Shown: positions 1-35,011 of the stretch, piece after piece
Layout of the letters: every line of letters starts with the position of its first letter
Position numbering within the stretch: position 1 is the first letter of the stretch
Origin: a virus
Taxonomy: Duplodnaviria; Caudoviricetes
Reading direction: 5' to 3' (one strand)
Virus record (IMG/VR): IMGVR_UViG_3300005325_000105
Coordinates: 1-35,011 of that record
Length of the DNA stretch: 35,011 nucleotides
Position numbers and translations under genes: made by a program
Notes under the pieces: generated by a model
Seen by the model: the letters and a program-made list of their open reading frames with translations, nothing else
The model's database searches: none
What the model was told of the DNA's origin: nothing

Positions 1-477
1 TTACTCCGGTTTTTCTCCGCCACTGGCGGATGCGCCCGTGGCGCATTTCGTTTCAAAGCTCACCCGGGGCGAGCTGGCTGTGGTACAGAGTTTGATCAGT
101 TTGCTGGCCTTGCCGCCCAGAAATGACTCGGCAAGAGCGCGGAAACCATTAACCGGAACATACTTCGGCGCCTGGTTGAACAACGTGGTGAAGTGTGTGC
201 TGGCTGCCTGACGAACCTTCTCGATCGTTTTGCCCTCACCGTCAATGCTGGCCTTGAGAGTCGGCGCCGGAAAATTAACGCGGGCGATGTTTCCTATCTC
301 ATCTTCAGCCGTCCAAGACAGACCGCCACCCATAGTGCCGGTGTGTTCTTCCGGCCGGCGGTTCGCCTCTTTGATAAGCTCGGTCTTTATTTCCTTCAGT
401 CGGGCGCTGCGTTCGGCGATCAGGCGATCAAGCACAACCGCCTCCGTGACTAATTGTTTAAGTTTCGCATCATGCAT
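1..477 (-). CDS. hypothetical phage early protein
   Basis: 158-aa ORF co-oriented with the early operon; N-terminal coiled-coil-like helix; no family recognised. Confidence 0.7.
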   Translation of the reverse strand: MHDAKLKQLVTEAVVLDRLIAERSARLKEIKTELIKEANRRPEEHTGTMGGGLSWTAEDEIGNIARVNFPAPTLKASIDGEGKTIEKVRQAASTHFTTLFNQAPKYVPVNGFRALAESFLGGKASKLIKLCTTASSPRVSFETKCATGASASGGEKPE

Positions 478-875
478 GGACTGGCTCCTTGATTAATTAG
501 TTGTTTCTGAGCATGTGTAATTAAAATTTTTGGCTTCTGACCTCTGACCTCCCTGCCTGCTATTCTGAGCATCTCCGCGACCTCCTCATCAGTCGGCATC
601 CCGAATTTCTGCATGGCCTTTGTCAACTTTTTCAACTCAGCGAGGGATTGCAATGTCAGGGCAAAACGCTGGAGTTTGTACATGAATTTTTCAAACGCCT
701 GGTCTTTGGTCGGATCGGCGAATTCCATTTCCTTGTGCAGGATCTCCAGTTTTTCGCGCAGATCTCCCGCATAAAAATTGATCGCATCCAAGTCAATCTC
801 CAGCAAATGCGCCTGTGTGCGCACCTGCGAATCGTCTATGGCGCGTGGCTCTTCCTTCTTTTTTGTTTCGCTCAT
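450..875 (-). CDS. hypothetical phage early protein
   Basis: 141-aa helical ORF with AAGGAG RBS upstream; C-terminal tail partly encoded by a 7-mer repeat. Confidence 0.65.
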   Translation of the reverse strand: MSETKKKEEPRAIDDSQVRTQAHLLEIDLDAINFYAGDLREKLEILHKEMEFADPTKDQAFEKFMYKLQRFALTLQSLAELKKLTKAMQKFGMPTDEEVAEMLRIAGREVRGQKPKILITHAQKQLINQGASPCMMRNLNN

Positions 876-929
876 TGTTTTGTTCTCCTTTCGGATGGCG
901 GGGCCGGAGGCTCTCGCCCTACCTTTTAT

Positions 930-2000
930 TTACTCCGTCTTTATGCTCAGTTTCTGAATAATGTCATGGGCCTGAACAAAGTGATCCCAAGACAATTTTT
1001 TGTTTTCGCGCGATGCCATCCGCGCCGCATTCTGCAGATACTTCACCACCATCCCAAGCCCGCTGGTGTGCAGCATTTCCTTGATGACATCCAGGGCAAG
1101 ATCTTCAGCCGGTGGCAATCCGAATTTTTTTGCAATCCGGTCCAGATCGGCCTTTGGCGGCCGCGCCGGTAATTGGATTTTAATCGTGCCGCGCCTGCGC
1201 AATTGTTCCAGCATTTGCGACAATTTGCCTTCCTGGATTTCACGCCGCCAGACGTTCGTTCCGCAGAGCACCAGTCCGCAATGCGTCCGGTCGTATATTT
1301 CCCGGATCAATTCCAATACCTTGATTTGCGAGCCTTTCAGGTAGCTCAAGAAGCATTGATGGGCCTCGTCAATGATGATCAGCGTCTTGTCATCAATCGC
1401 GTTCAATACGCTTTCCCGCATTCCCTCGAACGACCGGAATGCGCTCACAAAACACGAACGCGCCATTTCGCGCATGAACAACTGGACCCCGGCGCTGGCC
1501 GGCATGCGGATAAATTTCGTCTGACCGTGATTGTTCCGGCGTGCATACTCCTCCAGCGCCATCGTCTTACCGATCTGCGGATCGCCGTAGATGAATGCCA
1601 CCGATTGCGTGATCAGCGCTCCATCGCAGGCCCGCCAGATAATTTTCGCAATGGAAGTTTCGACAAAATCCAACCGTACTTGTCCGGCTCTTTCCTGAAT
1701 AATCCGTTTATAGCGGGCGATGTCCGCGCAAATGTTGTCGAGTTTTGCTCCGTAGGTGCAGTTAAAAATCCTGTAAACCGTGGTTGTGTCCTTGCCGATT
1801 TCCTTGCCGGCTTCCGACAAGCTGAATTCCTGTTCCCGGCAATAACAATAAAACCACCAGATCAGATCCGCCTGAATTTGCTCAATCTCTTTTGACTCCA
1901 CTTTCGCATTCAACGCCTGTTTCACCTTGTCAGCGCTAAGTGTGATGTGGGCATGGTCACGGTCTATTACCTGTTGATTCTTTTCCGGATTCGTCTCCAT
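930..2000 (-). CDS. MuB-like AAA+ transposition ATPase
   Basis: Walker A GDPQIGKT, Walker B LIIIDEAH, sensor LVLCGT, N-terminal HTH-like segment; directly follows the transposase; GGAGGAG RBS. Confidence 0.92.
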   Translation of the reverse strand: METNPEKNQQVIDRDHAHITLSADKVKQALNAKVESKEIEQIQADLIWWFYCYCREQEFSLSEAGKEIGKDTTTVYRIFNCTYGAKLDNICADIARYKRIIQERAGQVRLDFVETSIAKIIWRACDGALITQSVAFIYGDPQIGKTMALEEYARRNNHGQTKFIRMPASAGVQLFMREMARSCFVSAFRSFEGMRESVLNAIDDKTLIIIDEAHQCFLSYLKGSQIKVLELIREIYDRTHCGLVLCGTNVWRREIQEGKLSQMLEQLRRRGTIKIQLPARPPKADLDRIAKKFGLPPAEDLALDVIKEMLHTSGLGMVVKYLQNAARMASRENKKLSWDHFVQAHDIIQKLSIKTE

Positions 2001-2015
2001 CTTCTCCTCCCTTGG

Positions 2016-4043
2016 TTAAAATATTTTGTCCAGATTGCTTACCGCCTCGCTCAATGCCGCCTCAGATTCTTCAGTGTTATCTTTTATTGCCTCCTCTCTT
2101 GTCCCGAGCACGTCTTCCAAATTTCCTTCCGCCGCCTTGATCCGCGCCCGCGTAGCGCGTTCTTCTTCCGTCACCGGCTTCCCGGACAAAACGGAAGAAT
2201 TCCATTTTGCGTCCGCTGTCCGCCGGCGCATTTCAGCCGTATGCCGCGCCTGGTAGGGCAATAGCCGATTGGTCTCTTCCCTGGCGGCCGCGCCCATCTG
2301 GCGCTTAATGGCTTCCACATCGTCGCGCCTGATGCTCTCCCAGCGCGCACACGCGCCCACGTAAGCGCCCTGGATTTTCCCGGATTTGCAGACGTAGAGA
2401 ACATCGGATTCAAAGGGATTGCAGAAGGTCAGGTAGGTTTCTCCTTCCACGAGTTGTTCCTCAGTGCCGTCAATTTTCGTTGCCCGCGCCAGAAAGCGAA
2501 ACGTCCCCGGTCCGACGTTGCTGTCCTCAAACTCGAACATGCCGTTCTTGCCGACCTTGCGCTCCACGCCGTTTTTCGGTCCCATGATCTGCGGCGCGAT
2601 ATACCCCGGAAGTCGTATTAATCTGGTCTTCCCTTGAGAAAAAACTTCAGCCGGGCTCATCTTGCGCACGCGCGTGTACCCCGGCTTTTCGATCAGCGCC
2701 TGAATTGCAGAGCGCTCATGCTCCGGAGCCGCAAGCAATCGCTCGGCGCTCATCCATGGCAAATCATGACCAAGCCGGAATTCGTTCGTTACCAGTCCGG
2801 CCTCAAGCCATCCTTCCAGATCGTGCCAGTCGCGGTTATTAAGTTTGTCATATACTTCCAGGGCGAAACGCTGAAATTGATTGAACTCCCAAAACGGCAG
2901 GCGCAATAACGCCGACCGTTCCGACGGCAAAAAAGCCATTGCCTTGATCAAGGCGTTGTTGTTTCTTTCCCGGCCGTGAAGTTCTTCCGGGGAATTGTCC
3001 CGTCCCATGCCCATCTGCCCCGGTAATGCCGCAAGTTCGTTATGCGCCAGATTGTGCGAGCTTTCCAGCGCCGCCTTGAAACGGAAATTGCCTTTTCCTC
3101 GCCCTTCGTAAACTAACGCGGCCGCGCCTTCCATCCCTGAACGCGCAACTTGGATTGCGCCGTCACTGGCCTCGTCAAGCAGTTTTTCGGTTTCTTCCGA
3201 GATCGCCGCCGTGCCGTGTTCGACGCAAAGCGTTGTCCCCTCCGGCCGGTATCCGATTCGCGTCAGGAGCTGGGCCAGCAAAAAGCACATTTCGTAATCT
3301 TTAATTTTTCGCTTGATGCCATCGTCGTCAATCGTGGGCTTCATGCCGCAGAGTATTTTATAGGCTGAGAACAAATCCATACATCCGAGCTCAAGCGGCC
3401 GCATGGCCTGCCGATTGACCCCGAGCACGTTGACTTTCACATCATGCTCAAGATCGTCGAAAAATATAAATTGTCCTACCTCCAGCCCGACCCGCGTTGT
3501 ATGCACCAGCGGCCGATAGTTCGCCGCCGCGCTCCGCCCGATCCGCGCCACGGAAAGCTCAAAATCGCTCGGCCGGAACCGCATCAAATTCCCATAACTC
3601 CACACCGCCGGCACTCCATGCATGGCCGCAACCGGAGTTTTTTCATAACCTGGGATCGGCTCACCTGCCTTCCATTTCGCGGTCAGCATCCGCCAGGCCG
3701 GCCGGCTCTTGCGCTGGTTCTGTTCGCAGAGCATTTTCCAGAACTCGATAAACTTTTTCGGCAGGTTTGCCTTGTCTTCGCGCGGCAGTTTAGACCCATT
3801 GATCAGGCAAGAAATACCGGCGCCCTTCTTGACATCGTAATATTTCCGGATGATGGATTTTTCCGAAAGCCCGCGAATGCCGGTAAACCTCCGGCATTGC
3901 GCCTTGATCTCTGCCAAAGGCCGCTCAGACGCCATAACCGCCCGCATAATATCAATTAACAGCCGCGTCTCGTCTTTTACCCTGTCCGGAAGTTTTGCGA
4001 GAATGGCGTGGTCGTCTGGTGACAATGCAATGGCGGTGTTCAT
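2016..4043 (-). CDS. MuA-like DDE transposase
   Basis: 675 aa upstream of MuB-like gene; FFDDLEHD, CMDLFS, VEHGTA and KAALESSHN segments fit an RNase H/DDE core. Confidence 0.85.
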   Translation of the reverse strand: MNTAIALSPDDHAILAKLPDRVKDETRLLIDIMRAVMASERPLAEIKAQCRRFTGIRGLSEKSIIRKYYDVKKGAGISCLINGSKLPREDKANLPKKFIEFWKMLCEQNQRKSRPAWRMLTAKWKAGEPIPGYEKTPVAAMHGVPAVWSYGNLMRFRPSDFELSVARIGRSAAANYRPLVHTTRVGLEVGQFIFFDDLEHDVKVNVLGVNRQAMRPLELGCMDLFSAYKILCGMKPTIDDDGIKRKIKDYEMCFLLAQLLTRIGYRPEGTTLCVEHGTAAISEETEKLLDEASDGAIQVARSGMEGAAALVYEGRGKGNFRFKAALESSHNLAHNELAALPGQMGMGRDNSPEELHGRERNNNALIKAMAFLPSERSALLRLPFWEFNQFQRFALEVYDKLNNRDWHDLEGWLEAGLVTNEFRLGHDLPWMSAERLLAAPEHERSAIQALIEKPGYTRVRKMSPAEVFSQGKTRLIRLPGYIAPQIMGPKNGVERKVGKNGMFEFEDSNVGPGTFRFLARATKIDGTEEQLVEGETYLTFCNPFESDVLYVCKSGKIQGAYVGACARWESIRRDDVEAIKRQMGAAAREETNRLLPYQARHTAEMRRRTADAKWNSSVLSGKPVTEEERATRARIKAAEGNLEDVLGTREEAIKDNTEESEAALSEAVSNLDKIF

Positions 4044-4876
4044 TTTTTCAGGGCCTCCGAGATTTCTTTTTTAACGTCCAGCAGCGTTCCGTGGAGTTCT
4101 TCCAGTTCGCGCCGGTCGAGGTAGGAATAAGTTTTTTTCTCCAGCCCGTTTTCCCGCAAAGACCTGATCATGTTCCGCCAGACGGCTTGATAGGTGACGC
4201 GGTTGAATTGCTCGCTGGGTATGTTTGCTGTTTCGCGCAAATGTTTTTCCCAGGCTTTCTTCACTTCCTTCGGCAATTCCCGCAGGCTCATCTTTATATA
4301 TTCCGGATGATCCGGATAATTCTCCTTCAGAAACTGGTGCAGATGATTCGCCCCGCCGAGCGATTTTTTCTCGCGGACATTGATGCCATATTCCGCGAAT
4401 AGTTCCGCCTGTGATTTTTCTCCGATGAAATCGAAAACCATTTGAACAATCTTCTGAACTTTTGGCTCAGCTTTGATTGTATGTTCCGATTTTGCTTCGC
4501 AAAGCAGATAGGCTTTTTGTTGTTCGATCTGATTTTTATCAATAAAAGCCTGCGCCAGATTTATGAAGTTGAAGGCCTGTCTCCGGCGAACTTCCACTAC
4601 GTTCTCCTCAAGCCATGGTCCGAATTCGCCATGTTTCAAAGATTCCCGCGCCTTTAGCAGCAATATGCCGATGCGTATGGCACGATACGCAGCCTCGTTT
4701 TCGAGTTTTCCATAAGCCTCAAATTCTTCATGTAGTTGACTTGCAACACCTTGTAAAAGTGCAACGCGTTGCACTTTTGATGTCTCCAAATTTGCCACGC
4801 GTGGCAAATTTGATTTTCCCGCCGCGCCTTCAGCGCGGTCCGGTGGCAACACTTCAACCGCAGTCTTCTCGCTCAT
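4040..4876 (-). CDS. DUF3102-like phage protein
   Basis: IGILLLKARESLKHGEFGPWLEEN...RRQAFNFINLA resembles the DUF3102 consensus; typical position upstream of transposase; ATGA overlap. Confidence 0.7.
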   Translation of the reverse strand: MSEKTAVEVLPPDRAEGAAGKSNLPRVANLETSKVQRVALLQGVASQLHEEFEAYGKLENEAAYRAIRIGILLLKARESLKHGEFGPWLEENVVEVRRRQAFNFINLAQAFIDKNQIEQQKAYLLCEAKSEHTIKAEPKVQKIVQMVFDFIGEKSQAELFAEYGINVREKKSLGGANHLHQFLKENYPDHPEYIKMSLRELPKEVKKAWEKHLRETANIPSEQFNRVTYQAVWRNMIRSLRENGLEKKTYSYLDRRELEELHGTLLDVKKEISEALKK

Positions 4877-5115
4877 TGATTCACCTCCGATTTTTCGCGT
4901 CCATTCGCGTAATTAGCGGATAAATCCTTCTGAATCTTCTCCCATTCCTCTTTCAAATATTCATCCACCGGTTTTTCCTCGCCTTCCAACGAACAGGCCC
5001 AGGGCGTCGCGATTCCGCACGCGCATTCGATCCGGAAATATTTCTTGAATATCCCTTCGGGCGTCTTTTTTTCATGTCGTCTGGACTCTCTACCGCATTT
5101 ACATTGCATCGTCAT
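4873..5115 (-). CDS. small zinc-finger protein (Lar-like)
   Basis: CKCG...IECACG...W pattern, 80 aa, coupled to neighbours. Confidence 0.5.
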   Translation of the reverse strand: MTMQCKCGRESRRHEKKTPEGIFKKYFRIECACGIATPWACSLEGEEKPVDEYLKEEWEKIQKDLSANYANGREKSEVNQ

Positions 5116-5543
5116 TATTTTGTCTCCCGATAAAATCTGTGTCCCCCGACCACCGCCACCAGCTTCATGTTTTTAACCCAGACCGGCGGAATGCTCCTCA
5201 GGCCCGGCGCGTAATAATGTGTCGCCGTAGTGGTGGGTTGATATCTGGCCTGGCAAACCTTCTGAGCGATCTCCTTGCAGTCACGCCATGCGGGTAAAAC
5301 GTTCGCATAAGAGAGAGCGCGGTTGATCAACGCGCGTTGTTTTTCCGGAGTGTTCCAGCAGGAGAATTGATTCGCCTTCAGACATTCATATTTCAATGAA
5401 TGCCCGCTCGCCCTGGCGCGATTGACTATTATTTCAGCCACCATGATCTTGCTGGCATAGGGCTCGCCTTCGGCTTCGCCCAGGATCGTCATCGCCACAA
5501 CCGCCGCTTCGGAAAATTTCAAGAGTTCTGTTATCAAGATCAT
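5115..5543 (-). CDS. SleB/CwlJ-family cell wall hydrolase (Hydrolase_2)
   Basis: TILGEAEGE (catalytic Glu), VAEIIVNR, NQFSCWN, ATHYY, VGGHRFY motifs. Confidence 0.9.
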   Translation of the reverse strand: MILITELLKFSEAAVVAMTILGEAEGEPYASKIMVAEIIVNRARASGHSLKYECLKANQFSCWNTPEKQRALINRALSYANVLPAWRDCKEIAQKVCQARYQPTTTATHYYAPGLRSIPPVWVKNMKLVAVVGGHRFYRETK

Positions 5544-5752
5544 ATTTTTCTACTCTCCACAAACTCCCTCACGCTTTCCGTGAGAATCCGTATTGCCGGC
5601 TTTCGGCACATCACTGATTTGATATCCAGCGCCTGGCGCAAACTGCCTTCTTCCACAAGGTGATAAACGTGAACTTTCGAGCAGGAAAATATCTGCGCAA
5701 CTTCGTCCGGCCGGAGAGTGGGCTTATTCGGCAGAGATAAAGTTACCATCAC
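5540..5752 (-). CDS. excisionase-like HTH_17 DNA-binding protein
   Basis: LRPDEVAQIFSCSKVHVYHLVEEGSL...RI...SVREF, 70 aa. Confidence 0.8.
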   Translation of the reverse strand: MMVTLSLPNKPTLRPDEVAQIFSCSKVHVYHLVEEGSLRQALDIKSVMCRKPAIRILTESVREFVESRKI

Positions 5753-5970
5753 ACTGTCCTCCGAATGTCGCGCTGATACTTCCTGTATCTACAAAGCAAT
5801 CTCGGAGAAAGCCTCTCTCCGGTCAGCACAAACCATAAATGTGACCGCGAAACTCCGAGCGCCCGCGTTGCCCCCACTATTCCGGGGAACCTGATTTTTC
5901 TCCGTTTCTGTTTGTTCATTTTTCCCACCCTCCGTTTTTCCTTGTGCCTTGTCTGATGTTTCGGTAACAT
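5749..5970 (-). CDS. Ner/Cro-like small HTH regulator (start may be the downstream ATG)
   Basis: ATRALGVSRSHLWFVLTGERLSPRL HTH; first gene divergent from the repressor. Confidence 0.7.
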   Translation of the reverse strand: MLPKHQTRHKEKRRVGKMNKQKRRKIRFPGIVGATRALGVSRSHLWFVLTGERLSPRLLCRYRKYQRDIRRTV

Positions 5971-6023
5971 GTCCTTGTTTTAAACTTGTTGTAGTCAGGC
6001 ATATGTTTCCGTTACGAGCATAA

Positions 6024-6075
6024 TGTAAAATAGTTTTACAAAATATGCAAGAGAAAAGTGTAAAAAAATTTGACA
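6024..6075. promoter_or_regulatory. two 17-bp operator-like inverted repeats
   Basis: TGTAAAA-tag-TTTTACA (6024-6040, perfect) and TGTAAAA-aaa-TTTGACA (6059-6075, one mismatch) between the divergent regulators. Confidence 0.65.
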
Positions 6076-6716
6076 TAGCCGGGATAGCTTTGGACTTCCA
6101 GAAGCGGGTCCTTAAATTGAAGCAAAAGCTCAATTTATCGGACGAGGAGCTCGGAAAGAGATTATGGTTATCCAGGCAGTCACTCTATCTGCTTAAAAAG
6201 GGACATCATGATCCGACATACGGCACTATTTGTCGGCTTGAGGAAGCCGAGCGTGAGGCCGGAATCATCCAGAACAAAGAAAAAATCACCGGCCTTGTTA
6301 CCCCGGTTAAAATCACCCGCCGGACCGTGGGAATATACGGCATTGCCCATTGCCGAACCCATAAACCGGAATTTTACGATACCAAGCAACCCGATCACCT
6401 TGTTCCCCAGATCGAAGTACCTCCGAGCTTGTCTCGTGTCAAACGCTTGGCCGCTTTCCGAGCCAGCGATAGCTCCATGACTCCTTTAATCAACGAAAAC
6501 GACATTATTTTTTTCAGTCCGGATTATGAACTTGATAATGGCAGAGTTTGCGTCCTGAAATATGACGATACGATCGTCTGCAAGCGGTTTTATAAAAAAG
6601 ATAATGTCGTCTCGCTTCAATCCGACGCATCCGGCGTCGCCCCAATAGTCCTCAAACCCAGCCAAATCGATTGGGCCTATCGCGCACTGGAGGTTATAAG
6701 CGTGAGGAAACTGTAG
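6045..6716 (+). CDS. CI/LexA-type repressor (XRE HTH plus S24 peptidase-like domain); start uncertain
   Basis: N-terminal HTH LSDEELGKRLWLSRQSLYLLKKG; C-terminal DSSMTPLINEND and VCKR (Ser/Lys dyad), LQSD. Confidence 0.88.
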   Translation: MQEKSVKKFDIAGIALDFQKRVLKLKQKLNLSDEELGKRLWLSRQSLYLLKKGHHDPTYGTICRLEEAEREAGIIQNKEKITGLVTPVKITRRTVGIYGIAHCRTHKPEFYDTKQPDHLVPQIEVPPSLSRVKRLAAFRASDSSMTPLINENDIIFFSPDYELDNGRVCVLKYDDTIVCKRFYKKDNVVSLQSDASGVAPIVLKPSQIDWAYRALEVISVRKL

Positions 6717-6757
6717 TCCTTTCTGCCGCATTTAACAAAAGACTTCGGAGCCCCAAC

Positions 6758-7393
6758 ATGGCAGATTTTAGGTTTGTCTGCATGTATTGCAAAGGTCATC
6801 TTCTGTGCGATGAAAAAATGTCTGGTCAAAACATTCTATGCCCTCATTGTTCTAAAAACATAATGATTCCTGAACCGCATATTCCAGACAAAATGGATTC
6901 AATTGCCGCATTCACAAAAGAACAACAGAGTGATAATTTTTCCTATTGGAAATCAGGAATGTCAGATATGGCAAAATGGCAGTTTCCTTGTTTTGAATTG
7001 ATTATGATGTATTGCGGTAGAGTTGAGCCTGACTGGATAAAGCGTTGGAAAAAATGCGGTGGTAAATTGTATAACGGAAGAATGATAGCGCTTAAAGATG
7101 ATCCGGTATGGATAAAATTAGGTGACTCTTCAATTTTTACCGATGCATTTGATAACCCATATCCACCTTTTTCTGCTGATTCTGGCATGGGATTCCGGGA
7201 AGTCAATCGTGAGGAATGCATTGCACTTGGAATTATTGCGGAGGACTACGAGCCTGTATATAATGATCCATATTATCAGTTAAGACTAAAAGCTGAAGCC
7301 GATAATATTAAGAAAAAATTCGGTTCAGAATTCCTATCCGCTACCTGTAAAGAATTGGATGCTAAAATCCCAAAACCTGCAATCGAGAGTTGA
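6758..7393 (+). CDS. zinc ribbon fused to a MuF-like domain
   Basis: ATG 6758 after GGAG; CMYC...CPHC; C-terminal part aligns by eye with 29170..29970 (GRMIA, PYPPF..SGM, IALGIIA). Confidence 0.8.
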   Translation: MADFRFVCMYCKGHLLCDEKMSGQNILCPHCSKNIMIPEPHIPDKMDSIAAFTKEQQSDNFSYWKSGMSDMAKWQFPCFELIMMYCGRVEPDWIKRWKKCGGKLYNGRMIALKDDPVWIKLGDSSIFTDAFDNPYPPFSADSGMGFREVNREECIALGIIAEDYEPVYNDPYYQLRLKAEADNIKKKFGSEFLSATCKELDAKIPKPAIES

Positions 7394-7417
7394 CTTTAAT
7401 TCCTCATCTTCTATAAT
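7390..7417 (+). promoter_or_regulatory. sigma70-like promoter, probably giving a leaderless transcript
   Basis: TTGACT-16 nt-TATAAT ending 6 nt before ATG 7424; no Shine-Dalgarno. Confidence 0.7.
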
Positions 7418-7423
7418 AAAAAC

Positions 7424-7969
7424 ATGAAAATAATTATGCCATTCTTGGCTGCTCTTTCCCTTCTGATCTCTTTCTGTTATGCCGATCCCAGCGCGACCGA
7501 TCTGCAAAATGCCTCCATCGGCACAACCATGACCGTGGATTGTCTAAACAAAAAACAGGCAAGCTATGGTGGAGTTAATGCTCGCAAAGACTATTACCCT
7601 AAATTAGATATTACCGTTACGGTTAAGAATAATCAGGCAAAACAGGCGTCTTTTAATCTGGATGTCTTTTTCCTCGATCAGTGTAAATTCAGAAAAGAGG
7701 GAAAAGCGATTGATAGTCTACGTGCGCGCGATAAAAAATCTTCTCAATTCCCTTTACTTGCCGGAGCTTCGACCAATCTAGCATTTTGTGCATCTGCTAT
7801 GGATGATAAAACCGAATTAGAAGTCGGTTGGACCGGCTACATCGTCCGCCTTTCAGCTTATGACAAGCCCATCAAGATCGTTGCCTCCAGCCCGGCCCTT
7901 GAAAAACTTGCCAACGATCAGGAAAAAATGAAGCTTCTCGAATCCGGTCGCATCGTCCCTTCAAAATAG
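7424..7969 (+). CDS. secreted/periplasmic accessory (moron) protein
   Basis: Signal peptide MKIIMPFLAALSLLISFCYA; beta-rich mature part; AT-rich; own promoter. Confidence 0.75.
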   Translation: MKIIMPFLAALSLLISFCYADPSATDLQNASIGTTMTVDCLNKKQASYGGVNARKDYYPKLDITVTVKNNQAKQASFNLDVFFLDQCKFRKEGKAIDSLRARDKKSSQFPLLAGASTNLAFCASAMDDKTELEVGWTGYIVRLSAYDKPIKIVASSPALEKLANDQEKMKLLESGRIVPSK

Positions 7970-8362
7970 TTTCGCCTGTTCCCCCGTAGTTACGCCTCTG
8001 TGAACGAAGGGGGATCGTCTCTCGTCTTTCGCTCTTCATCCGTCATATAGCGTCCCATACGCCTGCCCTGCGTAGCCTTCGGCGAAGTGGGGCCCCATTT
8101 CCTGCCTTCTTTCCTGCTCAATAACCCAATTCCTCCTGCGGGATCCGCGCTCCCACACCCCGAAACGATCTTGTAAACGGTGCAAACGAACTTTCCGCCT
8201 TCCGTGGTATTTTTGCCTTATCAAAAGCCATAAATAGGCACAACAGAGGCAAGAAAATGAATACCCCATAACCAGAATAGTTGCCGGCGGGCCGGACGTT
8301 GCCGCGCGCGTTTTGCGCTCGGATGATGATCCGGACGCCGGCGGCGCTCCATAAAATTTAAA

Positions 8363-8743
8363 ATGAACATCAATCCCGACCCGCTTTTTTTATTGTCATT
8401 CATCGGCTGCGTTTTTTTTCTCGCTTATATTTACAAAACAATTTTGGAAGTTGTTCAAATGCACCGCCGCAAGCCGCCCATTGAGGCCGAATTCGCAACC
8501 AAAAATGAACTGGGCGAACTTAAAACCAGCACCAAGTCCGAACTCGGCCAACTCGAAAACGCAATCAGCAGTATGCGCGAAGAAATGCGCGCCAACTATG
8601 ACCGCGTAAACTCAAATGACGAAATCCGCTCGTCAAAAATCCACCGCCGCATTGATGATGTGTTCGGCGCCGTCAGCGAGCTAAAAGGTATAATCAAAAA
8701 CGTCCCTTGCCTGCGCGGAGCCAAACTAGGCTGTACGGAGTAA
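8363..8743 (+). CDS. membrane-anchored coiled-coil protein (positional equivalent of Mu gp25/DUF2730)
   Basis: N-terminal TM helix followed by coiled coil; immediately upstream of gp26/gp27-like genes. Confidence 0.55.
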   Translation: MNINPDPLFLLSFIGCVFFLAYIYKTILEVVQMHRRKPPIEAEFATKNELGELKTSTKSELGQLENAISSMREEMRANYDRVNSNDEIRSSKIHRRIDDVFGAVSELKGIIKNVPCLRGAKLGCTE

Positions 8744-8749
8744 AAAATC

Positions 8750-9028
8750 ATGAATATTTTGCCTGAAGAACGAGAAAGCCAGGTACGCCTCGGAGTCCTC
8801 CGCATCCTTGACCAATGCGCCGGTTACCTCCTGCCGGAATCAACCCTATTCGTGCATCTTAATTGCGAGATCGTTCCTCCGGTAATCACCTCGGAATTTC
8901 AGGCAACGCTCCGTTATCTCGAAGGGATCAAGTCAATCGCGGCCATCCGTCCCGAACTCGGCGGACCGGTCAAATGGAAAATCACGGATAAAGGCCGCGC
9001 GCTTCTCAACGAGGCTTTGAACGCATGA
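8750..9028 (+). CDS. Mu gp26-like winged-helix protein
   Basis: RLGVLRIL...LRYLE...WKITDKGR pattern, 92 aa, upstream of small terminase. Confidence 0.7.
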   Translation: MNILPEERESQVRLGVLRILDQCAGYLLPESTLFVHLNCEIVPPVITSEFQATLRYLEGIKSIAAIRPELGGPVKWKITDKGRALLNEALNA

Positions 9029-9561
9029 AGAAACCTAGATCAGATTCTAAATTGCTCAACCTCCCCGAAGAAAAACAGGCCCAGCTTGCCGAGTGGCTTC
9101 TTTCCGGCATGCCTTATCATGAGGCAAAAAAACTGGTCGAAAAAGATTTTCAGGTGACAACTTCGATCGCAGCCTTGCACGCCTTCTGGCGCGAGGTATG
9201 CACCTCAGCGCTGATCGCCCGGCGTCAGCAAGCCGTTACCACGGCCGACGAAATCGCCGCAGAGGCCCAAAAAAAGCCGGGCCAATTTGATTCCGCAACC
9301 ATTGACGCCATAAAACAAAAAGCGTTTGAGCTTTCCATCTCGCCACAGTCCGCCCCAGGCGATGTCAAATCGCTCTTCATGCTCCTGCTCAAATCAAGGG
9401 ATCAGGAACTCAAGAGCAAGGACATCGAAATCAAGATCAGGCGGCTGGAACTCCTGGAAAAACAAACCAAAAAAGCCCGCGACCTTCTTGCCGATGGCAC
9501 GCTTTCAGAAACCGAACGTGAACGCAAGATGAAAGAAAACTTCGGGATATGCGCACCATAA
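9025..9561 (+). CDS. terminase small subunit (Mu gp27/DUF3486-like)
   Basis: RSDSKLLNLPEE start and TSIAALHAF HTH-like segment; directly upstream of TerL. Confidence 0.75.
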   Translation: MKKPRSDSKLLNLPEEKQAQLAEWLLSGMPYHEAKKLVEKDFQVTTSIAALHAFWREVCTSALIARRQQAVTTADEIAAEAQKKPGQFDSATIDAIKQKAFELSISPQSAPGDVKSLFMLLLKSRDQELKSKDIEIKIRRLELLEKQTKKARDLLADGTLSETERERKMKENFGICAP

Positions 9562-11027
9562 ACAAATTCAAGAAAGACGATCCGCGCAGTCTCCTGCTGT
9601 CCTACCAGCTCGAACTTCGGCAATCGGCGCTGATTGATCGCATTCGATTTTTGATCGAGCTCTGGTCCCGGCAGACAGGCAAGGATTTCACCGCTTCCGA
9701 AATTGGGGTGGAGGATTGTTATGCCCGGAAAAAAGTGAACTGGTCCGTTATTGCTCCGTCCGAACGGCAAAGCCTTGAAACGGTTGAAAAAGCGAAGGAA
9801 TGGTCAACCGGCTTCAAGCTCATGATCGATGACTATCAGGAGTTCAAGGAATCAATCCATCCCGAAGCCATGCTCAAGAGCGCTGAAATCAAATTCGCCA
9901 ACGGCTCCAAGTTCCGCGCGCTCCCCGGCCGGCCTTCGACTGTGCGCGGGCTTTCGACCAATATGATTTTCACCGAGTTTGCCCACTTCGATGATGCGGC
10001 GCAGGTCTGGCGTGCAGCCTATCCCAGCATCACCAATCCGCTCCGTGGCGGCGCCAAATCCGTCATCATCATCACCACACCGAACGGCAAGGGGGATATG
10101 ACGTATAAGTTATGGTGCAAGACTGCGCTCGGCGCGAAAGAACAGGGCGTTGTTCTGGATCCTGATAAAAAAATTCGCTGGGTTGGTAAAAAGGTCACGA
10201 TCCACGACGCCATCGCGGCCGGATTGCCGGTCGATCTTGATGAGCTACGCGAAGGTATGGAAGATCCCGATGGTTTTGCACAGGAATATGAATGCGAATT
10301 TCTCGATGGTTCCACGGTTCTCCTTCCGTACGACCTGCTTGCCCTGGCCGAAAGCGCCGATGCCACGGAAGCCGCCGATCTCTCGACTCTCAGTCCCCGG
10401 TCCACGGGCATTTTTTTCTGCGGTATTGATTTCGGCCGTCAGAATGATCCCACGGTTTGCTGGATGCTGGAACAAATCGGGGACATTCTCTGGACCCGCG
10501 AGGTGCTTGTCCTCAACAAGGTCAGCAGTCCTGATCAAGAACAGATTTTGCGTAGCCGGATCGCTGCCGCGCGCTGCACCTGTTTTGACTATACCGGCCC
10601 GGGGATTGGACTGGGCGATTACGTTGTAAAACAGCATGGCGAATGGAAACCGGAACAACACAAATTCGGCAAGGTTGAGCTTTTCAACTTCTCGCCCCTG
10701 TCCAAACGCGAACTCTTCCCGCGCCTGCGTCGGAAATTCGAAGCGCCGGTAAAAATCCGCATTCCGATTTCCCGCGTCATCCGCGAAGACTTGCATGGAA
10801 TGCAACAGGTCATCACCAATGGACAATATAATTACTGGAGCCCGCGCACGCGCGAGGGCCATTCCGACCGTTGCACCGCCCTTGCATTGGCCGTTCGCGC
10901 CGCCGGTAAATCATCCGGTCCCTTTGCCTATACCTCCATTCCCAGTTCAACGTTTACCCCCCGTAGCTCTGAGAGCGCAGGGGGGCGTAACCGCCACTTT
11001 CAAAACCGCCAATGCGCCTTGATGTGA
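9549..11027 (+). CDS. terL: terminase large subunit (Mu gp28-like)
   Basis: SRQTGKD Walker A, MIFTEFAH Walker B, ITTPNG, FAQEYECEF, GIDFGRQND and HSDRCTALAL nuclease motifs. Confidence 0.93.
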   Translation: MRTINKFKKDDPRSLLLSYQLELRQSALIDRIRFLIELWSRQTGKDFTASEIGVEDCYARKKVNWSVIAPSERQSLETVEKAKEWSTGFKLMIDDYQEFKESIHPEAMLKSAEIKFANGSKFRALPGRPSTVRGLSTNMIFTEFAHFDDAAQVWRAAYPSITNPLRGGAKSVIIITTPNGKGDMTYKLWCKTALGAKEQGVVLDPDKKIRWVGKKVTIHDAIAAGLPVDLDELREGMEDPDGFAQEYECEFLDGSTVLLPYDLLALAESADATEAADLSTLSPRSTGIFFCGIDFGRQNDPTVCWMLEQIGDILWTREVLVLNKVSSPDQEQILRSRIAAARCTCFDYTGPGIGLGDYVVKQHGEWKPEQHKFGKVELFNFSPLSKRELFPRLRRKFEAPVKIRIPISRVIREDLHGMQQVITNGQYNYWSPRTREGHSDRCTALALAVRAAGKSSGPFAYTSIPSSTFTPRSSESAGGRNRHFQNRQCALM

Positions 11028-11029
11028 TC

Positions 11030-12706
11030 ATGCAATCTAAAATCGCAAATCCAAAATCCAAAATTTCGGCAGTCTCTGCCGAAAGAGTCCAGTCTTTCAT
11101 CCGTTCCCGCTTCAATCCCATCCGCACCCTGACGCCCCAACTGCTTTCTCAATATCTTGATGAGTTCAAGGCCGGCTATCTCCGCTCCTGCGCTCTCACC
11201 TTTGAGGCTATCGAAGACCGTGACGATACCCTCAAGGGCGTCGCCGCCAAACGCAAAAAAGCCGCCGCCCGCAACGGCTGGGAAATCCTTCTTGTTGATT
11301 CCGTCAAGGAAAATCAAAAGGCCGAGGCCCAACTTCACAAAGAAGCTCTCCTGGATTTTTATAACAACATCACCGTCACCAACGCCATCGATACCAACCA
11401 ACGCGGCCAGGTCTCTCTTCTCGTCCGCCAGATGATGGATGCCATCGGCAAACTCTACGCCGTCCATGAAATTATCTGGCGTCCGGGAAATACGTCCAAT
11501 CCGTCTAATTCGTCCTATTCTGGTTTATCAGCCGAATTCCGCTTTGTTCCCCTCTGGTTCTTTGAGAACACAACCGGCGCGCTCCGTTTCCTCCCCTCCG
11601 AATTCGCCGTTGCCGGAGAACCCCTTGAGGAAAATGGCTGGCTTGTGACCGTCGGCGATGGGCTCATGCCGGCATGCTCTGTGGCCTACATGTATAAAAC
11701 TATGGCCCTGCGCGACGCAGTCATATACAACGAACGCCATGGTTCGCCTGGCATACATGCTGAGACCGATGCCGCAAAAGACTCACCCGAATGGGAAGCC
11801 CTTGTCACCGCCGTCCAGAATTTCGCGTCTGATTGGGCGATCGTCACCAACACTGGCGCCAAGATCAACAAGGTTGATATGTCCACCCAGGGCCAACTCC
11901 CATATCCGCCATTTATCGAACGCATGGATCGCGCCATGGCCGCCCTCTGGCGCGGTGCCGATCTCTCGACAATCAGCGGCGGCAAATCCGATGCCGGCCA
12001 GGGCGCCAGCCTCCAGGGCGACGAGTCTACGCTCCTGGAAGCCGACGATACCCAGCTTATTTCCGAGACGCTGAACATGCGCGTTGACAAATTCGTAATC
12101 GAATATCATTTCGGCCAGGGAACAAAACCTCTTGCCTATTTCAAACTCAAAACCACGCAGAAGAAGAACATTGATTCCGAAATAAAAACCGATACTTTCC
12201 TGCGCGATTCCGGCGTCCCCCTCAGCGTCAAAAATACCCTGGAACGTTACAACCGGCCTGTTCCGGATCCGGAAGATGAGTTACTTCAGCCTTCTTCTAC
12301 CGTCCCGGCATTCTCCCCGGGACAACCCACCGGCGGGGACGCTGGTCCTGTTCTCCCCAGCGAGAAAACGAGGGTTTCCAATGCCGCCCTCGGCCCCGTC
12401 GGCTCTTTTTCTAAGAAGAGTCTCAGCGATCAGCGGTCAGCGATCAGTCCGGATAATCCCGCCGTCGGCCGTGCCCTGGCCGCCGCCCGCATGCAATTTG
12501 CCGAAACCCAGGATGCCGTTCTGCAGCCGCTGCGCGCCGAGCTTGAAAAGCTTCTGGCGGTTCCCGATTCCGATCTGAAATCGAAAATCGAAAATCTAAA
12601 ATCCCAAATGCCGGCGCTCCTGCGCCGGATCAACGCATCGCCCGAAACCGCAAAAGTCCTTGAGGGAATCCTCTCCGAATCGCTCTTGGAAGGTTTGCAA
12701 TCATGA
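11030..12706 (+). CDS. portal protein (Mu gp29/DUF935-like)
   Basis: Follows TerL; IEDRD...KRK, MMDAIGKLYAVHEIIW, ERHGSP, ISETLN motifs typical of DUF935. Confidence 0.88.
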   Translation: MQSKIANPKSKISAVSAERVQSFIRSRFNPIRTLTPQLLSQYLDEFKAGYLRSCALTFEAIEDRDDTLKGVAAKRKKAAARNGWEILLVDSVKENQKAEAQLHKEALLDFYNNITVTNAIDTNQRGQVSLLVRQMMDAIGKLYAVHEIIWRPGNTSNPSNSSYSGLSAEFRFVPLWFFENTTGALRFLPSEFAVAGEPLEENGWLVTVGDGLMPACSVAYMYKTMALRDAVIYNERHGSPGIHAETDAAKDSPEWEALVTAVQNFASDWAIVTNTGAKINKVDMSTQGQLPYPPFIERMDRAMAALWRGADLSTISGGKSDAGQGASLQGDESTLLEADDTQLISETLNMRVDKFVIEYHFGQGTKPLAYFKLKTTQKKNIDSEIKTDTFLRDSGVPLSVKNTLERYNRPVPDPEDELLQPSSTVPAFSPGQPTGGDAGPVLPSEKTRVSNAALGPVGSFSKKSLSDQRSAISPDNPAVGRALAAARMQFAETQDAVLQPLRAELEKLLAVPDSDLKSKIENLKSQMPALLRRINASPETAKVLEGILSESLLEGLQS

Positions 12707-12920
12707 TCTTAATCAATAAACGACAGCCCGGATTCCCAAAATGCCCGACGTTTGGCGATCGCCGCCATTTTTCCGCCGTCCGCACTCACCCTCGTCCGAA
12801 GGGGAGATCGTCATTTTGCAAAGGCATACAGTCAAATTGCAATGGCATTCTGAAATCAGGTTCAAAAAAATCGAAAACTTGTCCCGCGCTTCGCGGGATC
12901 CAAAATAAAGAGAGGAACCC

Positions 12921-13844
12921 ATGAACATACTCGACATAATCTTCATCATCCCCAAAACCGTCTACGGCTGGATCAGTTCCTTGTGGAGCAGCGGCGACGA
13001 GAATAATAGTGGTGCCACTGGCACATGGCGCGGGTGCATGTTCACCCCCGCCACGCCCGGCTTTCCGAACACTCGCGGCGTAACCTCCCAACTTGGCTAT
13101 CGGGAAATACATGGCAAGTCGAATGAGGACGCGCAGCGGATTGATATGTTCGGCCACGTCAAGGCATGGGGCGGGAACGCGCTGGTTTATATCCGCGATA
13201 ATTGGCATCAGGGAAATATTGTTTTGGATATGTGCCTGTGTGGTCGTAAGCATCCGGGGGATGGGCATTATTTTCCTATCAATGGAAAGTCTGAATCTGA
13301 TTTTGCCATGTGGGCCAAGCAGGAATATGGAATTGACAAGCACGTTTGCTTCGTCTGGAACGACGAAAATCCGGCGCCCATAACCGAACAGACGGTCAAA
13401 CTTGCGGTGGATAGTTACGACGGCACGCGGCTGGGGGTCGAAAATGTCGCGTTCGGCGTATGCTTGGAAACGAACGAAATAATGTCAGACCCGTCAACTG
13501 CGGCTGCGGCGGCGAAATGGATTAAGACTCACGCTCCTTCAAGCCCGTGCATCGTTGGGTCTGCCAGCGTTGATTATCTGCTGGCCGTTGCCGACAAGGT
13601 TGACGGCATATATGTGTGGTTTGAGCAAGCGACTGGCAGCGGTAATCCCATAACAGTTCCTCTCACGCGAGCCACTTTTCCGGCCTACAAGTCCAGCCTG
13701 GATAAGCTGGCAGCCAAAGTTGGCAAGTCAAAGGTTATCCCCGGCGAATGGTTGGCTTCATCGCCTGACGATGTTGCTTGGATGACGCAACAGCTTCTTG
13801 ATGCCGGCTATTCATTCCTTGGGAGCGGCAAATACAAATCATGA
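12921..13844 (+). CDS. hypothetical protein, possibly clan GH-A (TIM-barrel) glycoside hydrolase-like
   Basis: GAGG RBS; hydrophobic N-terminus; LETNE (acid/base-like) and KVIPGEW (nucleophile-like) with plausible spacing; function inferred. Confidence 0.5.
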   Translation: MNILDIIFIIPKTVYGWISSLWSSGDENNSGATGTWRGCMFTPATPGFPNTRGVTSQLGYREIHGKSNEDAQRIDMFGHVKAWGGNALVYIRDNWHQGNIVLDMCLCGRKHPGDGHYFPINGKSESDFAMWAKQEYGIDKHVCFVWNDENPAPITEQTVKLAVDSYDGTRLGVENVAFGVCLETNEIMSDPSTAAAAAKWIKTHAPSSPCIVGSASVDYLLAVADKVDGIYVWFEQATGSGNPITVPLTRATFPAYKSSLDKLAAKVGKSKVIPGEWLASSPDDVAWMTQQLLDAGYSFLGSGKYKS

Positions 13845-13945
13845 GCAACACAATGGGAACGATCATCAAAATAATTCAGATCGTGATTGCGGTGATAAGT
13901 TTTTTCAAACGTCCGGAAACGAAAAACGAGAAGGAGGAAAAATAG
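13841..13945 (+). CDS. 34-aa membrane peptide (not in ORF track)
   Basis: ATGA overlap with upstream stop; MSNTMGTIIKIIQIVIAVISFFKRPETKNEKEEK; stop 2 nt before next ATG. Confidence 0.6.
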   Translation: MSNTMGTIIKIIQIVIAVISFFKRPETKNEKEEK

Positions 13946-13947
13946 TC

Positions 13948-14199
13948 ATGAACTTTTTCATCAAACTGGCCCTGAAGAAATTCTTTCGCAAATTTCTTTT
14001 TTCCGTCGGCGCCGCGCTCGTGGCCCTGCCTTTTTTCGTCAAGGGAATCCAGGATGGTTACATTGACCTCGATCAACTTAAACAGTGGGCTGACCTTACC
14101 GTCAACCTGCTGGTCGGCCTGGTCCTCATGGCCATCACCTATGCAGGCCCCCTAATCACCGAATGGTTGAAGAATAAAAAAATCACAACGACAAAATGA
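13948..14199 (+). CDS. holin-like two-TM protein (83 aa)
   Basis: AAGGAGG RBS before ATG 13948; two hydrophobic helices, basic N- and C-termini. Confidence 0.55.
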   Translation: MNFFIKLALKKFFRKFLFSVGAALVALPFFVKGIQDGYIDLDQLKQWADLTVNLLVGLVLMAITYAGPLITEWLKNKKITTTK

Positions 14200-15158
14200 A
14201 TATTTTCGGATTCACAACTCCTGTTCTTATAGGTAGGGCGACGGCATCCCTGCCGTGCCGTTCCTTTCCGGCTTTGTGCCTCTGTGCCTTCTGCCTTTGT
14301 GCCTTTCTGCGCGCCAGGGCTGACTCCATTTCCGTCTACGAGGAAAACGACTTCCTTGTCTCCGATGGAAAAGGCTCGAACGAAGACGGCTGGTATACCC
14401 AGGGCATGCAAATCCAATACGTGAACACAAACGATTGGGGACTGACACTCGGCCAGCAAATCTACACTCCGGAAAACAAAAACAGTCCTTTGCCGTCGCC
14501 CGGCGACCGGCCCTATGCCGGCTATCTGCACGCCGCATATTTTCAAAACATCCTCAAAGGCCAGCAGGACGATTATTTTAAAATTGACGCCGGCATCATC
14601 GGCCCTGCCGCATTGGGAAATGAGGCGCAAAACGGCTTGCATAAACTCTGTGGCATGGCCCTTGCAAAGGGCTGGAAATATCAGTTGCGGAATGAACCGA
14701 CGTTGAACGCTGCCTATTATAAATCTTTTTCTCATCGCTTCTGTCCGTGGTTTGAATACAAGCCTTTCGCGGGAGTAAATTTTGGTAACGTCCTCGTTGA
14801 CGCCGAACTTGGAAACTTTGTTCGGATGGGCTTACTTTCAAAATCATTCAATCCCACGATTTACTCCTTCAGTTCCGAAAACCGCAGGATGAAGGATTCA
14901 GATTTTTACTTTTACCTTTTCGCTGGTGTGGTCGGCCAAGCGATCGCTTACGACCACCTGCTTGATGGCAGTCTGTTCCAGGACGAACAGGTTACGGTCA
15001 AGCACAAACCTTTTGTCGCCAACGGCTCGGTAGGCGCCTGCGTCGGCATCTATGCGTTCGAGCTGACTTTCACGCATTGTGAAGTGACCGAGCAATGGCT
15101 CAGCCAGCCCGATCGCGATAACAAATTCGATTCGATCAAACTGACATATAAATTCTGA
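14196..15158 (+). CDS. lpxR: lipid A 3'-O-deacylase, LpxR family (DUF2219) outer-membrane beta-barrel
   Basis: Signal peptide; YEEND, D.WYTQG, GQQIYTP, DRPYAGYL, IGP...AQNGLH, GWKYQLRNE, LDGSLF; C-terminal Phe. Confidence 0.88.
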   Translation: MNIFGFTTPVLIGRATASLPCRSFPALCLCAFCLCAFLRARADSISVYEENDFLVSDGKGSNEDGWYTQGMQIQYVNTNDWGLTLGQQIYTPENKNSPLPSPGDRPYAGYLHAAYFQNILKGQQDDYFKIDAGIIGPAALGNEAQNGLHKLCGMALAKGWKYQLRNEPTLNAAYYKSFSHRFCPWFEYKPFAGVNFGNVLVDAELGNFVRMGLLSKSFNPTIYSFSSENRRMKDSDFYFYLFAGVVGQAIAYDHLLDGSLFQDEQVTVKHKPFVANGSVGACVGIYAFELTFTHCEVTEQWLSQPDRDNKFDSIKLTYKF

Positions 15159-15165
15159 GGAAATC

Positions 15166-16239
15166 ATGACAATCGAAAATTTAAGTTGCCTCTCCAACGA
15201 ATTTGCCGTCCAGGCCGACTGGCTCCGCATCCCATATGGCGATCATCCGCATTACACCGGCGCCATCCAGCGATTGACCCGTCAGACTGCCGAAGTCATG
15301 GCGAACGATTTCCATAGCTTCCGGTCGCGCCTTGGCCGCCTGTTCGGAGGTTTGCCCGTCTACATCGGCCATCCGGACGATCCCGAATTGGCAAATCAAT
15401 ATCAGGACAAAAAATCTTATGCCTGGCTCATGGATATGGATGCCCGCGATGATGGTCTTTACATCAAACCAAAGTGGAGTCCTCCGGGAGAAGAACTCAT
15501 TTCCAATGCCCATTACAAATGGTTCAGCCCGCGCTGGGGATGCAAAGCCTTGGGCAATGAAAACGGCAAGCGCACCGTCGCGCCGGTCCGCCTCATTTCA
15601 ATCGGTCTCACAAACAATCCGCAAATCGAGGGAATTCTCCCTCTCGCAAATGAAGAAATACCGGCATTGCCGGAGAAAGGAACCATGAAAGATAAAATCA
15701 TCAAATTGCTCGGCCTCTCCAACGAGGCCACCGAGGACCAGATACTCGCCGCCGCGACGGCCCTGAAAACGTCGAAGGATACGGCCGAGGTCACGCTGGC
15801 GAATGAGAAAACCCTGGTCAGTGCCGCGCAGGCCGCATCCACGGCAAAAGATTCTGAGATCTCAAATTTGAAGTCTCAAATCTCCGCTGCGACAACCAAC
15901 CTCGCCAACGAGCGCAAAGCGCGGATCGAAGCCGTCCTCGACAATGCCGTCGTTACCGGCAAAATCACGGCCGCTCAGCGTCCGCAGTGGGCTGCCGACC
16001 TCGCGGCAAACTTCGACGCCAAGCTCGTCGAACTTTCCAACGCCAAACCCGTTCTGAACACCAACTCCAGAACCCAGGGGCTGGGTGGCCGCAACAGCGA
16101 TACGGTTTCCCGTCAGGATAAAATCCTGACCCTCGTCAACGAAAAAATGTCCGCCGGTATGGATTATGATACCGCCTGGGGCGCCGTTAAAAAGGCCAAT
16201 CCCGCTCTCTTCGAAGAGCCCAAAGGAAAGGAGGGCTGA
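15166..16239 (+). CDS. Mu-like prohead protease I with C-terminal scaffold
   Basis: VYIGHP, YAW, KW, YKWFSP, SIGLTNNP motifs; Ala-rich coiled-coil C-terminus with GKITAAQ. Confidence 0.9.
   Translation: MTIENLSCLSNEFAVQADWLRIPYGDHPHYTGAIQRLTRQTAEVMANDFHSFRSRLGRLFGGLPVYIGHPDDPELANQYQDKKSYAWLMDMDARDDGLYIKPKWSPPGEELISNAHYKWFSPRWGCKALGNENGKRTVAPVRLISIGLTNNPQIEGILPLANEEIPALPEKGTMKDKIIKLLGLSNEATEDQILAAATALKTSKDTAEVTLANEKTLVSAAQAASTAKDSEISNLKSQISAATTNLANERKARIEAVLDNAVVTGKITAAQRPQWAADLAANFDAKLVELSNAKPVLNTNSRTQGLGGRNSDTVSRQDKILTLVNEKMSAGMDYDTAWGAVKKANPALFEEPKGKEG
15685..16239 (+). CDS. nested in-frame scaffold protein (Mu gpZ-like)
   Basis: AAAGGA RBS before in-frame ATG 15685 (MKDKIIKLLGL), as in the Mu I/Z arrangement. 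Confidence 0.65.
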   Translation: MKDKIIKLLGLSNEATEDQILAAATALKTSKDTAEVTLANEKTLVSAAQAASTAKDSEISNLKSQISAATTNLANERKARIEAVLDNAVVTGKITAAQRPQWAADLAANFDAKLVELSNAKPVLNTNSRTQGLGGRNSDTVSRQDKILTLVNEKMSAGMDYDTAWGAVKKANPALFEEPKGKEG

Positions 16240-16316
16240 GAAGAATAGAGATCAGCAATCAGTCAAATCCGTCCGATATGCCTGAAAAAAATCTTAACCT
16301 GAAAGGGAAAAAACCA

Positions 16317-16784
16317 ATGATCAGATTCCTCATCCATAAACTGGTGACGGCCATCAGTTGCCGCCATCTCATCTGCCTCAGCAATATTGCCGAAGGCACT
16401 CACGAAGATTCCATCACGAAGCTGGCCGATGCCGCCATCACCACCCGCTTCTCGTTGGTCAAGGCCGGCACCGATGCCGAACACATCGCCGCCTGCGGTG
16501 CCAATGACCTGCCCATGGGCGTCTGCCCGGATGAACCTTCCGAAGCGGAAGCTCCGGCGGCCGTGCAATTATTCGGCTGCGCAAAGAGCACCCGTAAAAT
16601 GGTTGCCTCTGAGCCGATCGCCGCCTTTGCGGAAGTCTTCACCGCCGCAAGCGGTAAAGTTCAGGATGCGCCCACGGTGGCCGGAACTTATTACCGCGTC
16701 GGTCGCGCCCTGCAGGCTGCCAGCGCAGATGGCGATTTGCTCGAAGTGGATCCGTATCCGCCCACGGCCTATATCGTCACCTAA
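16317..16784 (+). CDS. capsid decoration/cement protein (DUF2190-like)
   Basis: Between protease and capsid; small Ala/Gly-rich with VGRALQAASADGDLLEV motif. Confidence 0.75.
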   Translation: MIRFLIHKLVTAISCRHLICLSNIAEGTHEDSITKLADAAITTRFSLVKAGTDAEHIAACGANDLPMGVCPDEPSEAEAPAAVQLFGCAKSTRKMVASEPIAAFAEVFTAASGKVQDAPTVAGTYYRVGRALQAASADGDLLEVDPYPPTAYIVT

Positions 16785-16790
16785 CCGCTG

Positions 16791-16838
16791 CCGCTCTTCG
16801 ATCCCCTCCATCGGAGGGGTGCCCGAAGGGCGGGGTGG
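16791..16838. repeat. REP-like double hairpin, copy 1
   Basis: CCCCTCC-atc-GGAGGGG plus GCCC-gaa-GGGC; 46/48 identical to 20629-20676. Confidence 0.85.
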
Positions 16839-16882
16839 GTTTTGAACCACAAACAAAAAAAACTGAAAGGTAAAAAAAACAC

Positions 16883-17872
16883 ATGAAAGAACTCATCCTC
16901 TCGAACGTCGGGCCGGCCTTTTCCGCCGATACCCGAAACAACAGGCCGGGCGTCATCTGCCTGGCAAACGAAGAGCGGTTCACCGCCGCTTATTTCTCCG
17001 AACCTCTCACCGCCTATGCCATTGGCTGGAGGGATCCGGAAAACATCCAGGCCACCCTGGACGCCATTGCGCCGCCCGTCGAAGTCTCGCGCCGGTTTGA
17101 ATACAAATCGGCCACAAATGCCGAGGAATTCCTTTCCGAGGTTGACGATATTCGCGGCATTGGATCCGCCTTTAAAAAGGTGGAATATACCGGGTCAAGC
17201 GTGAACGCGAAGACCCTTAATAAAGGTCTGACGATCACTCTGGACCGCGATGAACTCGTCCCCGGCAAGGAAGAGCGCACCGTCGCCCGCCTCATCAGCC
17301 GCCTGAACCGCAGCGACCTGCGCCGCGCTGTCGCCGCCCTGATCGCCTCGGCCACAAATACCGGGAAAAACTATTATGGTGCAGATGGCGAAGATCCGGA
17401 CATGGATGTCAGATCCGATCTTGAAACCGGCGCGACTGCGCGCGGAGTTGGAAGCAACCTTGTGGTTTATGGCGCCACCGCCTGGGCCATACGCTTGGCC
17501 AGCCTGCGCGCTCAAAATCTCGCCGGCCAGGGCAGAAGCGCCACGTTGACCAGGGAAGAATTGGCTGATTTCCTTGGCGTTGACCGCATCGTGATCAGCA
17601 AGGAGCGTTATCAGTCCGGCAAGTCCACTAAGTCGGAAATCCTGGGCGCATACGTGCTCATGTATTACGCCTCGCTGATCGCCGATCAGGAAGATCCCAG
17701 CAACATCAAGCAGTTCTGGACTCCGACCGAATCCGGCCGCTTCCGCGTCTATCGCGAAGAGCACGCCAAGACGATCGACATCAGCGTCGAGCATTACAGC
17801 AACATCGTGCTTCCCAGCACGCTTGGCCTGCGCAAGTTCACGGTCACAAACACCACGCCTCCGGCAGGGTAA
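16883..17872 (+). CDS. major capsid protein
   Basis: 329 aa after protease and decoration genes, followed by a terminator; size and position fit an HK97-fold capsid. Confidence 0.8.
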   Translation: MKELILSNVGPAFSADTRNNRPGVICLANEERFTAAYFSEPLTAYAIGWRDPENIQATLDAIAPPVEVSRRFEYKSATNAEEFLSEVDDIRGIGSAFKKVEYTGSSVNAKTLNKGLTITLDRDELVPGKEERTVARLISRLNRSDLRRAVAALIASATNTGKNYYGADGEDPDMDVRSDLETGATARGVGSNLVVYGATAWAIRLASLRAQNLAGQGRSATLTREELADFLGVDRIVISKERYQSGKSTKSEILGAYVLMYYASLIADQEDPSNIKQFWTPTESGRFRVYREEHAKTIDISVEHYSNIVLPSTLGLRKFTVTNTTPPAG

Positions 17873-17891
17873 AGTAATAACGTAAAATAGC

Positions 17892-17931
17892 CTGCAGGCT
17901 GAAGGCAATAAAACTTCAGCCTGCAGTTTTT
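17892..17931 (+). terminator. rho-independent terminator after capsid gene
   Basis: Perfect 13-bp stem CTGCAGGCTGAAG/CTTCAGCCTGCAG, 9-nt loop, TTTTT. Confidence 0.8.
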
Positions 17932-18471
17932 CAAAAAAGAAAGGAAATTCATCATGTTCGTAAAACTGAAAATTATCTGCTTCATTTTTGCCTTCTGCAT
18001 TCTGCCTTCTGCCTTGGTTCAGGCCTCCGACGCCATCGGAATCCCGAGTTCGCTGAATGATCGCCTGGCCGCCGCCGAACTGGCGATCGCTGTCAGCACG
18101 AATGATCTCGCCATCCAGGCATCCACCAACGCGCTCAATACGCGCCTTGGAACGGCCGAGACTACTCTGGCCACCGCCACGGGCAACGTTGCCACGCTCC
18201 AGGGACTGATGACGACAACCACCGGCAATGTCGCTGCCGTACAGTCCGCGACCAACGCGCTGAATAGCCGGATCATCGCCCAGGCCGATACTAATGTAGG
18301 GCTTGTCCCAAAAGCGCGAAATCTGGGAAATACGATCTTAAATTTTATGGCGGATAGCAAGGAAATTGTATCAGCGGTAAGAGCTCTGTGTTATGACGGC
18401 AGCGCGGATAAAATCAGCCTATTTTGAATAGTTCCCGGCTGATGAAGGAAAAAACCTGGGGAGTTTTAACA

Positions 18472-19959
18472 TCAAGCGGCTTTTTCTTTAGCCTGTTTTT
18501 TCGTCAGGCGGGCTATAACCCAAAGGTTGTGCGCCAGCACTGCCCAAGCCACTCTTAATGAACGGCCGGCGAACCCCTTGGCTGGCAGCGGATCGCCGAT
18601 GAAATTAATTTTGATAATGCCAATACGGCCTTCGGTCTGGGCCCGGCGGGTCTGCTCTTTCACAAAACGCGGTTTTCTTCTCTGGCGTTGTAGTTGCAGC
18701 GGGTCTCTGGCGGCAACGGCATTAAACCATTTTATATCCGTCAGTCGGCCTTGATTATCTGCGCTGTCATATCCGCGGTCGCCGGCCAGGGAGATTGCGG
18801 AAGCGTCGCGCGGAAGCAGGCCGCCAAAGTTTTTTTGCAGCCGGCGCGTGCAGCCGGGCAATAATCCGGCATCAGCCGGAGCTTGTTTTTTGAAAAGCTC
18901 ATAATCCACGATCAGCCCTTGCGCCTGTTCACAGATCATCAGCGTGTTGCCGAATTCCACTTCAGCGCGCGCCTTACCACGCACCAGCACGTGAATATCC
19001 GGCTCATACAAACTCAGGATTTTTTCCGCGTTCGCCACGGGCCGCGCGCCGATGATTCTTTCATGCGCCTGGCGCATGGCTTCCGGCAACTGCTCAAGGA
19101 CGTTTCGCATGCGTTTCAAAACCTGTTCCGTCTGCCGCCGGGTCCAGTCCGTTTCAGACCAGCGCGTGTCTAAAAGATCATAATAACGTTCCCCATGTTT
19201 GCGGATAACTTTTGTCAGCTTCTTCAGCTTGCGCAAAATCATTTTTCTCGCCTTGGCGCTATCCGGCCGGCGCCGGCACTGGGTCATCTCTATGCATAAG
19301 GAGTTGATCCGCCGCATCAGCAGCTCCGGCGCCATAATCCGGTGTTTAAGCCCATGCTTCCGAATCAGAATAATGGCCGACAGCAATGTCCCCGCGCCAT
19401 CCCGCAATAGCGTCCAGTCCACCGGAAAATGAATATTGGCCGGCACACAGGTGCTGTCGAGAAAGAACCGATCCAAATCAATCGCGCTTTCCAAGCCCAC
19501 CTTCTGCGCCGCGTCTCCGGCGGCAACATAACGAAGCAAGAGCGTATTCAATTCCTTGAGTTCTTGCGGCGTGATCATGCGTTCATATCTTTGCAGGGTG
19601 CTTTTCGCCGGAACCTTCACAACTTCCAGCTCGTCAATCCGACAAAACCACTGCAACAAATCGCTCTCCGCCATACAAACTGCCATCCCGCGCAGATCGT
19701 CGCCAAGCAGCATTCTGGCCAGCGTGCAACGCAACGCCCGCACGGCGTGTTTCTGTACCGTCTGCCTGCGGCGACCGCTCAAACTTCCCGCCGCCTCGGC
19801 CAGTTCAAGCTTTTTCTCCACAAACCTTTTCTCTATCCCAGTAACTGTCAACGCCTTGTTGATCCGCTCCAAAATACGCCGCCTTTCACGATAATCGAGG
19901 TTACCGACAATTACCCGTAATACCGGACTTAAGTGTTGCTGATACGCCATCTCTTGCAT
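18472..19959 (-). CDS. IS5-like DDE transposase
   Basis: FLDSTCVPANIHFPVD, KILSLYEP...RGK...EFG, GDRGY, R...EGRIG..K motifs. Confidence 0.9.
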   Translation of the reverse strand: MQEMAYQQHLSPVLRVIVGNLDYRERRRILERINKALTVTGIEKRFVEKKLELAEAAGSLSGRRRQTVQKHAVRALRCTLARMLLGDDLRGMAVCMAESDLLQWFCRIDELEVVKVPAKSTLQRYERMITPQELKELNTLLLRYVAAGDAAQKVGLESAIDLDRFFLDSTCVPANIHFPVDWTLLRDGAGTLLSAIILIRKHGLKHRIMAPELLMRRINSLCIEMTQCRRRPDSAKARKMILRKLKKLTKVIRKHGERYYDLLDTRWSETDWTRRQTEQVLKRMRNVLEQLPEAMRQAHERIIGARPVANAEKILSLYEPDIHVLVRGKARAEVEFGNTLMICEQAQGLIVDYELFKKQAPADAGLLPGCTRRLQKNFGGLLPRDASAISLAGDRGYDSADNQGRLTDIKWFNAVAARDPLQLQRQRRKPRFVKEQTRRAQTEGRIGIIKINFIGDPLPAKGFAGRSLRVAWAVLAHNLWVIARLTKKQAKEKAA

Positions 19960-20052
19960 ATATTTCCTTTCGCGCTCTTTTGTTTCCGGACGTCCCCGCT
20001 TGAGACATGCCTAATAACATGCCATAGCGGCAAAACTTATCAATCGTTTTTT

Positions 20053-20370
20053 ATGAAAAATATCAAACCGATCGTCAGACGTTTGAAAGAACTCCAGCGC
20101 GAACTGGCGTGTTTGGGACCCATGATGCGCGGATCAGTGGTCAGGCTCGGCCCTTACAAACATATTTGGTTCTCGCTTAATAAGGACAAGAAAACGCGGC
20201 TTGTTTATCTCGGCGCCGCACGCGAGCAAGCGGCCAAACTGTGTTCCGACAACTACAAAAAATTACAGGCGATTGTCGAGGAAATGACGTCGCTGAACAT
20301 GGATTTACTGAAGCAGCATCTCGAACCGGAGAAGTGTCTCGAAGATCACGGAAAAAACTCGGCGGGATGA
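20053..20370 (+). CDS. IS accessory protein, DUF6788-like
   Basis: 105 aa; MMRGSV...TRLVYL...NYKKLQAIVEEM pattern; lies inside the IS, divergent from the transposase. Confidence 0.65.
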   Translation: MKNIKPIVRRLKELQRELACLGPMMRGSVVRLGPYKHIWFSLNKDKKTRLVYLGAAREQAAKLCSDNYKKLQAIVEEMTSLNMDLLKQHLEPEKCLEDHGKNSAG

Positions 20371-20628
20371 ATTATAAGATGCGTTTTTAGGGCTTTTTGC
20401 CGTTTTTCGCGTCTTATATTGTAGTCAAAATCACGATCGGAACCTTTATTGACCGGCCTTTCGTCGCTCTGGGACAGGCTCTAATGTAACCAGCACAGTC
20501 ACATTGTACACGCCGCGCTTCGTCGGCGATACCCTGGTTGGCGGCGCCGGCGCCGGCACAAATGCCGTCTGGATTTCAAAAGGCGCCACAACCAACGACT
20601 GGGTCGCGATCAAACCTTAACTTTATCC

Positions 20629-20676
20629 CCGCTCTTCGATCCCCTCCCTTGGAGGGGTGCCCGAAGGGCGGGGTGG
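20629..20676. repeat. REP-like double hairpin, copy 2
   Basis: Near-identical to 16791-16838; differences confined to the first loop. Confidence 0.85.
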
Positions 20677-20749
20677 ATTCTTGAATCGGCAATCGCAAAT
20701 CTTCCGCCTCAAGCGGATCCGCTAAAGGCGGAAAAATCGAAAATTGATT

Positions 20750-21193
20750 ATGTCCTGGATCACCATAACCGAATCAAACGTGCAGACCAAACTGGCCGGG
20801 GCGGAACTCACCGCCCTGAAATCCTTCGCCCTGGCCAGCGGTCAGACCAGTCCATTGACCGAAATCATCGAACAGGTCGTGGATGAAATACGCGGCTATG
20901 TCGCCGCCTGCGCCAGGAACACGTTGGGCGTTGCCGGCACGATTCCAGCAAAATTATTGAGCGCCGCGCTGGCCATGATCCGTTATCGGCTCGCCACGCG
21001 TCTGCCGATCAAGTCGCTTCTAACCGATGACCGCGTCAAGGAAAACGAGGCTGCCATCCGCCTTCTTGAACAAGTCGCCGCCTGTAAATTCGCCATCGAG
21101 GATCCTGTTTCCGGCGATCGCTCCGGCGTTTCCGTTGAACAAGTCTCAACCCCGACCCGCATCGCAACCAGGGAAAAACTCGCAGGCTTATGA
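20750..21193 (+). CDS. head-tail connector (Mu gp36/DUF1320-like)
   Basis: EIRGYV...IRYRL...R...AIRLLEQVA pattern; first neck position after capsid. Confidence 0.8.
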   Translation: MSWITITESNVQTKLAGAELTALKSFALASGQTSPLTEIIEQVVDEIRGYVAACARNTLGVAGTIPAKLLSAALAMIRYRLATRLPIKSLLTDDRVKENEAAIRLLEQVAACKFAIEDPVSGDRSGVSVEQVSTPTRIATREKLAGL

Positions 21194-21233
21194 ACATAAT
21201 GCGTCCAATCCGTCCGATATGTCCTATTAAAAA

Positions 21234-21716
21234 ATGAGCGACGAACTTACATTCGCAATTTATCCCCTCCAGGCCGCCGTCAAGACGCGCTTGGAAGCGC
21301 ATGCTTATTTTTCCGACATCACCGTATTCACCGAGGAACAAGGCGACCTCGATTCCGAGATCGAGCGCGCCCTCGGAATGCTCACCGAAAAGGGCGATAA
21401 AATCGGCGCCTGCGTCGTCATCCTCACGCCGATCGCAAAATCCAAATCCCCGAACGCGCCCGGACCGCTCCTTGATGATTTTCTGTTTTCAATCAACGTC
21501 CTTGAAAATGTCCTGGTCAATCAGGGTGACGACGGCACAAAAAAACACGCCATCCAGATCGTGGAACTTATTCTCCGCCATCTCCATCGCTGGACCGTGC
21601 CCAACACCAATGCCGCGCTCCATGTCGCCGCCAATGCCTTTACGATCACGAATTCCGATCCATTAACCTATCAGGTCAATTTCGTCACGTCGCTTTGTCT
21701 TAAACCGGAATCTTAA
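21234..21716 (+). CDS. tail terminator/neck protein (gp37-like)
   Basis: 160 aa between connector and tail tube; ILRHLHRW..P motif. Confidence 0.55.
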   Translation: MSDELTFAIYPLQAAVKTRLEAHAYFSDITVFTEEQGDLDSEIERALGMLTEKGDKIGACVVILTPIAKSKSPNAPGPLLDDFLFSINVLENVLVNQGDDGTKKHAIQIVELILRHLHRWTVPNTNAALHVAANAFTITNSDPLTYQVNFVTSLCLKPES

Positions 21717-21818
21717 AGGTGGGGCGAGGCCTCCGGCCGATCCGTTCTTTCATGAATCCAAAATCGGCAATCGAAAATCGAAAATAAAAAAATCCGCCCC
21801 TGGCGGAGAAAGGAAAAA

Positions 21819-22754
21819 ATGCAATTCAATCCCGTTAACTTCATCGCCGGCCCGGCCATCGTCACCTTCGATTCGAACGTCATTTATACAAAGGATGATA
21901 TCGTCGTCAAATGCAACCCGGAAACATGGGATGTCATAACCTCACGTTACGGTAAAATTGACGTGCGCCAGAAAAGTCTCTCCGCCGAAGTCAGCCTTAA
22001 TCCTGTCGGCATGGTCGAAAACTTGACCAAATATTTTCCCTATTCGCTGAGCGACGTGGGCAAATCCATTTTCCCGGCCACGGATAAGCCGCTCGTTATC
22101 CACTCAATTGCCGGCACAAAATTCACGTTCGCCCGCGCCGCCGTAAACAAAATGCCGCCCTTAAAACTTGCCGCCACGGATACTTTCTTCGGCGGCATGT
22201 CGTTCCTCTGTCTGCGCAAATCCAATGCCGATCCTGCCGCCGCCGATTCTTTCGTCAAGGTCGAATCCTCTGCCTTCTCTGATGCGAGTTTCGATCCGAC
22301 CAAGATTACGTCTCCCGGTTATACCGCCGCTTATGGTTCCTCGCCATACGATGCCCTTGAATCCGTTGATGGTTTCAATGTCGAAATCGGCATGGAAATT
22401 TCGCCGAAATATATCGATCGTTTCGGCATGATCAGCGCATATCTCAAGAGTCTCACCGCCCGCGCGCGATTCGTTCCAACCGGCCTGACCGAGGCCCAGT
22501 GGGCCACCCTGGTCGCCCTCGATGGCGCCAGCGCGATCCTGCCCGGTCAGTCACAATCCAATGCCGGCATTGACTTGGTCATCACCGGAGGCGCCACTCC
22601 GCTCGCAATTTCGATCACGCTAAATAAGGCAGGATTAGTCGGCCAGGGACTGGCTTTTGGCGAAGCCCCCCGTCTCAGCGAGCTTGAATTCGTCGCTCAA
22701 GCTACTTTCACCAACGGCGTCGCTGATCCGCTCTTCACATTCGCGGTTGCTTAA
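21819..22754 (+). CDS. major tail (tube) protein, probable
   Basis: AAAGGA RBS; 311-aa beta-rich protein beginning GPAIVTF; positional inference. Confidence 0.6.
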   Translation: MQFNPVNFIAGPAIVTFDSNVIYTKDDIVVKCNPETWDVITSRYGKIDVRQKSLSAEVSLNPVGMVENLTKYFPYSLSDVGKSIFPATDKPLVIHSIAGTKFTFARAAVNKMPPLKLAATDTFFGGMSFLCLRKSNADPAAADSFVKVESSAFSDASFDPTKITSPGYTAAYGSSPYDALESVDGFNVEIGMEISPKYIDRFGMISAYLKSLTARARFVPTGLTEAQWATLVALDGASAILPGQSQSNAGIDLVITGGATPLAISITLNKAGLVGQGLAFGEAPRLSELEFVAQATFTNGVADPLFTFAVA

Positions 22755-22786
22755 ACTTTCGCGTCAATTCGTGTTTCGCGGGCTAA

Positions 22787-23200
22787 ATGAAAATCCGAAT
22801 CTACAACTCAACCGAAAACTTCTGGCTCTCCGAGGAAGGCGAGCTCGCCCCGGATTCCCTCCGGGTCAACGGCGAGCGGGTAATCCAGCCCGCCGATTTG
22901 CTTCGGGCCGATTCGGCCGTATTTTTCAATCGAAAGAACGCGAAAACGGTCATCACCTTTTCCGTCACGCGCGAGCATGCTTCCGTCCGCGTAGCTGAAG
23001 CGTACTTATTGCAGCATGAGGCCGAAATTCCGGATAGCGGAATAGTCGAATTCGTTTCCTACGACGGAGGCGGCGGTGAGGATTCTTTCTATTTTCCGAC
23101 CGGCTTCCTCAAGACCACGGACGCCTCATATAACGGTTGCACCACGTTCCATTCTTACACCCTGATCGGCGGCCGCATCACCACGGTGAAACCAACATGA
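22787..23200 (+). CDS. hypothetical tail structural protein (distal-tail-like)
   Basis: 137-aa beta-rich ORF in the tail module. Confidence 0.5.
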   Translation: MKIRIYNSTENFWLSEEGELAPDSLRVNGERVIQPADLLRADSAVFFNRKNAKTVITFSVTREHASVRVAEAYLLQHEAEIPDSGIVEFVSYDGGGGEDSFYFPTGFLKTTDASYNGCTTFHSYTLIGGRITTVKPT

Positions 23201-23886
23201 GCAATCCTGTTCTAGATTATAAACGCGTCCGCATCCGTTTCGATGCCGATAAATTCCAACTGGAACGGGATATTCTGGCATCGGCAACTCCCGCCATGTA
23301 TCGCGGCAATGATGCAAGTTTCGAGGTCGTCATATATTGGAAAGATCAGATAATTAACGCCACAAACATCGCAACATTGACCTTTTCCATCTGGACAATT
23401 GATTGTAAAAGTCGGAAAGCCACAAAGACCATCACCGCTGCCGAAATCACTGCAATTCCTTCAGAAGCTGACTGGAGTGGTGGCACTGCCCAGCATGCCG
23501 TCTTCCCCTTTACCGGGCAGGAGATGAACTGGGCTTTAACTTCCCCAAAAACGGAAGAAACTTTTATGCTGGTTCTTGCCGGCGTCACAAATCACACGCC
23601 GGGCCGTAATATCACTTATGGACGTTCAAGCCTGAAAATAATTGAAGATGCCGAAGGGAATGCCGCCGAATATGTGGTCAACGATCCGCTCTATTACACC
23701 CAGATCGATGCCGACGGCCGCTTCGTCCAGCTTCAGGGCGATGGCTATACATTTCGTGCCAAAAAAGGTACGGACGGAAATGTGTATCAGCAATTTTATT
23801 TTCAGGAGGAAGGCAAATGGCGAAGCAGAATACCCAGAATCGTTGGTGGCCAACCAAACATCACCTGGGGCGAACCGGAGGACTGA
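23197..23886 (+). CDS. hypothetical baseplate/fibre-anchor protein (BppU-like N-terminus)
   Basis: ATGA-coupled start 23197; YRGND..F.V, FTGQEMN, YYTQIDADGRF motifs seen in fibre-attachment proteins. Confidence 0.5.
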   Translation: MSNPVLDYKRVRIRFDADKFQLERDILASATPAMYRGNDASFEVVIYWKDQIINATNIATLTFSIWTIDCKSRKATKTITAAEITAIPSEADWSGGTAQHAVFPFTGQEMNWALTSPKTEETFMLVLAGVTNHTPGRNITYGRSSLKIIEDAEGNAAEYVVNDPLYYTQIDADGRFVQLQGDGYTFRAKKGTDGNVYQQFYFQEEGKWRSRIPRIVGGQPNITWGEPED

Positions 23887-23888
23887 CT

Positions 23889-26800
23889 ATGAAGAATTTT
23901 CGATTTTGGATTTCCGATTTTCGATTAATAGGTAGGGCGGCGGCATCCCTGCCGCGCCGTCTGTTTTTCATTCTGTCTTTGTGCCTCTGTGCCTTTGTGC
24001 CTTCTGCCTTCGCCACGCTATCCATTGAAAATGGTAGCGTGTCCAACCTCACCCGCATCTCCGCCATCGTCTACGGCGAACTCATTTCAACCAACGGATC
24101 CGGCACAAACCCGGTCTGCACGCTTTACTATGGCACTTCCGATGGTCTTACCAATTCGTCCAACTGGTCCTATTCCGTCTCTCTTACCAATGTGGGAATC
24201 GGCGTTTTTTTCAACAACCTCACCGGCCTTGCACCGGCGCAGAAATACTATTTCAACAGGTCTGCAACCGAGGGCACAAACACCACCTGGTCTTCTTCCT
24301 CCTCTAATTTTTGGACCCTCGCCGGCGCTCCGACCAATGCCTATCCGGTATCCACCAATGGCATTGCCCTGATCGTCTCCACCAACGGCGATCTCATGGC
24401 TCCGCTCAACTTCTTTTCCGCCAACATGGATAAAATAACCAACGCCGGTTTGGTCTCTTCCTTTGAAATCTCAAATTTGAACTCTCAAATTTCCGAGACT
24501 CTTACCAACGCCGTTGACGGCGGCCGCGAAGGCGAGGGCTCCGTCACGGTCATCAATCGCCAAATCATCATCAAGCATCCCAGCCCGCTTGCCATCACCG
24601 GCGCTGTATCAAGGGTTTTGTCTGGTCCCGGCATAGGCATCACACCGGAAGGCGGCCAGGGCGATGTATCCTTCTTTATCTCCAATTCAATCCTTGAAAA
24701 AGTTTCCGCCGCTTTGACCAACGAGCCGGAATTTTCCGCCTCCCCGGCCGGAGGAATTACCGGAGCGGATGTAACCAATTTTAGGACCGCTTTTCTTTGG
24801 GGCAATCATGCGCTTTTTGGCTACCTCACCGGCACGACCGGCACGAATTATTTTTCGCCCTTGGGGCATAACCACGACGGCTCCTATGCCTCCATCGGCC
24901 ATCTTCACAGCGGCACCTATTCGCCGACCAATCATTTCCATAGCTGGACAAATCAATTCACACCAACAAACTCTTCAATCTTCGTGCGCAGTCCGACTAA
25001 TACGGCCTCCACGAATAAAGTCCTTTACTCCCTTGGCAACGGCGTGAACGTCTGGCTCGATCCGTTCGCGCTCGGCAGCGTGACCAACTGGGTCAACATG
25101 CCCACCAACACGGCCACTAATGTTTACACGTTCCAAAAAATCAACGTCGGCTCCAACATCGTCGAATCTCCGGAGTTGATAAACATCAAGGGAACCGATC
25201 GCGCAAAGATCAGGTACTCCACGGTCGGCGGCAGCGTCACATCTTCCGTTTCCATGACTCCGCCAGGCGCGATAACTTTGTACACGAACACGCTAACACC
25301 CGCGTTGATGGGGTGGAATCAGGCCGGACCTCAATATGCATACACAAATCTTTATATGTCCGACAATCCCGCCTGGTGCTGGTGGGCAGGCATAACGCAG
25401 GCGGTTGCATACAGCAGCATCTTACGTCTCGATTTCTGGGGCTTCGACATTTCTTTGGACAACACGGTTATCACGGGCATAAAGGTTGAAATGGAAGGCT
25501 ATTCGGAGAGCACAAATTATCTGTCTGCGCGGATATTTAACAACGGATATACCTCTTCCGTCGTTACGGTGGAGTGTCCCGGTGATGATGCTTATATCGG
25601 CAATCCGTCATCACACACAAATTGGACAACTTACGCCCTTGGCGATTCAAATACGATCTGGAACCTGAATGCATTATCGGCCGAGGAAATCAACGCAAAC
25701 GACTTCGCTATCGATTTCTGGGTTCGCCGCGCCGGCGGCTATTACTCCGATTTTGCGTGCAAGAACGTAAAAGTCATCGTGTACTACCAGTCAGAAATCA
25801 TTTCTATGACGGCAGGCGCGACGTCAAGTAACACGTGGGACATTACCGACGAGCGCAATGGAACCCTTGCCTCATTTTCCGCGTCCGGGATTGCTTTGGA
25901 AAAACCCGTCACTGTCCCCAGCCTCATCCTCGGCGGCGAAACCCGGACCAACTGGCCTGACTCCGACTATGCCTCTGGAATCTCAAATCTGAACTCTCAA
26001 GTTTTGGTTGTCTCCTCCCGCGTGGATCTCGCCGAAGGTAGTATTGTCACCAATGTCTCTGAAATCTCAAATCTGGCATCTCAAGTTTCCGGTCATGTCG
26101 CTGCCACCAATCCGCACGGCATCACGCCAGGCATGATCGGTGCCGTGTCGACGAACGATGTCAGCGTGACCAACGCCCGGCCGCCCACTACGCATGGTCA
26201 CTCCTATACCGAGGTCACAAATGCCCCTTGGCTCACGAATGAGACATATCTGGGCACGATCACGGGCGCGACAATCGTGACCGGAGCAGCCCCGGCAATC
26301 GTGACCAACGGCGGAATTTTGGGGATTACTGTGCTGGCCGGCGGGGGCGGCGGATCGATTACATATGGCACAACCGCCGCAACTGCTTATCGCGGGGATT
26401 GGGGCACGACCGTAAGCAATGCTGTCAACGGCAAAGCAAGCCAGTCCGATTATGCAGCCACAAGCAATCAGGTTGATTTGCATGCTTCACAGATTGCGGC
26501 TCTTTCCGCCTCAAACAACACGTGGTCTGCAGATGTTAATGGTAATGCGTTTTCTCTCACGAATACGGCCGCGATTAAAATTAAAGCAAATCGCAATCCG
26601 GTAAAAGCGGCGGCGCTGCCTCAGCCGCGCTCGCGTTTATCCGCTGCCAATCATGTGGGGTACGCTTATATCTTCGGCGGACTAGACGGGACGGCAAAAA
26701 CGAATAATTGGCGTTTTGACGGTTCGACCATCACCGAAGTAAAGGGATTGCCGGCTCCACGTTATGATATGGCGGCGGCGTATGTTCCAAACGCTTTGTT

Positions 26801-27872
26801 TGCGGTTGGCGGCAATGACGGAGATGGGCCAAAAACAAACGTATATATGTGGAACGGCAGCGCATGGCTGGAGTACCCCGGACTTCCGGTGGCAAAAGAT
26901 AAGATCGCCATGGTCGCCGGCGACGATGGCAAAGGGTATCTTGTGGGTGGTGGTGCTACCAATGCGTATCAGTATACGGCTGGTGGGAATTTTGTGAATA
27001 TTGCCGGATTACCAGACTCGATAGGTTCCAGTCGGAGGCCGGTTATTTTCAATTTGCACGGAAAAGTTACCGTCTTGCATGAGTTGTCCATGTATACTTT
27101 GCAAGGGACGACGAATTGGACGAAAGAGTATTTGATGCCGGGATATTTGTACATGTCCGATGGCGCCGCCTCGGTTGTTGGCGACTATGCTTACGTATCT
27201 CTGGGCGGCGACAGTTCCGAACTGTACCGTTTTGACGGGACAAACTTTACGCAAGTTGCATCGTTGCCGGAAACGGTCAACCTCCTTGCCGCTTCTCCCC
27301 TTGGCAATTCCGCTTATATGATTGGCGGGAATGCGTCGGATAATTCAAAAATTTTCAAAATCAATTTCAGCGATCCCCGACTTCTCCAGGAATGGCAAGA
27401 CACGAACGGATCCACGATTGCTGAATTGTACGACAACGGCAACATGACTGTTGCCGGGCCGTTGACGAACAATGCTGGGTATTACGGCAACGGCCCGGGG
27501 CTGACGAATCTGCCAAACGCCCAGGTAATAAAATATACCGGCAATACGACCACCACGGCCGGGAAGATTTATCAGTGGGTCACCAACGCTTGGGTTGCGG
27601 CAATCTGCACGAATGAGGTGCAATGTAACCGCATGGTCGCTGCGGCGATTGGCACAAACTCCACATCAGACGGTATGATGCTGATGGGTGAAATGACGGT
27701 TACCAATGATACCCTTTCTCCCGGCGCCGGAATTTTCGTATCGGCAACAGCCGGCGAATGGACGCAAACCGCGCCGACAAACTCAGGTTATATTTTGCGC
27801 CTGATCGGCTACGCGACCGAGATAAACAAGATTTTCATCAAGCCCGACGGCGTTTGGGGGACCGTACAATGA
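23889..27872 (+). CDS. large mosaic tail-fibre/adhesin-like protein with signal peptide, FN3-like domain, fibre motifs and Kelch repeats
   Basis: GGAGG RBS before ATG 23889; LCLCAFVPSAFA signal; LTGLAPAQKYYF; WGNH, HxH, NPH, TAYRGD fibre motifs; YIFGG/FAVGG/YLVGG/YMIGG Kelch blades. Confidence 0.75.
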   Translation: MKNFRFWISDFRLIGRAAASLPRRLFFILSLCLCAFVPSAFATLSIENGSVSNLTRISAIVYGELISTNGSGTNPVCTLYYGTSDGLTNSSNWSYSVSLTNVGIGVFFNNLTGLAPAQKYYFNRSATEGTNTTWSSSSSNFWTLAGAPTNAYPVSTNGIALIVSTNGDLMAPLNFFSANMDKITNAGLVSSFEISNLNSQISETLTNAVDGGREGEGSVTVINRQIIIKHPSPLAITGAVSRVLSGPGIGITPEGGQGDVSFFISNSILEKVSAALTNEPEFSASPAGGITGADVTNFRTAFLWGNHALFGYLTGTTGTNYFSPLGHNHDGSYASIGHLHSGTYSPTNHFHSWTNQFTPTNSSIFVRSPTNTASTNKVLYSLGNGVNVWLDPFALGSVTNWVNMPTNTATNVYTFQKINVGSNIVESPELINIKGTDRAKIRYSTVGGSVTSSVSMTPPGAITLYTNTLTPALMGWNQAGPQYAYTNLYMSDNPAWCWWAGITQAVAYSSILRLDFWGFDISLDNTVITGIKVEMEGYSESTNYLSARIFNNGYTSSVVTVECPGDDAYIGNPSSHTNWTTYALGDSNTIWNLNALSAEEINANDFAIDFWVRRAGGYYSDFACKNVKVIVYYQSEIISMTAGATSSNTWDITDERNGTLASFSASGIALEKPVTVPSLILGGETRTNWPDSDYASGISNLNSQVLVVSSRVDLAEGSIVTNVSEISNLASQVSGHVAATNPHGITPGMIGAVSTNDVSVTNARPPTTHGHSYTEVTNAPWLTNETYLGTITGATIVTGAAPAIVTNGGILGITVLAGGGGGSITYGTTAATAYRGDWGTTVSNAVNGKASQSDYAATSNQVDLHASQIAALSASNNTWSADVNGNAFSLTNTAAIKIKANRNPVKAAALPQPRSRLSAANHVGYAYIFGGLDGTAKTNNWRFDGSTITEVKGLPAPRYDMAAAYVPNALFAVGGNDGDGPKTNVYMWNGSAWLEYPGLPVAKDKIAMVAGDDGKGYLVGGGATNAYQYTAGGNFVNIAGLPDSIGSSRRPVIFNLHGKVTVLHELSMYTLQGTTNWTKEYLMPGYLYMSDGAASVVGDYAYVSLGGDSSELYRFDGTNFTQVASLPETVNLLAASPLGNSAYMIGGNASDNSKIFKINFSDPRLLQEWQDTNGSTIAELYDNGNMTVAGPLTNNAGYYGNGPGLTNLPNAQVIKYTGNTTTTAGKIYQWVTNAWVAAICTNEVQCNRMVAAAIGTNSTSDGMMLMGEMTVTNDTLSPGAGIFVSATAGEWTQTAPTNSGYILRLIGYATEINKIFIKPDGVWGTVQ

Positions 27873-28819
27873 GATGTTTTTTGATCATAACTTTTATCGG
27901 ATTGCTTGGCCGGTGTTATGCCGGCGATACCAACGAATGGATCGAAGTTCGGGGATTACGTGTGAATTGCTGGTGCTCGCCCATGGCGGTACTGAGGGGA
28001 AAAATATATATCGCTGGCGGCCCCGATGGCGCGCGAACAAACCTTTTTGTTTTCGACGGCACAAACTGGTCACAAGGGCCGAAGCCCCCGGGGAACGTAC
28101 AATGGTGCGGCGGTGCGGTTCTTAACAATAAAATTTATATTTCTTCTCCGTGGGATAATCACACAAATTTTTGGTCGTTTGATGAGACAAACTGGGCTTG
28201 GGAACCGGCGGCGCCTAATGGCGGGCAGCAGGGCATCGGCCAGAATAATGCCGCTGTTTTTAACGGCGCATATTATCAGGTCGGCGGGCACGATGGAGTC
28301 ACAGACGAACGAACCAATGTTTATAAATTCAACGGCACGTCTTGGGCGGAAGTGATGGGTCTGCCTGTTAAGACGCGTATGTCTGCAGTTGCTGTTTTCC
28401 GGGACAGACTTTATTCGGTTGGTGGATATAACCAAAAGACGAATGTGTATGTTTACGACGGGACAAACTGGACTTGGGGTCCTGCTTTTCCAGGCGGCGA
28501 TAACGGTGGTTTGGCTACTAATAACGAGGATCGGCTAATTTTCATTCAAGGGAATGACTCGGTGGGAACGTGGACAAACGTCTATTCATTCGACGGGACA
28601 AACTGGACTACGGCGCGAGGGACAGCACATAGTCGCAGGGCCTTATGGTCAGCCGTGAATTTTAACGGAAAGGTATATGCGATCGGCGGATATTGCACAA
28701 ACGTAGAATATCGCTTGCCGGACGCTGCGTCCCCGATAACTGCTCTCTATCTCTACGGCGTCAAAATCAGCAAACTCTGCGGCGTCACTATCAATAAATT
28801 ATGCGGGAGGGGACAATGA
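27869..28819 (+). CDS. Kelch-repeat beta-propeller protein with signal peptide
   Basis: ATGA-coupled start; MRCFLIITFIGLLGRCYA; repeats KIYIAGG...FDGTNW; C-terminal KISKLCGV-TINKLCG repeat. Confidence 0.82.
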   Translation: MRCFLIITFIGLLGRCYAGDTNEWIEVRGLRVNCWCSPMAVLRGKIYIAGGPDGARTNLFVFDGTNWSQGPKPPGNVQWCGGAVLNNKIYISSPWDNHTNFWSFDETNWAWEPAAPNGGQQGIGQNNAAVFNGAYYQVGGHDGVTDERTNVYKFNGTSWAEVMGLPVKTRMSAVAVFRDRLYSVGGYNQKTNVYVYDGTNWTWGPAFPGGDNGGLATNNEDRLIFIQGNDSVGTWTNVYSFDGTNWTTARGTAHSRRALWSAVNFNGKVYAIGGYCTNVEYRLPDAASPITALYLYGVKISKLCGVTINKLCGRGQ

Positions 28820-29052
28820 GGTTTCTGGACTGGATCGGTTATTTGGAGATGCACCGGCTTTGCTTTGTTACTTGGATAAAGGTGCGACTGGTGCATGGGA
28901 AGATTGTCGGAAAATATCGACCATGTCCGGGCGACGACTGGAGCACGGGAGAATGTTTTTTTTATTCACTTCTTTCGTTCGGAATCGTCTTTTTGTCGTT
29001 ATACGTTTGCGCCGGTATTGCAAAGGCGGTTTTTGAAAGTTTGGCAAGATGA
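28816..29052 (+). CDS. small membrane protein
   Basis: GGAGG RBS, ATGA coupling, C-terminal TM helix. Confidence 0.55.
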   Translation: MRFLDWIGYLEMHRLCFVTWIKVRLVHGKIVGKYRPCPGDDWSTGECFFYSLLSFGIVFLSLYVCAGIAKAVFESLAR

Positions 29053-29168
29053 AAACAGCAGGCGATATATTTCTGGTGGTTATGTTGTGCATGATATTTC
29101 CGCTGTTCATTTTACTGGCGGTGATGGTAGGAGTTTTCGAGCAAATATTTTTAAGGAAGGTGGAATGA
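29049..29168 (+). CDS. 39-aa membrane peptide (not in ORF track)
   Basis: ATGA-coupled; MKTAGDIFLVVMLCMIFPLFILLAVMVGVFEQIFLRKVE; ends 1 nt before next ATG. Confidence 0.55.
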   Translation: MKTAGDIFLVVMLCMIFPLFILLAVMVGVFEQIFLRKVE

Positions 29169-29169
29169 G

Positions 29170-29970
29170 ATGATCTCTTTTTCTTCACAAATTCCTTTTA
29201 AGGAGGCCCTTTCTTCCCTCCGTTCCAAGGGCCTCCTCCCGACTTCCCTTTCCTCCGCCGATATGCAAAAGCTCGACGCCGAGATCCGCAGCAGAAGTCT
29301 CTTCTCCGCCCGCACCACGAATGCAGGCTATTTGCAAGAGGTCAAAGACCAGGTCGACGATCTCCTGCAGGGAGAAACCAACGAAGCAACCATGCGCCTG
29401 AAACTCAAGGAATCCCTGCGCGCAATTTCATATGATCCAGTCCAATCCGGCGTCGAACCAGGCACTTTGAAAGACCTTTCTTCTGATCCCCGTCTTAACC
29501 TAATAATCCAGATGCAATCTGATACCGCTTTGGGCTACGGGAAATTTATTCGCGACCAGGATCCCGCCGCGCTCCTGGCCGCCCCCGCCCAGGAACTCTT
29601 CCGCGCCGAGGCCCGAAAAGAACCCCGCAACTGGCCCCAACGCTGGATGGATGCCGGTGGCCAGTTCTATGACGGCCGTATGATTGCTCCAAAGAATGCA
29701 GAAATATGGACGGAAATCTCCGCTTTCGGCCAACCATATCCGCCCTTCGATTATGGTTCCGGCATGTGGGTCCGCGATATCCTCCGCACCGAAGCCATCG
29801 CCCTCGGCATAATCGCGCCTGACGAAATGGTCGAACCTTCAAACATTCAAACCTTTAACACGGGTTTTCAACCTTCCATTGCCGGCCTCGATCCTGATCT
29901 GCAACAAGCCGTCCTGGCCTCCATGGGCGACATGGTCGAATTCATCGGAGGAGTTTTACATCTAAAATGA
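29170..29970 (+). CDS. MuF-like (gp30) head morphogenesis protein
   Basis: PFKEAL..L..K, RSLFSA, RLNLII, W...PYPPF..GSGM; followed by gpG-like gene as in Mu. Confidence 0.75.
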   Translation: MISFSSQIPFKEALSSLRSKGLLPTSLSSADMQKLDAEIRSRSLFSARTTNAGYLQEVKDQVDDLLQGETNEATMRLKLKESLRAISYDPVQSGVEPGTLKDLSSDPRLNLIIQMQSDTALGYGKFIRDQDPAALLAAPAQELFRAEARKEPRNWPQRWMDAGGQFYDGRMIAPKNAEIWTEISAFGQPYPPFDYGSGMWVRDILRTEAIALGIIAPDEMVEPSNIQTFNTGFQPSIAGLDPDLQQAVLASMGDMVEFIGGVLHLK

Positions 29971-30635
29971 GCGTTGCCATTAACATCAACATCCGCGATC
30001 GCGCCACCCCGGTAATCAACCAGCTTGACTCAAAACTCATTGATGACGCCGGCAAGCACACCGTCGGCACTTCCGTCATGCGCCAGATACTCGATCACCT
30101 CACCACTCTGGATTCGGAGCGTCCAAACGCGCTGGGCGGCCGCCGCACTCATTTCTATGCCCAGGCCGGCAAATCCACGCACTACGAAATCACCGATACC
30201 GGCGCGGTTGTCTCAATCGATCACATCGGCATCGCCCAGCGCTATTTCGGCGGAAAAATCGAGCGCGAGGATGGCGGTCCTTTGACCATCCCCGCTCGGG
30301 CCGAAGCCCATGGTCGCCGCGCCCGCGAGTTCAATAACCTTGTCATGCTCTGGGGCCGCAACGGCCCTTACGCCCTGGCCGAACGCGAGTCTATGGATCT
30401 CCGCCTCCGTCGCAGTACAAAAAAAATAAAAGGCGGAGGTAAAGCAGTCTATAAATATTTTGCCCACGGCGAAGAACGTGGCGGCGGCATCTTCTATTGG
30501 CTCGTCAAATCCGTAACCCAGCAACCCGATCCGACCGTCTTGCCCGAAATGTCCGCAATGGAAGAAAACGCTTTTTCCGCCGTCACTAATTACATCAACA
30601 ACATTCTCAAACTCGAATCCCGTATTAATTCATGA
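29967..30635 (+). CDS. Mu gpG-like virion morphogenesis/tail completion protein
   Basis: Follows MuF; AQRYFGGKI...LTIP, WLVKSVT motifs. Confidence 0.7.
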   Translation: MSVAININIRDRATPVINQLDSKLIDDAGKHTVGTSVMRQILDHLTTLDSERPNALGGRRTHFYAQAGKSTHYEITDTGAVVSIDHIGIAQRYFGGKIEREDGGPLTIPARAEAHGRRAREFNNLVMLWGRNGPYALAERESMDLRLRRSTKKIKGGGKAVYKYFAHGEERGGGIFYWLVKSVTQQPDPTVLPEMSAMEENAFSAVTNYINNILKLESRINS

Positions 30636-30682
30636 CCTTCAAACCCTTCACACTCTTTTCACCTTCATACTCCTGAAACCCC

Positions 30683-32281
30683 ATGCCTGACGTAAAAATA
30701 GATATTGACATCCAAAAAACCGGCGCCGGCGCCCAGCAAGCTAAACAGGAACTTGACCAACTCAAGGATTCCGCTGCGCAGGCTGCTCCTAAAGTTACCG
30801 ATCTCGGCAAGGAAGAGGAGAAAACCGGTTTAAAAGCTTCTGAACTCCGCTTTAAACTTTTCGGTTTCCACGCGATCCTTGGCGGTGTTACCCAGCTTTT
30901 GCGTGGCGGTGCTGATGCTTTTTACGGCCTCTCCCGCGCGATCTCTGGCGTTGTCATGGTCCTTTCCAACACCGTTTGGGGACGTCTCGCCCAGATCGCC
31001 GCCATCCTTATCGGGCTTGGTTTGAGTCTCTATAATTATTTCCGTCCCGCTCAGGAGGAAATAAAGAAAACCGATGATGCTCTTAAGAACCTCGATAAGA
31101 CTCAAAAAGACCTAGTCGAACCAGCCCTTCGCACTGCCGCTGAATATGCAAAACAACTTGCGGATGAATTCGATCGCGCGGCCGAGGCCGCCGCTCGCAC
31201 CAGAAAAAACGCCGATGAACTCTCTGATGCCGAACTCGCCCTTAAACTTGCCACGATTGATCGCCGCGTTGCCTCCGGAGAGATCACGGAAGAACAGGGT
31301 AAACAAGAGCGCATCGAGTCCCGCCTGGCCCATGAACAGGTTAAAAACACCCGCGAAAAAGAAGACATCCAGAATAACGTCGCCGCCGCCGAAAAGAATA
31401 TCGCCGATGCCCGGGAAGAATATGAATCCGCCCAGAAAAACCGTGACCAAAAACAGGCGGAGTACATCAAGCAGCAAGTCGCCTCCTCTGAAAAATTCCC
31501 ACTTATCAGGAGCGGCGGTGAAGATTACACCGGCATGCTTGGTAAGGCCACCACTATGGCGGAGTTCAATGCCATCCGAGAACTTGGTCAGGCAAAGAAA
31601 AATGTGGAAGGCGCTGAAACCGGCGTCAACACCACTGCTTCCGCCTATTATGCTGCCCAAGCAAAATATTCCCCTATTGTCGAATCCGGCAAATCCCGCC
31701 TTAAAACTCTTGACACCCTCTCCCAAGCATCGGAAGTCAACGCCTCTGCCCAGTCTATCGCCAATGCCAATGCGATAACTAAAAAACAGGTTGAGGAAGA
31801 AAAGAAAAAGCTCGCTGAAATTGCCGCCACTGAAAAAGAAAATCAGTCTGCCCTCAAAGAACACGAAAAAAACGTTTTCAACGAGGAAAAATCCGGTGCA
31901 ATCTCTGAAGCCGAACAAATCCTCGACCAGCAACGCGCCGAAGAACAAGTCGCTAAAATCCAGCTCAATGCCGCAGAGCGTGCCGCCGGTGCAAAAGGTC
32001 TTTCGTCAACGGAAAGAAAACAACGTGCAGGATCCTTGCAATCCGCCCGCATCGCTTATGGCAAGGAATCCGCCGACGTTTCCCAGGCCGAAGCCTATGT
32101 CGGTAAAATCCGCGAAACCGTTGACCCGGCCGCCCTGGCTAACCTCATTCACTCTATTGAGTCTCTCGGCAATAACGTCACCGCCGCTCTCAATCAGGCC
32201 GCCGCCGCCGTCAATAACGTCAACTCTAAAGTCTCCCAACAATCCAGCCAACTCAAGAACGGCGGCCTCCGAACCAAATGA
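30683..32281 (+). CDS. tape-measure-like protein (short, 532 aa)
   Basis: DVKIDI start, hydrophobic/TM segment near N-terminus, long Ala/Glu/Lys coiled coil. Confidence 0.7.
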   Translation: MPDVKIDIDIQKTGAGAQQAKQELDQLKDSAAQAAPKVTDLGKEEEKTGLKASELRFKLFGFHAILGGVTQLLRGGADAFYGLSRAISGVVMVLSNTVWGRLAQIAAILIGLGLSLYNYFRPAQEEIKKTDDALKNLDKTQKDLVEPALRTAAEYAKQLADEFDRAAEAAARTRKNADELSDAELALKLATIDRRVASGEITEEQGKQERIESRLAHEQVKNTREKEDIQNNVAAAEKNIADAREEYESAQKNRDQKQAEYIKQQVASSEKFPLIRSGGEDYTGMLGKATTMAEFNAIRELGQAKKNVEGAETGVNTTASAYYAAQAKYSPIVESGKSRLKTLDTLSQASEVNASAQSIANANAITKKQVEEEKKKLAEIAATEKENQSALKEHEKNVFNEEKSGAISEAEQILDQQRAEEQVAKIQLNAAERAAGAKGLSSTERKQRAGSLQSARIAYGKESADVSQAEAYVGKIRETVDPAALANLIHSIESLGNNVTAALNQAAAAVNNVNSKVSQQSSQLKNGGLRTK

Positions 32282-32345
32282 CTCTGAAATTTGAAATCCT
32301 GAAATCTCAAATTGAATGTTCAAAGTTGAACGTTGAAAGTTTCCT

Positions 32346-34214
32346 ATGAATTGGTTGCTCAAATACAATGGCATTGAAAAATCCTTCTCCGACTGGGGTC
32401 TTTCCAACCTCACGCGCAAACGCGTATCCCAAGCCCAGGACACCGTCTCTTTCACCTGTCCCGGCCCTTACGACGTCGCTGAACTTTTCCCCTTCGGCTC
32501 CATAATCACCATTTCTTTTCAGGACGCTGATGACGATGTCACCCCTTGGTTTTACGGTAGAATTATTCAGGTCCCCCGGGAAGGAAAAGGAACTGAAGAA
32601 AACATGGACTACATTCTCGCCGGTCCCTGGTGGTTCCTCGATAACCTCGTTTTCCAGCAACAGTGGAAAAAGGCCAATCCTGATTACGATCCTGATGACC
32701 CGGCCAGCCCACTTACCATTCTCGACTATAAATCTCGCGTCATCCTTGGTCAAAAAATAGACCCGGATACCGGCATCGCCACCCGGCAAACTTCCGGCGA
32801 AGTCATCGGCGATGTCATCGCCTACGCCATCGCCGCCGGCGCCCCGATCCAGCTTGGAACGATCGAGCCTGATCTCGAAATTCCTTATGATGAGCAAAAT
32901 GACATCACCTGCTCCGAAGCCATCCGTCGTATGCTCCGCTGGTCCCCGGACGCCGTCACCTGGTTCGATTACTCCACGTCCCCTTATCCGACTTTCCACT
33001 GCGCCCGCCGCTCCGCTCTTTCTTCTCTCTCTTTAGACCTTCTCACTTTCACACCTTCACACCTTTCACTCATTCCGCGTCCTGATATTCAGGTGCCGGC
33101 CGTGGTCCTCAAATTCGAGCAAATCAACACCGTCAACGGTGTGGATTACGAAAGCACCACCACCCAGAAATTCCCCCTCACCGCCACCGGCCGCGAATTT
33201 TCTGCCTTGACCGCCACCCTCCAACTCGCCGGCCTCCAAATGACCTCCGTCAGTCAGAAAATTGAGGTGGAAGAAATCGACAATATCGGGTCGACTTTAG
33301 GACAGGATTTATTTTGGCAGAAACACGATGAGACTTTTGTTGCCACGGAAACAATGGTTTGTACTGTCATGGCAGGGTCTCACAAGACATCAGATACACC
33401 TTACGAAAATGAACTCAAAGAAGGTCAGATTCAGGATTGGATGTCAAATGTCCATGTTAAAGAAATAACTTATACTGCCGTTGGTCTTGTCACCGTTTTT
33501 GATGCGGCAGGTAATCAAATAAAGATCGAAACGAAAGCCCTTTCCTGCAAAATCATCACGACCGACGCCACAACCAAAACTTACACGCAAGTCACCAGTC
33601 TGGTTGCCGGCGAAGCCATTCCCACCGGCTTGGCCGAATCGCTTTACAACAGTCTTAACCCTCTACAATATGAAGGTAAACTCATCCTGACCGAAGAGGA
33701 ATGTCTTGTAGGGGCTTCGCTTGTCGAAGCCCGTGCCGCTTCCGGCCGCGTTCTTAACCTCACCGGCGGCCTGGCCGCCTGGGCAACCATGAACGCCCTG
33801 ATCCAGCAGATAGATGAGGACGTGGATAATGGTATAACCACAATTTCTTTCGGCCCTCCGGAACAACTCTCCCCGCAGGACCTGATGGAATTCCTGCGCG
33901 CCAATCGCGGCCGCGCCGTGGCTTTCTCATTTAAAAAGCGCGAAACCGGAGAATCGGCTTCCGGCGCCGGAGCCGTCGAGCTTTCCGGACCGACCCCTTT
34001 GGTCAACACCGCCGGCGCCTCCGGCCAGACCAAGCTTCTCGTAGTCCAAAACGATGCGAACCAAAAAATAAATCTCAATCCGGCCGCAATAGCAGCCATC
34101 ACCTCTGCTGTCAGCGAACTCAAAATCAAGGAAGTATCCGTTTGCGACAATTCATCAACGCCACCAAGAGTCCGTTATATGCTTACCATCGCAAGCGAGC
34201 TATACGACAAATGA
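32346..34214 (+). CDS. tail tip/baseplate hub-like protein
   Basis: Follows tape measure; WFYGRI, AGPWWFL, TCSEAIRRML, LYNSL...EG, TTISFGPP. Confidence 0.6.
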   Translation: MNWLLKYNGIEKSFSDWGLSNLTRKRVSQAQDTVSFTCPGPYDVAELFPFGSIITISFQDADDDVTPWFYGRIIQVPREGKGTEENMDYILAGPWWFLDNLVFQQQWKKANPDYDPDDPASPLTILDYKSRVILGQKIDPDTGIATRQTSGEVIGDVIAYAIAAGAPIQLGTIEPDLEIPYDEQNDITCSEAIRRMLRWSPDAVTWFDYSTSPYPTFHCARRSALSSLSLDLLTFTPSHLSLIPRPDIQVPAVVLKFEQINTVNGVDYESTTTQKFPLTATGREFSALTATLQLAGLQMTSVSQKIEVEEIDNIGSTLGQDLFWQKHDETFVATETMVCTVMAGSHKTSDTPYENELKEGQIQDWMSNVHVKEITYTAVGLVTVFDAAGNQIKIETKALSCKIITTDATTKTYTQVTSLVAGEAIPTGLAESLYNSLNPLQYEGKLILTEEECLVGASLVEARAASGRVLNLTGGLAAWATMNALIQQIDEDVDNGITTISFGPPEQLSPQDLMEFLRANRGRAVAFSFKKRETGESASGAGAVELSGPTPLVNTAGASGQTKLLVVQNDANQKINLNPAAIAAITSAVSELKIKEVSVCDNSSTPPRVRYMLTIASELYDK

Positions 34215-34603
34215 TTATCCTTGGTCCAGTTATTCCTCCGGAAGACTCCAAAATCGATATCCTTTTCCATTTTGGAGGAGAAGATGGCCACTGCTGCGAC
34301 CGTGCCATCTTTGACTGGTATTTGAACGATATCTTTGTGGCCACGCTTGATTTCAACAATGCCAGTAGCTGTGAAACGATCTATCAGGGGCCATTCGAGA
34401 TTTACTTGGAGGACTATAACACCGATCCTTGTGGCTGGCTGAAGTTCTCGTTCGTCTGTAAGGTTGAGGGCGGATGCCACGAAGGCGCTGCCTTCGATAT
34501 TACCCAGCCCAATGGGGAGGTTAAAACCCGTTATATCAGCACATCGAACCCGACCATACTCTGGATCTGCGAACTTATCTCCGAATTTTCCTCTCCCCCG
34601 TGA
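34211..34603 (+). CDS. hypothetical Cys-rich acidic protein
   Basis: ATGA-coupled start 34211; 130 aa with HCC, C, C, C...CH. Confidence 0.6.
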   Translation: MIILGPVIPPEDSKIDILFHFGGEDGHCCDRAIFDWYLNDIFVATLDFNNASSCETIYQGPFEIYLEDYNTDPCGWLKFSFVCKVEGGCHEGAAFDITQPNGEVKTRYISTSNPTILWICELISEFSSPP

Positions 34604-34609
34604 AAACCC

Positions 34610-35011
34610 ATGAAAACCCTCTCCATAACCGAACTCCATGCCCATTCCGAGCATCGCCCGCCCGGATATGTGGAGGATATTATCGCCCGTGGAACGCTTG
34701 AAGGTGACCGTTTGCGCCTGACTGACGAGGCATTTAATGAGATCCGCCGAAAATATGCCTCGGCCGGCCCTGTTGAGGCTGAATCTCTGCTGTCGAAATT
34801 ACGCCTTGAAATCTGCCAAATCTGTGAATACTCCGAAGAGCAGGCTCTTGTCTGTAAGCTCTATAAGGGCTGCTGTTTTGGCTCCTGGCGCCGCCAATCC
34901 ACCAGCGTCTGCCCGGCTACCCCTCCAAAATGGCCTGCAATCGTCGTGCAACCGCCTTGCCCCGCCTCAGAAAAGCCCCTGAATCCTTCCTTCCCTTTAG
35001 CCGCCTCTTAG
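34610..35011 (+). CDS. hypothetical protein with Cys cluster
   Basis: CQIC...C....CC...CP...KW in C-terminal half. Confidence 0.6.
   Translation: MKTLSITELHAHSEHRPPGYVEDIIARGTLEGDRLRLTDEAFNEIRRKYASAGPVEAESLLSKLRLEICQICEYSEEQALVCKLYKGCCFGSWRRQSTSVCPATPPKWPAIVVQPPCPASEKPLNPSFPLAAS

Follow-up and report, generated by a model that had tools for sequence, protein, structure and literature searches.

A truncated MuF core with a zinc-ribbon cap behind the repressor of a Mu-like phage, a possible decoy made in the lysogen

Proteins of the MuF superfamily, including Mu gpF, SPP1 gp7 and the MuF polymorphic toxins, share a homologous core. According to main-text passages of PMC5576092 and PMC5512222, MuF is a head protein of low copy number that associates with the portal and carries cargo at its C-terminus, and passages of PMC5576092 report MuF genes in about a third of tailed phages, where they lie in packaging modules and nearly always occur once per phage (614 genes in 611 genomes). 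The role of the MuF domain is poorly known. In contrast to this arrangement, the gene described here, from a stretch of virus DNA of 35,011 nucleotides (the window), is a second, N-terminally truncated MuF gene located beside the repressor, with an extra cap at its N-terminus. The feature is real and recurrent, and it is a reuse of a virion part for which no description was found: the titles, abstract openings and main-text passages covered, a scope that leaves out most subscription papers, contained no truncated, repressor-linked MuF.

Other described systems resemble the locus in part. Tab (PMC10884400) and Tai (PMC11364771) are small accessory genes of prophages whose products interfere with a rival's virion component; they target tail assembly and have anti-defence partners, and the passages available from the two papers do not describe descent from a virion protein. 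The likeness of the window fusion to Tab and Tai lies in the accessory prophage setting. Tab comes from a Mu-like phage related to D3112/MP22. Zinc ribbon and GYF switch modules of the GltJ type are the same kinds of N-terminal module and are common in this bacterial group according to passages of PMC11135422; there they normally precede membrane receptor modules, whereas in the fusion a soluble phage head-protein core follows. The T4 Imm family (PF14373), repressor-linked superinfection morons, occupies the same genomic slot in one phage (L176), but Imm is a small membrane protein and the fusion protein has no membrane segment.

The source record of the window is a single virus contig, and its gene content is that of a Mu-like transposable phage, with genes for a MuB-like ATPase (matching AAA_22 and phrog_296), the large terminase, Portal_Mu, a Mu-type protease, the major head protein and a Gp36 adaptor, the CI-type repressor, and a gene in the transposase position. 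The features discussed below are collected in Table 1. The family search gave no significant match for the small divergent gene, whose position we take to be that of Cro/Ner. The similarity of 29967-30635 to Mu gpG was below significance, and this assignment was dropped. Most of the 25 genome loci with MuF-family relatives are labelled Verrucomicrobiota, and we infer a Kiritimatiellia-type host from the class sample in which the nearest prophages were found. The full-length MuF sits after Kelch-repeat genes, far from the portal, in contrast to phage Mu; the repeats occur in two tail-region proteins (window 23817-28819, +).

Table 1. Features of the window around the repressor and the full-length MuF gene
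Feature	Position	Strand	Basis
Small divergent gene, presumed Cro/Ner position, start of early operon	5749..5970	-	Position and homologues in related phages
CI-type repressor (HTH_3 + Peptidase_S24)	6045..6716	+	Domain matches
Fusion gene, zinc ribbon with MuF core (211 aa; GC 0.38)	6758..7393	+	ORF, BLASTP, profile matches
Zinc ribbon at the N-terminus (cysteines C8, C11, C28 and C31; predicted to form two beta-hairpins)	6758..6871	+	Sequence, AlphaFold model, ribbon alignment
MuF core	6896..7246	+	Conserved columns, structure model, BFVD comparison
C-terminal linker and helix, also MuF-derived	7247..7390	+	Matches tail of P0153/P0003
Near-consensus sigma-70 promoter-like site (11/12), over the stop codon of the fusion gene	7390..7417	+	Pattern match only
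Accessory gene, hydrophobic signal-peptide-like N-terminus	7424..7969	+	Homologues in related loci; signal peptide judged by eye
Full-length MuF (Mu gpF homologue), presumed virion copy	29170..29970	+	Profile comparison
Gene after full-length MuF in most related prophages	29967..30635	+	Related prophage contexts

The reading frame of the fusion opens with an ATG at 6758, with GGAG 7 nt upstream, and ends at 7393. As the earlier note had said, the gene is AT-rich and lies just after the repressor in the same orientation: the gap from the repressor stop is 41 nt, the GC is 0.38 and the GC3 0.32, compared with about 0.52 and mostly 0.5-0.7, respectively, in the other genes, and the low GC is uniform along the whole gene. 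The sole near-consensus promoter at the locus overlaps the fusion's own stop codon and is placed to drive the following gene. From the sequence, we infer that the fusion gene is co-transcribed with the repressor in the lysogen.

The homology of the product to that of 29170-29970, on which the earlier note was built, is real. BLASTP gave 37 identities in 78 positions (47%, E 3e-20), and the Smith-Waterman score of 175 compares with a maximum of 56 in 1000 shuffles. The note's account of a ribbon that replaces the N-terminal half of MuF was correct in outline but not in detail, for the cysteines are spaced CxxC-x16-CxxC and not x17, and the ribbon does stand at that end but the homology begins at about residue 47, with part of a MuF helix retained. 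The ribbon has no Pfam match of its own; P0015 and L110 have ribbons with which it aligns. In sequence and model it resembles GltJ/PVC-type zinc ribbons, with a pair of CxxC knuckles borne on two N-terminal beta-hairpins, zinc binding being putative. The AlphaFold model (mean pLDDT 88; 90 for the core alone) shows a ribbon of two hairpins followed by a compact core, and ends in a helix. The protein keeps 23 of the 29 conserved MuF columns and 18 of the 66 variable ones, and about 48 residues beyond the core match the MuF tail.

A profile of the full-length relatives (80 sequences) aligned with Mu gpF over 188 columns in hhalign (96.3%, E 1.9e-9), and the part common to the fusion falls in the second half of this alignment. 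The fusion protein matches the full-length MuF family directly, while a fusion-only profile matched gpF weakly (2%, E 0.02). PF04233 matched neither the 6758-7393 product nor the 29170-29970 MuF, NCBIfam MuF models matched none of 23 proteins, and phrog_220 matched the 29170 product only weakly, in its N-half. Full-length relatives bear C-terminal PBECR1, PBECR3 or ART domains, as MuF toxins do; a homologue in an Akkermansia phage is annotated as head morphogenesis; and in the comparison of the core model with BFVD, four of the top seven rows were named phage head morphogenesis domains, all weak (E > 0.01). Because of the gpF profile alignment, these C-terminal domains, the annotation and the weak model matches, the family of the window's MuF and the fusion core, judged at the level of sequence, is a divergent MuF family, in which the gpF His and CRC motif are replaced throughout. 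Foldseek against the PDB returned nothing at E<=0.001, and no solved-structure relative was found by sequence profile. VIA-align gave Z 3.6 for the core alone (rmsd 4.5, 74 aligned); its ferredoxin-like matches (Cas2, PaaX and VapD; best Z for the whole protein 4.0) were weak and were set aside. Atlas feature matches were all below 0.9, and the word-index and viral searches found no close relative of the query or of P0015.

By its layout, the fusion is not the virion MuF, since the N-terminal profile is absent and the gene is placed after the repressor and not in the late structural operon; the full N-terminal region and the late-operon place belong to 29170-29970. Nor is it a MuF polymorphic toxin, with no C-terminal toxin domain and no Pfam or PADLOC match. 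It is a MuF-superfamily derivative of neither kind. The protein might instead be one more regular part of the virion that is packaged and injected in the way MuF is, the ribbon being its cargo, as the intact MuF core would allow; passages of PMC5512222 and PMC5576092 present MuF fusions as a known delivery device. However, the gene lies outside the late operon and has an atypical composition, the N-terminal 55-115 residues of Mu gpF and the full-length members are missing, the extra domain is N-terminal, and some relatives are chromosomal with no phage genes near them, all of which makes this explanation highly improbable.

The earlier note had also taken the gene for a copy of the phage's own MuF, and this part did not survive. 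In the trees, which were quick LG+G4 runs on about 155 columns with the query flagged for unusual composition, a grouping with the own MuF was rejected (AU p=0.001), and by score the own MuF comes 47th of 59. An origin by duplication of this phage's muF was likewise discarded, with no DNA match better than E 0.2. A 7-residue insertion and the tail of the window fusion are common to P0153, P0154 and P0003 and absent from the phage's own MuF. From its sequence relationships, 6758-7393 is a MuF paralogue from another subclade.

The combination recurs. Five phages carry a full MuF together with an N-terminally truncated MuF in the post-repressor slot, namely the window and four Verrucomicrobiota-type Mu-like phages (G328, L253, G890 and G966), in which the truncated MuF is capped by a zinc ribbon, GYF_2 or another N-terminus, or has a C-terminal helical tail. 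In G328, the repressor is followed by a ribbon-MuF gene, overlapping the repressor stop in an ATGA, and then by a homologue of the window's 7424 gene. In L253, a virus contig found by a search with P0061, a GYF_2-MuF gene begins 2 nt after the HTH repressor and precedes a signal-peptide-like gene. In G890 an HTH gene is followed, after about 30 nt, by a MuF core that ends in a helical tail (GC 0.49 versus 0.59), and in G966 an HTH+S24 repressor and a lipoprotein-like gene precede the truncated MuF. All five reading frames are intact, and two of the five genes have neither ribbon nor GYF_2. Thus the earlier claim of a virion domain repurposed outside the virion module and linked to the immunity region is supported by the slot in five phages, and an origin from the own copy is not supported for the window.

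The fusion profile matched 55 of 401, 8 of 47, 58 of 401, 7 of 33 and 44 of 401 genomes in samples that overlap, the large ones being limited to seven scored candidates for each genome. In three genomes, a single contig bore two strong matches at a distance of 12-20 kb; these proved to be the Mu-like prophages G328, G890 and G966, with the full MuF in the structural region. The slot count does not include the G212 pair, separated by 52 kb, or the weak G140 pair. Among 38 virus records searched whole, no short second MuF copy was found, the second match in G456 being a 471-aa frame. Where the early-to-late interval was in view, 3 of 35 distinct Mu-like loci had a MuF core in it, all three from directed search, and 32 had none; G890 and G966 are outside this count. 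A phmmer search returned 1728 representatives at E<=0.001. Among the 150 matches listed of these, at least four have an N-terminal ribbon, at least five GYF_2 (three above the Pfam cut-off) and at least two a C-terminal ribbon; other short rows, possibly partial genes, were left out of these counts. MuF genes with a different N-terminus were also seen at L038:8112-8837, L166:9685-10464 and L260:1483-2202. The L166 copy occupies the usual structural position, so non-canonical forms are not confined to the slot.

The slot itself is variable. Homologues of the 7424 gene occupy it in L110, L181/L186, L231 and L232. In the close relative L181/L186 the repressor is followed directly by this homologue, without a fusion, and in the close relative L231 a zinc-ribbon-TM2 gene (L231:6507-6935) stands before it in the same slot. 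The slot gene of L176 is Imm_superinfect (L176:3472-3816), that of L146 encodes a Cys-rich membrane protein (L146:5213-5749), and lipoprotein genes fill the slot in other phages. Most of the 35 slot genes scanned had no family match and one was a named immunity family; PADLOC had no match for the fusions, and L232:3664-4212, SLATT-like by eye, matched neither Pfam nor PADLOC. The post-repressor slot of Mu-like phages is likely a hot spot for uncharacterised defence genes.

In a tree built from 86 cores, nine changes, at least five of them forced by strong branches, are needed to account for the 30 non-canonical rows. A single clade for the five slot cores was rejected (p=0.004), and therefore either the origin or the replacement of the core was repeated. 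A single origin of all ribbon fusions was rejected weakly (p=0.021 for eight rows, p=0.026 for the window with G328). Recent DNA patches from virion muF genes are present in two of the five slot genes. The G328 fusion has a GC-rich 207-nt patch that is 81% identical to the virion muF of the G178 prophage and 75% to its own muF; within it 59 of 76 aa are identical (dS ~0.7), and upstream of it 16 of 75, with dS near saturation, where virion pairs are 56-71% identical. In L253, 163 nt of the fusion tail are 88% identical to its own muF. The window's gene has no such recent patch. Selection to match current phages and neutral gene conversion between paralogues could each explain the patches.

In three of the five phages, then, the slot gene is similar to the phage's own MuF or has DNA in common with it; the own MuF is the top-scoring match of the core in G328 and G966. 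The slot protein could accordingly serve the phage itself, titrating its own MuF or a partner and so biasing establishment, lysogeny or progeny output, or blocking re-infection by siblings; the coupling of the slot gene to the repressor fits such a role, and a part of MuF in the lysogeny decision is proposed in a passage of PMC5576092. However, the core is far from the own MuF in the window and in G890 (rank 55 of 57 by score), and purified gp44 did not bind CI according to a passage of PMC7290940, and we regard this explanation as quite unlikely. The slot may also be recombination-prone and gather muF pieces behind common N-terminal modules, which persist with little function. The rarity of the genes (0/32), the long branches and some broken copies agree with this, and the window gene has no close homologue for measuring selection. 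Against it, all five frames are intact, conserved columns have been selectively kept despite AT-rich drift, and dN/dS is 0.13-0.35 in chromosomal orthologues; we give it a low probability.

MuF-derived genes also occur in stretches of chromosome without recognisable phage genes. They comprise four 226-aa genes (uvrA on one side and sulfite reductase on the other in two contexts read), three ribbon-MuF-TPR genes (two of which precede a GH57 gene), the L067/L068 pair and a GYF_2-MuF gene (L274). Rough dN/dS values for the first three sets are those given above, and with their conserved positions such genes (L131:7463-8143, L134:8072-8752, L136:7496-8728, L137:8138-9370 and L069:2133-3476) are apparently domesticated. 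Some copies look decayed: the ribbon-MuF-TPR gene L138:7722-9030 is split into two overlapping frames, L107 has lost a motif, and the truncated ORF L118:7465-7983 lies in an island with vWA, kinase, SLATT_5, DUF2779 and WYL genes. Such genes bring in a sensor or adaptor, in which the MuF core would recognise some component of a phage, with the zinc ribbon, GYF_2 or TPR signalling to a host protein or a separate defence effector. According to passages of PMC11135422, zinc ribbon and GYF domains serve as interaction modules at the N-terminus, are over-represented in Planctomycetes-Verrucomicrobia and are usually linked to receptor modules; both are found fused to the MuF core, the chromosomal ribbon-MuF-TPR genes are under purifying selection, and one truncated copy sits in the L118 island. 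On the other hand, no effector domain was found in the fusion or in the window's operon, housekeeping genes (UvrA, sulfite reductase, GH57) make up most of the neighbours in the chromosomes, and two of the five slot genes lack both modules. A sensor appears unlikely.

The reading that we favour over these four is that the truncated core with its zinc-ribbon cap is a decoy which the lysogen produces along with the repressor and which hampers rival phages. From the sequence-based evidence we put its probability at roughly 0.45, a little short of an even chance. The fusion would be transcribed with the repressor while the phage is dormant, and the loss of the MuF N-terminal helices, together with a cytosolic interaction module (zinc ribbon or GYF_2), would keep it off normal virion duty. 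The core would compete with or trap the MuF of an incoming or replicating rival, or alternatively MuF's partner (the portal or the genome end), so that establishment fails or the progeny are poorly infectious. The recurrence in five phages, the non-monophyletic cores, the muF patches and the retained conserved columns argue for the decoy, as do the Imm_superinfect and zinc-ribbon-TM2 genes in the same slot. Published passages add that MuF-type proteins bind the portal (SPP1 gp7, as cited in PMC5576092), that gp44, a minor capsid protein of 80alpha, protects the ends of injected DNA (PMC7290940), and that prophage proteins blocking rival virion assembly exist (Tab, PMC10884400; Tai, PMC11364771).

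Several points count against a decoy. The slot gene is rare, being absent from the 32 other distinct Mu-like loci whose interval was in view. The likeness to the own MuF in three of the five phages risks self-inhibition, and no antidote gene was identified. Most MuF cores are net acidic, which weakens the DNA-end route. The patches can be neutral, some chromosomal copies are decayed, and the slot genes of relatives are mostly without a family match, with PADLOC blank for the fusions. It is somewhat doubtful, more so than the decoy itself, that phages and hosts have repeatedly turned the phage's own MuF head/pilot protein into a truncated immunity decoy or receptor, coexpressed with the repressor, its specificity renewed by recombination with virion muF genes from circulating phages, and in some cases domesticated in chromosomes. 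If protective, the gene would be a defence drawn from a conserved virion part, updated by recombination and aimed at the head/injection step and not the tail. A natural, soluble and repeatedly evolved truncation marks the core that is kept without the N-terminal region, and offers a direct route to its ligand.

Other accessory genes were seen in the window. A gene for an LpxR-family outer-membrane protein (14196-15158, +; E 5e-62) lies between the portal and protease genes and also occurs in a related phage contig (L189:4026); it is possibly a lipid A-modifying accessory gene. The early operon contains a gene for a Hydrolase_2 cell-wall hydrolase (5115-5543, -). A DDE transposase gene (18472-19959, -, with 19933-20370, +) is inserted in the head-tail region directly after 17954-18427, and was not seen at the equivalent place in the G328 prophage.

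Follow-up and report, generated by a model that had tools for sequence, protein, structure and literature searches.

The window analysed here, the whole 35,011-nucleotide stretch of IMG/VR record IMGVR_UViG_3300005325_000105, belongs to a Mu-like phage, and carries the set of MuB-like ATPase, Mu portal, protease I, cement, gp36 and muF-like genes (Pfam, PHROG; the muF assignment is weak, E 0.005) that is also found in Mu and in Mu-like siphophages such as JBD30. The 675-aa gene adjoining the MuB-like gene, in which we looked for a MuA-type DDE transposase, had no match in Pfam, PHROG or NCBIfam. Because no match to a sheath protein was found, we infer that the tail is non-contractile. The gp37-like, tail tube and Dit-like labels in Table 1 reflect gene position only, with no family match. 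The nearest relative of the phage was located in a Kiritimatiellaeota MAG, and its hosts are likely to be Kiritimatiellae bacteria; scans of viral contigs returned one relative per scan. Among sequencing runs, a single DNA holder was found, possibly the source itself, and the listing showed none for RNA. When compared with cultured phages, the capsid protein had no match and the Kelch protein one weak match.

Table 1 Features of the late region of the window
Feature	Position	Strand	Remarks
Cement-like protein and major capsid protein	16314..17872	+	Signal-less core; Pfam, PHROG, leader scoring
Post-capsid 5' piece: leader and predicted coiled-coil stalk	17954..18298	+	IS-interrupted
Post-capsid leader, 24 aa	17954-18025	+	Signal-like
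Insertion sequence (IS)	18299..20481	-	7-bp target duplication, 10/12 inverted ends
IS transposase	18472-19959	-	
Copies of the IS 7-bp target duplication	18292-18298 and 20482-20488		
Post-capsid 3' piece (C-terminal knob)	20489..20620	+	Split off by IS
gp36 adaptor, then gp37-like, tail tube, Dit-like	20750..23200	+	All signal-less
BppU-fold protein, 229 aa, short C-terminal beta domain	23197..23886	+	Signal-less; AlphaFold pLDDT 83
Fibre leader, 42 aa	23889..24014	+	Signal-like; partly from DNA repeats common to LpxR-like gene (D1, D15, I2-I4)
Mature fibre N-terminus: FN3-like domain and conserved short motif	24015..24425	+	Candidate docking segment
Kelch beta-propeller region of fibre	26664..27473	+	Pfam Kelch; KLHL20 in PDB
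Fibre C-terminal domain	27492..27872	+	Domain common at fibre ends; distant resemblance to phage cement (PF09956)
Kelch protein, 316 aa	27869..28819	+	18-aa signal-like leader; translationally coupled to fibre

An earlier note on this DNA had claimed that three genes of the late region, the post-capsid gene, the gene for a 1,327-aa fibre and the Kelch gene, start with signal peptides, and in all three the leader is indeed present. The Sec/SPI hallmarks (a positive n-region, a hydrophobic h-region and a small-residue cleavage site) were found by eye and by a home-made n/h/c rule, which is not a trained predictor and which, in control runs, called lambda Lom positive and 8/8 enterophage fibre proteins negative. 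The best nine-residue hydropathy was 3.19 for the post-capsid gene (ATG at 17954, preceded by a purine-rich SD-like stretch), 3.0 for the fibre (ATG at 23889) and 2.96 for the Kelch protein (ATG at 27869), as against 0.19-1.88 for the core late proteins scored (TerS, TerL, portal, protease I, cement, capsid, gp36, gp37-like, tube, Dit-like, BppU-like, muF, muG, TMP and hub). In the mature parts of the three proteins no 19-residue segment exceeded 1.51 and no transmembrane segment was found. The genes stand in the late operon, and those for the fibre and the Kelch protein are coupled to their neighbours, the fibre ATG lying +2 nt past the stop of the preceding gene and the Kelch ATG overlapping the fibre stop (-4 nt). 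As to starts further downstream, a second in-frame ATG comes at codon 86 in the post-capsid gene, 170 in the fibre and 39 in the Kelch gene; alternative GTG/TTG starts are present, of which the later ones would truncate the fibre within its conserved mature N-terminus. Starting the fibre at 23817 would give a longer ORF that runs into the preceding gene.

For the post-capsid protein the leader is real, but the ORF previously taken as its product (17954-18427) is not the true one, since an IS interrupts the gene and the last 42 codons of that ORF are IS read-through. The IS transposase matches ISNCY/IS5 models below their cut-offs. Beyond the element, the 3' piece is identical at 36 of 43 positions to the C-terminus of the intact homologue in a related locus (L002:11070-11402). 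In the Atlas that homologue found viral clusters at 0.85, which is no more than a lead. The 5' piece has weak PHROG matches to a virion structural protein (E 0.002) and a tail needle (E 0.007), and contains four Thr-Asn pairs against 1.5 expected. The protein is probably a head or neck fibre and, as its gene is broken in the window copy, this fibre is probably missing here. Neither the IS break nor the lineage-wide occurrence of the signal trait had been recognised in the earlier reading.

The fibre is assigned as a tail fibre by its domains and position, its C-terminal domain being common to an annotated tail fibre (36% to that of a Flavobacterium phage) and to viral clusters. That domain, with 1,504 representatives, fell in all-virus Atlas clusters (score 0.95) in which PF09956 occurs on 14-19% of members, and 5/25 family members match PF09956; its match to the phage's own cement is a weak profile match (probability 3.6%), and its profile found nothing under E 0.1 among PDB sequences. 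The whole window fibre had no PHROG match. Its FN3-like domain matches Verrucomicrobia-type multidomain proteins, one of which (P0004) begins signal-like, and its Kelch region shares 26-34% identity with the Kelch protein encoded next to it downstream, which itself matches Pfam Kelch and PHROG 16120 (virion structural protein, E 9e-9) and has 12 Thr-Asn pairs against 2.1 expected.

Across a comparison set of 35 related loci, the home-made rule called signals in 75/103 ORFs of the fibre slot, 16/21 of the post-capsid slot, 8/19 of the gp36-gp37 slot and 1/2 of the gp37-tube slot, slot totals that also count ORFs called in error and some tape-measure genes without a label, as compared with 13/346 core virion ORFs. 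The trait of a signal on the fibre is shared by about 30 related prophages, and the slots for signal-bearing genes are fixed in about 30 loci. In relatives, signal-bearing slot proteins match phage tail collar, collagen, FGE-sulfatase, LamG and BNR domains as well as tail-fibre PHROGs; the fibre slot also houses TPR, sigma-70 and membrane proteins, which are unlikely to be fibres. Since the signals lie on fibre-type proteins and not on the core, it is likely that outer parts are exported. In the fibre and the post-capsid gene a variable leader precedes a conserved mature N-terminus: orthologous fibres have unrelated leaders and mature parts that are 58-62% identical, and the conservation of the fibre begins directly after the predicted cleavage site. 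A stand-alone Kelch orthologue with a leader was not found among the loci, and the Kelch leader is the least supported of the three.

Upstream of the fibre, after the Dit-like gene, lies the gene for the signal-less 229-aa protein, the predicted model of which gave VIA Z-scores of 9.7-11.1 against the PDB, with 9mt4, 9m8o, 4v96, 9c39, 3uh8 and 6v8i as the best Foldseek matches. It thus appears to have the same N-terminal beta-sandwich as BppU (ORF48) of the lactococcal phage TP901-1 (4v96, 3uh8) and its counterparts in Staphylococcus phage 80alpha (6v8i) and in NF5 (9m8o), at only 5-11% identity between known BppU-type proteins and those here. Chains of the Bas63 connector (9mt4) and the Sf14 neck (9c39) are equal-ranked fold matches (Z 10.9-11.1), so attachment at the neck or collar is as possible as at the baseplate. 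On this model, the protein is likely to be a cytoplasmic baseplate or collar anchor. Bas63 and Sf14 are myophages of enterobacteria, and no export is described for them in the material examined.

The sole fibre gene that follows the BppU-fold gene in the window bears a signal, and in 18 relatives a signal is followed directly by a predicted BppU-fold domain itself (alignment A8). The fold model for A8, which comes from one member only (L054, pLDDT 89.5), could be superposed over 109-120 residues (rmsd 2.5-2.7, Z 9.9-11.1) on TP901-1 BppU, the NF5 baseplate and the fibres of the 80alpha baseplate; below these, the next PDB row not from a phage stood at Z 7.6. By predicted structure, then, the N-terminal BppU beta-sandwich is recognised at Z 10-11. 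In sequence searches, BppU_N had no Pfam match at E 0.01 (window) or 0.001 (relatives), thresholds that distant members could escape; the cytoplasmic and signal-borne domains gave a weak profile match to each other (probability 3.4%), and the signal-borne domain had weak matches only among PDB sequences, GspB Siglec domains ranking first at E 0.002. The signal-plus-BppU domain was matched in 23/401 phylum genomes. To our knowledge, known BppU-type proteins are assembled in the cytoplasm and have no signals, whereas here the partner of the anchor, or the anchor domain itself, bears a predicted one. A candidate docking segment lies in the fibre at its FN3-like domain and a short motif (about residues 152-179), which aligned in 14 hand-picked relatives, 13 of them with a BppU-like gene upstream. 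A complex prediction for three copies each of the BppU-like C-terminus and the fibre N-proximal segment scored 0.01, the mark being 0.32; its controls did not fold either, and the score speaks neither for docking nor against it.

The signal-bearing proteins also share an excess of the pair Thr-Asn, with 739 occurrences in 99 proteins against 227 expected (3.25-fold), as compared with 238 against 235 (1.0-fold) in 346 core proteins and 29 against 30.5 (0.95-fold) in eight Mu, T4 and lambda fibre proteins; the reverse pair, Asn-Thr, stands at 0.89. The excess is at least 2-fold in 26/30 loci and below 2-fold in the other four. In the host genome G001 it reaches 1.92-fold in signal-bearing proteins versus 0.99 in others, and of five sampled host genomes only this one and G083 (1.99) show it (G307, 1.11; G236, 1.0; G037, 1.1). 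We regard Thr-Asn as a candidate glycosylation mark. N-glycosylation of the STT3/PglB type was rejected (N-x-S/T at 1.02-fold); STT3 is above cut-off in 6/61 class genomes and was not found in G001. The O-glycosylation motif of Bacteroidota is D-(S/T)-X, and this type was rejected too, D-(S/T)-(A/V/I/L/M/T), the form tested, standing at 0.75-fold. PF11028 is above cut-off in 99/101 class genomes, as well as in a Bacteroides control, and being near-universal in the class cannot be linked to the Thr-Asn motif; it is the presence of this gene that recalls the human O-mannosyltransferase TMEM260 (PMC10214176). Unlike in TMEM260 and the Bacteroidota systems, a sugar on Thr-Asn is here a prediction from sequence.

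Precedents for signal-bearing virion proteins may exist in Cellulophaga phages, in which GenBank carries the annotation 'experimental MS/MS proteomics' on signal-bearing proteins (3/12 examined in phi18:3, 4/4 in phi19:1 and 4/5 in phi10:1), although MS of phage preparations may include co-purified proteins. The genes concerned (phi18:3 gp085-087, phi19:1 gp101-104, phi10:1 gp091-094) form clusters in the late region, start with classical signal-like leaders and encode products that the MS/MS annotation lists as structural. These phages differ in having Bacteroidota hosts and in belonging to the Pachyviridae and Assiduviridae, not to the Mu-like phages; phi18:3 gp085-087 have no consistent Thr-Asn excess (0.69, 1.87, 0.92), and tblastn of the window capsid or Kelch proteins against Cellulophaga phages gave no match. 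Closer to the window phage in gene content, Mu has a fibre, S, that lacks a leader by the home-made rule. In JBD30, fibres and receptor-binding proteins attach to distal-tail, upper-baseplate and hub proteins (PMC11445458), and the main text of that paper does not contain the term 'signal peptide'. Two Bacteroides phages have signal peptides that are not linked to virion proteins in the parts of PMC5723332 available to us.

The earlier proposal that these proteins are exported and then assembled onto particles fares unevenly in its two halves. Export is well supported by comparison, through variable leaders with conserved mature N-termini, a signal-less core and a Thr-Asn excess common to the exported proteins of the closest host. 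Joining the particle finds indirect support in the predicted BppU-fold domains, in the window's BppU-fold gene and, by analogy, in the MS-annotated Cellulophaga proteins. We consider it reasonably probable, with ample room for doubt, that the appendages are exported, mature in the periplasm and join the particle at lysis. Head and tail core would be built from signal-less proteins, while fibre-type proteins would be exported by Sec via their predicted signals and the leader cleaved. In the periplasm they would likely be O-glycosylated at Thr-Asn by a host enzyme, possibly a TMEM260-like protein. The window fibre would then dock on the signal-less BppU-fold protein, perhaps via its conserved N-proximal motif, and relatives would export the BppU-fold domain itself. 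Appendages would join as the last branch of assembly, at or after lysis, once the inner membrane is opened. This reading is tempered by the first domain of the fibre, an FN3-like domain common to host-type multidomain proteins, and host recognition could be supplied, independently of exported parts, by the hub and by two small signal-less, Cys-rich genes that follow it. More tentatively, and at somewhat short of an even chance, the whole lineage may split morphogenesis between a cytoplasmic core and Sec-exported, Thr-Asn-glycosylated fibres and head appendages clipped onto BppU-type anchors at lysis, with the Cellulophaga phages doing likewise.

Alternatively, the proteins may be exported and never reach the particle, serving as secreted adhesins, as decoys that mask receptors or as cargo for lysogenic conversion in the late operon. 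Lambda lom offers a model: it lies within the tail region between J and orf-401, bears a signal and is not a fibre gene; Lom is annotated as a host outer-membrane protein, whereas the window proteins have fibre stalks, virion-type domains and no membrane anchor. The host-type FN3 domain, the Kelch, LamG, BNR and TPR domains of the slot and the tolerance of an IS in the post-capsid gene would all suit such a role, as would further exported non-fibre genes in the window (an LpxR-like gene at 14196-15158 and a gene at 7424-7969). These last two, however, lack the Thr-Asn excess of the three slot proteins (1 against 0.7 and 1 against 0.4 expected), and promoter and terminator scans of the window stayed at chance level (14 promoter-like sites against 11.6 by chance). 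The fixed slots, the MS-annotated Cellulophaga proteins, a BppU-fold domain right behind the signal in 18 relatives and a signal on the only fibre gene following the window's own BppU-fold gene speak for the particle, and we hold this alternative to be unlikely.

It is quite improbable that the leaders stay uncleaved and tether the protein to the membrane, or arise as a by-product of short DNA repeats expanding at gene starts, on fibres that fold in the cytoplasm. The fibre leader does overlap 7-mer, palindromic and 8-mer repeats present at the LpxR-like gene and elsewhere, several relatives have long leaders made of repeats, and the rule called signals in 13 of the 346 core genes. Yet the same repeats form the leader of the LpxR-family outer-membrane protein, for which export is a necessity; short classical leaders are the rule in most relatives, and the L002 fibre orthologue has a plain one of 20 aa; conservation starts immediately past the predicted cleavage site; and the Thr-Asn excess tracks the signal, not the fibre class. 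Finally, an exported fibre that remains at the cell envelope to tether particles or help release them, bound by exiting particles and shed before the next infection, would be compatible with export plus a virion-docking fold and with the small membrane-protein genes that come after the fibre genes in window and relatives, but the mature parts without a transmembrane segment and the variable lectin- or adhesin-type distal domains, which fit host recognition, leave it very little probability.

The assembly of tailed-phage particles is generally taken to be completed in the cytoplasm, and their structural proteins are normally without signal peptides. We found no description of exported tailed-phage fibres in the literature searched; the main text of PMC8776804 does not contain the term 'signal peptide', and its supplements and the Cellulophaga proteomics paper, both outside that scope, may bear on novelty. 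The question is open to direct test, because MS/MS annotation already counts signal-bearing proteins of cultured Cellulophaga phages among the components of the virion. If appendages are indeed exported and then joined to the particle, the phage could have the parts that recognise its host folded in the periplasm and glycosylated by that host, could recruit domains from secreted proteins of its host, and would tie its last assembly step to lysis. Tailed virions would then be glycosylated, with the Thr-Asn excess pointing to a possible undescribed glycosylation signal, and signal-peptide calls would be wrongly dropping proteins from virion annotation.

Predicted signals cluster in particular slots of the late operon. 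A home-made n/h/c rule, fixed after the window and three related loci (L001, L002 and L010) had been viewed and before the other 31 loci were, scored lambda Lom as positive and fibre proteins of Mu, T4 and lambda as negative (8/8). Across 35 loci it gave a positive call for 75 of 103 ORFs in the fibre slot (Dit-like/BppU-like gene to next core gene), for 16/21 between capsid and gp36, 8/19 between gp36 and the gp37-like gene, 1/2 before the tube gene and 13/346 core ORFs. ORFs that were mis-called, and some tape-measure genes without a label, are counted in the slot totals, and clear leaders that contain an acidic residue escape the rule (e.g. L060). Leaders of orthologous fibres are unrelated and span 20-64 residues, and the mature parts are 58-62% identical. 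A second family in the post-capsid slot also bears signals; its mature part, of about 110 residues, looks all-beta by eye and had no Pfam or PHROG match, and the family is a candidate exported head decoration.

The window capsid protein is 82% identical to its counterpart in a Kiritimatiellaeota MAG (L002), and a tube profile found matches in 33 of 401 genomes of that MAG's class, which we take to be Kiritimatiellae. Thirty-one regions were taken from 30 of these 33 genomes (G001 was already present as L002; G062 and G394, with short contigs, were left out) and make up the 35 loci together with the window, L001, L002 and L010. A metagenome contig of 42.8 kb (L004) shares 20,933 identical bases with the window, and its additional sequence could contain adjoining host DNA. 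The window spans the whole of a 35,011-base virus record. Family matches in it comprise a MuB-like ATPase, a CI-like repressor, large terminase, Mu portal, Mu protease I, a cement-like protein, major capsid protein, gp36 and a weak muF match; gp37-like, tube, Dit-like, muG, TMP and hub are names by position, without family match. The muF-like and muG-like genes follow the fibre slot, a common order among the relatives, and in Mu they follow the portal. In L002 and L043 the stretch from portal to protease also carries a gene that looks patatin-like by eye.

Features of the window and of related loci
Feature	Position	Strand	Remarks
Cell-wall hydrolase	5115-5543	-	Hydrolase_2; endolysin PHROGs; early/transposition operon
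Gene adjoining repressor	6758-7393	+	Cys-rich N-terminus; muF-like C-terminal region (profile label muF)
7-mer tandem repeat families	11028-11073, 12573-12618, 21756-21801, 23895-23929, 15846-15883, 24455-24492, 25967-26088	both	Within genes and at gene starts
Unannotated genes, 280-310 aa	12921-13844; L002:6785-7705; L001:3797-4633		Between portal and protease
LpxR-family outer-membrane protein	14196-15158	+	Within head operon; Pfam E 5e-62
Palindromic elements, 51 nt, 94% identical	16791-16841, 20629-20679		After cement and post-capsid genes; REP-like or terminator-like
IS	18299-20481		7-bp target duplication
True C-terminus of post-capsid gene	20489-20620		36/43 identical to intact 110-aa L002 gene
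BppU-fold gene	23197-23886		Signal-less; model matches 9mt4, 9c39, 4v96, 6v8i, 3uh8, 9m8o (Z 9.7-11.1)
Fibre gene start	23889		2 bases past preceding stop
Short ORFs with hydrophobic segments (two)	28816-29173		After Kelch gene
muF-like and muG-like genes	29170-30635		After fibre slot
Signal-less genes, 7 Cys each	34211-34603, 34610-35011		After hub
Second post-capsid family	L001:7586-7978, L044:5349-5738, L045, L047, L051, L052, L055, L056, L062, L064, L065, L072		Post-capsid slot

The earlier note held that three virion-module proteins of the window start with signal peptides. The leaders are real and their starts well placed, the Kelch gene overlapping the fibre stop by four bases, but the post-capsid ORF as then described is interrupted by an IS and the window copy is therefore probably broken. 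Part of the window's fibre leader consists of DNA repeats, two of which (D1 and D15) recur in the leader of the LpxR-family gene, itself a possible lipid A-modifying cargo; since the L002 fibre orthologue has a plain leader, repeats fail to account for the trait. Long signal leaders made of such 7-mer repeats occur in several relatives.

The first domain of the window fibre is FN3-like and related to multidomain proteins of the Verrucomicrobia type; a stalk, a Kelch propeller and a C-terminal domain follow. This last domain, with 1,504 representatives lying mostly at protein ends, resembles all-virus clusters, is distantly like PF09956 (5/25 members match) and gives a 36% match to a Flavobacterium phage protein annotated as a tail fibre; the whole fibre had no PHROG match. 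Signal-bearing slot proteins of the relatives include tail collar, collagen, FGE-sulfatase, LamG, BNR, Kelch and fibre PHROG domains, the majority have no domain match, and the slot also contains TPR and sigma-70 proteins. Small membrane genes similar to the short ORFs after the Kelch gene lie 3' of the fibre slot in relatives.

A signal-less gene with a predicted BppU-type anchor fold precedes the window fibre and is present in 14 of the 35 loci. In 13 of these 14 (L064, without the motif, being excluded) and in L050, a short conserved motif, its rows chosen by eye, lies near the mature start of the next gene, with or without an FN3 domain, and is a candidate docking segment. In 18 loci, also chosen by eye, the signal leads directly into a domain, and the confident model of the L054 member (pLDDT 89.5) best matches baseplate proteins of 80alpha and TP901-1 (Z 11.1; first non-phage match, Z 7.6). 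The best indication that export coincides with virion attachment is this kind of protein, predicted to be exported and to open with a virion-anchor fold; it comes from relatives rather than the window. The signal-less and signal-borne BppU-like groups match each other weakly by profile.

A precedent comes from cultured Cellulophaga phages, for which, in the parts of the three genomes covered, classical leaders occur on 3 of 12 examined proteins of phi18:3, 4/4 of phi19:1 and 4/5 of phi10:1 annotated in GenBank as structural 'based on experimental MS/MS proteomics'. Because detection recurs in three phages of two families, this favours real virion parts over co-purified proteins.

The signal-bearing slot proteins are also rich in Thr-Asn: 99 of them contain 739 such pairs vs 227 expected from shuffles, and 346 core proteins 238 vs 235. 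The excess reaches at least 2-fold in 26 of the 30 loci having signal-bearing proteins, and in the window it is 47 vs 12.2 for the fibre and 12 vs 2.1 for the Kelch protein; it is absent from the window's exported LpxR-like and 7424 genes and from eight enterophage fibre proteins (29 vs 30.5). Over the same signal-bearing slot proteins no enrichment was seen for Asn-Thr, N-x-S/T or D-(S/T)-X. With 100-240 kb sampled per genome, host signal-bearing proteins gave 1.92 in G001 and 1.99 in G083 and no excess in G307, G236 and G037 (1.0-1.1); by eye, the host proteins richest in the pair look extracellular. STT3 scored above cut-off in 6/61 class genomes and a TMEM260-like gene in 99/101; the human protein of this family is an O-mannosyltransferase (PMC10214176). 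We infer that the Thr-Asn excess may be a mark of the periplasm, through glycosylation of exported fibre-type proteins.

The reading that we hold, with reasonable though far from full confidence, is that the core particle would form in the cytoplasm while fibre-type proteins would pass Sec, fold and probably be glycosylated in the periplasm, and dock on the particle once the inner membrane fails. T4 fibres are able to join finished particles last. An endolysin-type gene lies in the early operon of the window and none was matched in the late one, which bears on how lysis proceeds. The main rival, in which the proteins would be secreted free and serve as adhesins, decoys or Lom-like lysogen cargo, strikes us as rather doubtful given the anchor folds of the relatives; it draws on the host-type first domain of the fibre, on the post-capsid gene broken by the IS and on genes past the hub that may encode receptor-binding proteins of the cytoplasm; the two 7-Cys genes there, with no NCBIfam match, are candidates for a tip or receptor-binding part made in that compartment. 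Uncleaved or repeat-derived leaders fit worse and seem improbable, the L002 leader being plain, and exported fibres serving as envelope tethers, also a worse fit, seem more improbable still.

Our literature searches, which covered few subscription journals, listed no paper in which tailed phages export their fibres, and 'signal peptide' is absent from the passages of PMC11445458 and PMC8776804 that were examined. The parts are of known kinds, a Mu-like phage, a BppU anchor, a fibre and Sec; the new thing would be the route.
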